Shown here in pieces: positions 1-64,000 of a DNA stretch of 64,000 bases. The notes beneath the pieces were generated by a model, which searched no databases, had not been told where the DNA came from, and saw only the letters and a program-made list of their open reading frames with translations. Positions within the stretch are counted from its first letter, which is position 1, and each line of letters starts with the position of its first letter. Origin of the DNA: Candidatus Kapaibacterium sp. (GTDB lineage Bacteria; Bacteroidota; Ignavibacteria; Kapaibacteriales; Kapaibacteriaceae). The stretch covers positions 5,963 to 69,962 of the forward strand of contig VEQR01000004.1 of assembly GCA_018883125.1 (NCBI GenBank). The letters run 5' to 3'. Made by a program: the position numbers and the translations under genes.

Positions 1-2
1 GG

Positions 3-212
3 GCCAGTTTCGGGCAGAGCTGGGGGGGACTTCAAACGTACTGGTCGGATGACAAGACCAATACCGCGTCAATGGTTATCGCTGAACATCCCCGGGAGGC
101 TGGCAAGCCCCGTACGGTAACCGTCACCCTGTACCTATTCCTGAACAAGGATAACTATTTCCGTCCGGCGAGGCAGGAGCAGATTTTAGGGACCTTTACC
201 CTCGTCCTATAG
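3..212 (+). CDS. 3' end of an unidentified CDS truncated by the window edge
   Basis: Frame 3 is open from base 3 to TAG at 210-212 (69 codons ending ..GKPRTVTVTLYLFLNKDNYFRPARQEQILGTFTLVL). The other two forward frames stop early. No family recognised. Confidence 0.35.
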   Translation, partial: ASFGQSWGGLQTYWSDDKTNTASMVIAEHPREAGKPRTVTVTLYLFLNKDNYFRPARQEQILGTFTLVL

Positions 213-341
213 GTCAGGGAATGCTGTAACGTTATTTTCTGTCCGGGTATCTTGATGGTGCTGCTGTTGCGGATCGTATCCGAGCAGCCCCCTTCCATTT
301 GTCAGTATTACGTTCAATTCACTCAATCAAGGAGAATCGCC

Positions 342-2948
342 ATGAAGTTCATCAACGCGATTCAACGGTTTGTTCTCGTGACGGTAGCGGTGCTCTCGAG
401 CGCGCTGTCGTTGACGGCACAAACACAATATCCATCGCCGACGGGTCTGACGGCAACCTATACGGCCTCTTCAAATGGGCTGTCCGGTTACGTCGTTCTC
501 TCATGGAACGGCATTGCGGATTACACGCCCCTTCCGGGCAAGTACTCTGTTCACCAGGCATCTGGCATCACGGAGGACATGTCAAAGTTTGCGATGATCG
601 GCACGGTGCTGCACAATGCCGGCAACCGGGAGAACCGGTATTCGTTCACGATCCAAACGATCAAATCCGGTACGTACACGTTTTATGTGCGTGGCCTGTG
701 GACAAATGGCGAAGGACCTCGTTCGGCGATTGTCACCCTCGAGGTAAAGACGCCGGATGCTCCGGTGATTCGCTTTGTTTCTGTGCCGGTAACGTCGGGT
801 TTTGTTGGCAAGGCATACGAGTATCAAACGAAGATTGAGACTTCTGCAACTGGCCCTGTGACGTACAAGCTCGTCTCGGGTCCGGACGGCATGACGATCA
901 CCGACGGCGGTAAGCTCGTGTGGAACGAACCACGTGTTGGACGCTATGAGATCGTCATAACGGCGTATGTGACAAAGGATGGCAAGACCTACGATGTGCG
1001 TCAGTCGTACGTACTCACCGTTACCGATGGTGCCGAACAGGTTCTGAAGTTCCTCACGGAACCGATCAAGTCCGGCACGGCAGGAATCCGCTATGCGTAT
1101 CAGGCCCGTGCTGGAGTCGTGAACGGCAACGTCATGCCTACATACTCGATTGTAGTTGCTCCGCAAGGCATGGTGATCGATGCCAAGACTGGACTTCTGA
1201 TGTGGGAGAACCCCGCAGTCGGCAAGTATGATGTTGTGATCGCGGCAAAAGCAACGATCAACGGTGTTGAGACCATCGTCAAGCAGAGCTTTGCGCTGGA
1301 GATCAAAGAAGGCAAGCCATCCGAAAAGGGCTGTGCTACGATCACCGGCGTTGTGACATTTGACGATCCGACCTCAACAGCAAAGCTCGAAGGTGTCGTC
1401 ACTGCATGGCGTCAGGAAGTAGTGAAGAAGGATAATGGCTCATCTTCATCGGTGTATCGCCCGATCTACAAGGGCGAGATCAATAACGGTGTCTACACCA
1501 TCAGCCTTCCTGAAGGAACGTACAAGCTCCGCATCGAAGGAAAGACGTTCTATTCCGAGTGGCACGCTGATGCGCTGGAGCTTGCCGATGCGAAGGATGT
1601 TGTTGTTGCCTGCAACACAACGGAAAAGGTTGACTTCAGCGTGAAGGTTCGTCCTGAGCCCGTGCTGGTTGTTGCTGAAGGACGCGTCTTTGACGCTGTC
1701 ACAAATGAGCCGGTCAAGGCCGTTGTTGTTTTCGAATGCCGCTCCAAAGAAGTTGGTAGCGTTGATGACCGTTATCGCGTGGTGAATGCTGAAACCCGCA
1801 CCGATGGTACCTACGAGATCAAGATCCAGGCCGGCGTGAATTACACGGCCATGGTCCGGGTGATTCCTACACGGGATAATGCTAACGCCCAGTATCTGGC
1901 AGAGTTCTGGAACAACACCAACGACGCTACGCAGGCCACGGTAATCAACGTTACTTCGAACATCAAGGACGTCAACTTCCCGATGGACAAGCGTCAGCCC
2001 CGAAACAATGGTTTCGGCGGAACGATGATGAATCACTATACCAGTGCGCCTGTTACGGGTAAGGTTGTAGCCTACCGCTTTGCAACGCGTGTTGGCGAAA
2101 AGGGTGATACGATTATGACCAAGGCCGGTGCATTTACCGTCGAAACAAACTCCAATGGCGGATATCTCTTTGCCGACATGGAGCCAGGTGAGTATATCGT
2201 GATGGGTATGCCATCGGGACGTCCGTTTATCCCCGGATGGATGGTGATGGGTCAAATGGCAGCCAAGGAATGGAAGGGGGCTCAACGGGTCAGTGTGGGC
2301 GATGTGATGCTGGCAGTCCAGTACGACATTCGTCTAGACACCGTCAAGGGAGAAAAGGGCAAGGGTCGTGTTCGCGGCTTTGTATTCGATAAGAGCGGCG
2401 GCATCGTAAAGAAGGATGGCGACAAGGTCGAGAGCAGCAACGGCGTTGTTGGTACGCTCGTGATCGCCCGTGACGAGAATGGAGACGTTGTCGACTTTGC
2501 AATGACCGAAAATGATGGAGCATTTGAACTCTCCGAAATGGCTATCGGCACGTCAACAATCGTTGCCGATCGCCTCGAGTTCGAGCCGACAACGCAGATG
2601 GTGACTCTTGATCCAACCACTACGGAACGCGTGATCTCGATAGGTCTGCAGACCAACAAGAGCACCACTGGTGTTGATGTTCCACTGAATGAGATCGGTG
2701 CGACATTGAACCTCTGGCCAAATCCAACGACGGGATCGGCATCGGTTCGCTTTGATGCAAAGGCCGGCGAGGTAATGGTCCGCATCGTGTCCACCACGGG
2801 CGCCGAGCTTGCCAGCATTGCAACGGTGGTTGCCGGTGGCGATGTTTCAATTGCGCTGCCAACAGCCGAGCTGCCAACAGGCATGGTTATGGTGCACGTG
2901 ACGAATGGTTCCAAAGCCTTCGCACTGCCACTAAACATCGTCCGGTAA
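342..2948 (+). CDS. Secreted multidomain surface protein (putative-Ig/cadherin-like repeats, CarboxypepD_reg-like beta-sandwiches) with T9SS C-terminal sorting domain
   Basis: ATG at 342 is preceded by AGGAG (330-334) and gives the signal peptide MKFINAIQRFVLVTVAVLSSALSLTAQ. Repeats of the type YEYQ..SGPDGMTI..GKLVWNEP.VGRYEIVI are present. The C-terminus LNLWPNPTTGSASVRF...VHVTNGSKAFALPLNIVR looks like a T9SS CTD. The 30 upstream codons of the track ORF (from 252) were rejected. Confidence 0.8.
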   Translation: MKFINAIQRFVLVTVAVLSSALSLTAQTQYPSPTGLTATYTASSNGLSGYVVLSWNGIADYTPLPGKYSVHQASGITEDMSKFAMIGTVLHNAGNRENRYSFTIQTIKSGTYTFYVRGLWTNGEGPRSAIVTLEVKTPDAPVIRFVSVPVTSGFVGKAYEYQTKIETSATGPVTYKLVSGPDGMTITDGGKLVWNEPRVGRYEIVITAYVTKDGKTYDVRQSYVLTVTDGAEQVLKFLTEPIKSGTAGIRYAYQARAGVVNGNVMPTYSIVVAPQGMVIDAKTGLLMWENPAVGKYDVVIAAKATINGVETIVKQSFALEIKEGKPSEKGCATITGVVTFDDPTSTAKLEGVVTAWRQEVVKKDNGSSSSVYRPIYKGEINNGVYTISLPEGTYKLRIEGKTFYSEWHADALELADAKDVVVACNTTEKVDFSVKVRPEPVLVVAEGRVFDAVTNEPVKAVVVFECRSKEVGSVDDRYRVVNAETRTDGTYEIKIQAGVNYTAMVRVIPTRDNANAQYLAEFWNNTNDATQATVINVTSNIKDVNFPMDKRQPRNNGFGGTMMNHYTSAPVTGKVVAYRFATRVGEKGDTIMTKAGAFTVETNSNGGYLFADMEPGEYIVMGMPSGRPFIPGWMVMGQMAAKEWKGAQRVSVGDVMLAVQYDIRLDTVKGEKGKGRVRGFVFDKSGGIVKKDGDKVESSNGVVGTLVIARDENGDVVDFAMTENDGAFELSEMAIGTSTIVADRLEFEPTTQMVTLDPTTTERVISIGLQTNKSTTGVDVPLNEIGATLNLWPNPTTGSASVRFDAKAGEVMVRIVSTTGAELASIATVVAGGDVSIALPTAELPTGMVMVHVTNGSKAFALPLNIVR

Positions 2949-2975
2949 GCTCCCCATCGTTAGACGAAAGAACAT

Positions 2976-3018
2976 GAAGGGTCGCGGCTTCACATGGCCG
3001 CGACCCTTCTTTCGTTTC
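2976..3018 (+). terminator. Rho-independent terminator
   Basis: 13-bp perfect stem GAAGGGTCGCGGC (2976-2988) / GCCGCGACCCTTC (2997-3009), followed by TTTCGTTTCG. Confidence 0.8.
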
Positions 3019-3038
3019 GATCGTTAGATTCGTGGTCT

Positions 3039-4994
3039 ATGTGCAAGCCCCTTACCATCGGCATCATCGCCATCGCATCGTTGCTGGCGTGTCATAGCGC
3101 CAACGCGCAGATCTCTCGTCCAACGCTCTACCGTCCACAACTCTTTGACGTGCAGCATTATGATGTGGACGTGAGGCTTCCTGACCCCGCAAAGCGCCTG
3201 ATAGAAGGAAAGGTTGAGACGCGTATTTCGTGGACTTCACGCGCTGAAAACGGCGAATACATGTTTCATCTCAGGGGGCTGAGTATCGACTCTGTTATTG
3301 TTGAGGGCAAGCCCCGTGAATGGAAGACGTACGGCGTACCCGCTGATGACACCATGCACCATCGCGTTGTTGTGCCGGGAATGCACGACTCCGGCTCTGT
3401 TTCCCGTGTGTCGATCTTCTATCGTGGTACGATGACCAATGAAGGTGGAAGCTCTCCGTGGGGCGGTGTGCAGTATGACGACAGCGTTCTCTATGCGCTC
3501 GGCGTGGGTTTTGCTAACGCATCGGTAGGGGCTACGCAGTACTGGATGCCATGTTACGATCACCCATCGGACAAGGTCACATTCACGGGACGCTTCACCG
3601 TGCCGGATTCATCGTGGCTTGTTGCCTCGAATGGGCTAGAATCGCCGATGGCACGCAATGTAAATGGCTCAGTGACCTACACCTGGAATGAACAACGTCC
3701 GATTGCGACGTACCTGCTAACCTTTGCCGCCGCTCGGTTCCGAACGTTCTCTCTTGCCGGACGTGTGCCGCACGTGTTCTACGTGTTGCGGCGAGACAGC
3801 GTGGTCAGTGCAAAGTCGTATCGTCTCGTACCACGGATGACGGATGTCTATTCCGCACTTTACGGGGCGTATCCATTCGATAAAGTTGGTTATTATAACT
3901 CATTGAAGGGTTCGATGGAGCACCAGGGCATGATTGCCTTAGCCCTTTCTGTTGCCAAGTCAGGTGATTCAGCGAATGTGACGGCGGCGCACGAACTGGC
4001 GCACCAGTGGTTTGGGGATTGTCTTTCGCCGCGGGACTTCCGTTACGCCTGGCTAACGGAGAGCTTTGCCACGTATAGTGAATGCTCGTGGCTTGAAGCG
4101 CTTCGTGGATGGGCTGCCTATCTGTCGGCAGTACAGTCAAAGGCCCGTTCGTACATCACGCAGATCTCCAAGAGCGAGGGCGTGTTTGCTCTGGAAGACT
4201 TCCCACGCGTTGCCCCTTCGTCGAACTACCCCGGTACGATCTATGCTAAGGGGGCTGTGGTACTCGCCATGGCGCGCGCACTTGCGGGCGATAGTGCGTT
4301 CTACAGTGCTTTGCGAAAGTACGTGGCCAAGCATTCGTATTCGACGGTCGTTACCGAGGACTTTCGCGCCGCAATGGCTCCAGCTCTTGGTGATCGAACA
4401 GACGCCTTCTTTGCAGAATGGATCACAGGAATAGGATGGCCAAAGCTCAATGTGGATCAGGTGAGCGAAAATGGCGTTGTCCAGGTGACGATCTCTCAGG
4501 TGCAGCGTCAGACCAATCCAACGTGGCCGATCTTCTCAACATTGCCTCTGAATGTACTCTACACGCGGTCTCGCGATGGGTCGGCAATCGTTGATACGAT
4601 TGATGCGGTCATGTATCCAGACAGCGACGGTATTGTGCGCTTCTCATGCCGACAGCTTCTTGGGGTGAATGCCGGCGGATTAGTACGCTCTCTTGTTGAG
4701 ATAGCGCGCACCACGAGTGTGAGCTCCGACAATACACTGCACGCGGTAACCTACACGCTTGCCCCGCAACCGGCTTCCGATGATGTGGTCATCCAACGAA
4801 GCGATGCATCAATGGCCGCGAAGGTGCAGATCGTCGATCTGCGAGGTGTTGTCCAAACTGAAATAGCTTTTGGTCAGGGGGCATCACAGCTCCCGGTGGG
4901 TCTGACGGACCTGCCTTCTGGGGCATATTGCGTTCTTATATCCTGGTCGGGTAGTCAGATCGCTTTGCCGATGCTGGTCACACGCGGAGAGTGA
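3039..4994 (+). CDS. M1-family zinc aminopeptidase with T9SS C-terminal domain
   Basis: HELAHQWFGD (HELAH = 3990-4004) plus a downstream E in WLTESFATY gives the HExxH-x18-E gluzincin signature. Signal peptide MCKPLTIGIIAIASLLACHSANAQ from ATG 3039. The track start at 2994 lies inside the upstream terminator stem. The C-terminal ~80 aa are T9SS-CTD-like. Confidence 0.85.
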   Translation: MCKPLTIGIIAIASLLACHSANAQISRPTLYRPQLFDVQHYDVDVRLPDPAKRLIEGKVETRISWTSRAENGEYMFHLRGLSIDSVIVEGKPREWKTYGVPADDTMHHRVVVPGMHDSGSVSRVSIFYRGTMTNEGGSSPWGGVQYDDSVLYALGVGFANASVGATQYWMPCYDHPSDKVTFTGRFTVPDSSWLVASNGLESPMARNVNGSVTYTWNEQRPIATYLLTFAAARFRTFSLAGRVPHVFYVLRRDSVVSAKSYRLVPRMTDVYSALYGAYPFDKVGYYNSLKGSMEHQGMIALALSVAKSGDSANVTAAHELAHQWFGDCLSPRDFRYAWLTESFATYSECSWLEALRGWAAYLSAVQSKARSYITQISKSEGVFALEDFPRVAPSSNYPGTIYAKGAVVLAMARALAGDSAFYSALRKYVAKHSYSTVVTEDFRAAMAPALGDRTDAFFAEWITGIGWPKLNVDQVSENGVVQVTISQVQRQTNPTWPIFSTLPLNVLYTRSRDGSAIVDTIDAVMYPDSDGIVRFSCRQLLGVNAGGLVRSLVEIARTTSVSSDNTLHAVTYTLAPQPASDDVVIQRSDASMAAKVQIVDLRGVVQTEIAFGQGASQLPVGLTDLPSGAYCVLISWSGSQIALPMLVTRGE

Positions 4995-6294
4995 TCCAGC
5001 GCGCAACTTCTTTCAGCGTTGGCTTCTTCCCGTAGGAGAGAATGCCAATGCGGTAGATCCGCGAGGCAAGCCACACAGCACCGAAGAACGCCCCAATACT
5101 GAGCGCCATACTCAGCATCATCTGCCATGCCGGTACATCGGTTGCCGCCACGCGCACCGTCATAAGGATGGGGGAGAAGAGCGGGATCATCGACATCAGC
5201 GTGGCAAAGGTGCTGTTTGGAGCGCTGATGATGTTGCCGATGAACATCATCGTCAGGATCACCGGCATCGTCACTGGTAGTGTGAGCGACTGCGCATCGG
5301 ATTCTTGATCGACAGCCGAACCAACGGCTGCGAAGAGTGAGGCGTAGAGGAAGTAGCCGGCAAAGAAGTTGAAGATGAACATCAGAATAGACGAGAGAGG
5401 AATCGCGGGAAGGATAAGCCCCTTGCTGGCAAGCAGTGCTGCTGTGTTCGTGGTTCCCTGCACCTGCATGGGTCCACCAGCTGCGGCCTGATTTGCCATA
5501 CTGTCGGCCAGCATCGGACCGAGGACAAAGCCCAAGCCAATGAAGGCCGCGATGCCGAGAAGTGCCCAAATGGCCAGCTGCGTTAGCCCCACAAGTCCGA
5601 TGCCCACAACCTTACCCATCATGATCTCGAAGGGACGCACCGATGATGCGATGACCTCCACAATGCGGTTGGCTTTTTCTTCCACAACGCCGCGCATCAC
5701 CATCGATCCGTAGAGGAAGATGAGCATGTAGATGAGAAAACCGGCGATGTAGCCGATGGCAGCGGACGCTTCCGAGGCGTCAGCTTCGACGCCTTTTTCG
5801 GTGACTTTGAGAGAGTTGATCGCCACGCCCTGTTCAACAATGTCGATGACCGACGTGTCCACACCCCGACGCGCCAACCGGGCGCGTGTGATCACCTGGT
5901 TAAAGTCGTCAGTAATGGAAGACTCGAAGCTGATCCCTGAGCCCCCTTGCGAATACATCACCAAACGCGAGCTGTCAAGAATATCCGCCGGAATGATGAT
6001 GTACGCCTGAATCTTTTCCGCTGAAAGCTCGTTGGCAAGCTGCGCTTCCGTGCGAGTGCCCGCCAGTTCGTATTTAGCCGTATCGGAGGCCATAATACGC
6101 GTTGCGAGTGAGTCGGTCTTATCGAGCAGCACCACCTTACCCTGACTGCCGTCGCCGGCCAGGGCGGCAGCGATTATGGGGATCGTCATTATGAGCACCA
6201 GACCCAAGGGGCCGAGTAGTGTTGAAACAATGAACCACTTGGCCTTGACGCGGGTCAGGTATTCGTGGGCAATGATGACGGAGATCTTGCTCAT
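4978..6294 (-). CDS. ABC-2 type (NatB-like) transporter permease
   Basis: One N-terminal TM helix, a large periplasmic loop, then 5 C-terminal TM helices; ABC-2 family appearance (..VVEEKANRIVEVIASSVRPFEIMMGKV..). No ATPase gene is adjacent. Confidence 0.7.
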   Translation of the reverse strand: MSKISVIIAHEYLTRVKAKWFIVSTLLGPLGLVLIMTIPIIAAALAGDGSQGKVVLLDKTDSLATRIMASDTAKYELAGTRTEAQLANELSAEKIQAYIIIPADILDSSRLVMYSQGGSGISFESSITDDFNQVITRARLARRGVDTSVIDIVEQGVAINSLKVTEKGVEADASEASAAIGYIAGFLIYMLIFLYGSMVMRGVVEEKANRIVEVIASSVRPFEIMMGKVVGIGLVGLTQLAIWALLGIAAFIGLGFVLGPMLADSMANQAAAGGPMQVQGTTNTAALLASKGLILPAIPLSSILMFIFNFFAGYFLYASLFAAVGSAVDQESDAQSLTLPVTMPVILTMMFIGNIISAPNSTFATLMSMIPLFSPILMTVRVAATDVPAWQMMLSMALSIGAFFGAVWLASRIYRIGILSYGKKPTLKEVARWITLRV

Positions 6295-6384
6295 GGAGGG
6301 TCTGTTCTGGGAATTCCTGTGAGAAAGTTACGGTTTGTTGCATCAAGTAACCGTATTAGCATGCGACCATTGGGTTCGCCGTGT

Positions 6385-6392
6385 TACTTTTG
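6385..6392 (+). promoter_or_regulatory. Candidate Bacteroidota-type -7 promoter box (TACTTTTG) for gltA
   Basis: Matches TAnnTTTG and lies 30 nt upstream of ATG 6422. No well-spaced -33 TTG was seen. Confidence 0.3.
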
Positions 6393-6421
6393 CACGCCAT
6401 ATTTTCCAGGAGTACACCACC

Positions 6422-7684
6422 ATGAGCATCCTTCACGAGAACCTTACGTCACAAGCAGAAGCCCTACGTGCAAAGCGCGCCACGTTGCTGAAAGAGCGTG
6501 GTGAAACCGTGCTTGGGAGTGTGACCATCGAACAGGTGCTCGGTGGCATGCGCGGTGTACCTGCTTTGGTCTGCGATACGTCAAGCGTATCGGCCGATGA
6601 AGGTCTGCGCATCCGCAACACACCAATCCTTGAGCTTACCGACATCACGCCGGAAGAAACGTTCTGGCTGCTGGTTACGGGTAAGCGCGCCACGGACGAC
6701 GAGCGCAAGGAGCTCAGCGCCATCTTCGCCAAGTACTACGCGGTTCCACAGTACGTTGTGGACACGCTCAAGGCCATGCCAAAGGATTCGCATCCGATGG
6801 CGATGCTCAGCGTAGGTCTTCTGGCGATGGAACGCGAAAGCGAATTCCGTGCTGCCTACGATAAGGGGGCAGGCAAGGATGTCCTGTGGCAATCAATGGT
6901 CAACGATGCCGTACGACTTGTGGGCTCCATCCCGGGTATCGCAGCCGCGATCTATCGTATTCGCTTTGACAAGGGCGATGTGATCGCACCTCTGACAGAT
7001 GATAATGACTTGTCGAACAACTTCGCCCACATGCTCGGCGTAAGTAACGATGCATCGTGGAAGGAACTGATCCGCCTGTATCTGGTGCTTCACTCGGACC
7101 ATGAAGGCGGCAACGTCAGCGCTATGACGTCGTACGTTGTCAGCTCGGCCCTGAGCGATCCGTTCTACAGTGTTTCAGCCGCCATGTGTGGTCTTGCAGG
7201 CCCCCTGCATGGACTTGCAAATCAGGAATGTCTGCGATTCATCATGGACGTGCGCGAGCAGTTTGGTGGCGTCCCAACGGATGAACAGCTGACAGAGTAC
7301 ACATGGAACCGCCTGCGCAACGGCCAGGTCATCCCGGGATATGGTCACGCGGTTCTGCGCGTTACAGACCCGCGATTCACGGCCTTCCACGACTTCGGCG
7401 TCAAGCATGGTCTTACGGACGAGAACGTCCAGATCGTTCACAAGATCTTCCGCCTCGTGCCTGGTATCCTCAAGGAGCACGGCAAGGCCAAGAACCCATG
7501 GCCAAACGTTGATGCAGGTTCCGGTTCGCTCCTTTACGCCTACGGCATGACCGAGTTCGATTTCTACACCGTGATGTTCGGTGTCAGCCGCGCAATCGGC
7601 CTCTGCTCGCAGATGGTCGTCAACCGCATGATGGCTTCTCCGATCGTTCGTCCAAAGTCGCTGACGCTGGACGAGCTGAGCTAA
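6422..7684 (+). CDS. gltA: Citrate synthase (eukaryote-like type)
   Basis: GYGHAVLRVTDPR and SDHEGGNVSA motifs. Start taken at MSILHENL (ATG 6422); the upstream extension was rejected. Confidence 0.9.
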   Translation: MSILHENLTSQAEALRAKRATLLKERGETVLGSVTIEQVLGGMRGVPALVCDTSSVSADEGLRIRNTPILELTDITPEETFWLLVTGKRATDDERKELSAIFAKYYAVPQYVVDTLKAMPKDSHPMAMLSVGLLAMERESEFRAAYDKGAGKDVLWQSMVNDAVRLVGSIPGIAAAIYRIRFDKGDVIAPLTDDNDLSNNFAHMLGVSNDASWKELIRLYLVLHSDHEGGNVSAMTSYVVSSALSDPFYSVSAAMCGLAGPLHGLANQECLRFIMDVREQFGGVPTDEQLTEYTWNRLRNGQVIPGYGHAVLRVTDPRFTAFHDFGVKHGLTDENVQIVHKIFRLVPGILKEHGKAKNPWPNVDAGSGSLLYAYGMTEFDFYTVMFGVSRAIGLCSQMVVNRMMASPIVRPKSLTLDELS

Positions 7685-7686
7685 GC

Positions 7687-7896
7687 GAAGACTGAAGACT
7701 GAAGACTGATGACTGATGACTGATGACTGATGACTGATGACTGAAGACTGAAGACTGATGACTGAAGACTGATGACTGATGACTGATGACTGATGACTGA
7801 TGACTGAAGACTGATGACTGAAGACTGATGACTGAAGACTGATGACTGAAGACTGAAGACTGATGACTGATGACTGATGACTGATGACTGATGACT
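7687..7896 (+). repeat. 30-unit perfect heptamer tandem array with two unit types, GAAGACT (11) and GATGACT (19)
   Basis: Read unit by unit. There are no indels and no substitution other than A/T at unit position 3. It starts 2 nt after the gltA stop codon. Confidence 0.97.
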
Positions 7897-7910
7897 GTCG
7901 TTGTGAATCG

Positions 7911-7980
7911 TAATCAGTAATTAGTCATCAGTAATCAGTCATCAGTCATCAGTAATCAGTAATCAGTAATCCGTAATCGT
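7911..7980 (-). repeat. About 10-unit heptamer array in inverted orientation (TCATCAG / TAATCAG)
   Basis: TCATCAG is the reverse complement phase of GATGACT. A 14-nt spacer separates it from the forward array. Confidence 0.9.
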
Positions 7981-8006
7981 CCGCCGGTTCCTGTGAAAAT
8001 GTAAAA

Positions 8007-8035
8007 AGCCCGTCACATTGACGGGCTTTCTATCT
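8007..8035 (+). terminator. Rho-independent terminator after gltA and its repeat arrays
   Basis: Stem AGCCCGTCA (8007-8015) / TGACGGGCT (8019-8027), followed by TTCTATCTTTG. Confidence 0.7.
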
Positions 8036-8060
8036 TTGTGCCCTACGGGGGCAAATGTCG

Positions 8061-8137
8061 TGGTGGACGCTACTAGATTCGAACTAGTGACCTTTACGAT
8101 GTCAACGTAACGCTCTAACCAACTGAGCTAAGCGTCC
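8061..8137 (-). tRNA. tRNA-Val(GAC): tRNA-Val (anticodon GAC), CCA encoded
   Basis: Manual cloverleaf: acceptor GGACGCT/AGCGTCC, D arm GCTC..GAGC, anticodon stem TTACG/CGTAA with loop TTGACAT, T arm ACTAG-TTCGAAT-CTAGT, then ACCA. Confidence 0.9.
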
Positions 8138-8202
8138 CAAAGGGGATGCGAAGTTAAAAAAATCTTCGAACATTCACTGGTCTCACACGAGAAAGGATTT
8201 GC

Positions 8203-10308
8203 ATGTCGATCATTTCCATCATTCTAGGTCTAGGCGTCCTGGCCTTGATCGTCGCCGTCATCTTCCGTCAGCGGGTGCTGTCGGTGAAGGTTGAGGATGG
8301 GGCTTCTTCGCCGGAAGAACTCTCACGACTGACCGAGATCTCTACGGCAATTGCCGAGGGAGCAATGGCGTTTCTGAGCCGTGAGTACCGCGTGCTCGGA
8401 CTGTTTATGGCCCTGTTTGCCGTGCTGATCTTTTTCACTGTGGACCACGGAGCCCACACAGCACTTGCCTTTGTATGCGGTGCAGCAACATCGGTTGCCG
8501 CTGGCTACATCGGCATGAAGATCGCCACCGTGGGCAACGTTCGCACAGCGTCGGCTGCACGCGTTTCGCTACAGAAGTCGTTCTCGGTTGCCTTTGAATC
8601 GGGTGCCGTGATGGGATTTGGCCTTACGGGTCTTGCCGTTGTCGGCCTTATCCTCGTGTGGCTTGGTATCGATGCGATGCTCCCTGGTGTAAGCCGCGAA
8701 GTGCAGATGGAAATTCTCTCCGGTTTTGGTCTCGGAGGTTCGGCTGTGGCTCTGTTCGGTCGTGTAGGTGGTGGTATCTATACAAAGGCTGCCGACGTTG
8801 GGGCCGACCTTGTGGGTAAGGTCGAAGCAGGAATCCCGGAAGACGATCCACGCAACCCAGCAGTTATCGCCGACAATGTTGGCGATAACGTTGGCGATAT
8901 CGCCGGCATGGGCGCAGACCTCTTCGGCTCGGTGGCAGAATCGACCTGTGCCGCTTTGGTCATTGGTGCTGCCAGCTACGCTGCCATGCCCGCCGGTGCT
9001 GCCAATATGAACATCGTCCTCTTCCCGATGCTTGTTAACGGCGTTGGGATTGTTGCGTCAATCCTTGCTCTTCCGTTTGTGCGTGCCTCAAGCGAAGAGA
9101 AAGTAGAAGGGGCTCTGAAGAACGCCCTCATCATCTCAACGGTCATCATGCTAGCTGCTCTGTATCCGATTACGAACTGGGCCTTTGGAACCACATCCTT
9201 CATGGTCGGCACTGTGTTGGTGAACGGCATGGGTGTGTTCACGGCGCTGGCTGTTGGTCTTGTTGCCGGACTTCTCATTGGTCTTGTGACAGAGTTCTAC
9301 ACGTCGCACCGCTACAAGCCCGTGCGCGAAGTTGCCGATGCTTCCAAGACCGGTTCGGCAACGAACATCATCTATGGTCTTGCACTCGGCTACAACTCTG
9401 CTGTTATCCCAATGCTCCTCATTGCTATCAGCGTTGTGGTGGGGTACTCGTTTGCCGGCATGTATGGTATCGCACTCACAGCCATCGGTATGCTGGGCAC
9501 GATTGCGGTTGGTCTTACGATCGATGCCTATGGCCCAACGTCGGATAACGCCGGTGGTATCGCCGAAATGGCCGAGATGGGCAAGGATATCCGCAAGCGC
9601 ACAGACGCTCTCGACGCAGCCGGCAATACAACGGCCGCAATCGGTAAGGGCTTCGCCATCGGCTCGGCTGCGCTGACATCTCTTGCGCTCACCAGCGCAT
9701 TCCTCACGCGTGCGAAGGTTCAGGGCACTGCCCTTGCTATCACCGATCCGCACGTTCTTGCCGGACTTCTGGTAGGGGGCGCACTGCCGTTTGCCTTTAG
9801 CGCCATGACGATGAAAAGCGTCGGCAAGGCCGCCTTCGCCATGATCGAAGAAGTCCGCCGTCAGTTCCGAACCATTCCTGGTCTGATGGAAGGCAAGGCC
9901 AAGGCCGACTATGCCAAGTGCGTTGACATCTCGACGGCTGCATCGATCAAGGAGATGATCGCTCCTGGTCTGCTCGTGATCCTCTCGCCCCTTGTCGTCG
10001 GCTTCCTCTTTGGTGTGCAAATGCTTGCCGGACTCCTCATTGGCTCTCTGGTTGTGGGCGTGATGCTGGCCATCAGCATGGCTAACTCCGGTGGTGCATG
10101 GGACAATGCCAAGAAGTACATCGAGACAGGCGTTCACGGTGGTAAGGGCTCGGATACGCACAAGGCCGCCGTCGTAGGCGACACTGTGGGTGATCCGTTC
10201 AAGGACACGTCGGGACCGGCTCTCAACATCCTTATCAAGCTGATGGCCATCATTTCGCTGGTGTTTGCCGGCGCGTTCGCCTCAAGCGGCGGAATCTTGT
10301 TGAAGTAA
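8203..10308 (+). CDS. hppA: Membrane-bound ion-translocating pyrophosphatase, K+-dependent subtype
   Basis: About 16 TM helices; motifs [38 protein letters not shown] and [14 protein letters not shown] (Ala rather than Lys in the GNTT[A/K]A determinant). Confidence 0.93.
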
Positions 10309-10372
10309 TTACGGAATTACTGAAGTACTGAGTTACTGAAGTACGGAATTACTGAATTACCGAATTACAGAA
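10309..10372 (+). repeat. 8-unit octamer array, [G/T]TACNGA[A/G]
   Basis: TTACGGAA TTACTGAA GTACTGAG TTACTGAA GTACGGAA TTACTGAA TTACCGAA TTACAGAA, starting at the base after the hppA stop codon. Confidence 0.9.
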
Positions 10373-10374
10373 GG

Positions 10375-10414
10375 ACGGGAGTTGCGAGGTGTTCGCGGCT
10401 CCCGTTTCTTTTTT
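10375..10414 (+). terminator. Rho-independent terminator of hppA
   Basis: Stem ACGGGAGTTGCGA / TCGCGGCTCCCGT (with G-U pairs), followed by TTCTTTTTT. Confidence 0.75.
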
Positions 10415-10503
10415 AGAGCTGAGAAATACGCGTCACACATGGGAACCTGTCAACCCTGTTTATTCGTTATGTCGGCTCTGCACAACAACATCTGCACAGG
10501 AAT

Positions 10504-12915
10504 ATGATGCGTCTAACGTGGCTCTTCATACTTGCTCTACTGGCAAGCTCAACGATCAATCTCACAGCGCAATCAACCGGTACGATCACCGGGAGCGTTA
10601 AGAACTCCGCAACACAGGAGGCGCTCGTTGGCGCCACGGTGCGCATTGAAGGCACAAAGCTTGGTGGGTTCACCAACACCAAGGGGGAGTTCACCATCAA
10701 GAACATTCCTCCGAAGTCGTACACCATCGTGGTGAGCTCCGTCGGGTACAAGACGAAGTCGCTGTTCAACACCGTCATCACCTCGGGCAACGTTGTGAGC
10801 TTGACGGTGGAGCTTGAGCCGACGTTTACGGAGTCGAAAGAGATTGTTGTGGAAGCGACAACCTTCGGTAAGCGCTCCGAAACGCCCCTTTCCGTGCAGA
10901 GTCTTACCACTGAAGAGATACGCAGTAATCCGGGCGGCAACTTCGACATCTCAAGGGCCATCCAGGCGCTGCCGGGGGTAGGGGGCGCAACGGGCGGAGC
11001 AGGCTTTCGCAATGACATTACGATTCGAGGGGGCGGACCAAGCGAGAACGTCTACTACCTCGATGGCATTGAGATACCCCAGATCAATCACTTTGCAACG
11101 CAGGGCAGTGCGGGCGGTCCGGCCGGTATCCTCAATGTTGCCTTCATCGAAGATGTGAACCTGAGCTCTTCGTCCTTCGGGAGCGGTTATGACAACGCCC
11201 TGTCGTCGGTTATTGCGGTGAAACAAAAGAACGGAAACAACGAGCGTCTGCAGGGGAACATCCGTGTAAGCGGCACAGAGACCGCCCTAACGTTTGATGG
11301 TCCACTATCGGATAACACCACGTTCATCGCCTCTGCGCGTCGGAGCTATCTCGATCTCCTCTTCCAAGCTCTCGACCTTCCAATTCGTCCGAACTATTGG
11401 GACTTTCAGTTCAAGACGACCACGAAGCTCGACGAGAAGACAACGCTGTCAGTTCTTGGAGTAGGTGCCATTGACGACTTCCGATTTGCTGCCCCAAAGC
11501 AATCGACGCCTGAAAAGGAGTATGCTTTCCGAACGGCGCCGATCGTCAATCAATGGAACTACACCATTGGTGCTTCGCTGCGTCGCGCGATCGGGAATGG
11601 ACAACTCTTTGTGTCGTTGAGTCGAAACATGTTCGATAATACCCTCGACAAGTTTGCCGATGGTAAAAATGATGACGAATCAGCTCGCGTGTTCAAGCTC
11701 ACGTCGTGGGAGATCGAGAATAAGTTCCGTGCCGAATACTCGTTGATTACGAGCGAGCTGAAGTTCAAGACTGGTGTGCAGGGTCAGTTGGTACGGTACA
11801 CCAATACGACATTCAATAAGTTCTCTCCGGTACTGCCGGCAGTGCAGTTTGAGTCAGATCTGCGTTTTGGTCGCTACGGTGCCTATGCGGATATGGCCTC
11901 AAGCGCACTGAACAATAGACTGCAGTTTACGGCCGGCGTGCGATTCGATGGCAATACGTTCACGACCACCGGCAACGAATTCTGGCGAACACTCTCGCCA
12001 CGGGCATCGATGACATTTGTCGTAGACTCGGCATGGAGTATTAACGCCACGGCCGGTCGGTATTTCAAGATGCCCCAGTACACCATTCTCGGGTATCGCG
12101 ACAGTACCAATGCCCTCGTGAATCAAGGCGTGGCCTACATCGGAACGAATCACGCAGTCATAGGCGTCGAGTACGTTCCCGACCCAAGTATCCGCATCAC
12201 TGCTGAGGCGTTTTACAAGACCTACGATAACTATCCTGTCTCAAACGTTGACGGTGTTTCGCTGGCAAACAAGGGCATCACCTTTGGAGCTATCGGAAAC
12301 GAGCCTGTGACCAGCGATGGTAAGGGGCGCGCCTACGGCATGGAGTTGTTCTTTCAGAAAAAGCTGACGGAGAATTGGTTCACCACGGTCTCGTACACGC
12401 TGCTGTTTAGCGAGTTCACCAGTCGATTTAGTCCTGACGTGTACGTCCCTTCGGCCTGGGACTTCCGACACCTTGTTTCCGGAATTGTTGGATACAAGCT
12501 CGGAGACGGATGGGAACTCGGGGGCAAGTTCCGCTTTGCAGGTGGCTCGCCATACACACCGTATGACACAGCACAGTCCCGTCTTCAGTACCTCACAACG
12601 GGTAATGGTGTGTTTGACAATACTCGTCTCAACAGTTTGCGTCTCGGACCGTTTCGTCAGCTTGACATTCGCGTCGATAAGAAATGGTCGTTCCAGTCAT
12701 GGTCTCTCGACATCTTCATCGACGTCCAGAATCTGCTTGGCGCCACACAGCCGGCAGTTCCTGGATACACCTTCACCCGGACAGAAGACAACGCTGGTTG
12801 GGCCTCCACCGATGGCCAACCAGTTCGCATTGACGGTGCTAATGCCACGCCGGTGTTGATTGAAAACGGCTCACGCCTTGTTCAGCCTACGCTCGGTATC
12901 ATCATTGAATTCTGA
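10504..12915 (+). CDS. TonB-dependent outer-membrane receptor with N-terminal CarboxypepD_reg domain
   Basis: Signal peptide MMRLTWLFILALLASSTINLTAQ. CarboxypepD_reg-like segment TGTITGSV..VRIEGT..GEFTIKNIPPKSYTIVVSSVGYKT, then a plug and a long beta-barrel ending in ..IIIEF (terminal aromatic residue). Confidence 0.85.
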   Translation: MMRLTWLFILALLASSTINLTAQSTGTITGSVKNSATQEALVGATVRIEGTKLGGFTNTKGEFTIKNIPPKSYTIVVSSVGYKTKSLFNTVITSGNVVSLTVELEPTFTESKEIVVEATTFGKRSETPLSVQSLTTEEIRSNPGGNFDISRAIQALPGVGGATGGAGFRNDITIRGGGPSENVYYLDGIEIPQINHFATQGSAGGPAGILNVAFIEDVNLSSSSFGSGYDNALSSVIAVKQKNGNNERLQGNIRVSGTETALTFDGPLSDNTTFIASARRSYLDLLFQALDLPIRPNYWDFQFKTTTKLDEKTTLSVLGVGAIDDFRFAAPKQSTPEKEYAFRTAPIVNQWNYTIGASLRRAIGNGQLFVSLSRNMFDNTLDKFADGKNDDESARVFKLTSWEIENKFRAEYSLITSELKFKTGVQGQLVRYTNTTFNKFSPVLPAVQFESDLRFGRYGAYADMASSALNNRLQFTAGVRFDGNTFTTTGNEFWRTLSPRASMTFVVDSAWSINATAGRYFKMPQYTILGYRDSTNALVNQGVAYIGTNHAVIGVEYVPDPSIRITAEAFYKTYDNYPVSNVDGVSLANKGITFGAIGNEPVTSDGKGRAYGMELFFQKKLTENWFTTVSYTLLFSEFTSRFSPDVYVPSAWDFRHLVSGIVGYKLGDGWELGGKFRFAGGSPYTPYDTAQSRLQYLTTGNGVFDNTRLNSLRLGPFRQLDIRVDKKWSFQSWSLDIFIDVQNLLGATQPAVPGYTFTRTEDNAGWASTDGQPVRIDGANATPVLIENGSRLVQPTLGIIIEF

Positions 12916-12982
12916 CGACTGTTGACACAGGCCGTATCTTCAACGGTCATTTGATTTCGGCGTCACCATCCCGTTTGCTCGG

Positions 12983-15037
12983 ATGCTGAGACACATCCTG
13001 CTTGCATTCCTTGTAGCTTCCTCAGCTGCCGTCGTAGCCTTTGCAGCCCCCTACTACGAGGGCCGTATCCGTGTGACGTTTCGAGATACTGCGAGGGGGA
13101 AGGACATTCCCATCACGATCATCTATGCCGCTGATTCGGCAAGCGGAGACAATCGGCCACTTGTTGGTACGGGCACGAAGAACATCCCAACCTTCGGCGT
13201 TGTGGTGGTAGGCCATGGCTATCAGATGCCGGTAACGGCGTACAAGACCCTCGGCACAACGATCTGTCAGCACAAGGGCAACTACATCGTCGTGCTCCCA
13301 GAAACCGGATCCGGGCTCTTTCCCAACCATAACGATTTTGCCCTCGACATGGTCTCTGCCGTTGCTTACATGCATCGCGAGGGCAAACGCAAGGGGTCAA
13401 TCTGGGAAGGACACATCCGCGACGAGACCATCCTCGCAGGACATTCCATGGGAGGGGGCGCAACGTTTCTCGCTGCTAAGTCGCTTTTACAGTCGGGTAC
13501 CTCAACACTCGGTGGAGTCATCGCCTTTGCACCTGCTGAGACCAACCCCAGCTCATCAGCTGCAGCAGCATCAGTAACTTGTCCGACACTGATCCTTGCC
13601 GGCGGGGTGGACTGTGTGACGCCCCTTGCCTCAACCGTGCAGCCGATCTATGACAAGCTTTCCGCATCATGCAAGGTACTTGCCGTGATCCCCGGTGCAA
13701 GCCACTGTCAGTTTGCTGATGCCAACTCCACCTGCAACCTTGGTGAGCTGAACTGTAAGGCCACGATCAGCCGCGAGGCGCAGTTTGCTCGGTGCTGGAA
13801 GTATGTGAGTGCATTTCTTGATCGTAGTGATGACTTCTCTCGTGTGATCGAAAACACGCAGGTGCAAACCACAATGCTGCCGCTAGCATCTTCGGAGCTG
13901 AAGTTTGACCGTTCCACCTACTGCGTGAACGACACTATCCGTGTTGAGTACCTGGGTGATCCACGAGATGTGCTCTGGCTGCCGGACAGTGCTCGTGGCA
14001 AAAAGTACGTCGCCATTGCGCGGGGCGAGCGATTGACGATCTCTGCCATGCGAACGACCTGCTTTGGTACGACCCGTCTCGATACATCCATCTCTGTCAT
14101 CCCGCGTCCACAGGTTGAGATCAAAGGGGCACGCAGTATGTGTCCGGGAGATTCCATCTTTCTGCGCGCGGCGAGCAATGCCTCTGCCTTCAATCCTCTC
14201 AGCGTTCGCTGGTCAACCAACGAGACCTCAGACCAGATCGTTGTCCGCCGTGCAGGTGTCTACTCCGTCGAGGTTTCCAGTACGCAAGGATGTGGTTCGG
14301 TGACTGCCCGTGCATCAATTGACCTTGTCGATGTGCCTCCCATTACGATCGGCATTTCCGGTGATTCCATCCTCTGTGATGGCAAGGGACGGATGGTTGC
14401 CACACTCCTTGGCGATGTTGATCGCGTTCGTGGGATTGTCTGGAGCACAGGCGACACCACGCGCGAGATACGTCTGACGAAGGCTGGTAGGTATGAGCTC
14501 TATGCACGGATGATCCTTCGTGATTCACTCGCATGTCCCGTCACATCTGACACCGTCTCGTTCTCACTGCGCAGGTACAACGCCACCGTACCGACGATCT
14601 CCGGTGATGCCGATACGCTGACTTCCACTCCGGCCGATACCTACCAATGGTCTGTTGACGGTGCAGACATTGCCGGCGCCACTGAGCGTGTGCATGTGGC
14701 ACGCCGCACCGGACGCTATCGTGTTACCACCACGCGCGCTGATGAAGGGGGCTGTCCGGCAACAAGCGAGCCGCGCTCCGTTGTTGTGAGCGGTGTTGAA
14801 GAGAACGCACGTCAGTATCCCCTGCTACGTCAGCTGCCAGGGAGCATCATCGTTGAGGTTGCCGCCGGCACACACATCATCGAGATCCGGAACGTCCGTG
14901 GACAGAACGTTCTCACGCGCCGCTGCGAGTCTTCTCAGGCCCAGCCAATCCTCATTGACACCAGCACATTTGCCATCATTCCTCATTTGCTTACTGTGGA
15001 TGGTCAGCCGGCTGGATTGTTCGTTCCGCAGCGCTAA
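12983..15037 (+). CDS. Secreted alpha/beta hydrolase (cutinase / dienelactone-hydrolase-like) with Cys-containing Ig-like repeats and a probable T9SS CTD
   Basis: Nucleophile elbow GHSMGG (13439-13456), downstream ILAGGVDCVTP (Asp) and IPGASHCQF (His). Signal peptide present. The C-terminal half is repetitive beta-rich sequence. Confidence 0.7.
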   Translation: MLRHILLAFLVASSAAVVAFAAPYYEGRIRVTFRDTARGKDIPITIIYAADSASGDNRPLVGTGTKNIPTFGVVVVGHGYQMPVTAYKTLGTTICQHKGNYIVVLPETGSGLFPNHNDFALDMVSAVAYMHREGKRKGSIWEGHIRDETILAGHSMGGGATFLAAKSLLQSGTSTLGGVIAFAPAETNPSSSAAAASVTCPTLILAGGVDCVTPLASTVQPIYDKLSASCKVLAVIPGASHCQFADANSTCNLGELNCKATISREAQFARCWKYVSAFLDRSDDFSRVIENTQVQTTMLPLASSELKFDRSTYCVNDTIRVEYLGDPRDVLWLPDSARGKKYVAIARGERLTISAMRTTCFGTTRLDTSISVIPRPQVEIKGARSMCPGDSIFLRAASNASAFNPLSVRWSTNETSDQIVVRRAGVYSVEVSSTQGCGSVTARASIDLVDVPPITIGISGDSILCDGKGRMVATLLGDVDRVRGIVWSTGDTTREIRLTKAGRYELYARMILRDSLACPVTSDTVSFSLRRYNATVPTISGDADTLTSTPADTYQWSVDGADIAGATERVHVARRTGRYRVTTTRADEGGCPATSEPRSVVVSGVEENARQYPLLRQLPGSIIVEVAAGTHIIEIRNVRGQNVLTRRCESSQAQPILIDTSTFAIIPHLLTVDGQPAGLFVPQR

Positions 15038-15053
15038 TCAGCTGTAAAGCCCC

Positions 15054-15083
15054 TTGCAGATTTCTTCGATGCCCGTATCTTTG
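15054..15083 (+). promoter_or_regulatory. Bacteroidota-type promoter (TTG-N19-TATCTTTG) for tRNA-Lys
   Basis: TTG at 15054-15056, a 19-nt spacer, then TATCTTTG at 15076-15083, ending 4 nt before the tRNA 5' end. Confidence 0.45.
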
Positions 15084-15086
15084 CGG

Positions 15087-15160
15087 GCTTCCTTAGCTCA
15101 GCTGGTTAGAGCAACTGACTCTTAATCAGTGGGTCCGGGGTTCGAGTCCCCGAGGGAGCA
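15087..15160 (+). tRNA. tRNA-Lys(CTT): tRNA-Lys (anticodon CTT), CCA not encoded
   Basis: Manual cloverleaf: acceptor GCTTCCT/AGGGAGC (one G-U pair), anticodon stem ACTGA/TCAGT with loop CTCTTAA, T arm CGGGG-TTCGAGT-CCCCG. Confidence 0.9.
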
Positions 15161-15170
15161 CACAAAACTC

Positions 15171-15207
15171 AAAAGCCTTCGCTTTGAAAGAAGCGAAGGC
15201 TTTTTTT
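15171..15207 (+). terminator. Rho-independent terminator after tRNA-Lys
   Basis: Stem GCCTTCGCTT (15175-15184) / AAGCGAAGGC (15191-15200), followed by TTTTTTT. Confidence 0.85.
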
Positions 15208-15304
15208 GTCGTGCTAGGATGAATCGACGTCTTTCGTCGAATTCAGGCGTATTCGAAACAATGCAATACAGCTCGTTGGCAAAGCAAGTATGCTCTTTGG
15301 ATGA

Positions 15305-15577
15305 TCACGACTCGCTTGCAATCAGCGGCAGAATCTCAACCGATAGTGCCAATGAATACAGTGGTAGGGTAGTCATCAAGTGGCGCGCATGTTCTTCAGT
15401 GACGCCGTTAAAGATTAGAACTGCTCCGTTTCGCGTTGGCCGAAGGTAGAGCTGTTCTAGAATCCCATCGTGCTTCCACTGCGCGACGACTTCCCGTTCA
15501 TGGATGAGGATCTCCTGGAAGTTGTCTGGCAGATTCTCCGTGCGAATGGTCAGGATTGCGAGCACCTTGTTAGTCAT
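15305..15577 (-). CDS. Muconolactone-isomerase-like small protein
   Basis: 90 aa. The stretch ..EREVVAQWKHDGILEQLYLRPTRNGAVLIFNGVTEEHARHLMTTLPLY.. resembles the MIase ferredoxin-like fold family. It lies 2 nt downstream of the OYE gene. Confidence 0.55.
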   Translation of the reverse strand: MTNKVLAILTIRTENLPDNFQEILIHEREVVAQWKHDGILEQLYLRPTRNGAVLIFNGVTEEHARHLMTTLPLYSLALSVEILPLIASES

Positions 15578-15579
15578 GT

Positions 15580-16668
15580 TCAGTTTCCTTCGCTGCCAAG
15601 AAATGGGTAATCGATGTACCCACTGTCGTTTCCACCATACATCGTTGCGCGATCGGGTGCGTTCAACTGGGAATTGAGTTCGAAGCGCCGAGGGAGATCA
15701 GGATTTGCTAGGAATAGAGAACCATAGGAGATCATTGATGCAAGCCCCCTGTTAATTTCCGCTTCGCCGGAATCGCGCGTGTAGCCGCAATTGGCAATGA
15801 TCGGATGTCGGCTGATACTGCCAAAGGTCTCGATTGCGTCGGCAGGGTATTGCGGAAAGGCGTCGGTTGAGAAGGGGACCTTCATGATGTGCACTTAGGA
15901 CAGTGGCATCTCATTCATTTGATGCAGAAGCATAGTGAACTGTTCAGTAGGATCGAGGTGCGCAATGCCGTTGTATGTGCTGGTTGGGGAAATACGAATA
16001 GCTGCTTTGTCAGGCCCAACTGCTGCGACAAGTGCTTGCATCACCTCGATCACAAAGCGGTTGCGGTTTTCGTGACTTCCGCCATAGCCATCAGTGCGTT
16101 GGTTTGAGCTTTCGGCGAGGAACTGGTTTGGAAGGTAACCGAAGGCTGCATGGAGTTCAACGCCGTCAAAACCGGCCTCGATAGCATTCTTTGCTGCTTG
16201 CTGATAGTCCCCCACGATGCTCGCGATTTCATGAACGTCCAACGCGCGCGGCGTTTCATAGTCCTTCAACCCTTGCATGGTAAAATGCTGTTGGCCAGTG
16301 ATGCCAACGGCAGACGGAGCAACCGGTAGTTCGCCATTTTTCACGAGTGAGTGCCCAACACGGCCAGTATGCCACAGCTGGGCATAAATGACGCCTCCCT
16401 GTTCATGCACAGCCTTGGTGACATGTTGCCAGGCCTCGATCTGGTCCTGTGTATAGAGTCCTGGCGTTAAGGGGCTCCCTGTTGCCTGCTTGCTGATATT
16501 GATCGCCTCGCTGATGATCAGACCAGCGCTTGATCGCTGCGTGTAGTAGGTCACTACTGATGACCCTACAACGCCGTCGCTGCTTGCCCGGCTGCGAGTC
16601 ATCGGCGCCATCGCTAGGCGATTCTTGAGCACGTGTGTGCCGATGCGGGCTTGTTCGAGAAGCTTCAT
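15580..16668 (-). pseudogene. NADH:flavin oxidoreductase (Old Yellow Enzyme / NemA-like) interrupted by an in-frame TAA
   Basis: Track ORFs 15895..16710 and 15580..15894 are contiguous in one frame, separated only by TAA (15895-15897). Together they give a full-length OYE (..LAMAPMTRSRA.., ..FGSLFLANPDLPRRF..). The likely start is MKLLEQ (ATG at 16668). Confidence 0.65.
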
Positions 16669-16747
16669 GGTTTGTTCCTTTTTGCAGTGGTGATAATTTT
16701 CGAGGGCCAAACTAGGATCCTAGTTGCAAATACAGCTGTAGTTTCGA

Positions 16748-17146
16748 TTGCAACACCTAGGACATGTTTTTAGACTAATGGAAGAACCGTCCGTGCGCAA
16801 GACCAAAGACTTCGTTCCTCGCAACTGTCCTGTTGGATATTGCATGAACATCATCGGGGGTAAGTGGAAGCTGACCATACTATACATGATCCGTACCAAC
16901 AGGAATCGGCACAGCTTGATGCTGAGGAGCATCCCTGAGATCAGTAAGCAGACACTAACGAATCAGCTTCGAGAGCTTGAGGCCGATGGCATCATTGAGC
17001 GAGTCATCTATCCGGAAATCCCGCCTCGAGTTGAGTACAATATCACGTCCTACGGAAGTACACTTCTTCCGATCATTGAGAGTATGTATCGGTGGTCGAT
17101 GGAGCACATGCCGGCTGAGCTGCGGCCGGCGAACGTACAAGGCTGA
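16748..17146 (+). CDS. HxlR-family winged-helix transcriptional regulator
   Basis: CPVGYCMNIIGGKWKLTILYMI..QTLTNQLRELEADGIIERVIYPEIPPRVEYNITSYG. Divergent from the OYE gene. The start could instead be the internal Met at 16778. Confidence 0.85.
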   Translation: MQHLGHVFRLMEEPSVRKTKDFVPRNCPVGYCMNIIGGKWKLTILYMIRTNRNRHSLMLRSIPEISKQTLTNQLRELEADGIIERVIYPEIPPRVEYNITSYGSTLLPIIESMYRWSMEHMPAELRPANVQG

Positions 17147-17298
17147 TAGACGGACGGGGCGACGTGTGCCATGAAGCGAGGCGTTGTTTCACGGATGAAC
17201 GACTATCGTCAGACTCTGCTCGGTTTCTTTCTCATGCGCTCACCACGTAAGCGCGAAATCCGTGTACTTTGCGCTCGAGAAAACCGAGTACTCCAACT

Positions 17299-18876
17299 AT
17301 GATGTCCCTCCTAATCGTTTGCCAGTTCCTACTTCTTGCGACCGCCCAGTGCATCATTGCTCAGGACTTTGTGCGCAGCGAACTGCCGACGCCGCTCATC
17401 CGTCCATGGGAGATGCTGTACGGTGCCGACGGATATCTCTGGATCAGTGAATCCGGTGGTGTTGTCGCCCGCGTTCATCCGGAGTCGGGCGAAAAGCAGA
17501 TCGTCTTTACCGCAAAGGACTATTCCTGGGGTGACTCATCCGAGCGCCATCCGTATTGTCATCGTCCAAACATTGCGGCGGGGACGTTGGGGTTGGCTCT
17601 GCATCCGGATTTCCCCACCGCAGGCAGCAACTTCATCTACTACGTCTATTCCTCGAATCACGGGTCGTCATCGGCACCGATGACGCGGTTCAAGATCGTG
17701 CGGCTCACGTGGGATGCGGCATCAAAGTCCGTCGTCGATGCAGTCGATCTTGTTAAGGGGCTTCCCAGCGGTTACGACCATCCCGGTGGTCGCCTCCTGG
17801 CTATTCGGCAGGCAGGGAAGGATTTCCTCTATTACGCTGCCGGCGATGGCGGACTGTCAGATGACAATGACCCCGGGTGCTATCCCGCTCCGGCTGTCAA
17901 CCCCAACACGTATGCACAGGATCCTGCGTATGCGAATGGCAAGTTCCACCGATTCACGATCGATGGGGGCATTCCCGACGACAATCCGATACCCGGTAAT
18001 TCGATGTTCACGCGCGGACATCGCAATCCGCAAGGCCTGGTCTATAATTCCGTCGGAAATGTGCTCTATGGAATTGAACATGGCGACCGGACAGATGATG
18101 AGATCAACGTACTCGAGCCTGGCATGAACTACGGATGGAAGGATGTTCGTGGACACAGCGCAGATGATAACTATCCGGGCGAAGCCGCGTTTGTGCGGGA
18201 CTACAAGCCCCATCCCCTGATTGCCAATGACGCACTCAAGGATCCATTGTGGAGCTGGTGTGCTGCCCCTCAGCCAACGACAGACAAGTATCTCGACTGG
18301 TGTACCGTCGCCCCTTCTGATGGGGTGTATTACGCATCGGATGCGATTCCGGGATGGAAAAACTCGCTTCTTGTTGTAACGCTTAAAGATGGCGTTGATA
18401 CAGATAAAGAAGTCTATCAGTTTGCCCTGAGTCCTGATGGTCGTTCGATCCTTCCAGGCACGAGCGAAAGGCCTAACCCGCGCAGATATTTTTCTGGTGA
18501 TCAGGATACCAACGGTCGTCTGCGAGACATTGCCGTCTCACCTGATGGCATGAAGATCTATCTCATCAACAATGGTGGTGCCAGCACCGACAAGATCACC
18601 GTGTACACCTATGCAGGGCCCACTGGCGTTGGTGATCACTCACCCGAAGAATCCTTGGAGGTCTATCCCAACCCGGTCTCGGATCAGCTGACGGTCCGTG
18701 CAGACCAGTACATGGAGTACCTTGGTATCTATGACCTGCTTGGACGAGAGATTGTTAATGGCGTTGGTGTGAACACGATCACAGTCGACATGCATGATGT
18801 TTCGCAGGGGTCTTACGTCGTTCGAGCACGGTTCGCCGGCGGAGTAGTTCGAAACCGCTCGCTCGTGAAGCAATAG
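17299..18876 (+). CDS. PQQ-dependent sugar (glucose/sorbosone) dehydrogenase-like beta-propeller with T9SS CTD
   Basis: GHRNPQGL motif and the DHPGGRL / GDGG pattern. Signal peptide MMSLLIVCQFLLLATAQCIIAQ from ATG 17299. C-terminus LEVYPNPVSDQLTVRA..SYVVRARF... Confidence 0.75.
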   Translation: MMSLLIVCQFLLLATAQCIIAQDFVRSELPTPLIRPWEMLYGADGYLWISESGGVVARVHPESGEKQIVFTAKDYSWGDSSERHPYCHRPNIAAGTLGLALHPDFPTAGSNFIYYVYSSNHGSSSAPMTRFKIVRLTWDAASKSVVDAVDLVKGLPSGYDHPGGRLLAIRQAGKDFLYYAAGDGGLSDDNDPGCYPAPAVNPNTYAQDPAYANGKFHRFTIDGGIPDDNPIPGNSMFTRGHRNPQGLVYNSVGNVLYGIEHGDRTDDEINVLEPGMNYGWKDVRGHSADDNYPGEAAFVRDYKPHPLIANDALKDPLWSWCAAPQPTTDKYLDWCTVAPSDGVYYASDAIPGWKNSLLVVTLKDGVDTDKEVYQFALSPDGRSILPGTSERPNPRRYFSGDQDTNGRLRDIAVSPDGMKIYLINNGGASTDKITVYTYAGPTGVGDHSPEESLEVYPNPVSDQLTVRADQYMEYLGIYDLLGREIVNGVGVNTITVDMHDVSQGSYVVRARFAGGVVRNRSLVKQ

Positions 18877-18898
18877 AAACAACAGAGGTAGTAGTCCA

Positions 18899-19456
18899 AT
18901 GATCGCCACACTCGTACTGATCTCTATGCTGCTTTTCAATGGTACAACCGAGAAACCAATGAAGATCGATTTCGGCAACGGTCCTGACAAAAGTCAGGAG
19001 TGGGTTTTACTGTCCGATAACGTCATGGGTGGCGTTACCAAATCGAATCTCACATACACAACCAATTCCGTTGTGCTGACGGGCGAAATCTCGTTCAGGA
19101 ACTTTGGTGGGTTCTCCTCGACCAGAACCAGGTTCCATGCTTTCGATCTTTCGGCATTCAAAGGCGTCAAGATCAGGTTCAAATCGGTAAATCAGAAGTT
19201 CGCCTTCACACTCGAAGACAGCCGCAACTGGATGCAGCCGAATTACAAGTGCGCATTCGCCTCCACGAAGCCAGACACATGGGAAGAAGTGATCCTGTAC
19301 TTCGCGAATTTCAAGCAGTACGTCATCGGCCGTTCTACCGGTGGTGGCATGGACTCTGGAATCTTGAAAGACGTCGTCCGCCTCGGCATCATGACCGATG
19401 AGAAGAAGGAAGGGCCGTTCTCGATTGAGATAGATTATGTTGAATTTATCAATTGA
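18899..19456 (+). CDS. CIA30 (complex I intermediate-associated protein 30)-domain protein
   Basis: WVLLSDNVMGGVTKSNL...GEISFRNFGGFSSTRT pattern typical of the CIA30 domain. Confidence 0.6.
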   Translation: MIATLVLISMLLFNGTTEKPMKIDFGNGPDKSQEWVLLSDNVMGGVTKSNLTYTTNSVVLTGEISFRNFGGFSSTRTRFHAFDLSAFKGVKIRFKSVNQKFAFTLEDSRNWMQPNYKCAFASTKPDTWEEVILYFANFKQYVIGRSTGGGMDSGILKDVVRLGIMTDEKKEGPFSIEIDYVEFIN

Positions 19457-19540
19457 GAAGGAGGGTCTGTTGACCAGCCCCTCAGGCGCTTTCTTCGTCG
19501 CTAAGACCACACCATACAGATCAAAGCTCAAAAGAACACC

Positions 19541-20014
19541 ATGAACATCATTGATCGGCTTAACCTTCTCGAGCACCCTGAAGGGGGCTATTACCGCGAA
19601 TACTATCGATCGTCGATCACCGTGCCTACAGAGAGGGGGCCGCGCTGCGCAGCCACGTCAATCTGGTTTTGTTTGCCGGTAGGTGTTGTGTCGAACTTTC
19701 ATCGGCTATCGAACGATGAGATCTGGTATTGGCACGAGGGCGGACCCGTGGTGGTTCACATCATTCATCCGGATGGACGGTACGAGCATGTTGAGCTTGG
19801 CTCGCCCCCTTTCATGCATGCCGCTGTATTGCCGGCAGGAACATGGTTCGGTGCGGAGTCACTCGAACAAGATGTGCTTGTATCAGCAATGGTAGCACCT
19901 GGCTTTGAGTTTGAAGACTTCGAATTGGCCACGCGAGCTGGGCTTCTGGCTATGTATCCGCAGCATGGAGAGATTATACAGCGATTGACTCGAGAAGAGG
20001 GACAGAGGTACTGA
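19541..20014 (+). CDS. Cupin-fold protein (DUF985-like)
   Basis: LEHPEGGYYREYYRS N-terminal motif and cupin-like core. The last five codons and the stop codon lie in a 16-bp tandem repeat. Confidence 0.65.
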   Translation: MNIIDRLNLLEHPEGGYYREYYRSSITVPTERGPRCAATSIWFCLPVGVVSNFHRLSNDEIWYWHEGGPVVVHIIHPDGRYEHVELGSPPFMHAAVLPAGTWFGAESLEQDVLVSAMVAPGFEFEDFELATRAGLLAMYPQHGEIIQRLTREEGQRY

Positions 20015-20037
20015 GGGACAGAGGTACTGAGGGACGA
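19999..20037 (+). repeat. GGGACAGAGGTACTGA x2 plus a partial copy (octamer pair GGACAGAG / GTACTGAG)
   Basis: Exact 16-mer at 19999-20014 and 20015-20030, partial copy to 20037. The first copy contains the cupin stop codon (20012-20014). Confidence 0.9.
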
Positions 20038-20175
20038 TTTATGCGTTGTGGTTACTGAAGTGATTCAGAAGGCAGACTTGGTGTGTAGTCCGCTCCGCGG
20101 GCACTACCGTTGCTGAAAAAACTGCTTACCCAACCGCAACGAGTAAGGTCATTGAGGGTGAATATGTTCCGACCA

Positions 20176-21420
20176 TTAGCGAATGCTGGTGACTGTCCGC
20201 ACGCATGTTCCCTTTCGTTCTACGCGTAGCGTTAGTCCCGTTGTTGACGAATCAACAGATCTCCCGAGCACATCATAGGTGGCTTCGAGTATCCATTCGC
20301 CATCGCCGGAATCGCCTTCTACGGAGGTGACGGAGTCGAGTGCAGCGCGGATCTGCTGCTTAAGCTTCATGTAGGTGGGGTAGATATCGACAACGCTGCT
20401 GGACTTCACGGCCAGCACGCCACAGTAGCGACGTTCGAAGTCGATCCACGGACTGAAGCCGAACCGGCCCTGGGAAGCCCCCTCAATGAGTGTGTCATTT
20501 GATGAGTCAATACGCTCGCGCCATACGCCGATGCCGTACCGAGTGTTACGATCACTCAATGCGATGCCCATGTATGGAGAGTATCCGATCTTGGCGCCAC
20601 GAGTTTGATCGGTGAGCATCGAGTCGATCCACGCCGAGCCAAGCACACGCCTGCCTTCGTAGACGCCATCGTTGAGGATCATCACAAGCAGGCGCATGTA
20701 CTCTTCGGCTGTGCTCCAGACGCCACCGTCGATGCGTGGATTGTCCGTGTCGTAGATGCCTCGGATATCCCAAGAAGTGCGCGTCCATCCGAGTGGACGT
20801 GCGATGGTGGTGGTAAACAGCGAATCCCAGCATGAGCCTGACCCTATGGGCAGCTGCGAAGCCACCTCGGCCATTCGTCCGGCTACCTGCATGCCCTCAC
20901 TGCCATAATTCAGAAAGCTACCCGGTGGCGTGGCCAACGTGCCGGCCAGGATGTTATCGACGCATTCGGCAAGCGTGAGTTTACAGTTCACATCCTCCAC
21001 ACAGGGTGTTATGGGGCCTGCATTGCCGCGAAGTCCAGAGGTGAACGAAAACAGCTGGCGAATGGTCATGCGCCGCATGTCGCCCTTGGCCGTCGGAATA
21101 TACTGTGCTACGGAATCGTCAAGATTCAACGTCCCATTCTCAAGCAGTGCCGTCATCACGGAACCCGAGACCCACTTCGATGCCGAAGCAATGGGGATGA
21201 GACGCGACTTCGACATCGTCTTGCCAGCAAGGGCTACTGACCGCTCATAGATGAGCCGGCCATCCTTCCAGAGCAGCAGGCACGCTCCGCCAAAGTCCGT
21301 TTCGCGGGTTCCTCCAAGCACGGACAGCGAATCCTGAAGTGTCTGGTCCACAGCCGAGAAATTGTAGTTCTGCGCGCTTAGCGGCGCAGCAAGAGCGAGA
21401 AGAAGAAGGATGAGGTGCAT
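20176..21420 (-). CDS. Beta-lactamase-related serine hydrolase (class C / PBP4*-like)
   Basis: SxxK motif in IASASKWVSG. Signal peptide MHLILLLLALAAPLSAQ from ATG at 21420. The track ORF extends to 21657 only by reading through non-coding repeats. Confidence 0.75.
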   Translation of the reverse strand: MHLILLLLALAAPLSAQNYNFSAVDQTLQDSLSVLGGTRETDFGGACLLLWKDGRLIYERSVALAGKTMSKSRLIPIASASKWVSGSVMTALLENGTLNLDDSVAQYIPTAKGDMRRMTIRQLFSFTSGLRGNAGPITPCVEDVNCKLTLAECVDNILAGTLATPPGSFLNYGSEGMQVAGRMAEVASQLPIGSGSCWDSLFTTTIARPLGWTRTSWDIRGIYDTDNPRIDGGVWSTAEEYMRLLVMILNDGVYEGRRVLGSAWIDSMLTDQTRGAKIGYSPYMGIALSDRNTRYGIGVWRERIDSSNDTLIEGASQGRFGFSPWIDFERRYCGVLAVKSSSVVDIYPTYMKLKQQIRAALDSVTSVEGDSGDGEWILEATYDVLGRSVDSSTTGLTLRVERKGTCVRTVTSIR

Positions 21421-21421
21421 A

Positions 21422-21516
21422 GTGACTAGTGACGAGAGATGAGTGACGAGTGACGAGAGACGAGAGACGAGTGACGAGTGACGGAGGTACGGAATGACGG
21501 AATGACGGAATGATGT
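21422..21516. repeat. 9 heptamers (GTGACGA / GAGACGA) followed by 4 octamers (AATGACGG type)
   Basis: Read unit by unit: heptamers 21422-21484, octamers 21485-21516. Confidence 0.85.
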
Positions 21517-21645
21517 TCTCCCGCATAATAGCCCATGGCCTTGGCCATGGGAACGCGATGTTGACGGAATGACGTTCTCCCGCATAATAGCCCATGGCCT
21601 TGGCCATGGGAACGCTGGCCATGGGAACGCTGGCCATGGGAACGT
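21504..21645. repeat. Composite repeat: a 53-bp unit x2 (1 mismatch) plus TGGCCATGGGAACGC x3, each 53-bp unit carrying the palindrome CCCATGGCC-TT-GGCCATGGG
   Basis: 53-bp copies at 21504-21556 and 21563-21615. 15-mers at 21601-21615, 21616-21630 and 21631-21645. Palindromes at 21532-21551 and 21591-21610. Confidence 0.9.
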
Positions 21646-21715
21646 GGAAGACCACACATCGATGACACAGGTTTAACATGTGTGACCGTCCGACCGTTTT
21701 AGTCGTGGAAGGCCG

Positions 21716-22798
21716 TTAATGCCCAAGTCGACGCAGCAGGGTCGATGGATTGAACTTCTTCCACGCATGCCACGCGTCGGCATGCACCTGCACGGGGCGT
21801 CCATCGATGCTGATACGGTAGCCGTTGCCGCGACAGGAGTTTCCAACGATGGTTACGATGTGTCCTTGTACGGTATCGGTCAGTATGGAGTCCGAATGCT
21901 GACGTTGGCACAGATCTCGTACGGGGTAGGCGAGAGTTAGCCCCGGCACTACCGCTCCAAGAACCAATGTTCGACGGGTCACGGAATCACCTTCGTCGCC
22001 TGTCCACTTCGAAAACCCTTTCGACCAGTCTCCGCGATCGCCCGTCGAAGGGTCGGACCTCATGATTGATACGAGTCCGCGCCGATACGCCTCTTCGTAT
22101 CTCTGCGGTACATCATGCAGATCGATCTGCTCGTAGGGGAGATCCTTGAGCGCCATGCCTCGGCGAGGTCCGGCAACGCACTCTCCTGTGGCCTGATACC
22201 ACCAGGATCCCGAAGTGGCATCCTCGAACATGGCGTTATAGTAGTTTGCTCCAACAAGGCGGAATCGCTCGAGCTTCCCATCCACAATTGGTGAGAAGAC
22301 GCGCCCTGTGTGACACATGGTGCAGTAGGTGATGAGTACCTGCTCGCCCCCTACCGTATCAATGACCTTGTGATGATGCGCAACCAGGTCAATGGGGTAG
22401 GCCGCAACAACACCATTGCGCTCAACGACCATCACGCCTTCATCATTCAAACGTCCAGCGATTAAGCGCTCGCGGACAACCGTTTCGGGTTCGTTGAACA
22501 TGGCCTCGGCCGACATCTTTGTCGCAACGAGAACGTGAATGGCCGTGGCAATGAGCATTGCCAGGATCAGAACTGCCCGACCATACCAACGCCCCTGCTG
22601 CCAGCATTCGTAGGCACCATAGGCAGCGCTAACGGTTCCGACGAGATAGAATGCCCACCTCCAGGCGTGGAAGAAAAATGCCCACGGAACGGCATCGAGT
22701 TCCTGAGCACCCGGCACGATGGGCATCATGAGGATGACGGAGGAAAGGGGCGGAGCGGTTGCCAAGAGCAGTCCGCAGATCAGCAGTATCCAGCGCAT
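21716..22798 (-). CDS. DUF3179-domain membrane-anchored protein
   Basis: N-terminal TM helices followed by ..ITYCTMCHTGRVFSP..GANYYNAMFEDATSGSWWYQATGE.., typical of DUF3179. Confidence 0.6.
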   Translation of the reverse strand: MRWILLICGLLLATAPPLSSVILMMPIVPGAQELDAVPWAFFFHAWRWAFYLVGTVSAAYGAYECWQQGRWYGRAVLILAMLIATAIHVLVATKMSAEAMFNEPETVVRERLIAGRLNDEGVMVVERNGVVAAYPIDLVAHHHKVIDTVGGEQVLITYCTMCHTGRVFSPIVDGKLERFRLVGANYYNAMFEDATSGSWWYQATGECVAGPRRGMALKDLPYEQIDLHDVPQRYEEAYRRGLVSIMRSDPSTGDRGDWSKGFSKWTGDEGDSVTRRTLVLGAVVPGLTLAYPVRDLCQRQHSDSILTDTVQGHIVTIVGNSCRGNGYRISIDGRPVQVHADAWHAWKKFNPSTLLRRLGH

Positions 22799-22923
22799 GC
22801 GACGAATCTACCGGATTTAGCGAATCCGCCGCAGGCATCTTGTATGTTCGCCCGCTGCTTCATGGTTGTATATTCACCTGTGCTGTAGGGGTCCTTTACC
22901 ATAGGTTCAAAGCGGGGCAGTCC

Positions 22924-25338
22924 GTGATAACTTTCAATCGTTTCGTCATCGCAGCGCTCTGCGCTGTAATTCCAACGATCAGTCTCTTCGCACAATTCGG
23001 CGTGCGAGAACTTATGCCGGATGGTCATGGTCGAATCGACCGTGATCAGTGGGAACGGCAGCATGTACCGGTTCCCGGAGTGACGCCAAGTTGGCAGCCT
23101 GATGGGATTGACGGTGCGCAGTATCAGCCCCTTGATGTGTGGTCAGCGCCGCAGCAATGGCGAAATCTTGGGCCGTTCTACTCTACCGATATGGCTGGTT
23201 CTGGTCGCACGTCGGCGATTGCCATCAATCCGAAGAATACGAAGTCGATGGTCATGGCCACGGCTAGTGGCGGCCTCTGGCAAAGCTTTACCGGTGGTGA
23301 ATCGTGGCTCCCGATCACGGATGCGCTCCCAACTACGGGCGTGTCGGATGTGGTATATGACCCTCAGGACACGGCAACGATCTATGTTGCCACCGGCGAT
23401 TCGTGGAGGTGGACGTATACATCGCACGGTATCTATCGGACCACCGATGCCGGCAAGACATGGTCGCGCTGGGCAGCTCTGTTTCCTAAGCCGATCAACG
23501 ATGGAGGGGGCTTCTATGGAATCCGCTCCATCAGCATCAATCCGTCCGATGTGTCGAATGTTGTGGCTGTAACGAATAATGGCATTTATGCCACCACGGA
23601 TGCCGGAAAAACGTGGAAGCTTTCGTTCCAAGGGATGTGGTTTGATGCTCTCGACCGTCATCCAACAGATCATCGGATTCTGTTTGCCGGAAATGGCGAT
23701 GGTAACGCCAGCAATGGAATGTTCTTTCGGTCAACAGACAAGGGGCTTACCTGGACTCGTATCGATAGTGGAATGACGGGCAGAAAGGGCTTCCGGACAT
23801 ATATCCGGGCATCGCCGGCTGATCCTTCACTGGTGTATGCACTGGTGCATGACGACTGGGTGCCGGCATACGTGTACACCTCGCGTGATACCGGCTTGCA
23901 CTGGACGTTCGTCAAGGACACCTCGATATACTTCAATGTCTTTGCTGTTGATCCGCTAGAACCTAACACTATTTACGGATCGTCCTATGAGCACTGGGTG
24001 AGTCGTGACGGTGGAAAGCATTGGGATACATTGAATACGGTAAAGACCGTTCATTGCGATCACTGGTGCACGCGTTGGGATGCCGACGGAGCCATCTATG
24101 ACTGTAACGACGGCGGCGTATGGCGCCGTCGAAAGGGCGATTCCGTTTGGCAGAATCTGAACCGAACAATCTGTGCATTCGAATACTACGACATGCACAA
24201 TGCACAGCGCGATACTGTACACATCATGACAGGTTCGCAGGATAATACGGGCCAGTATCGCTCATCGCCTGAGCCAGCTGGATGGAAGCACGGAATCTTC
24301 CATGGAGACGCCATGATGTGCGCTGTGGACCACGACAACCCGGACATCGTCTACTCTGAGGGTATCGGCGGATCGCTCTTCAAGACTACGGATGAATGCG
24401 AGCGCTGGGACTGGTGCGCACCGAAGTATAAACGTGAGGGGAACTGGTACACGCCATTCGTGATGGACCGGGATAGACCCGAGCGAATGTACATCGGCTA
24501 TCAGGAGCTGTGGTTCACTCAGGACAAAGCCCTGACCTGGGTGAAGCTTACGGACTCTATCGGAACCGGAGAGAACATTGATCGCATCGCGATAACCCCG
24601 GCAAACAGGAATGCAATTGTTGTATCGCAAGGTGGTCGATGCAGCCGCTCCGATGACCAAGGCAAGACATGGAAGCGCCTGACGTCACTCGATACCGTTA
24701 TAACGAAACCACAGTCGTCGATCTCTGACGTCGAAGTTCGCCCTAACGATGATCGCGACATCGTTGTAGTCTTTGAAGGCTTCGGTAGTGGCGGACGCGT
24801 GTTCCGATCGCAGAACGCGGGTGCTAGCTTTGTGGACATCACCGCGAATCTGCCGAAGCCCCTTTCCTACCATAGCGTCGCGCTTGCATCAGATCCGCTA
24901 CATACGATCTATGTTGGGAGTCGTACCGATGTGTATGTTCGGAACGACACCATGAATACGTGGGCGCTCTTCGACAGGGGGCTTCCAAATACCCTTGTCA
25001 TGGACCTTGAGCTGCTGGAGCAATTTGGCAAGCTCCGTGCATGTACATGGGGAAGGGGCATCTGGGAGACCGATGTGTGGGATGGCCGGTTGGTGACCGT
25101 TGCCGAACAGCTCAAAAACACGACCCCTGATGTTTGGTATGACCGATCGTCCGGACGATTGGTCGTTCGAGATTCGCAGGCACGAGTATGGACTCGCGTC
25201 GAACTGGTCACAATGCTCGGTCAGACTATTGCAACGTCCGCACTCGATCAGCAGATTCAGCTTTCACGCGGAGCATACGTTGTGCGCCTTGCATCGGATC
25301 AGGGTCAGGTTCTATCTACATCGGTCCTTGTCTGGTAG
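22924..25338 (+). CDS. BNR/Asp-box repeat beta-propeller protein (sortilin/VPS10- or PSII stability factor-like glycosidase family) with probable T9SS CTD
   Basis: Repeated Asp-boxes (TTDAGKTW x2, STDKGLTW, SRDGGKHW, SDDQGKTW). The only plausible start upstream of the signal peptide VITFNRFVIAALCAVIPTISLFAQ is GTG at 22924. The track start at 22759 overlaps the divergent gene. Confidence 0.65.
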   Translation: MITFNRFVIAALCAVIPTISLFAQFGVRELMPDGHGRIDRDQWERQHVPVPGVTPSWQPDGIDGAQYQPLDVWSAPQQWRNLGPFYSTDMAGSGRTSAIAINPKNTKSMVMATASGGLWQSFTGGESWLPITDALPTTGVSDVVYDPQDTATIYVATGDSWRWTYTSHGIYRTTDAGKTWSRWAALFPKPINDGGGFYGIRSISINPSDVSNVVAVTNNGIYATTDAGKTWKLSFQGMWFDALDRHPTDHRILFAGNGDGNASNGMFFRSTDKGLTWTRIDSGMTGRKGFRTYIRASPADPSLVYALVHDDWVPAYVYTSRDTGLHWTFVKDTSIYFNVFAVDPLEPNTIYGSSYEHWVSRDGGKHWDTLNTVKTVHCDHWCTRWDADGAIYDCNDGGVWRRRKGDSVWQNLNRTICAFEYYDMHNAQRDTVHIMTGSQDNTGQYRSSPEPAGWKHGIFHGDAMMCAVDHDNPDIVYSEGIGGSLFKTTDECERWDWCAPKYKREGNWYTPFVMDRDRPERMYIGYQELWFTQDKALTWVKLTDSIGTGENIDRIAITPANRNAIVVSQGGRCSRSDDQGKTWKRLTSLDTVITKPQSSISDVEVRPNDDRDIVVVFEGFGSGGRVFRSQNAGASFVDITANLPKPLSYHSVALASDPLHTIYVGSRTDVYVRNDTMNTWALFDRGLPNTLVMDLELLEQFGKLRACTWGRGIWETDVWDGRLVTVAEQLKNTTPDVWYDRSSGRLVVRDSQARVWTRVELVTMLGQTIATSALDQQIQLSRGAYVVRLASDQGQVLSTSVLVW

Positions 25339-25431
25339 CGTGTTCCGCAGGTGTAAAATGTTTTGCGGGTTACCTGGAACCAATGCCGTGTCGTGGGCAT
25401 ATTTGCATGCCATATCACCCCAGGATGCAAA

Positions 25432-27975
25432 ATGAAGATCACGACGCTCCTCTGTGCTATCACACTCCTGGTTTCGACGGAGGTTTTTGCGCAGAACTAC
25501 AATCCATTGTGGATTCCCGATACCATAGCCGGTTCACAGTTCAATCTGACGATGGAAAGGGGAGTGGAGAAGTGGCTTGGGCCATCCTCTGCCGTTGAAA
25601 CAGCAGGATTCAACACGCAGCAAACGGGACGTGGCTCTTGGGGCCCGACGCTATTCGTCCGCAAGGGCGAAACCGTTACGATGAATGTCACGAACAACCT
25701 CTCGGATACTACGGCCGTGCATTGGCATGGATTCAAGATGTCCGCCGAAATGGTGGGAGGTCCAAAGCAGCGAATAGCCCCAAAGAGTTCGTGGAAATCC
25801 TCATGGAAAGTGACAAACAGTGCCGGTACATACTGGTACCGTCCAGGGTTGCATGCCAAAGCACAGGAACAGCTTCTCAAGGGGCTTGGAGGCATGATCA
25901 TCGTTCGCGACGACGAGGAAGCTAAGCTTGATCTTCCGCGCACATACGGAGTCGATGATATTCCGCTTGTCTTGAGCGACCGTGCATTTACTGCAGAAGG
26001 ACAGATAGCGGTGAGAGCATATGGCGACTCAATGCAGGTCAACGGAGTGATTCGCGCCCAATGCAATGTCCCCGGCCAAGTTGTGCGATTTCGACTCCTC
26101 AACGCGAATACTGAACGATGCTATTTCCTCGGTTTTGGAGACAACCGAAAGTTCTCCGTCATCGCAAGTGACGGTGGACTTCTCAATGCGCCTGTCGAGC
26201 TGACGAGATACTTCCTGTCACCGGGAGAACGAATCGAGATTGTGGTGAATTTCTCTGCTGACAAGGGAAAGAGCGTAAAGCTACGAGCGTTTAACAGCTT
26301 CTTGCCGCAGAGCATCTCGGGAGGAGAACGCACGCAGACGGGACCATTTGTCAACGCCCTGGCGCGCGCGGATTTCGACATTCTAAATGTTGTTGTCGGC
26401 GATCCAACTGCAAAGCCGGTCACGGCGATACCGACGCAGCTTGCAATCGTTCCACCACTGAAGGAAGCTGACGCCTTCGTGAATCGTCGAATCACGATCT
26501 CCGATAGTGTCTTGGCAACAGGCACACCAACATCCTACATGTATAACCGGAAGTTCTACAATCCGGATTCGATTGAATTCAAGGTTGGTCTCAACAACAC
26601 CGAAGTATGGGAGATCGGCAACACTGGCAACTTCTCGCACCCACTCCATATTCACGGAGTACAGTTCAACATCCTCACACGCAACGGTCAGGCATCCAGA
26701 CCTGAAGAAGCCGGTTGGAAGGATGTTGTTTTCGTTCGAAATCGTGAAACAGTGCGTGTCATTGCCAAGTTTGATGACTTCCCGGACAGCACTCGGGCAT
26801 ACGTTTTCCATTGCCAAAATGCGCGCCATGCTGACCAGGGTGAAATGGGGCAGTACGTCGTTGTCGATAATGGTAATGTGCCGACGCTTTCCTTCATGTC
26901 CACACCGGTGCGGACAGCGCGTGAAGGGACCCCATACACTTACACGTCACGCGTTGCTTCGAATGTTCAGTCTCCTGTCACATTTGCGGTTACGAGTGGG
27001 CCTGCTGGACTGACGATCAATGCCACAACCGGAGTAGTAACATGGGCAACTCCTGCTGCTGGAGCGTACGACGTGGCGTTGGCTGCATACATGGTGGTGA
27101 ACGGACAGAACTATGGTGCGCAGCAAACGTATAAGCTCACCGTTACGCCGCCGCTGACGGTAACATTCACGTCAACCCCGGTGACCACCGGATATGAGGG
27201 AGTTACCTATGCGTATGCTGTGCGTGCAAGGTGTTCAGACACGACGCGATTTCTTTCATACCGTATGGTTGACTCCGTCGCAGGTATGAACCTGTCCCGT
27301 CAGGGTCAGCTTACTTGGGCGAAGCCCGCACTAGGAACGTACAACATCGCCATTCGAGCAACGGTGAACGGAGACACGGTTAACGCTGTGCAACGATATG
27401 TGTTGACGATCGGAAGTAGTGATGCAACGCGAGTGACATTCACTACTGCTAACCTCCCGCCGGGCACAGAAGGCAAACCGTATTCGTTCAAGGTTAATGC
27501 CATGTGCACGGATTCTACCAAACGCGTTGAACTCACATTCCGTGATTCTGTGGCCGGTATGTCATTGACGCCGGCTGGTCTGCTGGAGTGGCCTGCACCT
27601 GTCATTGGGATGCACAGAATCACGATACGCGCGAAGGTCGTTGGCGATACGTTGTTTGCCGACCAGACGTTCAATTTGAGTATCCGGCCAGATACAACAA
27701 CGGATGTCGCTGAGGATCAGTCGTCATCGGCAACCTTCAGAGTCTATCCTATCCCGGCATCACAGTATGTGACCGTGGAAACAGCTGAACCGCTAAGAGA
27801 CCGGGCAACGATTTCGATCATTGACGTTTCAGGTCGGACGGTTGCATCCATACCAGTGAAGGCAGGTTGTGCAGTTTGGTCAGTCGATACAGCCTCGCTG
27901 CCGCAAGGTTCGTATGTGATACAGATCGATCAATCTGCTCGTAGGGTTAGGGTGCCGCTTCTGATCAGTCGCTAA
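25432..27975 (+). CDS. Multicopper-oxidase homologue with degenerate copper motifs, four putative-Ig repeats and a T9SS CTD
   Basis: HWHG (25720-25731), WYRPG in place of WxHPH (25834-25848), HPLHIHG (26638-26658), HCQNARHADQGEM (26809-26847). Signal peptide MKITTLLCAITLLVSTEVFAQ. C-terminus FRVYPIPASQYVTVE..SYVIQIDQ... Confidence 0.8.
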   Translation: MKITTLLCAITLLVSTEVFAQNYNPLWIPDTIAGSQFNLTMERGVEKWLGPSSAVETAGFNTQQTGRGSWGPTLFVRKGETVTMNVTNNLSDTTAVHWHGFKMSAEMVGGPKQRIAPKSSWKSSWKVTNSAGTYWYRPGLHAKAQEQLLKGLGGMIIVRDDEEAKLDLPRTYGVDDIPLVLSDRAFTAEGQIAVRAYGDSMQVNGVIRAQCNVPGQVVRFRLLNANTERCYFLGFGDNRKFSVIASDGGLLNAPVELTRYFLSPGERIEIVVNFSADKGKSVKLRAFNSFLPQSISGGERTQTGPFVNALARADFDILNVVVGDPTAKPVTAIPTQLAIVPPLKEADAFVNRRITISDSVLATGTPTSYMYNRKFYNPDSIEFKVGLNNTEVWEIGNTGNFSHPLHIHGVQFNILTRNGQASRPEEAGWKDVVFVRNRETVRVIAKFDDFPDSTRAYVFHCQNARHADQGEMGQYVVVDNGNVPTLSFMSTPVRTAREGTPYTYTSRVASNVQSPVTFAVTSGPAGLTINATTGVVTWATPAAGAYDVALAAYMVVNGQNYGAQQTYKLTVTPPLTVTFTSTPVTTGYEGVTYAYAVRARCSDTTRFLSYRMVDSVAGMNLSRQGQLTWAKPALGTYNIAIRATVNGDTVNAVQRYVLTIGSSDATRVTFTTANLPPGTEGKPYSFKVNAMCTDSTKRVELTFRDSVAGMSLTPAGLLEWPAPVIGMHRITIRAKVVGDTLFADQTFNLSIRPDTTTDVAEDQSSSATFRVYPIPASQYVTVETAEPLRDRATISIIDVSGRTVASIPVKAGCAVWSVDTASLPQGSYVIQIDQSARRVRVPLLISR

Positions 27976-28060
27976 TGATTGAAGCGCAAGAAGGCTCTCA
28001 TCTCCCGCCGCTTCGATGGCTCCCAATCGAGCGATGACGGGCGATTGCCAAGAAAAAACG

Positions 28061-28094
28061 AAAGCCCCCTTGTGAAAATCAGCAAGGGGGCTTT
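28061..28094. terminator. Bidirectional rho-independent terminator
   Basis: Stem AGCCCCCTTG (28063-28072) / CAAGGGGGCT (28083-28092), flanked by A-rich sequence on the left and TTTTGG on the right. It lies between convergent genes. Confidence 0.75.
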
Positions 28095-28118
28095 TGGTAC
28101 AGAAACATGGTTGAGCTC

Positions 28119-28292
28119 TTACTTGGCCTTGCCCTCAGCGATTGACGCCTGATTATACGGCGTGATGAGCTTCTTCAGGGCGCTGGCGGCCTTGCGCGCT
28201 GTGGCGGCATCTTTCTTGAATTTCGAGTTGTGAGCAGTGGTGAACTCGCCGAACAGGCGCACCATCTCGTCGTAAACTTCCTGCTTTGTCAC
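28119..28292 (-). CDS. Small basic histone H1-like (Hc1-type) DNA-binding protein, 57 aa; absent from the ORF track
   Basis: Own translation: (GTG)TKQEVYDEMVRLFGEFTTAHNSKFKKDAATARKAASALKKLITPYNQASIAEGKAK*. GGAGA lies 7 nt upstream of the GTG. It resembles the Lys/Ala-rich histone H1 proteins of Bacteroidota. Confidence 0.55.
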   Translation of the reverse strand: MTKQEVYDEMVRLFGEFTTAHNSKFKKDAATARKAASALKKLITPYNQASIAEGKAK

Positions 28293-28372
28293 GCTACATC
28301 TCCAATTAGCGGTGTGAAAAAACGGTATGACCTTGCATACATCGCGGCCAACATTAGCAATTTTTGATCACA

Positions 28373-28380
28373 TATTTTTG
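28373..28380 (+). promoter_or_regulatory. Candidate -7 box TATTTTTG
   Basis: Matches TAnnTTTG, 26 nt upstream of ATG 28406. Confidence 0.3.
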
Positions 28381-28405
28381 CACCTCAAACCTCTAAACAT
28401 TACCA

Positions 28406-29377
28406 ATGGAAATGTCCACCATGCTTCGTTCCATCATTCTTTGCTCGGTGCTGGCCGTCGGATTCACTTCCAATGCATACGCACAGCAGCCCGCCGCTTC
28501 ACGTCCAACCGAAGTCGATTCAGCGATCGTTGCCTTCAATGCCAAGGATTATGCAAAGGCCAAGGAGTGGGCACAGAAGGCCGTGCGCGTGAATGATCAG
28601 GCGCGTGAAGGGTGGGAGATCCTCGGCTTTGCGGCGCAGTCGCTGGATGATGCGCCGACGATGATTGCAGCCGGTGAGAAGCTCTCGAAGCTGGTGCCGG
28701 GTGAGAGAAATGGATGGTACCTGCTCTCGATCGCCTACTTCAAACAGAGTCGATTCGACAAGGCGGTCGAACCCATGAAGCAGCTCTGCGTTGTCGACCC
28801 GTCAACCTGCAAGACGTCCGGTATCGAGAAGATCCTCTATGCTCTGTCTCAGGATTCGCTCGGCGTCCTCGATAGCACCTTCAGCTGTTTGGATGGCAAG
28901 ATCTCAATCACACTGCCACGAACATGGAACTCCTTCGTTCGTGATGATGGCAAGACCCTTAACTGGTTCGTAACTCTTGAGCCGATGCAAAGTGACTCTG
29001 ATGTGTTCTCGGTTGGTGGATCATTCCGGTGGGTACGTGAGATCACCTCATCGTTTCTGATCGAAGAGAAGAACAACAATGCGACGTTCCTTGTCAGCTT
29101 CTGGGACCAGTTCATCGAAGCGCAAATGAAGGGCTTTACGCCGCACATGCGAAAGATCGTCGACAGTTCGGCGATAACAGTCAACGGATGGAGCGGTATG
29201 CGCAGGACGATCGACTTCCAGTTCCGCGAAAACACGCCAGTACAACGTCGCACAGAAGCCATACTCGCCCGCAAGGGAGAGGTCTTCACGTACACGTTCG
29301 AGTGCACGGGAACGAACTGGGCCGTCTATGAGCCCCGTTTCAAGAAGGCAATATCATCGCTACAGTTGCCGCAGTAG
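28406..29377 (+). CDS. Secreted TPR-like repeat protein, unknown function
   Basis: Signal peptide MEMSTMLRSIILCSVLAVGFTSNAYAQ. The N-terminal third is helical and TPR-like (..AKDYAKAKEWAQKAV..). The rest is unassigned. Confidence 0.5.
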   Translation: MEMSTMLRSIILCSVLAVGFTSNAYAQQPAASRPTEVDSAIVAFNAKDYAKAKEWAQKAVRVNDQAREGWEILGFAAQSLDDAPTMIAAGEKLSKLVPGERNGWYLLSIAYFKQSRFDKAVEPMKQLCVVDPSTCKTSGIEKILYALSQDSLGVLDSTFSCLDGKISITLPRTWNSFVRDDGKTLNWFVTLEPMQSDSDVFSVGGSFRWVREITSSFLIEEKNNNATFLVSFWDQFIEAQMKGFTPHMRKIVDSSAITVNGWSGMRRTIDFQFRENTPVQRRTEAILARKGEVFTYTFECTGTNWAVYEPRFKKAISSLQLPQ

Positions 29378-29399
29378 TGACGCAGAAGTGATGATGCGC

Positions 29400-30872
29400 T
29401 CAGATCGTTGCAAACCACGAGGCAACATCGATCGATTCGCAGGGGGCTGACCTGACCAGTTCAAACTCGTTCGAGTCTGCGATGGCCGCATAGGCGCTAT
29501 TGCACTCTTCGTGATTCTCAGCAATCCAGCGCACAGCTCTCGCTATCTCGTGGGCCTCGTCATTACTCATGGTGGGATGGATAGAAATGCGAACCCATCC
29601 TGGACGCGTCTGCACGTTGCCGCTGACGATCTCGCAGTGTATGGTGTGAGAGTCATCGGGCGAGATATTCAGCAGGTAATGTCCGTACGTACCGGCGCAT
29701 GAGCAGCCCCCTCGTACCTGAATTCCGAACCGGTCATTGAGAACACGCACGGCCAGGTTATAGTGGACGTTGTCGAAACACAGGGGAATGATGCCAAGAC
29801 GCCGACGATGATGTCCTGCCAGAAGCCTTACACCCTGCACGTTTGAAACACCGTCCCATAGGATCTGCATGATCTCATGCTCACGGGCAAGGATGTTCTC
29901 GACGCCCATCTGCTCTTTGAGACGCATGCACAGAGCCGTGCGCATCACCTGCAGAAAGCCCGGAGTGCCGCCGTCTTCTCTCGCTTCGATGTCATCAAGG
30001 TACTGGTGAACGCCCCATGGGTTGGTAAAGGCCACAGTTCCACCGCCGGGGTTGTCAGGGACGGAGCTCGTATAGAGTGCCGTGTTGAACACCAGAACAC
30101 CACTCGTGCCGGGACCACCCAAGAACTTGTGTGGTGAGAAGTAGATCGCATCCAGTGAGGCCTGCGGTCGGTCGGCCGGATGCATATCGATGGCGATGTA
30201 GGGGGCGCTGCAGGCAAAGTCAACGAAACAGTAGCCCCCTGCCGAATGCATTGTCTCAGCGATGTCATGGTATGGCGTTATGATTCCGGTGACGTTACTG
30301 CACGAGGTGATGGCGGCGATCTTGAGTGGACGCTCGGAATATTCATCCAAGAGTGCACGAAGTGAATCAAGATCTACCAGTCCATCTGCGGTGCTGCTGA
30401 TGATTCGCACCTCGGCGATGGTCTCTAGCCACGAGGTCTGATTAGAGTGGTGCTCCATGTGCGTGATGAAGACCACCGGACGTTCCGGTTCGGGAATCGT
30501 CACCGAGGAACGGAACCGCTCATGCAGGCGCAGACCCAGCATGCGCTGAAGCTTATTCACCACTGCCGTCATGCCCGATCCGTAGCAGATCACCGCATCG
30601 GACTCTGCAGCGTGCACGTGACGTCGGATCGTGCGCATCGCCTCGGAATAAGCACGCGTCATGGTTGTGCCGCAGAACGACGTTTCCGTGTGTGTGTTGG
30701 CAACGTACGGGGCCACCATGGAAAGCATGCGTTCTTCGATCGGACGATACATTCTTCCGCTCGCAGTCCAGTCTGCATAGATGACTCGCCGGCGGCCATT
30801 GGGCGACTCGAATTCCGCATCGATGCCGATGACATTCTTGCGGTAGGGGGCGAAGTACTCTTCGAGATTCAT
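29400..30872 (-). CDS. Class V aminotransferase-fold PLP enzyme (cysteine desulfurase / selenocysteine lyase-like)
   Basis: PLP-lysine motif FSPHKFLGGPGTSGVL; ITHMEHHSN; C-terminal ..RGGCSCAG... Confidence 0.7.
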   Translation of the reverse strand: MNLEEYFAPYRKNVIGIDAEFESPNGRRRVIYADWTASGRMYRPIEERMLSMVAPYVANTHTETSFCGTTMTRAYSEAMRTIRRHVHAAESDAVICYGSGMTAVVNKLQRMLGLRLHERFRSSVTIPEPERPVVFITHMEHHSNQTSWLETIAEVRIISSTADGLVDLDSLRALLDEYSERPLKIAAITSCSNVTGIITPYHDIAETMHSAGGYCFVDFACSAPYIAIDMHPADRPQASLDAIYFSPHKFLGGPGTSGVLVFNTALYTSSVPDNPGGGTVAFTNPWGVHQYLDDIEAREDGGTPGFLQVMRTALCMRLKEQMGVENILAREHEIMQILWDGVSNVQGVRLLAGHHRRRLGIIPLCFDNVHYNLAVRVLNDRFGIQVRGGCSCAGTYGHYLLNISPDDSHTIHCEIVSGNVQTRPGWVRISIHPTMSNDEAHEIARAVRWIAENHEECNSAYAAIADSNEFELVRSAPCESIDVASWFATI

Positions 30873-30937
30873 ACGGGGATCTGTTCAGGCATGTGAGTGG
30901 TTGACAAAAATGGACAAATCTCCAGTAGCTTTGCCAG

Positions 30938-31537
30938 ATGAATCAGTCCCGTTCGGATGCCATTGAAGGCATTATTCGCGATTCGATCGCCGTCAAAGAG
31001 AGGCTGCTGCACGAACAGACGGAAGCAATTCGGTCAGCCGGAGCAGTTCTTGCCCAATGCGCCAATCTTAATCGGTTGATCATGCTCTGCGGCAACGGTG
31101 GAAGCGCTGCCGATAGTCAGCACATCGCCGCAGAACTGGTCGTGCGCCTTCGCAGCGACGTGAACCGTCGGGCGATCAAAGCCCTAGCTCTAACGACCGA
31201 CAGCAGCGTTCTGACGGCAGGCGGCAATGACTACGGCTTTGACCGTGTCTTCAGCCGTCAGATCGAGGCATTTGGAGACTCGGGTGACGTACTTATCGCC
31301 ATCTCCACAAGCGGCACATCGAAGAACGTTGTCCTCGCCGTGGAGGAAGCTCGTAATCGCGGTGTGCGCACAATCGGTCTCCTCGGTGGAACCGGCGGCG
31401 TCCTGAAAGAGTTATGTGATCATGCGGTTGTGGTCCCATCTTTGGTTACCGCCCGCATTCAGGAGTGCCACATCATGATTGGGCATATCTGGTGCGAGAT
31501 GATTGAGGAAGGAATTACGGAGTTACGGAATTACTGA
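30938..31537 (+). CDS. gmhA: Phosphoheptose isomerase (SIS domain)
   Basis: GNGGSAADSQHIAAEL and AISTSGTSKNV motifs. The last 7-8 codons and the stop codon are encoded by octamer repeats. Confidence 0.8.
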   Translation: MNQSRSDAIEGIIRDSIAVKERLLHEQTEAIRSAGAVLAQCANLNRLIMLCGNGGSAADSQHIAAELVVRLRSDVNRRAIKALALTTDSSVLTAGGNDYGFDRVFSRQIEAFGDSGDVLIAISTSGTSKNVVLAVEEARNRGVRTIGLLGGTGGVLKELCDHAVVVPSLVTARIQECHIMIGHIWCEMIEEGITELRNY

Positions 31538-31616
31538 AGTACGGAATGACGACCATCGTCATTCACGCGAAAGCGGGAATCCATCCTTGATGACTGATGA
31601 CTGATGACAATGACGA
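31515..31616 (+). repeat. Five octamers (TTACGGAG TTACGGAA TTACTGAA GTACGGAA TGACGACC, 31515-31554) and four heptamers (GATGACT type, 31589-31616)
   Basis: Read unit by unit. The gmhA stop TGA (31535-31537) lies inside unit 3. Confidence 0.85.
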
Positions 31617-31643
31617 GAACGATGTTTTAAACAGGAGAACACC

Positions 31644-32483
31644 ATGCGATCTATGATGCAAATCCTCTGCCTTCTTTTCATCACCTCAATGGTCAGTGCT
31701 CAGGAGCTGAAGCTGCCGGCGCTGAGCCCAACAGCAACGATCTCGCAGGATTTTTCGACATCGAAGATCGAGATCACCTACAGCCGTCCGTCGATGCGTG
31801 GACGCAAGGTCTTTGGTGACCTTGTTGCATACGGGAAGGTATGGCGCACGGGTGCGAATGCCGCAACCAAGATCACGATCAGTGAAGAGATGGTTATCGG
31901 CGGCTCAACGATTAAGCCGGGTTCGTACTCGCTGTACTCCATCCCCGGACAATCCGAATTCACCGTCATCATCAACAAGAATACGGGTGGCTGGCCTGGT
32001 GGCGATGGCTGGTCGAAGGACGACGACGTAGCCCGATTTACGGTTCCGGCATCGCGCACGCCACAGACCATAGAAACATTCTCGGTCGGCATTTCGAACG
32101 TCACGTTCTCCAGTTGCTCTGTCGATATCATGTGGGAGAACACCATGATTTCTATTCCTGTGAAGGCCGAAAATCAGCAGCGTCTGCTCACGGCCATTGA
32201 CAAAGCGATCACTGCACCCAACATCCCGTATCAGCAGGCGGCAACGTATCTCTATGAGACCGGACAGAATCTCGGCAAGGCTCTAGAATATGCGAGTGCA
32301 GCATTGGATCGCAACCCGAAGGCGTACTGGATTGCCTTGACGAAGGCAAAGATCGCCGCCAAGCTGGGTCGCAAGGATGTGGCACGCGAGGCTGCGCAGA
32401 AGACGATTGAGATCACAAAGGCCGCTGGTGGCGATGCTGACTACGAGAAGGCAGCACAGGACATCATCAACTCTTCGAAGTAA
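31644..32483 (+). CDS. DUF2911-domain periplasmic protein with C-terminal TPR-like helices
   Basis: ..ITYSRPSMRGRKVFGDLVAYGKVWRTGANAATKIT.. is typical of DUF2911. Signal peptide present. Confidence 0.6.
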   Translation: MRSMMQILCLLFITSMVSAQELKLPALSPTATISQDFSTSKIEITYSRPSMRGRKVFGDLVAYGKVWRTGANAATKITISEEMVIGGSTIKPGSYSLYSIPGQSEFTVIINKNTGGWPGGDGWSKDDDVARFTVPASRTPQTIETFSVGISNVTFSSCSVDIMWENTMISIPVKAENQQRLLTAIDKAITAPNIPYQQAATYLYETGQNLGKALEYASAALDRNPKAYWIALTKAKIAAKLGRKDVAREAAQKTIEITKAAGGDADYEKAAQDIINSSK

Positions 32484-32490
32484 TACCTCG

Positions 32491-34899
32491 GTGCAATTCG
32501 TTCGCATTGCCTGCGCGCTCGCGCTCGCTACCTCGTTGTCATGGGCGCAGCAGCGCACGCCGTCACCGTCACACCGTATTATCGGTCAGTTGCACCGACT
32601 GAAGACATTGACGTCTGTCCTGTACGTAGCAGCCCATCCGGATGATGAGAACACGCGTCTTCTTTCGTGGCTTGCCACCGGACAGCACATTCGCACCGGG
32701 TATCTTTCGATCACTCGTGGAGACGGCGGACAAAACATCATCGGCAGTGAGCAGGGGGCGCCCCTTGGCCTGATCAGAACTCATGAATTGCTTGCGGCTA
32801 GAAAGCTCGACGGGGCTGAGCAGTACTTTGCTCGTGCAATCGATTTTGGGTTTTCCAAGAACCCCGATGAGACATTCCGTCAGTGGGACCAGAGCACATT
32901 GGTTCAGGATGTTGTAAAGGTCATCAACCAGTTTCGCCCCGATGTCGTGATTTGCCGTTTCCCAAAGGACTCCATGGCCGGCCATGGTCAGCATTCGGCA
33001 TCAGCCATCATCGCCGAAAATGCTGTCCAGCGTTGCATGGCCGACCCGGCTCTCTGGAAGCCCAAGCGGCTGGTCTTCAATGCATTCCGGTTTGGTAACC
33101 GTAGCACCATCTCCGAAGGAATGTTCAAGCTTGAAGTTGGCCAGTACGATCCATTGCTTGGCATGGGGTACGGAGAGCTCGCCGGCATTAGTCGGAGTCT
33201 GCACAAGAGTCAGGGGGCCGGCACGCCACAGACACCCGGCGTACAGCCGGAGTTCTTTGCGACGTGGCTTGGTGAGCCCCCTATCAGGAGCCTCTTCGAT
33301 GGGATCGATACAACGTGGAACAGAGTCGGTCAGCCAGAGATCGGCAGAGCAATTGATAACGTGATCGCATCGTTCGACATGCTTCATCCGGAGCGCTCCA
33401 TTGATGCACTGCTATCGATACGGCGGATGATCGGCAATGTGAAAGACCCGTTCTGGCGCAACAGTAAGGGCGCGGAGCTTCATGACATTATCCTCTCGTG
33501 CATGGGCGTGACGGCCGATGCGAGCGTGACTTTTCCAACGGTTGTTTCCGGTGACACGATTCAGCCACAGATACGCCTTACGGTGCGCGCGGGGAAGACT
33601 GTCAGATGCGCTCGGATCGTATTCCCAAATGGACGCGTGCTTTCTGACGTGGACTGTCCACACGATTCAACCCGCATCGTGCAGGACGTCTCGATGGCAG
33701 TTGCCGGACCGATAACCGAACCGTACTGGCTTTCGCGAGACGCTAAGGGTGCGTTGTTCACGATTCCGAATGAAGAGGTGCTTGGCCGTCCGACGAGTCC
33801 GCCAAGCGTTTCGCTGCAGCTTTGGTTTGCCTTTGGCGCTGACACGATCCCGCTTACGCTGCCACTGAGTTTTAAGCGTCTGGATCCGCTCAAGGGAGAT
33901 GTCATCGAGGAGCTGCGCGTTGTCCCGCAAGCGAGTCTCGAGCCCCTTACCCGAGTGATCGTTGCCCCCAATGGAACGCCAAGTATCAAGCTCCGACTGC
34001 GCGCCTATCGTGCCATCAATGACGCCGAACTGGTCTGCTTCAGTGGCTCCCAAACGATTGCGACTGTTCGGGATATCAGATTGCGCGCCTCAACAGATTC
34101 GCTCATCACGATCGAGCCCACGCTTCGCGGAACGGCCGATCTCACGTTTCGTCTTCGCATTGCCGGAGAGGACTTCACGCGCCAAGTGTCGATACTTGCG
34201 TACGATCATCTTCCAACATTGCAATACACCCAGCCGGCTGCCGTGCGAGTGGTCGTAGAGCCCATCGTGGTCCGTGCCAAGCGCATTGCTTACGTTGCCG
34301 GTGCAGGTGAGTTCACACCGGAGTTTCTCCGTAGCCTCGGCGTTAGTGTTGAAGAGATCGATGATGAAACCATCCTGAAGACCGATGAGCTACTGAAGTA
34401 CGATGCCGTGCTGGTTGGTATCCGCGCTGTGAATACTCGCAAATCGATGCAGTTCCTTATGCCGTCGCTGATGACGTATGTAGAGCGGGGCGGAACCTTG
34501 GTGATGAGTTACATGACCACTCAGGACATGGCAACCAAAACGCTTGGACCGTACCCGTTCGTGCTTGGTCGTGCACGGGTCACCGAGGAGGATGCACCGG
34601 TACGTGTTCAGAATCCCAACCACCCGTTGCTCGCAGGTCCTAATCGAATCACAGCCGGTGATTTCGATGGATGGGTACAGGAACGTGGCTTGTACTTTGC
34701 CGAGAGTATCGATCCGCGCTATGAGACGCCCCTTTCCATGAATGACTCCAAGGAGTCTCCGAATTCGGGATCACTCCTGTATGCCCGCTACGGTAAGGGT
34801 CACTACGTGTACTGCGCACTCTCACTGTTCCGACAGCTACCGGCCGGCGTGCCGGGTGGCATGCGAATTCTTGCGAATCTTCTCAGCATCGGAAAATGA
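32491..34899 (+). CDS. PIG-L / LmbE-family deacetylase fused to a ThuA-like (class I glutamine-amidotransferase-like) C-terminal domain
   Basis: VLYVAAHPDDENTRLL motif. Signal peptide VQFVRIACALALATSLSWAQQ if GTG at 32491 is the start (uncertain). The track start at 32377 overlaps the preceding gene. Confidence 0.7.
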   Translation: MQFVRIACALALATSLSWAQQRTPSPSHRIIGQLHRLKTLTSVLYVAAHPDDENTRLLSWLATGQHIRTGYLSITRGDGGQNIIGSEQGAPLGLIRTHELLAARKLDGAEQYFARAIDFGFSKNPDETFRQWDQSTLVQDVVKVINQFRPDVVICRFPKDSMAGHGQHSASAIIAENAVQRCMADPALWKPKRLVFNAFRFGNRSTISEGMFKLEVGQYDPLLGMGYGELAGISRSLHKSQGAGTPQTPGVQPEFFATWLGEPPIRSLFDGIDTTWNRVGQPEIGRAIDNVIASFDMLHPERSIDALLSIRRMIGNVKDPFWRNSKGAELHDIILSCMGVTADASVTFPTVVSGDTIQPQIRLTVRAGKTVRCARIVFPNGRVLSDVDCPHDSTRIVQDVSMAVAGPITEPYWLSRDAKGALFTIPNEEVLGRPTSPPSVSLQLWFAFGADTIPLTLPLSFKRLDPLKGDVIEELRVVPQASLEPLTRVIVAPNGTPSIKLRLRAYRAINDAELVCFSGSQTIATVRDIRLRASTDSLITIEPTLRGTADLTFRLRIAGEDFTRQVSILAYDHLPTLQYTQPAAVRVVVEPIVVRAKRIAYVAGAGEFTPEFLRSLGVSVEEIDDETILKTDELLKYDAVLVGIRAVNTRKSMQFLMPSLMTYVERGGTLVMSYMTTQDMATKTLGPYPFVLGRARVTEEDAPVRVQNPNHPLLAGPNRITAGDFDGWVQERGLYFAESIDPRYETPLSMNDSKESPNSGSLLYARYGKGHYVYCALSLFRQLPAGVPGGMRILANLLSIGK

Positions 34900-36542
34900 G
34901 CACCCTTGATTGGGGTGTGTTTCTCGCTACGCTGCTTGGCGTAGTTCTCTACGGACTCTGGCGTGGGCGGGGTAACACCTCGGCAGACGATTATCTGCGT
35001 GCAGGACGGTCTCTCCCGTGGTATTCGGTGCTTCTCGGCGTGATGGCAACGCAGGCAAGTGCCATCACCTTTCTCTCGGCTCCGGGTCAGGCATTTACCG
35101 ATGGCATGCGCTTCGTGCAATACTACTTCGGATTGCCGCTGGCGATGATCGTCATTAGTGTCGTGTTCATTCCGATGTTTCGGACGGTGAATGCCTACAC
35201 CGCCTATGAGTTTCTCGAACAGCGGTTTGATCGTCGAACGCGGATGACAACGAGCATTTTATTTCTGCTGTCGCGAGGGCTAAGCACTGGCATCAGCATC
35301 TATGCACCGAGCATCATTGTCGCAACACTGCTCGATTGGAATATCTATGCTACAAACATCGTCGTGGGCGGTCTCTTGCTACTCTATACGCTCTCCGGTG
35401 GGGCCCGCTCGGTAGCGCACACGCAGACGCTGATGTTCGGGATCATTCTCACATCGATGGCTGTGGCAGGGGTCTTTCTCGTCCAGGGTTTCCCGAATTC
35501 AATGACGTTGGCGGATGCACTTCGGCTTTCAGATGCCGCCGGTAAACTGAACATCATCACTACAAGATTCGATCTTCATGACAAATACAACATCTGGAGC
35601 GGCCTGATAGGGGGCTTCTTTCTTGCCCTGTCATACTTCGGAACTGATCAAAGTCAGGTCGGACGATTCATCACGGGAAAGAACATCCGTGAAAGTCGCA
35701 TAGGCCTACTCGTCAATGGCATCGTTAAGATTCCGATGCAGCTTGGTATACTGCTGATCGGTGCGTTGCTTGTGGCGCTCTACAGCGTTATGCCCAGCCC
35801 CATATTCTTCAATGAAGCTGTTGCGCAACGCGTCGATCGTATCGATTCATCACAAGCATCCCTGCTGCATCAGAAGTGGGATGCGGTCAATGCTGAGTTA
35901 CGGCGCACAGCAGCGAATGTACTCGATGGAAAACCTGGTGCTAAAATCGCCTATCGTCAGACATTCGACAGCACAACGCGGCTACGCTCCGAGTACCGAA
36001 CGTTTGTTCGCTCCACGGGGGTTCTCGAGTCGAACGATACCAACTACATCTTTTTGCACTTCGTGCGAACCATGCTTCCGGCCGGTCTTGTCGGTCTGAT
36101 CTTTGCCGTCGTTATCATGGCATCGTGGGGAAGTATCTCCGCCGGATTTCATTCCCTAGCAACGGCAAGCGTGGTTGATCTGCGAGGTATCACGAACACA
36201 GCCGCCGATGTTACAGCCGCGCGCTGGCACACATTCTTATGGGCAGTGTTCGGCGTAGCGATGAGCATGCTCGCAACGCAGATGGGGTCACTCATTGAGG
36301 CCGTCAACATTCTCGGGAGCCTCTTCTATGGCCCCATTCTCGGGATCTTTCTCGTTGCATTCCTGGTCAAAAAAGCAAATGGCACCGACGTTTTCCGCGG
36401 TGCCATTGCTGCCGAATTGATTGTTGTTGCCTGCTGGGCTTTGAACGTTGTTAGCTTCCTATGGCTGAACGTTGTTGGCGCTGTTGCCGTGGTGCTGTAC
36501 GCTTTAATGAGCTCAACGTACCACCGAGAACCGGCGCGTTAA
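34896..36542 (+). CDS. Sodium:solute symporter family transporter
   Basis: About 13-14 TM helices with an SSF-like N-terminus (DYLRAGRSLPWY, FLSAPGQAF). ATGA overlap with the deacetylase gene. Confidence 0.7.
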   Translation: MSTLDWGVFLATLLGVVLYGLWRGRGNTSADDYLRAGRSLPWYSVLLGVMATQASAITFLSAPGQAFTDGMRFVQYYFGLPLAMIVISVVFIPMFRTVNAYTAYEFLEQRFDRRTRMTTSILFLLSRGLSTGISIYAPSIIVATLLDWNIYATNIVVGGLLLLYTLSGGARSVAHTQTLMFGIILTSMAVAGVFLVQGFPNSMTLADALRLSDAAGKLNIITTRFDLHDKYNIWSGLIGGFFLALSYFGTDQSQVGRFITGKNIRESRIGLLVNGIVKIPMQLGILLIGALLVALYSVMPSPIFFNEAVAQRVDRIDSSQASLLHQKWDAVNAELRRTAANVLDGKPGAKIAYRQTFDSTTRLRSEYRTFVRSTGVLESNDTNYIFLHFVRTMLPAGLVGLIFAVVIMASWGSISAGFHSLATASVVDLRGITNTAADVTAARWHTFLWAVFGVAMSMLATQMGSLIEAVNILGSLFYGPILGIFLVAFLVKKANGTDVFRGAIAAELIVVACWALNVVSFLWLNVVGAVAVVLYALMSSTYHREPAR

Positions 36543-38948
36543 ACGTCCGACTGAGGATTCAAGCACAACGGTGTACGAACCCGATGCAAGGTCGCTTACG
36601 ATGAGCTTCATATCTGTTGCACCAGCGGCTGCGGCCGTACGACGAATCTCACTGCCGGTGTTGTCGATGATCACAACCGAGTGCACATTCTGACCGTTCC
36701 AGTGCAGCTGGACAACGTCGGTTGCCGGAACCGGCCATACAGCAACGTCAACAAGAACTTCCTCATCGACGCCGGTGACCATAACACTGACCTCGTCACT
36801 CTTCGTCGAGCGACCACACTCTGATGTCACGGTGCACTGATACATACCCTGACCTTCGGCAGTAACTGATGCAATCTTGAGCGTTGAGGACGTTCCATCA
36901 GGAGCGGGGATCGCTGTGCCATTGTGCGTCCACTGGTACGTCAGGCCCGGACCTTCGGCAGCAACCGACAACTCAAGGGCAGAGCCCGCGCTGACAGATT
37001 TGGCAATTGGTTGTTTGGTGATGACGGGGCTGTCCGCGATCTGCACCTTCGCCGCATCGCTGGTCTTCGATCCACACGTGGTGGTAAGGACAACGTCATA
37101 CGAGCCGGATGAGTTTGCGGTCGGTGACGCAATGCTGTAGGTGGCGTTTGTTGCACCGTCAATGTTCGCTCCGTCTTTCCGCCACTGATAGGTAGTGCCC
37201 GGCGTTGTTGTTGCAACCGATAGCGTGAGCTGGCGTCCGGAACAAGCTGTGACGCCCAGTGGCTGTGTTGTGATGGCCGGAACAACCCCCGTTGTAAAGG
37301 TCAGGGGGCTTACTGCGACATTGCCGCGACTTGACCGAACGCGCAACTGGATCGAACCGACCATGTCTTCGGCCTTTGGCGTCCAGCTATATGAGCGCGT
37401 CTTCAGACCGGAGACAACGGATGTCCACGCCTTCCCGTCGGTAGAACGCTGCACAGAATATGTGTCTGATGCCTGCATCCCATCGGCACCCCATGTGATC
37501 GACACTTCTGATCCTTCGCAGAGCGATGGATTCTCGGTTGGTGTGCGCCACGTCATTACGCCGAAAGGATACTTTTCAACGAATGCCGTGAAGGCAGATG
37601 CTCCAACCGCTTTCCGGGAACCAACGCGATAGACGTCATCGTACGAATCAACGGCGAGTGCCAAAGGCTGATCTGCACCTGGTGTTCCCGTGATCGTGCA
37701 ATATGTCTGCTCCAATGTGGTGAAACGAACGAGGAAGCCATCCTGCTCGCCCCGTGCCTGTGAGGATGCCCCGAGTCCAACCTCGGGGATGGATGCCGTT
37801 GTGGTGCCGACAGCGGTAACGATCGAGCCAACCGAGCGAGCTCCGGTGATCCGATCGTCTCCCGCACCACCGACATACTGCGCCGAAACAAGCTTGAGAC
37901 CATTCGATGATACTGCGGCATAGAAGCCGTCATTCTTGCCACCGAACGTTGAATTCACTTCGGCAGGTATAGGCAGATCTGCTGAGCTGGTATATCCAAG
38001 CAGGTAGGCTACGTCTTCCGCGCCAACGGCAACGCTGGTTCCGATATCCACGCCTGCACCTCCGAAAAAGGCGGAGTAGACCATTGTGCCGCCAAGTTGA
38101 ATCTTGATTACTACGGCATCCTGACCGCCACCAAAGGAGTTGTCAAAACACACATTCCCCGTTTCCTCCCAGTGGCCGGTCGCACAGCCATAGTACGGAC
38201 ATCCTCCGTCATCAACCCAGACGCGATTCTTCACGGGAAAGGTTGGGAAGTCAAGGGAGGCAGTGTATCCACCAATCACGGCGTTATTCTTGGAGTCAAC
38301 AACGACAGATGTCATTTCATCATTCTCCACTCCGCCGAGGTAGCTCGCGGAGTTCACGAACTTCCCGAAAGCATCTAAGGAGATGTAGAAGCCGTCGTTC
38401 TTACCATTCTGTGTTTCGTCAAAGCTGTTGACCGTTGGCAGCGACTTTGCTGATGCGATGCCACCAACCACCACCACATCGCCCAAAGGTCCGATCGCGA
38501 TTGCATTGGCACGGTCTGCTCCGGTTCCTCCGATATACATCCCAACTAGGACCGTCTTTAGATCTGCCGATAACTTCGCAACGAAACCATCGGTCGCCCC
38601 CTTGAACGCTCCCTTAAGGGGCGAAGCAGGGAATGGCAGGTCGTTTGACGTTGTCTCGCCGCAGATCCATACCGACCCATCGGCTGCCACGGCCATCCCC
38701 GTAATAATGTCTTTGCCAGAACCACCGAAGGTGGCCGATGCCACGACAGATTCGAGATCAGAGGCGTGGACGACGATGGCCCCGTCGGTGTTGTCGGCTT
38801 GTGTCACGTTGCCGACGGAAATGATGTAGCCGTTCTTCAAGATCATCGTCGCCGTAGCTTCGGTCATCTTCTCGAAGGTGTTTTGCGAGAAAACATTGGT
38901 CAATGAAACGACGGTTAACGCGCAACAGATGAGAAGAGGTTTGATCAT
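36513..38948 (-). CDS. Secreted SBBP beta-propeller-repeat / Ig-like-domain protein with T9SS CTD
   Basis: Repeats of the type Y.GG.G.D.A.AIA....G.VVV.G.T.S.D.P. Three Ig-like modules (..YQWRKDGANIDGATNATYSI..SGSYDVVLTT.CG..). C-terminus VAVWPVPATDVVQLHW..SYTVVLES... Confidence 0.75.
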   Translation of the reverse strand: MIKPLLICCALTVVSLTNVFSQNTFEKMTEATATMILKNGYIISVGNVTQADNTDGAIVVHASDLESVVASATFGGSGKDIITGMAVAADGSVWICGETTSNDLPFPASPLKGAFKGATDGFVAKLSADLKTVLVGMYIGGTGADRANAIAIGPLGDVVVVGGIASAKSLPTVNSFDETQNGKNDGFYISLDAFGKFVNSASYLGGVENDEMTSVVVDSKNNAVIGGYTASLDFPTFPVKNRVWVDDGGCPYYGCATGHWEETGNVCFDNSFGGGQDAVVIKIQLGGTMVYSAFFGGAGVDIGTSVAVGAEDVAYLLGYTSSADLPIPAEVNSTFGGKNDGFYAAVSSNGLKLVSAQYVGGAGDDRITGARSVGSIVTAVGTTTASIPEVGLGASSQARGEQDGFLVRFTTLEQTYCTITGTPGADQPLALAVDSYDDVYRVGSRKAVGASAFTAFVEKYPFGVMTWRTPTENPSLCEGSEVSITWGADGMQASDTYSVQRSTDGKAWTSVVSGLKTRSYSWTPKAEDMVGSIQLRVRSSRGNVAVSPLTFTTGVVPAITTQPLGVTACSGRQLTLSVATTTPGTTYQWRKDGANIDGATNATYSIASPTANSSGSYDVVLTTTCGSKTSDAAKVQIADSPVITKQPIAKSVSAGSALELSVAAEGPGLTYQWTHNGTAIPAPDGTSSTLKIASVTAEGQGMYQCTVTSECGRSTKSDEVSVMVTGVDEEVLVDVAVWPVPATDVVQLHWNGQNVHSVVIIDNTGSEIRRTAAAAGATDMKLIVSDLASGSYTVVLESSVGRLTRRFSVVR

Positions 38949-39055
38949 AGGGGAACCCGCACAGAAGATGATAGAGATTTCATACCGTATAGTCTGAATT
39001 CGGACGTTTTAGTTACATGAAATCCGAAAAATATCCCCCCCCAGCTACGGATCGG

Positions 39056-39796
39056 CTATTGTGCGAGATAACCGCCATCGACAGGGAAGTACCCTCCTGT
39101 TACGAAGGATGCCTCCTCTGAGCCAAGGAATGCAACAAGTGCCGCTACCTCGTCAGGAGTGCCGACTCGACCGATTGGATGACGCGCGACGACGTCATGG
39201 GCGACCTGTGGATCTTGCATTACGCCGGCAATCATCGGTGTGTCGATGAATCCGGGACCCACGGCATTGATCCGCACACCCTGCGCCGAATGATCGATCG
39301 CCGCCGACCGAACCAGTCCGACAAGTCCGTGTTTGGCAGCCGTGTACGCCGGTGCTCCGGCAAAGCCGACCATGCCGAGAACGGACGAGATCACGATGAT
39401 CGACCCCTTGCCTTGCTTGAGCATTGCGGGTAGCTGTGCCCGTATGCCGTAGAACACCCCGGAGAGGTTCACGTCGATGATGCGGCGCCACTCCTCCACG
39501 GGGTATGTGGCCGTAGGAGCCCCTTGCCCGCCAATGCCGGCATTGTTCACGGCCACATCAAGCCGACCGAATTCACGAAGTGTTGCCTCCATGCACGCCT
39601 CGTGATGCTCAGGAATCGAGACGTCGCAATGAACATACAGAGCATTGGCTCCCTGCTTCTTCAGTTCTGTCTCAAGCTGCACGCCATGCTCATCGTTGAC
39701 GTCCGCAAGGACCACATTGGCGCCTTGCATTGCATATCGACGAGCAATCGCCGAGCCGATGCCAGAGGAGGCGCCGGTGATTAGAACAACGGACAT
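39056..39796 (-). CDS. Short-chain dehydrogenase/reductase (FabG-like)
   Basis: TGASSGIGSAIA cofactor motif, catalytic YTAAKHG, NNAG. Confidence 0.85.
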   Translation of the reverse strand: MSVVLITGASSGIGSAIARRYAMQGANVVLADVNDEHGVQLETELKKQGANALYVHCDVSIPEHHEACMEATLREFGRLDVAVNNAGIGGQGAPTATYPVEEWRRIIDVNLSGVFYGIRAQLPAMLKQGKGSIIVISSVLGMVGFAGAPAYTAAKHGLVGLVRSAAIDHSAQGVRINAVGPGFIDTPMIAGVMQDPQVAHDVVARHPIGRVGTPDEVAALVAFLGSEEASFVTGGYFPVDGGYLAQ

Positions 39797-39802
39797 AATG
39801 AG

Positions 39803-40290
39803 TTACTGAGTTACTGAATTACAGAGGTACAGAAGTACAGAAGTACTGAGGTACAGAAGTACAGAAGTACAGAAGTACCTAAGTACAGAAGTACTGAGGT
39901 ACAGAAGTACAGAAGTACCTAAGTACAGAAGTACTGAGGTACAGAAGTACCGAAGTACCGAAGTACGGAAGTACTGAGGTACAGAAGTACAGAAGTACAG
40001 AAGTACAGAAGTACAGAAGTACAGAAGTACAGAAGTACAGAAGTACAGAAGTACAGAAGTACTGAAGTACAGAAGTACTGAGGTACAGAAGTACAGAAGT
40101 ACCGAAGTACCGAAGTACAGAAGTACCGAAGTACCGAAGTACCGAGGTACAGAAGTACAGAAGTACAGAAGTACAGAAGTACAGAAGTACAGAAGTACAG
40201 AAGTACAGAAGTACAGAAGTACAGAAGTACAGAAGTACAGAAGTACAGAAGTACTGAGGCACAGAATTACGGAAGTACAGAGACACAGGA
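39803..40290. repeat. 61-unit octamer tandem array, consensus GTACAGAA (37 exact units)
   Basis: Read unit by unit with no indel over 488 bp. Variants: GTACTGAG, GTACCGAA, GTACCTAA, GTACGGAA. Pure GTACAGAA runs of 10 units (39979-40058) and 13 units (40147-40250). A 40-bp higher-order unit is repeated at 39859-39898 and 39899-39938. Confidence 0.97.
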
Positions 40291-40360
40291 AACACGGTGG
40301 TAGCAATGACGTAGGGGCAAGGCGTCGTCTTGCTGATTCGTCTTGCGCACTCGCGGTGCC

Positions 40361-41221
40361 TCAGTGCGATGAATCTCGCTTCGTAAACGGGGCCACCACT
40401 TGATGAAAGAAGCCGTGGGGATAGTGCTCAACATCCTCGAAACCGAGAGTTATGTCGCGTCCCGAGGTGGGCATGTAGGCGGTTCCGAACAGCCAGTCCC
40501 ATACGCTAAGCGTAAGTCCGTAGTTCACGCTCTTAACGCCTTCGGGCAGGTTCTTGGCATGATGCCAGATATGCATCTGTGGCGTGTTGAAGAGATACTT
40601 CAGGGGGCCGATGGGCAGCACAATGTTTGCATGATTCAGATGGCCGACCGCGGTGGCAAAAACGCCCACGGCAAAAAAATCGACAAGGTTGATGCCAAGC
40701 AGCATGAGAGGGATGTATTCCAGCACTCCATAGACGATGTTCTCGGCAAAGTGAAAGCGCAGGTGGGCAGCGAATCCCATCTGTTCGACGCTGTGGTGGA
40801 CCTTATGAAACTCCCAAAGGGTGGACGAGGCATGCAGAAGTCGGTGCACGTTCCACTGAATGAAGTCCCGAGAAACAAAGATTATTAGCAGCAGAGCCCA
40901 CTTCGGGAGCTCGCCCATTACCCCATGAAGTCCGCTAAGAAACGGGAACGCATCAGATACGGCCGTGCGAACCACTGTGCTGATCCCGGAGTAACCGATG
41001 GCACCGAAGATGAACATGTTGAAGAACATGTACCACGTGTCCAGCCAGAAGTCTTTCCGAATCACCGGCTGATTCTTACGCCATGGAACAATTATCTCCA
41101 GAAGCCACACGGCAACAGACAGCCCAACCAGCCACCAGAAGAAGTTGTGCCAGGTGGGCTGTGTGATGGTTGACCCGAGATAGGAGAACTGGGCTGCGTA
41201 GTATGAGACGAGTTGTTCCAT
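40361..41221 (-). CDS. Fatty-acid hydroxylase / sterol desaturase-family membrane di-iron enzyme
   Basis: His boxes HRLLH, HKVHHS and HIWHH, with 4 TM helices. Confidence 0.75.
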   Translation of the reverse strand: MEQLVSYYAAQFSYLGSTITQPTWHNFFWWLVGLSVAVWLLEIIVPWRKNQPVIRKDFWLDTWYMFFNMFIFGAIGYSGISTVVRTAVSDAFPFLSGLHGVMGELPKWALLLIIFVSRDFIQWNVHRLLHASSTLWEFHKVHHSVEQMGFAAHLRFHFAENIVYGVLEYIPLMLLGINLVDFFAVGVFATAVGHLNHANIVLPIGPLKYLFNTPQMHIWHHAKNLPEGVKSVNYGLTLSVWDWLFGTAYMPTSGRDITLGFEDVEHYPHGFFHQVVAPFTKRDSSH

Positions 41222-41246
41222 TAGTTCAAATTACAAGGGCGTCGCT

Positions 41247-41558
41247 TTAGATTTTCTGCAGTCGGGACCACATATCGGGATGCTTCTCTACAAGCCGAAT
41301 AAGGACGGCGGCCTGCGCATTCGGACGCGAGCGACCCTGCTCCCAGTTCTCAAGCGTCCGAACGTTGGTTCGCATGTAAGCGGCGAAGATCGCCCTCGAG
41401 ACGTTAAGCCGACGTCGCAGTTCTATCAACTCCGATGCGCTAACCTCAGGTGCAGGGTTGTCTGTTACCGCGTGTGTGCGTAAAGTCAACTTTTCTTCAC
41501 GCTGGCCGGCAAGAGCGTCAAAGCCTTCCTTTAATTCCGCTATGAGGGAGCGTTTCAT
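41247..41558 (-). CDS. higA: XRE-type HTH antitoxin (HigA-like)
   Basis: C-terminal HTH ..LNVSRAIFAAYMRTNVRTLENWEQGRSRPNAQAAVLI... 4-bp overlap with the upstream toxin gene. Confidence 0.7.
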   Translation of the reverse strand: MKRSLIAELKEGFDALAGQREEKLTLRTHAVTDNPAPEVSASELIELRRRLNVSRAIFAAYMRTNVRTLENWEQGRSRPNAQAAVLIRLVEKHPDMWSRLQKI

Positions 41559-41893
41559 GAGCGTTGCTTCAGCTCATACTTGAGGAGCCTGTGTAGAAGT
41601 TGAAGATCGCCAGGATGTAGGTTGTCCATTTCATCTTTGTCATATAGGGTGAATAGCCAGAACTGCTTACCTTCTTGCCACCAAAAATAGATGACCCGGA
41701 TGCCACCTCGTCTTCCCTTTCCACGACGAGGGTCACCGAACCGGAGCTTTCGCAGACCCCCGGTCCCTTTGATCAGCGAGCCAGCATCAGGCAGTGCCAA
41801 CAGGACATTTTGAAGTGCCACGAAGGCTTCGTCAGACAGGTAGCTTGCTCTGTGACGCTGAAATGCAGGCAGTTCAACGAACATTGCTCTCAT
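41555..41893 (-). CDS. higB: RelE/HigB-like type II toxin
   Basis: 112 aa with ..GGLRKLRFGDPRRGKGRRGGIRVIYFWWQEGKQFWLFTLYDKDEMDNL.., typical of toxin-first HigB-2/RelE-like modules. Confidence 0.7.
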   Translation of the reverse strand: MRAMFVELPAFQRHRASYLSDEAFVALQNVLLALPDAGSLIKGTGGLRKLRFGDPRRGKGRRGGIRVIYFWWQEGKQFWLFTLYDKDEMDNLHPGDLQLLHRLLKYELKQRS

Positions 41894-41988
41894 GCAATTA
41901 TACGTAATATGCGTACAGATAAAACTGTGCTTACGTATCTACGGGCAGCAAACAACAACCAACGTGACGTCCCGCCTACCATATCCAT

Positions 41989-42020
41989 AAAAAAAGCCCG
42001 CAACCTTGAAGTTGCGGGCT
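41989..42020 (-). terminator. Rho-independent terminator after tRNA-Thr
   Basis: Stem AGCCCGCAAC (41995-42004) / GTTGCGGGCT (42011-42020). The minus strand has 7 T immediately after the stem. Confidence 0.85.
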
Positions 42021-42027
42021 TGATTCC

Positions 42028-42103
42028 TGGAGCCAACTGCCGGACTTGAACCGGCGACCTGCTGATTACAAATCAGCTGCTCTACCAGCTGAGCTAAGTT
42101 GGC
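42028..42103 (-). tRNA. tRNA-Thr(TGT): tRNA-Thr (anticodon TGT), CCA encoded
   Basis: Manual cloverleaf: acceptor GCCAACT/AGTTGGC, anticodon stem GCTGA/TCAGC with loop TTTGTAA, T arm GCCGG-TTCAAGT-CCGGC, then TCCA. Confidence 0.9.
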
Positions 42104-42114
42104 CTTTCGAGGCG

Positions 42115-42122
42115 CAAAGATA
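42115..42122 (-). promoter_or_regulatory. Candidate -7 box TATCTTTG for tRNA-Thr
   Basis: Same octamer as upstream of tRNA-Lys. Its G lies 12 nt upstream of the tRNA 5' end. Confidence 0.4.
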
Positions 42123-42147
42123 CGAAAAGACGTATTTCATGCACGCC

Positions 42148-42996
42148 CTATTCGCGGGAATTTCGTCGAAGAGCTTGTCCGCCAAGAATCGCAGATATCA
42201 CGATCGCGCCACCTAGTATGGACGTTGAGGAGGGCACCTCGCCCAAGGCAAGTCCCACCCACAGTGGATTGAGAAGGGGCTCCAGGACGGTAATCAGCAC
42301 GGCCTCCAGGGCTGTGACGTGGGCAAGTGCCCAGGAGTAAAGCAAGTAGGAAACTCCTAGCTGCAACATACCGAGCACCAGTAATGGGAGAATCCAATCC
42401 ATCGTTGCCGGCGGGAGCGCTCCGGCGAGTGGTGCGCACACGATAGCGGTCAGCACGTTTCCCAAGATTATGCTCTCGGTGGTTGACGTGCCACGCTGCT
42501 GACGCATGAACAGGGCAACGCCGGCAAAGGCAACGCCACTGGCAATAGCAAGGGCGTTTCCAAGGATGGCACCCGGACTTAGTGCGTCGAGAAAGAAGAC
42601 CACCATCCCAAGCATCACGCATCCAACAACAATGACGTCGCGCCTCGCAAGACGCTCCTTGGCCACGGTAGCACTGAAGATGGCCACCCACACTGGTGCG
42701 GTGTACTGAAGCAGGATTGCATTGGCTGCGGTAGTCTTCTTCGTGGCCCACACGAAGAGCACCACCGTGAACATGTAACTGATGATGCTCCCGAATTGCG
42801 CAGGCGTCCACGCTGGCTTCAGCGGCCCCTTGCGGCGAATCCAGAGAAACATCACCGCAGCGGCAATGGCACTTCGCAATCCCGCTATGGCAAGGGGCGA
42901 GAGCGGCAGCAGTTTGATAAGCAGTCCGCCACTGCTCCATAGAATGGCACATACAACCAGCGCCGCAACAGCGGCCGCATGGTGCTTGTTGTTCAT
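42148..42996 (-). CDS. EamA/DMT-family transporter
   Basis: 10 TM helices in two EamA-like halves. Confidence 0.75.
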   Translation of the reverse strand: MNNKHHAAAVAALVVCAILWSSGGLLIKLLPLSPLAIAGLRSAIAAAVMFLWIRRKGPLKPAWTPAQFGSIISYMFTVVLFVWATKKTTAANAILLQYTAPVWVAIFSATVAKERLARRDVIVVGCVMLGMVVFFLDALSPGAILGNALAIASGVAFAGVALFMRQQRGTSTTESIILGNVLTAIVCAPLAGALPPATMDWILPLLVLGMLQLGVSYLLYSWALAHVTALEAVLITVLEPLLNPLWVGLALGEVPSSTSILGGAIVISAILGGQALRRNSRE

Positions 42997-43856
42997 CGGA
43001 TGAATTCTGACTGACGGCTGGTGGTGACGTATGACTCGGCGCGCTGGGTACCCTGCGAGGCGGAGTACGTCTGGGTGGTTGATGTGGTTAGTGCCACAGG
43101 CGGAAAGCGCGCATCAAGTGGCACAACGTACCGGAACTCTGCCACGAGCGACCCGACGAGTGGGTAAGGGGCTCCTTCAAGTCGCATTGTGAACTTCGGA
43201 GCTTCAGCCCGAGCTGTAACAACAGCCGTCGTCTGCGGCCCGGTGCTATCGATGGCTGCAAACGTGACGGTGCCGTCGATCTTCTTCATCAGCCGGACCT
43301 GCTCGCGTCCAAGGATCCGTTTCAGTGCGGCAATATTCATCTTCCACGTCGAACCCAGCACGACGGGCTTCTTGGCATCAAGAACATTGCCGGTCTTTGC
43401 GCCCCCTTCACCCATCACGACGTTACTGAGAAGGGCAGCCACGGTGTCAGCGACCGGTTCGCCGTTAACGGTGAACACGCTTCCACTGTCGGAGAACCAG
43501 CATCGAACCTTTGTGCCGGTATTCATCACATCAAAGGTGTCGGTATTGGTCTGGAGCTGGAAGCTGCGGATGACCAGATTCTTCTCTTTCTCTTGGCCAT
43601 CAACGGTGACGTAGGTGACCGAACACTGGGCGGCAATAATGATGCGCACGATGTCTGTGGTGTCGCCCAACAGGTTGTCTCCACTGAAGACCTTGGTCTG
43701 CGACCGCTGCTCGTAGGTGGCCTTGAGAAGGTACTGGTCAAACTCCTTGAGCCCTCGTCCAAGCTTTAGAGTGTAAGCCGTTGGTTGCTGTGCCGAAGCA
43801 CTGGCAACGCAGATGAGGCAAAAGAGAACGACTTTAGAGAAGTGTGTTCTGAGCAT
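42993..43856 (-). CDS. Secreted hypothetical protein
   Basis: Signal peptide MLRTHFSKVVLFCLICVASASAQQ. No recognised motif. 4-bp overlap with the EamA gene. Confidence 0.5.
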   Translation of the reverse strand: MLRTHFSKVVLFCLICVASASAQQPTAYTLKLGRGLKEFDQYLLKATYEQRSQTKVFSGDNLLGDTTDIVRIIIAAQCSVTYVTVDGQEKEKNLVIRSFQLQTNTDTFDVMNTGTKVRCWFSDSGSVFTVNGEPVADTVAALLSNVVMGEGGAKTGNVLDAKKPVVLGSTWKMNIAALKRILGREQVRLMKKIDGTVTFAAIDSTGPQTTAVVTARAEAPKFTMRLEGAPYPLVGSLVAEFRYVVPLDARFPPVALTTSTTQTYSASQGTQRAESYVTTSRQSEFIR

Positions 43857-45186
43857 AGCGTCGAATGTAGGATTTCACGTCAAACTTGCGGGCGCAGCCA
43901 TTGGCATTCATGTAGCGGATCTTTCCGTAAACCGGACGTTCAAACCAGGCACGGTCATGCACGCCCCCTACACTCCAGGCAACTCCAACGTAACCGTTGG
44001 GGTCTCGTCCATCAAGAGCATACGTGTCGTTGAGCGCAATGCCGATTGCCAGTGCTTCATCCGGAGAAGCACTCCATTCGAGGATCTTCTTGGCCCAATA
44101 CATCCGCATGAATCCGTGGAGCTTGCCGGTGGTGACGAGCTCGCGCTGGGCTGCATTCCAGAGCTCATCATGGGTGCGCGCGGACTCCCATTGCTCATGA
44201 GTGTAGACGTAGTCACGAGGGTCGTTGCGATGATCGTTCAGCGTCTGCTGCGCCCACGCTGCAAATCCGTCAAACGAATCGTACCGATCGTTGTAGAACG
44301 TAAAGTTGTCGCTCAGTTCGCGTCGGATGATGAGCTCTTCAAGAAAACTGTCGGAGGGTTCCCCAACTCTCGGTGTGGCTAGGGCAGCGCGCTGCGGAGC
44401 AAGCTGGCCAAAATGGAAATAGGGCGAGAGGTTGCTCTGTCCGGCCTTTGTCGGATCATTACGATCGGCATACTGCTCGATCTTCGCAACGAAGGCGTCA
44501 AGTCGGGCACGACCAGCTGAAGCACCGGGTGTGAGCCATGACACCGGACCGATCGAGGTATTCACGCGAAGGGTCGAGCGAACAGCAGTCCAATCCGTCA
44601 GGGGGCTCGGCGCTCCATCGAACGGATGTCTCACTACACTCGGAAACTCTTCGAGGTACGTCGGCAGAAGCTTGGTGATCTTCGGTCGGATAGTATAGGC
44701 CGCAAACTCGAGCTTGGGCGAGGCGATCCAGCAGGGGACGATATTATGGGCATCCACCTGGTGAAGGGGCACGGTAGACCCGTCGATGACCTCCTTGATC
44801 CACTGCTTCTTGATGCGCAGGGGCTCAAAATCGGTGACCAGCAGCGACGGGGCTGTTTCTTCCAGTAATGGGAGCAGAGCGTCATGCGGACTACCCAGCA
44901 GTAGACGAAATCCGATGTTGACCTCGGCAAGGTCTCGCTCGAGTTCCTCGAGCCCCCGTATCATGAAGTCGTACTGGCGAAGTGTGGCTTCGAGAAACGT
45001 CGGGACAAGGCAGAACACCGCGATCAGCGGCACCTTCCGTTCTAATGCCTCCTGCTGCGCATACAGCAATGCCCAGTTGTCGTCCCGACGTCGGTCACGG
45101 TTGATCCAATAGATCACAGGTCCGGGTCCCTGCGGATCCGGCCTGCCGGGCGTAAGGATGCGAACGCGGTCGCTTCGGACGTTCAT
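43834..45186 (-). CDS. phr: Class II CPD photolyase
   Basis: ..GKLHGFMRMYWAKKILEWS.. and the N-terminal ..VIYWINRDRRRDDNWAL.. are typical of class II deoxyribodipyrimidine photolyases. Confidence 0.85.
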   Translation of the reverse strand: MNVRSDRVRILTPGRPDPQGPGPVIYWINRDRRRDDNWALLYAQQEALERKVPLIAVFCLVPTFLEATLRQYDFMIRGLEELERDLAEVNIGFRLLLGSPHDALLPLLEETAPSLLVTDFEPLRIKKQWIKEVIDGSTVPLHQVDAHNIVPCWIASPKLEFAAYTIRPKITKLLPTYLEEFPSVVRHPFDGAPSPLTDWTAVRSTLRVNTSIGPVSWLTPGASAGRARLDAFVAKIEQYADRNDPTKAGQSNLSPYFHFGQLAPQRAALATPRVGEPSDSFLEELIIRRELSDNFTFYNDRYDSFDGFAAWAQQTLNDHRNDPRDYVYTHEQWESARTHDELWNAAQRELVTTGKLHGFMRMYWAKKILEWSASPDEALAIGIALNDTYALDGRDPNGYVGVAWSVGGVHDRAWFERPVYGKIRYMNANGCARKFDVKSYIRRYAQNTLL

Positions 45187-45191
45187 GGGGA

Positions 45192-45617
45192 TTAGTCTTC
45201 TTCAACCCGGTACGAAGCGCCGGGAATGTCGGTAGGGGGCTTGGGCGTTCCATTCGAGCGCATGCGAGAGAAGGCGATCCACAATCCAAGGATGATCAGA
45301 ATGATCGGCCAGAACACACCCCAGAACTGATCGACAACGCCGAGCTTCTTTAGTTGAATCACCGTCATCACGATGATCGTGAGTCCTGACCAAAACGTCG
45401 AGCCACTGCCGGTGAGCAGACGCACCGCTGCATAGATGATCACTCCCGTGGGCCACCACATCTGCACCACACTGTACATCTCCGGCATGCCAAGTCGGTC
45501 GAGCAGCATGGCAATGCCGAAGAGCGCTACGGCCAGTCCAAGAAGAATCTGACTCAGTAGACTATCCTTTGAGCGACCAAACTGGACGCGAAACCCCTGC
45601 TGAAACTGCTGGTTCAT
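45192..45617 (-). CDS. Small integral membrane protein (4 TM, LiaF/DUF5668-like)
   Basis: Hydrophobicity pattern only. Confidence 0.45.
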   Translation of the reverse strand: MNQQFQQGFRVQFGRSKDSLLSQILLGLAVALFGIAMLLDRLGMPEMYSVVQMWWPTGVIIYAAVRLLTGSGSTFWSGLTIIVMTVIQLKKLGVVDQFWGVFWPIILIILGLWIAFSRMRSNGTPKPPTDIPGASYRVEED

Positions 45618-45641
45618 GGCTGAAGCCCCTTCAAAAACTCA

Positions 45642-46859
45642 TCAAGCGTTGGTGCCGCACTCAGCACAATCCGGACATTCCGATTCGCCATGCTCATGTT
45701 CGCGTTCAAAATCAGTGATGGCGGCAACCACTTCTCGAATATGGTGCTCTTCCAGCTCCGGATAGATCGGCAGCGAGAGAACCGTTGCAGCCAGGCAATT
45801 GGATATCGGGAAGGCGTTGTCATCGCAATTCAGCGAGGCAAAACACTCCTGACGATGGAACGGCACCGGGTAGTAGATCTCGCTACCAATGCCGCGCTCC
45901 GCCAGGTATGACCGCAGGGCATTGCGGTGAGCGGTGCGGATCGTAAACTGATTGAAGATGTGGTTGTCGGTTGAGGTGCCGGCACTGACAGCCTTTGGAA
46001 GCAGTATCGCATTGCCCGGACCAAACGATGTGACGCCAGGAGCACTGCTCAATCCGGCTTCGATGAAGAGCTTCGTGTAGAGCTCAGCATTGCGCCGTCG
46101 TCCCTCGTGCCATGATGGAAGGTGCGGAAGCTTCACGCGCAGAACAGCCCCCTGCATGGCATCAAGGCGGAAGTTCCCGCCCATGATCCTGTGGTAGTAA
46201 CGGGGCTCCATGCCATGATTGCGGATCTGCTTCAAGCGCACCGCCAACTCGTCGTCATTGGTTGTCACAAGTCCGCCATCGCCAAAAGCGCCAAGGTTCT
46301 TCGTCGGGTAGAACGAGAAGCATCCGATGTGGCCGATGCTTCCGACGCGGCGTCCATCTGATGTCTGTGTACCGATGGCCTGAGCCGCATCCTCAATGAT
46401 GGGGATGTTGAGCTCACGGCTAATGTCCATGAAGGTATCCATGTTGGCGGCCTGACCAAACAGGTGCACAGGGATGATGGCCTTTGTGCGCGGGGTGATA
46501 GCCTTACGCGTGAGTTCGGGGTCGAGATTGAATGTGACGTTGTCGACGTCCACAAACACCGGCGTTGCATTCAGGCGTGCAACGCATCCGGCCGTTGCGA
46601 AGAACGAGAATGTTGGAACGATGACCTCATCGCCCGGGCCAACTCCGAGAGCCATCAGTGCCATTAGTAGGGCATCGGTCCCGCTCGAAACGCCGATGGC
46701 GTGCTTCACGCCCAGATAGGACTCAAGCTCGCGTTCAAGGGCATCCACTTCCGGACCCAGGATGCAGGCCTGAGATTCGGCAACTCGGATCAGGGCCGCG
46801 TCGATCTCTGGCTTGAGCGCGCGGTACTGTATTTTGAGGTCCAGCAAGGGTACGGGCAT
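45642..46859 (-). CDS. DegT/DnrJ/EryC1/StrS-family sugar aminotransferase
   Basis: MPVPLLDLKIQYRALKPEID.. N-terminus and PLP-lysine context FSFYPTKNLGAFGDGG. Confidence 0.85.
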   Translation of the reverse strand: MPVPLLDLKIQYRALKPEIDAALIRVAESQACILGPEVDALERELESYLGVKHAIGVSSGTDALLMALMALGVGPGDEVIVPTFSFFATAGCVARLNATPVFVDVDNVTFNLDPELTRKAITPRTKAIIPVHLFGQAANMDTFMDISRELNIPIIEDAAQAIGTQTSDGRRVGSIGHIGCFSFYPTKNLGAFGDGGLVTTNDDELAVRLKQIRNHGMEPRYYHRIMGGNFRLDAMQGAVLRVKLPHLPSWHEGRRRNAELYTKLFIEAGLSSAPGVTSFGPGNAILLPKAVSAGTSTDNHIFNQFTIRTAHRNALRSYLAERGIGSEIYYPVPFHRQECFASLNCDDNAFPISNCLAATVLSLPIYPELEEHHIREVVAAITDFEREHEHGESECPDCAECGTNA

Positions 46860-46905
46860 TCAGTTCACTTTCGCGTCGGAAATGGAAAGCACAAAATTAG
46901 CCAGA

Positions 46906-47328
46906 ATGAACCGACGGTCGTGGCTTCGGACAATTGCCGCCGCAGCAGGACTTACAACCATCTCGTTGGCTACCACGGAGTATCTGCAGCCGCAGGGTGA
47001 TTCCGGCGCACGAACGGTGGATCTTGGTCCGATCGATGAGGTGATCTCCGATGGAACGCGGCGGGTGGTAAACGTCAATGGCCGGATGGCACTGCTGAGC
47101 AGACGTGCCGATGTTGTGACAGCGCTAGACCTAACATGCACACATGCCGGTTGTCCGCTGGCATTCGATGCGAAGACTCAGCGCATCCGCTGCGCCTGCC
47201 ACGGTGGAGCATTTGCCGTCACGGGCGAGCCCGTTGCCGGACCGCCCCGCAGGCCCCTTGACCAGTTGGAGTGCCGCACCGAGAATGGCAGACTGTATAT
47301 CCGAACACAGTTGAATGGCGATGTATGA
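46906..47328 (+). CDS. Tat-exported Rieske [2Fe-2S] protein
   Basis: Twin-arginine signal MNRRSWLRTIAAAAG. Cluster-binding boxes CTHAGCP and CACHGGAF. An earlier start (46813) would overlap the divergent DegT gene. Confidence 0.8.
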   Translation: MNRRSWLRTIAAAAGLTTISLATTEYLQPQGDSGARTVDLGPIDEVISDGTRRVVNVNGRMALLSRRADVVTALDLTCTHAGCPLAFDAKTQRIRCACHGGAFAVTGEPVAGPPRRPLDQLECRTENGRLYIRTQLNGDV

Positions 47329-48344
47329 CGAGCGCCGCGAGATCATCGCTGGAGAGCGCGCAGCCTATCCTAATCGGACTCAGCGCTGCCACTCTGTTGT
47401 TGGTTGTGGTCACCGGAATGCTGCTCTCGATGTGGTACGTGCCGTCCTCGGATCCTCTGCGCACGTCTACCGGTGCGGCTCAGACGATCGTCACGTCCAC
47501 ACGACTTCTCCACAGCGGACCGTATACCGACACCATCACTGCCTCATCCGTAAACCCACAGCTCGCCCCGGCATCAACCGGCGAGCCGGCTGTTAGCGCC
47601 GCGCAGAGTTCTATCCGCGTAACCATCCACAACGCCCCCTATGGAAGTGCTGTCCGCAGCATCCATCACTGGATGTCGGACATCCTGCTAGCGTTGCTCA
47701 CGACGCTGATGTCGGTGCTATGTGTGCTGCGGACCTACGAGGCAGACCGCTCGTTGTGGCTAAGGTTGATATCGCTAACACTGATAACTGTGGCAGGGGG
47801 CTGGACGGGCCGCATACTCGTTGATGACGTGTATGCTGAGATCTCCCGTCGTATCATGGGGTACGAGCTTCAGACGGCACCGTTAGGCAATGCCATTTCG
47901 GCCATCCTCGGAATTCAGCCTGGAGCGCTGCTTCTTGCCCGCACGTATTCGGTGCATGGTTTTATGCTTGGTGTAATTGGCCTGTTGCTGATCACCCCGA
48001 ACCTTCGTCAGATACTTGTCCAAGCATCGCGTCCACCGTTCTTCTCCACCGCACTTCTCGTTTCAGTGGCAGTCTCGTTCATTTCCGTTCCGGACTGGGG
48101 GCTGCGCGACGCTTTAAGGGGACTTGCCGGCTGGGAGCACGTCACTCCCTGGTGGGGAATCGTGCCCTTCCGCACATGGTCGCACTGGCTAGGCTCCGAG
48201 CTGGCAGGATACCTGGCGATCCCGGCGATCATAGCCTTTGGGTCACTACCGCTCTGGTATCGGCAGATTTCCAAGCGGGCGGTAACGATTCTTTTTACGG
48301 TCATCGCCCTCGCGTTACTAGTGGGGTTTCTGTTCGGCTATTGA
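47325..48344 (+). CDS. Divergent cytochrome b-like membrane protein (fused b6 + subunit IV-like)
   Basis: ATGA overlap with the Rieske gene. ..GSAVRSIHHWMSDILLALL.. resembles LIRSVHRWSASMMVLMM of cytochrome b6; ..WTGRILVDD.. resembles GY.LPWDQ; ..TPWWGIVPF.. resembles PEWYF. About 8 TM helices. Confidence 0.6.
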   Translation: MTSAARSSLESAQPILIGLSAATLLLVVVTGMLLSMWYVPSSDPLRTSTGAAQTIVTSTRLLHSGPYTDTITASSVNPQLAPASTGEPAVSAAQSSIRVTIHNAPYGSAVRSIHHWMSDILLALLTTLMSVLCVLRTYEADRSLWLRLISLTLITVAGGWTGRILVDDVYAEISRRIMGYELQTAPLGNAISAILGIQPGALLLARTYSVHGFMLGVIGLLLITPNLRQILVQASRPPFFSTALLVSVAVSFISVPDWGLRDALRGLAGWEHVTPWWGIVPFRTWSHWLGSELAGYLAIPAIIAFGSLPLWYRQISKRAVTILFTVIALALLVGFLFGY

Positions 48345-48416
48345 GCGCCGATTTCGCACTTTTGCAGTCTTGTATTGCAGAAAATTCCCCCAACAACTCA
48401 CCAATCGAGGATGGTT

Positions 48417-49529
48417 ATGCTGATCGGCGTACCAAAGGAAATCAAGACAAATGAAAAGCGCGTGGCGCTCACACCCGGTGGTGTTGATGCCCTTCGCTCT
48501 AACGGTCATGACGTGATCGTTGAAACCAATGCCGGCGTCGGTAGTGGATTTTCGAACGAAGCCTACATCGCAGCCGGCGCAACCATCATTGATACGGCTG
48601 CCGAGGTGTATGCCAAGGCCGACATGATCATGAAGGTAAAAGAGCCTATCGCACCCGAGTACAGCCTCATCCGTAAGGGTCAGACGCTCTTCACGTACTT
48701 CCACTTTGCTGCTTCACGCGAGCTCACCGAGGCAATGGTCAAAGCTGGTGCTACGTGTATCGCCTATGAGACGGTTCAGAAGTCCGATGGCTCGCTGCCG
48801 CTTCTGATCCCGATGTCGGAAGTTGCCGGACGTATGGCAACGCAAGAAGGTGCGAAGTACCTTGAGCATCCTATGGGCGGACGCGGCATTCTCCTCGGCG
48901 GTGTGCCAGGTACACGTCCTGCGGAAGTTGTTGTTCTCGGCGGTGGCGTTGTTGGAACGAACGCTGCGAAGATGGCTGCCGGACTGGGTGCAAGCGTTAC
49001 GCTGTTCGATAACAACCTCTACCGTTTGCGCTACCTTAACGACGTAATGCCCGCCAACGTCGTCACGCAGATGTCCACCAAGGCCAACATCCGCGAAGCT
49101 GTCAAGACGGCAGACCTTGTGGTTGGTGGTGTGCTGATCGTTGGGGCCAAGGCTCCGCACCTGATCACGCGCGACATGCTTTCGACGATGAAGCCCGGTT
49201 CGGTGATCGTTGACGTTTCGGTCGATCAAGGGGGCTGTGTGGAAACCTGCAAGCCAACAACGCACGAAAACCCAACGTATGTGGTCGACGGTGTTGTACA
49301 TTATGGTGTGGCCAATATGCCGGGAGCTGTGCCATACACATCAACGATTGCTCTCACCAACGCCACGCTTCCATACGCCATTCAGCTGGCCAACCACGGC
49401 TGGAAGGATGCCTGCAAGGCCAGCAAGGAACTTGAGCTTGGCATCAACGTGGTTGATGGTAAGATCGTTTACGAAGCTGTTGCCGAAGCATTTGGCATGG
49501 AATACACGCCAATGGAGCAGTGCTGGTAA
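48417..49529 (+). CDS. ald: Alanine dehydrogenase
   Basis: MLIGVPKEIKTNEKRVALTPGGV N-terminus and NAD fold VVVLGGGVVGTNAAKMA. GAGG lies 6 nt upstream of ATG 48417. Confidence 0.9.
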   Translation: MLIGVPKEIKTNEKRVALTPGGVDALRSNGHDVIVETNAGVGSGFSNEAYIAAGATIIDTAAEVYAKADMIMKVKEPIAPEYSLIRKGQTLFTYFHFAASRELTEAMVKAGATCIAYETVQKSDGSLPLLIPMSEVAGRMATQEGAKYLEHPMGGRGILLGGVPGTRPAEVVVLGGGVVGTNAAKMAAGLGASVTLFDNNLYRLRYLNDVMPANVVTQMSTKANIREAVKTADLVVGGVLIVGAKAPHLITRDMLSTMKPGSVIVDVSVDQGGCVETCKPTTHENPTYVVDGVVHYGVANMPGAVPYTSTIALTNATLPYAIQLANHGWKDACKASKELELGINVVDGKIVYEAVAEAFGMEYTPMEQCW

Positions 49530-49562
49530 GCCCCGTATCAACGGATGCGATGATTCTACGAC

Positions 49563-49590
49563 AATGGCTCCCTCGGGAGCCATTTTCATT
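49563..49590 (+). terminator. Rho-independent terminator after ald
   Basis: Stem AATGGCTCC / GGAGCCATT (49563-49584), followed by TTCATT. Confidence 0.65.
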
Positions 49591-49603
49591 AGATTGCCTT
49601 CGT

Positions 49604-50503
49604 ATGAAGACGAAGAAACGTCAACCAATGCTCAGCCGGCTCGTCATCCTTACGGTGGTGTGCATCGCTGCGCTTGCCAGTGCATCGGTATCACAGGCGC
49701 AGCAAGCTGTGCCTATTGGCACATGGGTAACGGTGGAGAAGACCGATGATGGTCGGTACGTGGGTGTTTTGTTGTCGGCTGACGAGCGGGAAGTACTCCT
49801 AGATTCCACCGCCATCGGTTCGGTGATGATTCCGCGCACACTTGTGCGCTCCATATTGCCGGCCGCCGGTCAGGCAAGCCAGCAGCGCGCATTAGCTGCG
49901 CAGACGCTACCGTTTTCATCGCGGTATTTCATAACGACCAATGGCTTCCCGATCGGTGATGATGGTGCCTACATCCTCTTTACCACGTTTGGTCCGGACT
50001 TTCAGTTTGCACCGACGGAGAACCTCTCGGTGGGGATTCTTACCACGTATATCGGCTCGCCGATTCTCGGATCGATCAAGGCAACAACGCGAGTTTCCGA
50101 TAATGTGAATGCCGCTGCCGGAGCACTGATTGGCTGGAATGGTTGGATTCCTGAATTCATCTTCTTTGCCCTTCCCTATGGATCGCTCACCTTTGGAAGT
50201 CGTGCATCGAACGTTACGCTGTCAACAGGATATGGATACGTCTCCTACGACGGCGATGGCGGTGGACGAGCAATGTTCTCCGTTGCAGGGCAGACGCATG
50301 CCTGGTCAAAGGTCTCGCTGATGTTCGACTCGATCATCCTCTCGGCTGGTTCCAGCACCGGTATGCTGGTGTTCGGCATGCCTGGAGTGCGTGTGGCCAC
50401 CGGACGCAATTCCGCATTCCAGGTGGCGTTCCCATTTGTTTACGCAGAGAATGAGCTGCGGATGGTTCCTGTTCCAACCGTCGGGTATTTCGTGAGGATG
50501 TGA
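49604..50503 (+). CDS. Hypothetical exported/membrane protein, paralogue 1 of a tandem pair
   Basis: Signal peptide MKTKKRQPMLSRLVILTVVCIAALASASVSQAQ. A small N-terminal domain ends ..PRTLVRSILP, followed by a Gly/aromatic-rich hydrophobic region. Homologous to the next gene. Confidence 0.5.
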   Translation: MKTKKRQPMLSRLVILTVVCIAALASASVSQAQQAVPIGTWVTVEKTDDGRYVGVLLSADEREVLLDSTAIGSVMIPRTLVRSILPAAGQASQQRALAAQTLPFSSRYFITTNGFPIGDDGAYILFTTFGPDFQFAPTENLSVGILTTYIGSPILGSIKATTRVSDNVNAAAGALIGWNGWIPEFIFFALPYGSLTFGSRASNVTLSTGYGYVSYDGDGGGRAMFSVAGQTHAWSKVSLMFDSIILSAGSSTGMLVFGMPGVRVATGRNSAFQVAFPFVYAENELRMVPVPTVGYFVRM

Positions 50504-51516
50504 TGAAGCGCCTGCACATAATCATCCTTGCAATACTGTTGGTACCCGCAGCCACTGTGTTTTCTCAGCAGCAGACATGGACAGATAGCCTGTCAATGCA
50601 GAGTATTGAACGTCATGACGGCAGCGAGCTGCGTGGACGTGTTGTAGCGATGAATGCACGCGAGGTTACCATCGTATTGGCCGATGGCACGCGTCTAGTT
50701 CTGCCGAAGCACCTTGTCCGGTCAATCATTCCGCTCGATAGCCCACAGCAGCAGTCGGCAGTTTCCGCTGTACAGACCGCAACGTATTTCGTGACATCCA
50801 GTGCCTTGCCGATGCCCAAGGGGACATCGACACTGCAGTTCAACATTGCCGGCGTTGCTCTGGAGGCCTTTCCTACGGAGCGTCTCAGTATAGGGGTTCT
50901 TTCCTCCTGGATCAGTGCTCCGATCATCGCCACAGCTATGGTTCGTATGCCCGTTGCCGACAATGTTTGGCTGGGTGCAGGGGGCATAGTTGGCTGGGGT
51001 GGAAGTCTGGCAGATAGGAATTTCTTTGCCGCACCAACGCTGACGCTGACGGTTTTGTCGGGCTCGACATCGTTCTCGCTGACAGGGGGCTATGGGGCTA
51101 CGTCACTCAAGGTAGAGACGTATACTCAACCCGACTACTCTGCAGTGCGAGACACGCTGCAGGTAACCTCTCCCCGAGCCTATGCAGCCCTCGGAGTCTC
51201 GCTGAAACTTGCGCGGAAGATCAGGTTGATCGTCGATGCATTTATGATCTCCGGCTCGGGATCCGTGACGCTGCCCGATGGGCGTTGGGTATGGACAGAC
51301 GTTTACAACTACTACGACCCGAGTTCGGACTTCACCAGATCGTTCGAGACCTACTCAAATATTTTCATCATCCCCGCCATCCGGTGGGACTATTCAGTTG
51401 ATGCCTATTGGCAGTTTGGTTTCGCTGGCTACAAGGGTAACCTGCTGAATCTCGAGGATAACTCGAATTGGTCGCCCATTCCCATACCTGTTGTTCAGTG
51501 GGTGATTGCCCTATAG
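50503..51516 (+). CDS. Hypothetical exported/membrane protein, paralogue 2
   Basis: Signal peptide MKRLHIIILAILLVPAATVFSQ. Shares ..LPKHLVRSIIP.. and ..FPTERLSIGVLSS.. with the upstream gene. TGATG overlap with it. Confidence 0.5.
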   Translation: MKRLHIIILAILLVPAATVFSQQQTWTDSLSMQSIERHDGSELRGRVVAMNAREVTIVLADGTRLVLPKHLVRSIIPLDSPQQQSAVSAVQTATYFVTSSALPMPKGTSTLQFNIAGVALEAFPTERLSIGVLSSWISAPIIATAMVRMPVADNVWLGAGGIVGWGGSLADRNFFAAPTLTLTVLSGSTSFSLTGGYGATSLKVETYTQPDYSAVRDTLQVTSPRAYAALGVSLKLARKIRLIVDAFMISGSGSVTLPDGRWVWTDVYNYYDPSSDFTRSFETYSNIFIIPAIRWDYSVDAYWQFGFAGYKGNLLNLEDNSNWSPIPIPVVQWVIAL

Positions 51517-51652
51517 GTGAGGCTGACGCGCGCACGCAGCATGGCGCTCAAACATTAAGCAACATAGGTTCTTGCCCCTTGCACGCTGCCCATGGTTGCC
51601 GCTATGTTGCGCCCCGTTCGACAAGACTTCACTACTACATCGGAGAGCAACG

Positions 51653-52798
51653 ATGCAAGCTGGGTACATTTTCATCATCACACTTGTGATTGTCTCAGCA
51701 GCCGTAGAGCTCAGAGCACAGGGATGCGTAGCCGTTCGAGGCGGCACAATGTGCGGCACGAACGCGGGCAACACGTTCAACCTCAAAGCAGGTGAATTCA
51801 ATGTTGTTACTGGTGCCAGGTACTTCAAGTCGTTCCGACATTTCCGTGGTGACCACGAGGAAGCATACCGCGTGCAGCAGGGTAGTGAAGTGATCAATCA
51901 TGCCGGATCGATTGATCTCTCGCTGAGTTATGGAATTACAGACCGATTGTTTGTAAGCGCAATAGTCCCCCTTGCCTACAACGACCGGTCCTCAATGTAT
52001 GAGCACGGTGGAAACCCGAAGTTCGACAGTACGGGAGCGGTGGTCGGCACATGGAAGGGTGATCGCCGGCTTACATCGTCTGCAGGGCTTGGTGATGTGC
52101 GATTCTCCGTTGGCTATTGGTTGTTTGATCCTGCCACATCCGAATCGAATTTTTCTGTTGCTCTTGGCGCCAAGCTTCCCACCGGGAAGTACGATGTAGT
52201 GGATGATTTCTATAATCAGGGTCCGCAAAAGAACTTGACCGTTCCCGGTGTGGTCGATCAATCAATTCAGCTCGGTGATGGTGGATATGGCATCACGGCA
52301 GACGTTCAGGGAATTCAGACCATCGGCACCGACCTGGTGTTCCTATCAAACCTCTACTACATGGCCAATGTGACGAATACGAATGGTGTGCGACAACGAA
52401 CCGCGGCAGTATCCGATGCTCCAGACTCGGCAGAGTTTTCGAGTGCAGACCAGTTTGGCGTGCGCTTGGGAGTGATGTACGGAATGTTCAATGGTTGGAC
52501 TGCGTACCTCGGTGCTCGGGCTGAAGGAGTTCCATCCACCGATATCATTGGAGGAAGTGCCGGCTGGCGTCGCCCGGGCTATGTGCTCAGCATTGAGCCG
52601 GGTATTGGCTATTCGACATCGTCCCTGTCTGTCTTCTTTAGCGCGCCTATTGCCGGCTATCGGAATCGAGTACAGAATTACATCGACAAGATTCGGACGC
52701 AGCAGCGAGGCGTTGAGGTTATCGGTGATGCCGCATTTTCCGATGTCCTTTTCAACCTGAGCGTCAGCTACCGCTTTGGTGGCAGTCACAGCATGTAA
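51653..52798 (+). CDS. Outer-membrane beta-barrel transporter (MetA-pathway/phenol-degradation-like OMP family)
   Basis: GGAGAG lies 6 nt upstream of ATG 51653. Signal peptide MQAGYIFIITLVIVSAAVELRAQ. ..AGLGDVRFSVGYWL..LGAKLPTGKYD.. with an alternating beta-strand pattern. Confidence 0.55.
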   Translation: MQAGYIFIITLVIVSAAVELRAQGCVAVRGGTMCGTNAGNTFNLKAGEFNVVTGARYFKSFRHFRGDHEEAYRVQQGSEVINHAGSIDLSLSYGITDRLFVSAIVPLAYNDRSSMYEHGGNPKFDSTGAVVGTWKGDRRLTSSAGLGDVRFSVGYWLFDPATSESNFSVALGAKLPTGKYDVVDDFYNQGPQKNLTVPGVVDQSIQLGDGGYGITADVQGIQTIGTDLVFLSNLYYMANVTNTNGVRQRTAAVSDAPDSAEFSSADQFGVRLGVMYGMFNGWTAYLGARAEGVPSTDIIGGSAGWRRPGYVLSIEPGIGYSTSSLSVFFSAPIAGYRNRVQNYIDKIRTQQRGVEVIGDAAFSDVLFNLSVSYRFGGSHSM

Positions 52799-52868
52799 GA
52801 TATCCTGGATGCTTCGCGGAGGTGGACGCTGTCGTAGTTTTGTGGCCCACGAAACTTGGAGTCCTGTT

Positions 52869-54539
52869 ATGACGCTCGCCGATCTTCGCACTGCCCACGA
52901 GACGACGCTTGATGCTGCAATCAAAGCCAATGCGGAAAGAACCTTTCATGCGCATTGGCCGGAGGCACCAAGCGGGAAGATCTACGGTGAGACGGCCAAC
53001 GACGAGGCTCTTGCACGCTTCCAGTCGCAGCTCAACAACCGATTCGCTCGTCTCGGCGATGCCGATGAATGGATCGGCGAAGAAGTCTCGCCCTACGGTT
53101 TTGATCTCGGCATTACCTATCCGGCCGCTGATGTAGAAACTCTGGTCTCGCGTTCTAGCGCAGCACAGACCGCATGGCAGTCTCTTACTCCATTCGACAG
53201 AGCAACCATCCTGGTTGAGGCCCTTGAGCGTGGGGCTAAGTCGTTCTTCGAAATCGGCTACGCAACACAGCACACTACCGGTCAGGGATTTGTAATGGCC
53301 TTTCAGGCCTCAGGTCCGCATGCATTTGATCGAGCACTGGAAGCAACAGCACTTGGTCTTGCAGCCCAGTCATCCTTCACGCCGGGCGTGATGTGGACGA
53401 AGTCGATGGGGAAGATCAGTGTGAGCATCGAAAAGACGTATCGCATTGTACCTCGCGGAATCAACCTCGTCATTGGTTGCTCTACATTCCCAGTCTGGAA
53501 CACTGTTCCCGGAATGTTTGCCGGCCTTGTCACCGGTAACGCCGTCATTGTGAAGCCCCATTCCGGTGCGGTGTACCCGATCGCGATTGTTGTCGCTGCC
53601 CTGCGCGATGTTCTCGCAGAGCTAGGTATGGATCCCAATATCATCCAAATGGCTGTTGATACGGCTGCCGAGCCCCTTACGCTGCACCTCGTGAAGCACC
53701 CTTCCGTCAGTATCATCGACTATACCGGGGGTCCGGCCTTTGGTGCTGTTGTTGAGAGCGCGGCTACTGAACACCGCAAGGCGGTCTTCACGGAAAAGGC
53801 TGGCGTCAACTGTGTCATTCTCGATTCGACGGAAGATCTCGAGAAAGCAATGGATAATCTGGCCTTCTCGCTGACGTTGTACTCGGGGCAGATGTGTACG
53901 GCTCCGCAAAACATCTTCATCGCCAAGGACGGAATGCTGGTAGGGGGCGAGCATGTATCAGTGGATGCCGTTTCTGCAAAGCTCCGAGAGAAGATCGACG
54001 CACTTGTTTTCAATGAAAAGGCAGGCCCCGGCACACTTGGTGCCGTGCAGAACCCGATCACTGCAGCTCGCGTGGCAGAAGCCGCCGCGCTGGGCTTCGA
54101 AGTTGTTCGAAGCAGCGAACCCGTTACACAACCTGGGTTCGACGGTTCGCGGTCAATGTCTCCCCTTGTGCTGAAGACTGACACCGCGCATGCGGATGTG
54201 TATACAAAGGAGTGGTTCGGTCCGATCTCCTTTATCGTGGTCACCGACAGCTTTGAGGACTCTCTCAACGAGGTCGTCAGCAGTATTCACCAGCACGGTG
54301 CTTTGAGCAGTCTTGTCTATACCACAAACGCTGAGCTTATGCAGACGGCCGAAGACGCGATCGTCTCCGCTGGGGCACCTGTGGCCTTCAACTTCAACAG
54401 CTTTGTCTGGGTGAACCAGTCAGCTGCTTTTAGTGACTTCCATGGAACGGGCTGCACTCCGGCCGGTAACGCCACATTCGCAGATTGGCAGTTTGTGACC
54501 AATCGGTACAATGTGGTGGGTGTGAGGAAGCAGGCTTAG
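52869..54539 (+). CDS. paaN: PaaN-like aldehyde dehydrogenase
   Basis: N-terminus ..ERTFHAHWPEAPSGKIYGE.. and catalytic Cys context YSGQMCTAPQNIF are typical of stand-alone PaaN-type ALDHs. Confidence 0.7.
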   Translation: MTLADLRTAHETTLDAAIKANAERTFHAHWPEAPSGKIYGETANDEALARFQSQLNNRFARLGDADEWIGEEVSPYGFDLGITYPAADVETLVSRSSAAQTAWQSLTPFDRATILVEALERGAKSFFEIGYATQHTTGQGFVMAFQASGPHAFDRALEATALGLAAQSSFTPGVMWTKSMGKISVSIEKTYRIVPRGINLVIGCSTFPVWNTVPGMFAGLVTGNAVIVKPHSGAVYPIAIVVAALRDVLAELGMDPNIIQMAVDTAAEPLTLHLVKHPSVSIIDYTGGPAFGAVVESAATEHRKAVFTEKAGVNCVILDSTEDLEKAMDNLAFSLTLYSGQMCTAPQNIFIAKDGMLVGGEHVSVDAVSAKLREKIDALVFNEKAGPGTLGAVQNPITAARVAEAAALGFEVVRSSEPVTQPGFDGSRSMSPLVLKTDTAHADVYTKEWFGPISFIVVTDSFEDSLNEVVSSIHQHGALSSLVYTTNAELMQTAEDAIVSAGAPVAFNFNSFVWVNQSAAFSDFHGTGCTPAGNATFADWQFVTNRYNVVGVRKQA

Positions 54540-54542
54540 TCT

Positions 54543-55676
54543 CTACGCTACCGCCTGCTCAACATCCGCCATCAGGTCCTCGACATCCTCGATGCCGCAG
54601 GAGAGGCGGATCAGGCCTTCGGTGACGCCGAGCCGTTCGCGCTGTTCTTTGGGGATTGAGCCATGCGTCATGCTAACTGGGTGGCAGACGAGTGACTCGA
54701 CTCCGCCAAGGGATTCGGCGAGAGTGAACAGCTTGAGCTTGTTTGTTACTTCAATGGCGCGTTCACGGGACCCGAGTTCAATGGAGATCATTCCACCGAA
54801 CACCGACATCTGACGCTTGGCAAGCTCGTGTTGCGGATGGTTCGTAAGGCCAGGATAATGCGTTGCCAGGATCTTGGAATGCTGACCGCAGAACTCGGCA
54901 ATACGCTGAGCATTTGAACTGTGGCGATCCATCCGAACGGGAAGGGTCTTCGCCGACCGCAATAGAAGCCAGCAGTCAAAGGGGCCCGGCACAGCGCCTG
55001 CCGCATTTTGAATGAAGCCGAGTTGTTCGGCAATGGACTCGTCGTTTGTCGTCACAATGCCGCTAACAAGGTCACTGTGTCCGCCGAGGTATTTCGTTGC
55101 GGAATGGACAACGATTGAAGCTCCCATTTCCAGAGGTCGCTGTGCGTACGGGGTGGCGAAGGTGTTGTCGACCACCATATAGCAGTGCGCCTGGCGGGCG
55201 ATCGAGGAGATTGCCGCAATGTCCGTTATCGTCATCATCGGATTCGTGGGCGTTTCCGTGTAGATCATCTTCGTGTTCGGGCGCACTGCATTGGCCACAT
55301 TCACGGGGTCACGCATATCCACGTAGGAGAAGTCCAAACCGAATCGACGGAGAATCCTCTCGGCCAGACGGAAGGTGCCCCCGTACATGTCTTCGGCCAT
55401 TATCACATGATCTCCGGATGACATCAGGCGCATGATTGCATCGATAGCGGCTAGCCCGCTTCCAAAGGCGAAGGCGTCAATGCCCCCTTCCATCGCGGCC
55501 AGATTATCTTCCCATGCAAAGCGTGTCGGGTTTTGGGTTCGGGCATACTCAAATCCGGTATGGCGGCCGATCTCATGCTGGGCATAGGTTGAGGTTTGGA
55601 ATAACGGCACTGTAACGGCGCCAGTTTTTTCTTCGGGTTCCTGGCCGATGTGGATGGCCTTGGTGGCAAACTTCAT
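54543..55676 (-). CDS. Cys/Met-metabolism PLP enzyme (cystathionine gamma-synthase / beta-lyase family)
   Basis: MKFATKAIHIGQEPE.. N-terminus and PLP-lysine motif HSATKYLGGHSD. Confidence 0.85.
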   Translation of the reverse strand: MKFATKAIHIGQEPEEKTGAVTVPLFQTSTYAQHEIGRHTGFEYARTQNPTRFAWEDNLAAMEGGIDAFAFGSGLAAIDAIMRLMSSGDHVIMAEDMYGGTFRLAERILRRFGLDFSYVDMRDPVNVANAVRPNTKMIYTETPTNPMMTITDIAAISSIARQAHCYMVVDNTFATPYAQRPLEMGASIVVHSATKYLGGHSDLVSGIVTTNDESIAEQLGFIQNAAGAVPGPFDCWLLLRSAKTLPVRMDRHSSNAQRIAEFCGQHSKILATHYPGLTNHPQHELAKRQMSVFGGMISIELGSRERAIEVTNKLKLFTLAESLGGVESLVCHPVSMTHGSIPKEQRERLGVTEGLIRLSCGIEDVEDLMADVEQAVA

Positions 55677-55687
55677 GGCAACTCCTT

Positions 55688-55719
55688 CAAACGAAACGAG
55701 CCACCAAAGGCGGCTCGTG
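55688..55719 (-). terminator. Rho-independent terminator
   Basis: Stem ACGAGCCACC / GGCGGCTCGT (one mismatch). The minus strand continues TTTCGTTTG. Confidence 0.55.
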
Positions 55720-55743
55720 AAATGATCAATCGAGAGTAGGTTG

Positions 55744-56268
55744 TTATCGACTAAAGAAGAACTTTTCGGCCTTCCGGAAGTTGTTGCCCTGCATCACACA
55801 CATGTAGACGCCTTCGGGCAGGTCAGACACGGACTGCGCATGCTCATGGATGCCGCGGGCTGAGGCGCCTTTGTACACTTCCATGACACGCTTGCCAAGC
55901 ATGTTGAAGATTGCAATGTCGACAAGGGGCTCGTCTGTTGCCATCTCGATCTTGGCCGTGAACACTTCAGCTGCAACTCGGGTTGAAATGATGCGCGGTG
56001 CCGCAACGCTGGAGTCCCGGCCCATGGCGGTCTTGCCCTGTGCGCGCATTTCCGCGCCGTCCCTGCGGGCCGTCAGCGTGCGCAGAGCGCTACTCACAGC
56101 ACGGTTTACCGGGGAATAGCTACCGCCTGTTGACGATTTTGTCGGCACCCGAGACGTAGTCCCACGCTTGTCGTTTTCGGCGTGAGCCGGCATCGACAAT
56201 GCGCCCAGCATGAGCACTGTAAAAAGTGCACTGAGGAACGGGGCTATATGTTGGCGAAGTGGCTTCAT
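55744..56268 (-). CDS. Small secreted protein consisting of little more than a T9SS CTD
   Basis: Signal peptide MKPLRQHIAPFLSALFTVLMLGALSMPAHA from ATG at 56268. C-terminus ..IAIFNMLGKRVMEV..LPEGVYMCVMQGNNFRKAEKFFFSR. Confidence 0.6.
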   Translation of the reverse strand: MKPLRQHIAPFLSALFTVLMLGALSMPAHAENDKRGTTSRVPTKSSTGGSYSPVNRAVSSALRTLTARRDGAEMRAQGKTAMGRDSSVAAPRIISTRVAAEVFTAKIEMATDEPLVDIAIFNMLGKRVMEVYKGASARGIHEHAQSVSDLPEGVYMCVMQGNNFRKAEKFFFSR

Positions 56269-56365
56269 CCGCTCTGCAAGATAACGAACCAAAATGCAAC
56301 AACCAATAATCATGCCAGAGGCCACCAGCAGTGCGCTCCGAGTGTGCCCGGAAAAGTCAGGGGTC

Positions 56366-56401
56366 TGAAAAAGAAAACGGCGACCCATAGGGGTCGCCGT
56401 T
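56366..56401 (-). terminator. Rho-independent terminator of the giant cargo gene
   Basis: Stem AACGGCGACCC (56376-56386) / GGGTCGCCGTT (56391-56401). The minus strand continues TTTTCTTTTTCAG. Confidence 0.85.
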
Positions 56402-56427
56402 GAAGCTTCTAAGGATTGTGCTGACTC

Positions 56428-59400
56428 TTAATCAGCGATCATCAGACGCTGTGTCTGGTCGAACTCTACGGTGCGCATACGCACGAAGTATGCACCTGAA
56501 CCCAGACCCTGAGTATCGAAGCTCAGATCATACTCACCCACCTGCAACTTGGAGCTGACAAGCGTGCGAACCACCGCCCCTTGAGCATTGATCAGCTCAA
56601 TGGTGGTTGGCGCAGAGATGCCCACGCCGAACGTGAGCTTGGCAACACCTGAGCTGACCGGGTTAGGAGAAACCGGGGAGATCATTGAGCGGGCCGAGGA
56701 GATCTCGACAACGCGACGGGAAATTGCGCAGTTGAAGATTGCGGTCGAATCACCAGACGTTGATGGCACCAGACATGGACGCCCGAGATCGATCTGCAGA
56801 TCTTGCTTTGCCGAAAGCTTGTCGGTAAGCAGAAGCGATGTGCCAAAGGAGAAGATCGGACCGTTTGTGGCGATACGATTCTGACCCGTACAGGTGAACG
56901 TCAGCTTCGAAACAGATGGCGAAACAACGGCAATTGTTGGATTGCTGATGAGCCAACCAGGTGCGGCGGCAAGCGTCTGTACCGTGTTGGCTTCGAAACC
57001 GATCGTCGCTGGGTCAAAAAGCACTTCGGCCGTGAATGAACGCAGGTTGGCGCTGGCCCAGTCATTGGAAGTTCCGCTGACCGTGAAGTTGACGCGCGAA
57101 CCAGGGTTGCGACTTTCGCTGCCTGCCAGGTCATTGGTGAGATTCATCGTCACTGGGACAACGAATCCAACGCCTGTCATCTTTGCCACAACTGTCTTGA
57201 ATGATGTTGCTTCACCCTGAGCATAGCCGTCGATCTCGAACTGGGCGGAATAGTTGTTGTCAGCCCATGGAGCCGCATTTGGCAACGTCGGCGTGAACTG
57301 CACGCGAACGGTAAATGTCTGGCCCGCCGTCAGGATGAGCGGGAACGCCACCGGCTGACTGTTCACGTCAAGAACCTGGACGATCTTGAAGGCTGCTGCA
57401 TCTGGACCCTTGGCGCGAATGTCCTTGATCTCAAGGGGCTTCAGCGAGCCACTTGGATTGTTGATCTTGAATTCCTTGGTCGGTTGATCGCAGTTCGCAA
57501 GATTCCGTCCGAAGTCCAGATCCTCTGTTGTGATGTCTGGCGAAGAGCACGAAGCAACCGATATGCGCTGTGTGTGCGGTCCAACCGGTGCCAGCGTCGT
57601 TGCGTCAACACCAGTTCCCGGCGTAGCATCATGCACAACTTCGATGTCTGCCGTCGTTGCACTGCCATTGCCGATTGGGCGCGTGTAGGCGACCGTTATC
57701 GGGTAGGTTCCGCCGTTTTCGCGAACCGTTACAGGGAAGGTCGGTGCTGTGATAAGAGCATATCCTGCCGGAGCTCCGGCCACAAGGCTGATGTTTGTGA
57801 TCGTCAGTGGCATGGTGCCACCGTTGGTCAGCGTGATGTCGCGACGAACTTCATCACCTTCTGGAGTCTCCGCACACGTGAGGGTGATCGGATTAGAGTT
57901 GATCTTTGGAATGATGCCCTCGCCGATCAGACGAGATGTGCGGGCATCTTGCGTAGTTGACCAGACAGGCTGGATCTCAACATTGTAGATCTGCTCGGCA
58001 TCCGGACGGAAGAACACCTCAACGTCTGCTGTGTCGCCCTTCAGTGCGACCGTGGTGACGGTTGTTCCGTTTTTCTTGATGTCGCCGATCTTAAAGACGA
58101 AGTTGTTCTCGTTCGATCCGGCTGGGTAATACTTGCCCCCTGACAAGAAGTTGACATCGTTGAGCGTGATCTCCTGGTTGCCTGTGTTGTACACCCGCAC
58201 CGTCCATGGGTGACGAGTTCCTACGCGGCGCTTGAGCCAGTCGTAGCCGGTGATGCCAGGGCCCGGCGTCTGAGTGTTGCCGGTCCACTTGGAAACAGAG
58301 TCCGGACCATCGCCATTGCTGCTGAAGGTCACGTCTTTTGTTTCGTCGATGACCTTGTCGCTGACAAAGCAGACATCCTTCAGTTCCACGGAGCCCTTTG
58401 GCGGAATGATGATCGGCAGGGCTGGCGTGAAACCGGCAGACAGCGAGAATGCCGATGGATCGTATCCAGTGATGCTGGTTATCACCAGCGTATCAGAGCC
58501 CGGATTTTCAATGAGTACTCCTGCGCAATACTTCTCGTTCAGACCTCTCGTACCGGCATCAAAGTCGCGAACCTTGATGCGTGGGATTGCGGCCACACCC
58601 TGCAGGCCGTGCTTAAACTGACCGCAACCCGTTGTGACAATGAGCGTATCCTTGTCCCAGTCCTTCAAGATGTCTGTTGTCTCGCGTGTTCCCAGGTATT
58701 GAATGTCGAATGTGTAGGTACCACGGGCCGGGATCTTGACCTCCTGGCCATTAGGGATTGCCCCCGATACCAGCTTGAAGTACGTTCCAAGTTTGATCTT
58801 CGAACTCGTGAGCTTGACCTCTGCGTCCTGGTTGTTCGTTACCGTAAGCGTCAGGGTCTTGTTTGCCCCTAACCGAAGCTTGCCAAAGTCGAGCGGGTTT
58901 GGCACGAAAGCGATCTTGTCGGCAAAGTAGGTGCAGGTGTCAACGGTGATGTTTCCGGCGAAGTCCGCCACGAAATAGATAGCCCGTGCATCCTTGCTCT
59001 TGTCGATTACCTGCCACTCGTATTTGAAACGCTTGTAGGCAACAGCTTGCGGGAAGGTCTGGTCTGTGATGAGCACGAGACGGTAGTTGTAGCTGCCTCT
59101 GCCATCAACAGTATCTATCTGAGCGATACCCGTTTCTACCTGGTCAGTGTCAATCGGCGGAGTCTTTGGAGGGTCAGGAATATTGCGAAGTTCGGTCGCC
59201 TCGAAGGTGTAATCGCCGCAGAGTGAATCACCCTTGATGACAGGGGGCATGGTGTCCACCGAAGTTGTCGGGCGGAAACCTGCCGCAGCCGGCCAGCCGT
59301 AGGCGTCAACGGCACCGAATCCGTAGATGTATCCTCCAAAGCTCACAAGGCCATTGCTCTTGATTCGGTGCGCCCGTGCTTCTGTTCCAAATTCGATGCC

Positions 59401-60786
59401 GGCAAAGTACATGCCGTTGGGCATGCGTGAGAACAGGAGTGACGGCTTGATCGCTTTACCGTTATTCCAGACTGGCTGACCGTCGATCTCCAGCGACTTC
59501 AAGTTTTCGATGAGGTTGGGATCCGACGTATCGGTCTTGACGATGAGATTGAGATAGTGCTTCGTGAACTGACTCATCGTTGGCGACTGGAATATCGTAC
59601 TCGTTATGAACTGCTCTTCCGGAGTAACGCAGAACATGAATGGGTCAAGGATCGGGTCTCCATCCCATGTTGACGAACACGAGTACTGCATGAGGAAGAC
59701 CGGTTTGTTGGCCTCCCATACCGAGAAGCCTTCAACAAGGGCCGTCGGCAGTGTAGCGTTTACTTCGTCTTGGAAGTCGCCCGCATTTATGAGCAGCCCC
59801 CCGCGGCGACCAAGCAGTTTGCCAGTGGTTTTATCGTAAAAGTTGCACGACCATTTCGTCTGGGGTTCCTTGCAGACGATCCGGAAAGCGTCTCCACGCC
59901 CGGCTAGGAGTCGGGCTCGCTGCAGCTCCAGAGATACGTACCGCTTACCCCACGTGTTCACTGGGGGAAGCATCTCGCATAGGTGATTGCGGCCACTGCC
60001 TTGGATGAGCAGATTGGGCATGGTCGTGCGCATGTGAAAGCCGATCACACCAACCGGCTTGTCAGCGTTGATGAGGGTTCCAGTCAAGTCGAACTCGCCT
60101 CGCGTAGTGCCATCGCCGTGGACCATGTAGATCTCGCCTTCGTCAAGGGTCACCGTGATCTGTTCCTTGAGCTTGCGGCCGTTCGCAGTTTGTGCTGCCC
60201 CTTGACCACGGAGAAGGATCTGAAGGGTGGTCGGTTCCTTAGCAATAACAATGAAGCCGCCCGGCCATGGCCTGATTTCTTTGAAGTCTGAGTAGGCACA
60301 CGCGATGTACTCCGTGCCCCAACCGTTTGTGGGAATCGCCATATAGCCGTCGGTGGTCGCCTGTTTGGAGTTGATCACATACACCGAGATCGGCTTGTCG
60401 GAGGTCAGACGCAGCGCTTTCCGCACCGGTATCTCGGCATCGCGATTCTCCATCGACCAATTCAGTACCGGTTTGCCACTCTTGGCATTATCCGATAGGG
60501 TCAGAATTTCCATCGCCTTAATCTTAAATCGCGTCTCCTTGTCACCAGCATAGTCGAACAACTTAACCTCGGCATCAAAGGCCGATGCCACGTAGATTTC
60601 GACGCCCACCGGCGGGTACGCTCCAACCTCATTCGGCGGGATCGTCAGAAAGAACTCCGTGCCTTGGCTGCCGGTATTGAGGATGTTCTCAACGCCCGGC
60701 TTTTTGCGCTGCGCAACGGCCGACGTTGACGCGCCAATGGCAATGGCGGTGACCAATAGAATCAGATAAGCGAAACGCTTAAGCAT
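56428..60786 (-). CDS. Giant T9SS cargo protein (1452 aa): IgGFc-binding-N-terminal-like module, then about 7 ASH/choice-of-anchor-D-like beta-sandwich domains, then a T9SS CTD
   Basis: Start MLKRFAYLILLVTAIAIGASTSAVAQ (ATG at 60786). GTEFFLTIPPNE.., ..SDKPISVYVINSKQATTDGYMAIPTNGWGTEYI... Repeats of the type NPLDFGKLRLGANKTLTLTVTNNQDAEVKLTS. C-terminal ..GAVVRTLVSSKLQVGEYDLSFDTQGLGSGAYFVRMRT... Confidence 0.8.
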   Translation of the reverse strand: MLKRFAYLILLVTAIAIGASTSAVAQRKKPGVENILNTGSQGTEFFLTIPPNEVGAYPPVGVEIYVASAFDAEVKLFDYAGDKETRFKIKAMEILTLSDNAKSGKPVLNWSMENRDAEIPVRKALRLTSDKPISVYVINSKQATTDGYMAIPTNGWGTEYIACAYSDFKEIRPWPGGFIVIAKEPTTLQILLRGQGAAQTANGRKLKEQITVTLDEGEIYMVHGDGTTRGEFDLTGTLINADKPVGVIGFHMRTTMPNLLIQGSGRNHLCEMLPPVNTWGKRYVSLELQRARLLAGRGDAFRIVCKEPQTKWSCNFYDKTTGKLLGRRGGLLINAGDFQDEVNATLPTALVEGFSVWEANKPVFLMQYSCSSTWDGDPILDPFMFCVTPEEQFITSTIFQSPTMSQFTKHYLNLIVKTDTSDPNLIENLKSLEIDGQPVWNNGKAIKPSLLFSRMPNGMYFAGIEFGTEARAHRIKSNGLVSFGGYIYGFGAVDAYGWPAAAGFRPTTSVDTMPPVIKGDSLCGDYTFEATELRNIPDPPKTPPIDTDQVETGIAQIDTVDGRGSYNYRLVLITDQTFPQAVAYKRFKYEWQVIDKSKDARAIYFVADFAGNITVDTCTYFADKIAFVPNPLDFGKLRLGANKTLTLTVTNNQDAEVKLTSSKIKLGTYFKLVSGAIPNGQEVKIPARGTYTFDIQYLGTRETTDILKDWDKDTLIVTTGCGQFKHGLQGVAAIPRIKVRDFDAGTRGLNEKYCAGVLIENPGSDTLVITSITGYDPSAFSLSAGFTPALPIIIPPKGSVELKDVCFVSDKVIDETKDVTFSSNGDGPDSVSKWTGNTQTPGPGITGYDWLKRRVGTRHPWTVRVYNTGNQEITLNDVNFLSGGKYYPAGSNENNFVFKIGDIKKNGTTVTTVALKGDTADVEVFFRPDAEQIYNVEIQPVWSTTQDARTSRLIGEGIIPKINSNPITLTCAETPEGDEVRRDITLTNGGTMPLTITNISLVAGAPAGYALITAPTFPVTVRENGGTYPITVAYTRPIGNGSATTADIEVVHDATPGTGVDATTLAPVGPHTQRISVASCSSPDITTEDLDFGRNLANCDQPTKEFKINNPSGSLKPLEIKDIRAKGPDAAAFKIVQVLDVNSQPVAFPLILTAGQTFTVRVQFTPTLPNAAPWADNNYSAQFEIDGYAQGEATSFKTVVAKMTGVGFVVPVTMNLTNDLAGSESRNPGSRVNFTVSGTSNDWASANLRSFTAEVLFDPATIGFEANTVQTLAAAPGWLISNPTIAVVSPSVSKLTFTCTGQNRIATNGPIFSFGTSLLLTDKLSAKQDLQIDLGRPCLVPSTSGDSTAIFNCAISRRVVEISSARSMISPVSPNPVSSGVAKLTFGVGISAPTTIELINAQGAVVRTLVSSKLQVGEYDLSFDTQGLGSGAYFVRMRTVEFDQTQRLMIAD

Positions 60787-60982
60787 GAAGCCTCCAAACG
60801 AAAAAATGTCGTTTTCAGAGCAGGTGAGCATGGACGGCCCTGCATGCTCTGGAGTCGCATGCAAAGACACGCTTCCCCAGGCAAGAGACCTATCTCTCAC
60901 CCCATAACCCGATAATAAACAAAAAGTTGCTACAGGGGTTCCATTTTCCCGGCCGGAAATTTCCCTAAAATTGGTGCCCTCG

Positions 60983-63484
60983 TTAATGAGCGTAGAAAAG
61001 GGGGCGGGTACAACGTAGGGTTGGGCCCGTTACGCTGACAAGGTAGAGCCCTGTTTGCAGTCCGGTGAGATCAAGAACTGCTGGTCCACCGGTGGGCGCC
61101 GACGTTGTTGCCATGAGACGTCCACGCAGGTCGAAAACCTGCACCAAAATGCCCGTTGCATCATCGGTGAGGGTGACCGTTGCCGAGCTCCTGTCAGCAT
61201 TCAGCACAACATCCACACACGGACTTGGAGTGTTGTCGGCGGCAACGCTTGTTGTGGGTGAGTAGCGAATGGTGTCGGTGGAGATATTCCCAGCCCGATC
61301 GCGCGCCGTGATCGTTGCCATTGCATTTGCGCTCGCATCCTCCACAAACAGCGAGAAGGCAGTCCGGGGCACCATCGAATCCGGCGAGAACTTCATTGTG
61401 CCTCCGACGTACCGCATGTTTACGCGCTGAACGGTGACCTCTGAGAGCCCCCTATCAACCTGATCACCGGCAACGGGGCAACTGCGGGGAGGATTTGGCC
61501 GATTCGACTCTTCGGTAACGGCTATGTCCCACATGGTATTCTTCGCTGTCGTGCGAGTGATCGCAGGCTTGGCGGTGTCGACCGTAGTAGCCGGCGTGTA
61601 GATGAGACTGTCAATCGTTTTGTTGCCGGCAAAATCACTGACGGCATACACTGCCCTGGCGGGACGACGGCCATCGATAACCGTCCATTCGTAGGTGAAT
61701 TTTTTATACGGACTCTGGTTTGGAAACATTTGATCTGTGACCAACACGATTCGGTAGTTAGTCGACCGCATGCCCGGCACCGTGTCGATTGAAGCGATTC
61801 CGCTTTCGACCTGGTCGCCAGCCTGAGGTGTAGCTCGTGGTGGATCAGGTATGTTGCGAAGCTCTGTTGCCTCGAAGCGAAAGCCTCCGCATGCGCCACC
61901 AATTGGAGCTTTTGTGATCAGGGGGCGCATGGTGTCCTTGGTCTCAACAGAACGGCTTAGTGCCAGAGGCCATCCATAGGCATCGACGGAACCGAAGCCG
62001 TACACGTATCCGCTAAAGCTAGCGCGGCCATTACTTGTGATACGATGAGACCGTGCTTCTAATCCAAACTCCACACCAGCGAAGTACATGCCGTTGGGCA
62101 TGCGGGAGAACAGAAGCGATGGTTTTGTGGCCTTAACGTTGTTCCATACCGGCTGACCATCAATTGCAATGGACTTCAGATTCTCTTCGAGATTGGGGTC
62201 TGTGGTATCAACTTTGACAACAAGGCTCAGATAGTGCCTCGAAAATTGACCCATGGTAGGGGTGGTAAACACTGCTTCCGAAGAGAATTGTTCTTCCGGC
62301 GCTATGCACATCATAAATGGATCCAGAATCTGGTCGCCATCCCACGTTGAAGAGCAGGAGTACTGCATCAGCAGGATCGGCTTGTCTGCTTCCCAGACGG
62401 AGAAGCCTTCCACCGAAGCAGTTGGTTGCGCGGCTTGTACCTCGTCAGCGAAATCACCGGCGTTCTTGAGAAGGCCGCCACGTTGGCCGAGCAGATTGCC
62501 GGTGGACTTATCATAGAACTTGCAGGTCCAGCGTGTGTCGTCGTCCTTGCATACCACACGAAAAACATCCCCTCGTCCGGCGAGCAGTCGTGCACGCTGA
62601 AGCTCCAGAGTTGCAAATCTTTTTCCCCATGCTGTTGTCGGCGGAATCATCTCGCAAAGGTGGTTTCTCCCATTGCCATTGATGAGCATGTTGGGCATTG
62701 TGGTGCGCATGTGGAACCCGATGACGCCAACGGGTTTGTCTGCCGTTATCAGAGATCCGGTCAGGTCGAACTCTCCGCGAGTTGTCCCGTCACCATGCAC
62801 CATGTACACTTCGCCCTCATCAAGGGTGACGTCGATGACATCACCGATGGACTTACCTCCGGATGTTTTGGCAAGCCCCTTGCCAGCTCCTCTGAGCTGG
62901 ATCGTAAGCTTCGTCGGCTCCTTGGCGATGATGGTAAATCCGCCGGCCCACGGTCTGATCTCTTTGAAATCCCAATATGAACATGGTATGTATTCTGTGC
63001 CCCAGCTACTGGTTGGAATCGCCATGTAGCCGTCGGTTGTCGTCTGTTTGGAGTTGATCACGTATACCGAGATCGGCTTGTCGGACCTCAAACGCAGAGC
63101 TTTCCGAATTGGAATCTCGACATCGCGATTCTCCATCGACCAATTCAATACCGCTTTGCCGCTCCTGGCATTATCCGATAGGGTCAAAATTTCCATCGCC
63201 TTAATCTTAAATCGCGTCTCCTTGTCACCAGCATAGTCGAACAACTTAACCTCGGCATCAAAGGCCGATGCCACGTAGACTTCCAGTCCAACAACCGGGT
63301 ACGCTCCGACCTCATTCGGCGGTATAGTAATGAAGAATTCCGTGCCTGTGTTTCCGGAACTCAGCACCGTCTCGGCTGCAGGGGGCTTGCGGTCCTGCGC
63401 GGTGAACGTGGCGAATCCAGCGACGAGACACAGAATGAATATCGTCGTATGCCGGCACAGCGAACTTTGCATGAATGACATCAT
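60983..63484 (-). CDS. Paralogous T9SS cargo protein (833 aa): the same N-terminal module, a duplicated 115-aa module, and a T9SS CTD
   Basis: Start MMSFMQSSLCRHTTIFILCLVAGFATFTAQ (ATG at 63484). The N-terminal ~500 aa are colinear with the downstream paralogue. C-terminus ..VQVFDLRGRLMATT..GLYLVSVTG... Confidence 0.8.
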   Translation of the reverse strand: MMSFMQSSLCRHTTIFILCLVAGFATFTAQDRKPPAAETVLSSGNTGTEFFITIPPNEVGAYPVVGLEVYVASAFDAEVKLFDYAGDKETRFKIKAMEILTLSDNARSGKAVLNWSMENRDVEIPIRKALRLRSDKPISVYVINSKQTTTDGYMAIPTSSWGTEYIPCSYWDFKEIRPWAGGFTIIAKEPTKLTIQLRGAGKGLAKTSGGKSIGDVIDVTLDEGEVYMVHGDGTTRGEFDLTGSLITADKPVGVIGFHMRTTMPNMLINGNGRNHLCEMIPPTTAWGKRFATLELQRARLLAGRGDVFRVVCKDDDTRWTCKFYDKSTGNLLGQRGGLLKNAGDFADEVQAAQPTASVEGFSVWEADKPILLMQYSCSSTWDGDQILDPFMMCIAPEEQFSSEAVFTTPTMGQFSRHYLSLVVKVDTTDPNLEENLKSIAIDGQPVWNNVKATKPSLLFSRMPNGMYFAGVEFGLEARSHRITSNGRASFSGYVYGFGSVDAYGWPLALSRSVETKDTMRPLITKAPIGGACGGFRFEATELRNIPDPPRATPQAGDQVESGIASIDTVPGMRSTNYRIVLVTDQMFPNQSPYKKFTYEWTVIDGRRPARAVYAVSDFAGNKTIDSLIYTPATTVDTAKPAITRTTAKNTMWDIAVTEESNRPNPPRSCPVAGDQVDRGLSEVTVQRVNMRYVGGTMKFSPDSMVPRTAFSLFVEDASANAMATITARDRAGNISTDTIRYSPTTSVAADNTPSPCVDVVLNADRSSATVTLTDDATGILVQVFDLRGRLMATTSAPTGGPAVLDLTGLQTGLYLVSVTGPTLRCTRPLFYAH

Positions 63485-63501
63485 GATGTTACCTCTCACA
63501 G

Positions 63502-64000
63502 TTATCGAGTGTAGGAATAATGACGCGTACAGCTCCAATCGCGGCTGCTGACGCTGATGAGGAAATGCCCTGTATGGAGATCCGAGAGATCGATCGTGAT
63601 TGTTCGGCCATTGATGTTTGGCAAGGATTTCACCTTGCGACCCTGTAGGTCGTACACGTCGACGTTGATCCCTGATTCGTTGTCGGGAAGATTGATGTGC
63701 ACTACACCTTGGCACTTGTCAGGAGTTACGTCAAAGCATGGGTTCGCGGAGACGTCGTCCTGCACATCAGCAGGAGGGTTTGTCGGAATCTCGCCGAGTT
63801 GGTTTGGGAGGGGCCATCCGTAACAGTCGACAGGAGTATACCCGTAGACGTAGCCGCCGAAGCTGACCGAGCCGCTGCCAGTGATCCTGTGTGCTAACGA
63901 ATCAGCCCCTATCTCGATCGAACTCCAGAACATCCCGTTCGGCATTCGACTAGAGAGAAGTGGCTGTTGAGCCTTCGGATGATTCCAGACCGGTACGCCG
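63502..64000 (-). CDS. 3' part of a third paralogue (N-terminus lies beyond the window end) with T9SS CTD
   Basis: The frame is open to the window edge. ..SRMPNGMFWSSIEIGADSLAHRITGSGSVSFGGYVYGYTPVDCYGWP.. aligns with ..SRMPNGMYFAGIEFGTEARAHRIKSNGLVSFGGYIYGFGAVDAYGWP.. of the other two. Ends ..VDVYDLQGRKVKSL..GHFLISVSS... Confidence 0.75.
   Translation of the reverse strand, partial: GVPVWNHPKAQQPLLSSRMPNGMFWSSIEIGADSLAHRITGSGSVSFGGYVYGYTPVDCYGWPLPNQLGEIPTNPPADVQDDVSANPCFDVTPDKCQGVVHINLPDNESGINVDVYDLQGRKVKSLPNINGRTITIDLSDLHTGHFLISVSSRDWSCTRHYSYTR

Follow-up and report, generated by a model that had tools for sequence, protein, structure and literature searches.

FCGBP_N is a large and widespread extracellular domain, found in many Bacteroidota and in animals as far apart as ctenophores and humans. 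In bacteria, FCGBP_N proteins were reported from Flavobacteriia, Cytophagia, and Sphingobacteriia (Lang et al. 2016, PMC4948705), where the domain is typically N-terminal on secreted Bacteroidetes proteins with CHU_C, PKD, or SprB domains (PMC4948705). Our literature search on how bacterial FCGBP_N proteins or Kapabacteria surface proteins function or are expressed gave only this study, in agreement with an earlier sequence-only reading of the present locus, according to which the domain has no described function in bacteria. One FCGBP_N protein from Bernardetia sp., of more than 1640 aa, is encoded on plasmid NZ_CP147021.1. When tested, the N-domain of human FCGBP showed no binding of IgG (PMC8267560), so nothing about function can be read from the family name here. 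The N1 domain is not covered by any solved structure; PDB entries 8RDE and 8R0T show mouse FCGBP, which has no N1. As for small proteins with a T9SS CTD, PorA (PGN_0123) signals T9SS status in P. gingivalis (PMC7712824), a precedent for such proteins acting as components or regulators and not as ordinary cargo.

Here, a cluster of FCGBP_N genes was analyzed in a Kapabacteria-type MAG lineage whose relatives all come from uncultured MAGs; the window is the whole stretch of DNA studied, 64,000 nt long. Judging from sequence, the cluster most likely encodes T9SS-exported, surface-displayed binding proteins. As a new member of a class of surface proteins already known in Bacteroidota, it is fairly ordinary, and it leaves the understanding of T9SS cargo unchanged.

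Gene Architecture and Sorting Signals

The ORFs confirmed three consecutive minus-strand genes, one running past the window end and two encoding proteins of 833 and 1452 aa (table 1). All features described in the sequence-only reading were found where it had placed them, and the cluster is real, though "giant" is a generous label for proteins of 606–1452 aa. The spacing between A and B was exactly 17 nt, as claimed. The reading frame of A was open up to the window edge; its full-length product is P0068 (606 aa), which is encoded on the same 82,805-bp contig and has a C-terminus identical to that of A in the window. The start codons chosen for B and C fitted the orthologue lengths (831–836 and 1449–1455 aa, respectively), and P0010, a C orthologue with 92% identity, has the same initial residues as C.

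Table 1. Positions in the window of the genes, domains, and noncoding features of the cluster
Feature	Position	Strand	Description
Gene A, C-terminal 165 codons	63502..64000	-	Partial; head end, ~25-aa linker, T9SS type-A CTD, no stalk
Gene B, 833 aa (MMSFMQ...)	60983..63484	-	Signal peptide, head, two 115-aa modules, CTD
Gene C, 1452 aa (MLKRFAYL...)	56428..60786	-	Signal peptide, head, module, five Ig, extra domain, CTD
Gene D, 174 aa	55744..56268	-	Signal peptide, ~75-aa segment, CTD-like domain
Head of B, aa 43-512	61949..63358	-	PF17517 match and preceding ~100-aa beta subdomain
Tandem ~115-aa modules of B, aa 510-630 and 629-743	61256..61957	-	Predicted beta-sandwiches, from the B model
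CTD of B, T9SS type-A	60986..61216	-	TIGR04183 28.6, above cut-off; PF18962 24.5, just below
Gene-conversion tract, B copy (gene nt 206-470)	63015..63279	-	265 nt, 19 mismatches to the C copy
Gene-conversion tract, C copy (gene nt 191-455)	60332..60596	-	C 93% to B vs 81% to its own orthologue
B-C intergenic region	60787..60982	-	Promoter-like block, variable leader, translation-initiation block
Intrinsic-terminator-like hairpin and T-run after C	56376..56401	-	11 pairs, 8 G-C; 27 nt past the C stop codon
Terminator-like hairpin after D	55696..55718	-	10 pairs, 7 G-C, T-rich tail

By sequence comparison, A, B, and C are paralogues, with similarity far above chance. The colinear ..SRMPNGM..GGYVYG..VD.YGWP.. 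region said to be common to all three was recovered both between A and B (58% identity, E 2e-24) and between A and C (E 3e-25). B and C aligned with 937 bits and 70% identity across 619 aa; their common region, previously put at ~500 aa, is actually ~620 aa long and consists of the head plus the first 115-aa module. Behind the head, the proteins differ. As had been noticed, A runs almost straight into its CTD, and it belongs to the head-only architecture class. The count of two ~115-aa modules in B and one in C (aa 504–622) was likewise confirmed by sequence comparison; the two modules of B were 33% identical to each other (profile E 8e-40 and 7e-10). These modules, with the motif ATELRNIPDPP...DQVE.GIA.ID...D.AGN, matched no Pfam family.

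C continues with choice-of-anchor-D/ASH-like Ig domains. Both of the HMM searches proposed for them were positive: NF012200 (choice-of-anchor D) scored 87.8 bits against a cut-off of 45, in three stretches, and ASH/HYDIN Ig matches were obtained from Pfam. No choice-of-anchor D domain was detected in A or B. The estimate of about seven such domains was too high, because an iterated profile detected five (aa ~623–1200), followed at aa ~1195–1372 by one conserved domain of ~170 aa with two invariant Cys. The latter matched no family in Pfam, searched with the single sequence and with 17 orthologues, or in a PDB profile search. A cohesin-like identity, guessed from sequence patterns, was dropped for lack of support from the Pfam and PDB profile searches.

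The proposed HMM search for T9SS CTDs was also positive, since each of the four proteins passed the cut-off of at least one model (TIGR04183, 23 bits; PF18962, 27 bits). C (aa 1373–1450) exceeded both, with 35.9 and 33.5 bits, respectively. A passed PF18962 (31.2 bits) and fell just below TIGR04183 (22.7 bits), and D passed TIGR04183 (25.1 bits) and stayed below PF18962 (25.2 bits). By these profile scores, A, B, C, and D all end in a T9SS type-A CTD, A being marginal on TIGR04183. By inspection, each protein begins with a signal peptide, in which a hydrophobic core is followed by SFA|QDRK (A), FTA|QDRKPP (B), AVA|QRKKPG (C), or AHA|EN (D). The A|Q end was found in A, B, C, and every C orthologue, and Gln at +1 corresponds to the Bacteroidetes "Q-rule" (PMC5837995). 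The 64-kb window contains at least four further CTD-bearing proteins, making at least eight CTD-bearing ORFs altogether, so this genome appears to use the T9SS widely; T9SS machinery genes were not present within the window.

How the cluster proteins are secreted and anchored at the surface is inferred, as are their role in binding and their high expression. Each protein would be exported by Sec, its type-A CTD would be recognized by the T9SS, and transport across the outer membrane would follow; by analogy with studied type-A cargo, the passenger would then either be released or have its cleaved CTD replaced by an attachment to the cell surface.

The type of CTD also bears on whether these proteins could be gliding-motility adhesins of the SprB/RemA kind, moved on the cell surface by a T9SS-linked motor. 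Such a role was offered as speculation for bacterial FCGBP_N by Lang et al. (PMC4948705), considering that the domain is concentrated in gliding Bacteroidetes and Myxococcales and co-occurs with SprB and CHU_C (PMC4948705); the Bernardetia homologue, moreover, is a very large Ig_7-repeat protein. However, the CTDs here are of type A and not the type B/CHU_C of SprB (CHU_C gave no match on A, B, or C, and only 14.4 bits on D against a cut-off of 27), SprB repeats were not detected in the Pfam scan, and no PorP/SprF-like gene adjoins the cluster. We therefore regard gliding adhesins as very doubtful.

The Head Domain and Its Putative Role

The head common to A, B, and C is an N-terminal region of ~470 aa that starts at residue ~39–47, directly after the signal peptide. 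It had been proposed to resemble the IgGFc-binding N-terminal family, and PF17517 (IgGFc_binding = FCGBP_N) indeed matched over the whole model (positions 1–297) with 149.4 bits in B (E 1.8e-43) and 140.1 bits in C (E 1e-40), far above the curated gathering score of 25.6 bits; for P0068, the family is listed in the database. The match lies at aa 151–496 of B (window 61997–63034) and at aa 146–489 of C, whose head extends over aa ~39–503. The first ~100 aa of the head had no Pfam match; in B, this beta subdomain is part of the same compact unit as the PF17517 match. Among 1.84 billion representative proteins, ~5,000 clusters (50% identity) matched FCGBP_N at E ≤ 0.001, and in all 150 of the 150 best representatives the head was N-terminal, starting at residue 25–70.

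The head of B modeled alone (pLDDT 93, pTM 0.93) was predicted to be a single compact all-beta unit; the AlphaFold model of the whole B protein reached pLDDT 86. An internal duplication was found between aa 81–196 and 197–312 (head numbering; hhalign 95.8%). Searches of PDB sequences (phmmer and a profile search) returned CTD matches only. With the whole B model, Foldseek gave generic Ig-array matches at TM ~0.1, and with the head alone it gave none above TM 0.16, except for an uninformative match of a 117-aa subdomain to TM1070 (1nc7). The fold is thus confidently modeled and, as modeled, has no counterpart among solved structures.

The head has invariant His, Glu, Asp, Arg, and Lys residues, among them those of GRNH-x-x-EM. 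Its relationship to the Bernardetia protein (214 bits on PF17517) extends over head residues 5–468 (BLASTP E 4e-18), and the N-H-x-x-E core is still present in this Cytophagales homologue at 21% identity. A catalytic or metal site could just as well explain this conserved polar motif, which is one ground on which the proteins might be read as secreted soluble enzymes. The head would then be catalytic (e.g., a metal-dependent hydrolase or lyase with polysaccharide as its substrate), and the Ig-like domains would space it or assist in substrate binding, an arrangement seen in many glycoside hydrolases that the T9SS secretes. Enzymes are common among type-A CTD cargoes, and CTD-bearing enzymes, a multicopper oxidase and a glucose/sorbosone dehydrogenase, are encoded elsewhere in the window. 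Weak Foldseek matches to cupins and to beta-sandwich parts of GH78, GH32, and GH2 enzymes point in the same direction, but they are of low probability with TM 0.16 or less. Moreover, no enzyme family was matched in Pfam, NCBIfam, or PDB, no enzymatic activity has been reported for metazoan FCGBP_N proteins (PMC4948705, PMC8267560), and, if the proteins are soluble, it is difficult to see why one catalytic domain should come with three stalk lengths. On balance, soluble enzymes seem unlikely to us.

We prefer the hypothesis, with a probability of about 0.6, that these genes represent a lineage-specific T9SS cargo family of the Kapabacteria/Ignavibacteria type, in which a putative binding head stands at the tip of a stalk and is displayed on the surface or released. 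The ~470-aa head would be the working part, and the 115-aa modules and Ig-like domains would form a rigid stalk with the head at its distal end, so that one head would be carried on three stalk lengths: none in A, two modules in B, and a module, five Ig domains, and the extra domain in C. The ligand bound by the heads would be extracellular, probably a glycan or a polymer of the matrix, and the set would act as a surface adhesin or coat. Since no relative of known function was found for the head, by structure or by sequence, taking it as a binding domain is an argument from architecture only.

A Conserved C–D Core with Variable Upstream Paralogues

The region before C contained two conserved blocks, a promoter-like block, gcaactttttgtttattat, at 60930–60912, and an invariant translation-initiation block with a GGAGG region, gacattttttcgtttGGAGGcttc, at 60810–60787, directly before the ATG. 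Both were kept upstream of C-type genes in 9–15 genomes whose coding sequences there are only 55–75% identical, while the leader between them (about 100–120 nt) was variable. A sigma-70 promoter scan found no site in the region, and it is only its conservation and position that make the former block promoter-like. We rejected a structured RNA in the leader (RNAalifold consensus of only -3.7 kcal/mol, with little covariation), and the single Rfam match, a Mn riboswitch inside gene D, was a sub-threshold chance match (E 0.66). The strong terminator reported after C was present (table 1). The invariant initiation region, the promoter-like block, and this terminator are consistent with strong expression of C.

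Gene D had been regarded as a bare signal peptide plus CTD. This description did not hold, because both its ~75-residue middle, a low-complexity segment rich in Ser, Thr, Lys, and Ala, and its CTD-like domain (..YNMLGK..DLPEGVY.C..QG.NFRKAEKF..SR, very conserved) are conserved across orthologues, which matched over their full length (E 1e-30 to 1e-91). A D-like ORF lay at most 200 nt downstream in 35 of the 53 complete C-type genes surveyed, accompanying C throughout the closer clade with a single exception, and nowhere in the distant clade. By its sequence conservation and position, D is a conserved downstream partner of C; in the proposed explanation, it would be a small secreted protein genetically tied to C.

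In relatives, the C-type gene, D, and a Cys/Met-metabolism gene form a syntenic core. The neighboring genes are of a housekeeping kind (Cys/Met PLP enzyme, aldehyde dehydrogenase, transketolase), and in four syntenic relatives a divergently transcribed transketolase gene lies upstream of the head genes. Between these fixed flanks, the upstream head genes varied in number (0–2) and in stalk type, and many relatives had the C-type gene alone. The closest relative, with a C product 92% identical, carries a single upstream gene of 932 aa versus the genes of 606 and 833 aa in the window. The suggestion of a constant head with variable stalks was upheld by comparing 80 related loci, among which the complete head proteins fell into discrete classes: head only, head plus one module, head plus two modules, head plus module and two Ig, and head plus module, five Ig, and the extra domain.

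The heads themselves showed the opposite of diversification. Heads of neighboring genes were 65–84% identical within a genome versus 52–60% between genomes, and 4 of 5 within-genome head pairs had 50/50 bootstrap support in the head tree. In B and C, a tract of 265 nt (table 1) stood out from the 67% identity of the remainder, with 78 of 88 third codon positions identical compared with 40% outside it. The informative sites in the tract favored C=B over orthologue=B by 23:0, and the observed segment score was reached in 0 of 2000 shuffles. Together, the likeness of heads within genomes and this B/C tract indicate that heads are homogenized by gene conversion while stalks are swapped. Therefore, the label "diversifying" given to the locus fits copy number and stalks; it does not fit the heads, nor C and D, which are stably conserved.

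A contingency locus, in which stalks and copy number are reshuffled so that a surface-exposed phage or predator target escapes recognition, would account for the upstream differences among close relatives with fixed flanks and for the demonstrable recombination between copies. Nevertheless, the presumably exposed head is the most conserved part and is homogenized rather than diversified, and the differences were seen between species-level genomes, not strains. Simple-sequence (tandem) repeats and inverted repeats, such as those of invertible promoters, were absent from 55600–64000, as were a reverse transcriptase or recombinase near the cluster and a diversity-generating retroelement in or beside the locus. 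We consider a contingency locus highly improbable.

Concerted evolution of neighboring heads might also be expected of an S-layer-like coat, in which lateral contacts among the heads of A, B, and C build a lattice that stands off the outer membrane at fixed heights, D is an anchoring or assembly partner, and gene conversion keeps head–head interfaces compatible. The conserved C–D pair and the discrete stalk-length classes agree with such a coat, and the promoter-like block, leader, strong ribosome-binding site, and terminator resemble those of highly expressed envelope genes. Simple tandem homology, however, also predicts concerted evolution, the many relatives with a C-type gene alone imply that a lattice of several paralogues is not required, and no S-layer or anchoring domain (e.g., SLH) was found in Pfam and NCBIfam scans of the cluster proteins. 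An S-layer-like lattice is thus quite unlikely, and we would place equally little confidence in a T9SS-anchored multi-tier coat, with heads at three heights plus D, as an S-layer substitute in Kapabacteria.

In the preferred reading of displayed binding proteins, C and D would be the fixed core of the locus, upstream paralogues would be gained, lost, and re-stalked by recombination, and gene conversion between neighbors would keep their heads alike. The locus offers a clear example of tandem surface-protein genes with a head homogenized by gene conversion and an exchanged stalk, and the Kapabacteria head family is a natural experiment in which one head is displayed on differing stalks. Direct tests are hard because the organism is uncultured, and the family provides compact forms for structural or binding studies, the smallest (570–606 aa) having the head joined straight to the sorting domain.

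Comparison with Described Systems

D resembles PorA in being small, with hardly more than a short N-terminal part between its signal peptide and its CTD. PorA differs in its length (246 aa versus 174 aa) and in having a folded FimH-like N-domain of ~144 aa where D has the ~75-aa low-complexity segment. D, moreover, is linked to one cargo gene and not to por genes. Considering this difference in architecture (PMC7712824) and a PDB sequence search to E 10 in which no chain matched, PorA-N included, we rejected D as a PorA homologue.

The type-A cargo of P. gingivalis and F. johnsoniae (gingipains, Hbp35, RemA) shares with the cluster proteins the Sec signal peptide, followed by Gln at +1, and the C-terminal beta-sandwich sorting domain of ~75 aa matching TIGR04183/PF18962. 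By analogy, the passengers of the cluster proteins would be expected on the cell surface or released, as in gingipain-type cargo. The passenger domains are unrelated, and the P. gingivalis and F. johnsoniae models are the only species in which PorU processing and anchoring on anionic LPS have been demonstrated.

Human FCGBP N1 belongs to the same Pfam family as the head and likewise stands at the N-terminus, here of a secreted protein associated with the extracellular matrix (PMC4948705, PMC11796319). In the human protein, however, N1 is followed by 13 vWD-C8-TIL units, and nothing resembles a T9SS CTD.

The closest described systems are the bacterial FCGBP_N proteins. There too, the head directly follows the signal peptide and is colinear over ~470 aa, from G(T/K)EF(F/W) to YVYG.G..YG, with Ig-like repeats and then a T9SS sorting domain behind it. 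In contrast, the CTD of the present proteins is of type A (TIGR04183) instead of CHU_C/type B, and their stalks consist of the 115-aa module and choice-of-anchor-D domains instead of Ig_7, PKD, and SprB repeats. Further differences are the tandem ladder of stalk lengths, in which the heads are homogenized by gene conversion, and the pairing of the longest member with a small conserved CTD protein.

Domain Organization of the Four Genes

Four minus-strand genes, A to D, were found by ORF calling to fill the final 8.3 kb of the window, and the chosen start codons agreed with the lengths and sequences of orthologues. The complete product of gene A (P0068, 606 aa) was recovered from the protein database; its record gives the same 82,805-bp contig as source, and its C-terminal residues are identical. 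In A, B, and C, a signal peptide is followed by an FCGBP_N head, a stalk (in B and C), and a T9SS C-terminal sorting domain (CTD). The signal peptide of all three ends at an A-Q boundary, the Q-rule pattern of Bacteroidetes (PMC5837995). The whole PF17517 model was matched by B (149 bits) and C (140 bits) in the Pfam scan, where the cut-off is 25.6, and a type-A sorting domain ends all four proteins, each above the curated cut-off of TIGR04183 or PF18962. The sequence-only reading had described three paralogous T9SS cargo genes with a constant head and variable stalks; this observation was confirmed with small corrections, and its interpretation was supported. The N-terminal region common to B and C does exist, but it spans the first ~620 residues (70% identity) and not ~500 aa, because the ~115-aa module after the head is included.

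The stalks differ. Only ~25 residues lie between head and CTD in A, and B has a second copy of the module, 33% identical to the first. Five choice-of-anchor-D-like domains were resolved in C by an iterated profile (aa ~623-1200); the choice-of-anchor D model scored 87.8 bits (cut-off 45), and ASH/HYDIN-type Ig models also matched. The following ~170 residues of C (aa 1195-1372) are conserved, contain two invariant cysteines, and had no match in either Pfam or the PDB sequences.

Positions of the features in the window
Feature	Coordinates	Strand	Length or content
Gene A	runs off window at 64000	-	frame open up to the edge
Gene B	60983-63484	-	833 aa
Gene C	56428-60786	-	1452 aa
Gene D	55744-56268	-	174 aa
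Conversion tract, B copy	63015-63279	-	265 nt
Conversion tract, C copy	60332-60596	-	265 nt
Homologous head segments of B	~62423-63118		aa 81-196 and aa 197-312 of the head
Conserved noncoding blocks 5' of C	60787-60935		gcaactttttgtttattat and gacattttttcgtttGGAGGcttcATG
Further CTD ORF	252-2948		CarboxypepD_reg/He_PIG protein
Further CTD ORF	17269-18876		glucose/sorbosone dehydrogenase
Further CTD ORF	25363-27975		multicopper oxidase with He_PIG domain
Further CTD ORF	36513-38948		Ig-domain protein
Hydrolase-domain ORF	12983-15037		684 aa
TonB-dependent receptor gene	10504-12915		

The gap between A and B is 17 nt and contains a Shine-Dalgarno-like motif, GAGAGG; that between B and C is 196 nt. 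An alignment upstream of C-type genes (A4) revealed two noncoding blocks spaced by ~100 variable nt, which are near-invariant although the proteins of those genomes have diverged to ~55%. The first block is promoter-like by its conservation, and a leader of ~120 nt and an invariant GGAGG initiation region follow; an RNA structure check of the leader found no convincing conserved fold. Downstream of C there is a terminator-like 11-bp G+C-rich hairpin with a T-run, and D is followed by a terminator-like hairpin of its own. Together, the promoter-like block, leader, GGAGG region, and strong terminator around C hint that it may be strongly expressed. In the closer genomes, a GGAAC-like motif, a candidate ECF-type promoter mark, was also seen ~17 nt 5' of the first block.

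A Por_Secre_tail CTD is also present at the end of four further ORFs, and T9SS cargo is, judging from these sequences, dense in the genome. Besides these, a 684-aa ORF that combines a PKD domain with a PET-hydrolase-like/S33 alpha/beta-hydrolase domain (PF12740, E 3e-14) adjoins a TonB-dependent receptor gene.

Exchange of Stalks and Homogenization of Heads

To compare loci, 81 related ones were fetched and their ORFs were searched with the head profile. The constant member was the C-type gene of ~1450 aa, with at most two other head genes 5' of it; in the closest genomes the C-type and D-like genes are followed by the Cys/Met-metabolism and aldehyde-dehydrogenase genes, as in the window. A D-like gene lies less than 200 nt 3' of the C-type gene in 35 of the 53 complete cases. 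Of the other 18, one is a closer-clade locus (L050), and the rest fall in the more distant clade, which lacks the D-like gene and has C-type products of 1407-1503 aa. Within the closer clade, the ~1450-aa gene has D as a conserved partner (D-like ORFs in loci L001-L049). The CTD-like domain of D (..YNMLGK..DLPEGVY.C..QG.NFRKAEKF) is conserved above the level of typical cleaved sorting domains, which suggests that the domain itself may have a function. The reading of these proteins as an S-layer-like lattice, in which D would be the partner, is judged rather unlikely.

The complete head proteins sorted into five discrete architectures: head only (n = 7), head with one module (n = 6), head with two modules (n = 8), head with a module and two Ig domains (n = 14), and head with a module, five Ig domains, and the unassigned domain that C has at aa 1195-1372 (n = 47). 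Three of these classes occur together in the window. In the closest relative, the C product is 92% identical, and a single 932-aa gene (module plus Ig stalk) stands in place of the 606- and 833-aa genes; thus, C and D are retained next to a rapidly changing upstream part. In some relatives (L005, 10001-15064, and L046), two ~840-aa head genes are convergent, not tandem, and the head profile covers just the first half of the second head (profile positions 3-217).

The heads behaved differently from the stalks. We found that neighboring heads of the same genome grouped whatever their stalk type in a neighbor-joining tree of 41 heads, with a bootstrap of 50/50 in four of five within-genome pairs. 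Head identity was 65-84% within a genome versus 52-60% for the same architecture between genomes. Moreover, B and C share a stretch of 265 nt with 19 differences (93% identity, ~97% in a 160-nt core), in which 78 of 88 third codon positions agree, versus 40% elsewhere. At all 23 informative sites of the core, C agrees with B against its own orthologue, and inside the stretch C is nearer to B than to that 92%-identical orthologue; the segment score was reached in none of 2000 shuffles. By these sequence criteria the stretch is a gene-conversion tract, so that heads homogenize while stalks and copy number diversify. The locus had been called diversifying, which holds for stalks and copy number, but not for the heads. 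That it is a contingency locus is regarded as highly improbable.

Named homologues were labelled as Candidatus Kapaibacterium/Kapabacteria, Ignavibacteria, or Bacteroidota MAGs, none of them from a cultured organism. Some MAGs with the locus (L011, L021, L037, L039, L040, L048-L050, and others) bear submitter labels such as Patescibacteria, Hyphomicrobiales, Bradyrhizobiaceae, Chitinophaga pinensis, and Didemnitutus, which are probably taxonomy, labelling, or binning errors in public records. With the head alone as query against 1.84 billion representative proteins, 343 clusters passed E <= 1e-30, and the looser limit of E <= 1e-3 admitted about 5,000; in every one of the 150 best representatives the head begins no more than ~70 residues from the N-terminus.

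Predicted Fold and Possible Function of the Head

Residues 43-512 of B were predicted by AlphaFold2, from a 48-sequence alignment, as one compact all-beta unit (pLDDT 93, pTM 0.93), which takes in ~100 residues N-terminal to the Pfam match. Within the unit, one ~115-aa segment is homologous to the next (hhalign 95.8%, E 7e-9), indicating that part of the head arose by ancient internal duplication. The predicted fold is confident and unique: Foldseek gave no convincing solved counterpart (best query-normalized TM 0.16), and a resemblance to TM1070 was confined to a small subdomain. The sole whole-fold match across the structure libraries searched was the predicted structure of FirrV-1-C4 (BFVD Q6XLX4; E 3e-13, TM 0.51, 11% identity). 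Its source is a phaeovirus of a brown alga, Feldmannia irregularis virus a; the 2016 survey of the domain (PMC4948705) did not report it in protists, plants, or their viruses.

Based on the biology of type-A cargo (PMC9143113; PMC7712824), proteins of this type would be exported by Sec, after which the CTD would be recognized by the T9SS and removed, and the protein would be attached to the cell surface or released. The architecture suggests that the head may be the distal functional unit and that the stalks may set its distance from the membrane. We favor ligand-binding heads of an adhesin or coat, with a probability of roughly 0.6. A catalytic head is unlikely, although somewhat less so than the lattice.

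Comparison with Known FCGBP_N Proteins

FCGBP_N was defined by Lang et al. (2016; PMC4948705) and became PF17517. These authors listed 564 bacterial proteins, mainly of Flavobacteria, Cytophaga, and Sphingobacteria, in which the domain is usually N-terminal, the protein secreted, and CHU_C, PKD, or SprB domains often present; their link to gliding was speculation, and SprB-like gliding adhesins are an improbable reading of A to C. Tests of the human domain showed no binding of IgG (PMC8267560), and the solved mouse FCGBP structures do not include it (PMC11796319). The literature searched held no functional study of a bacterial member, and, as far as could be searched, no earlier report of head homogenization with stalk turnover at such a locus.

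The head could be aligned end to end, at 21% identity, with a canonical PF17517 protein of a Bernardetia plasmid, which keeps several polar residues invariant in Kapabacteria-type heads, including N-H-x-x-E. This protein, which exceeds 1640 aa and contains Ig_7 repeats (locus L082, 5905-10842, NZ_CP147021.1), spans the start of the circular record and has no entry among the genes tabulated for the plasmid.

The observation stands and is neat, though it holds no surprise; what makes it useful is a set of small FCGBP_N proteins amenable to study and a clear case of heads homogenized while stalks are exchanged. A to C differ from the proteins of Lang et al. in CTD type and stalk. Since FCGBP_N-headed secreted bacterial proteins were already described (PMC4948705), they are new members of a recognized kind, FCGBP_N-headed T9SS cargo.
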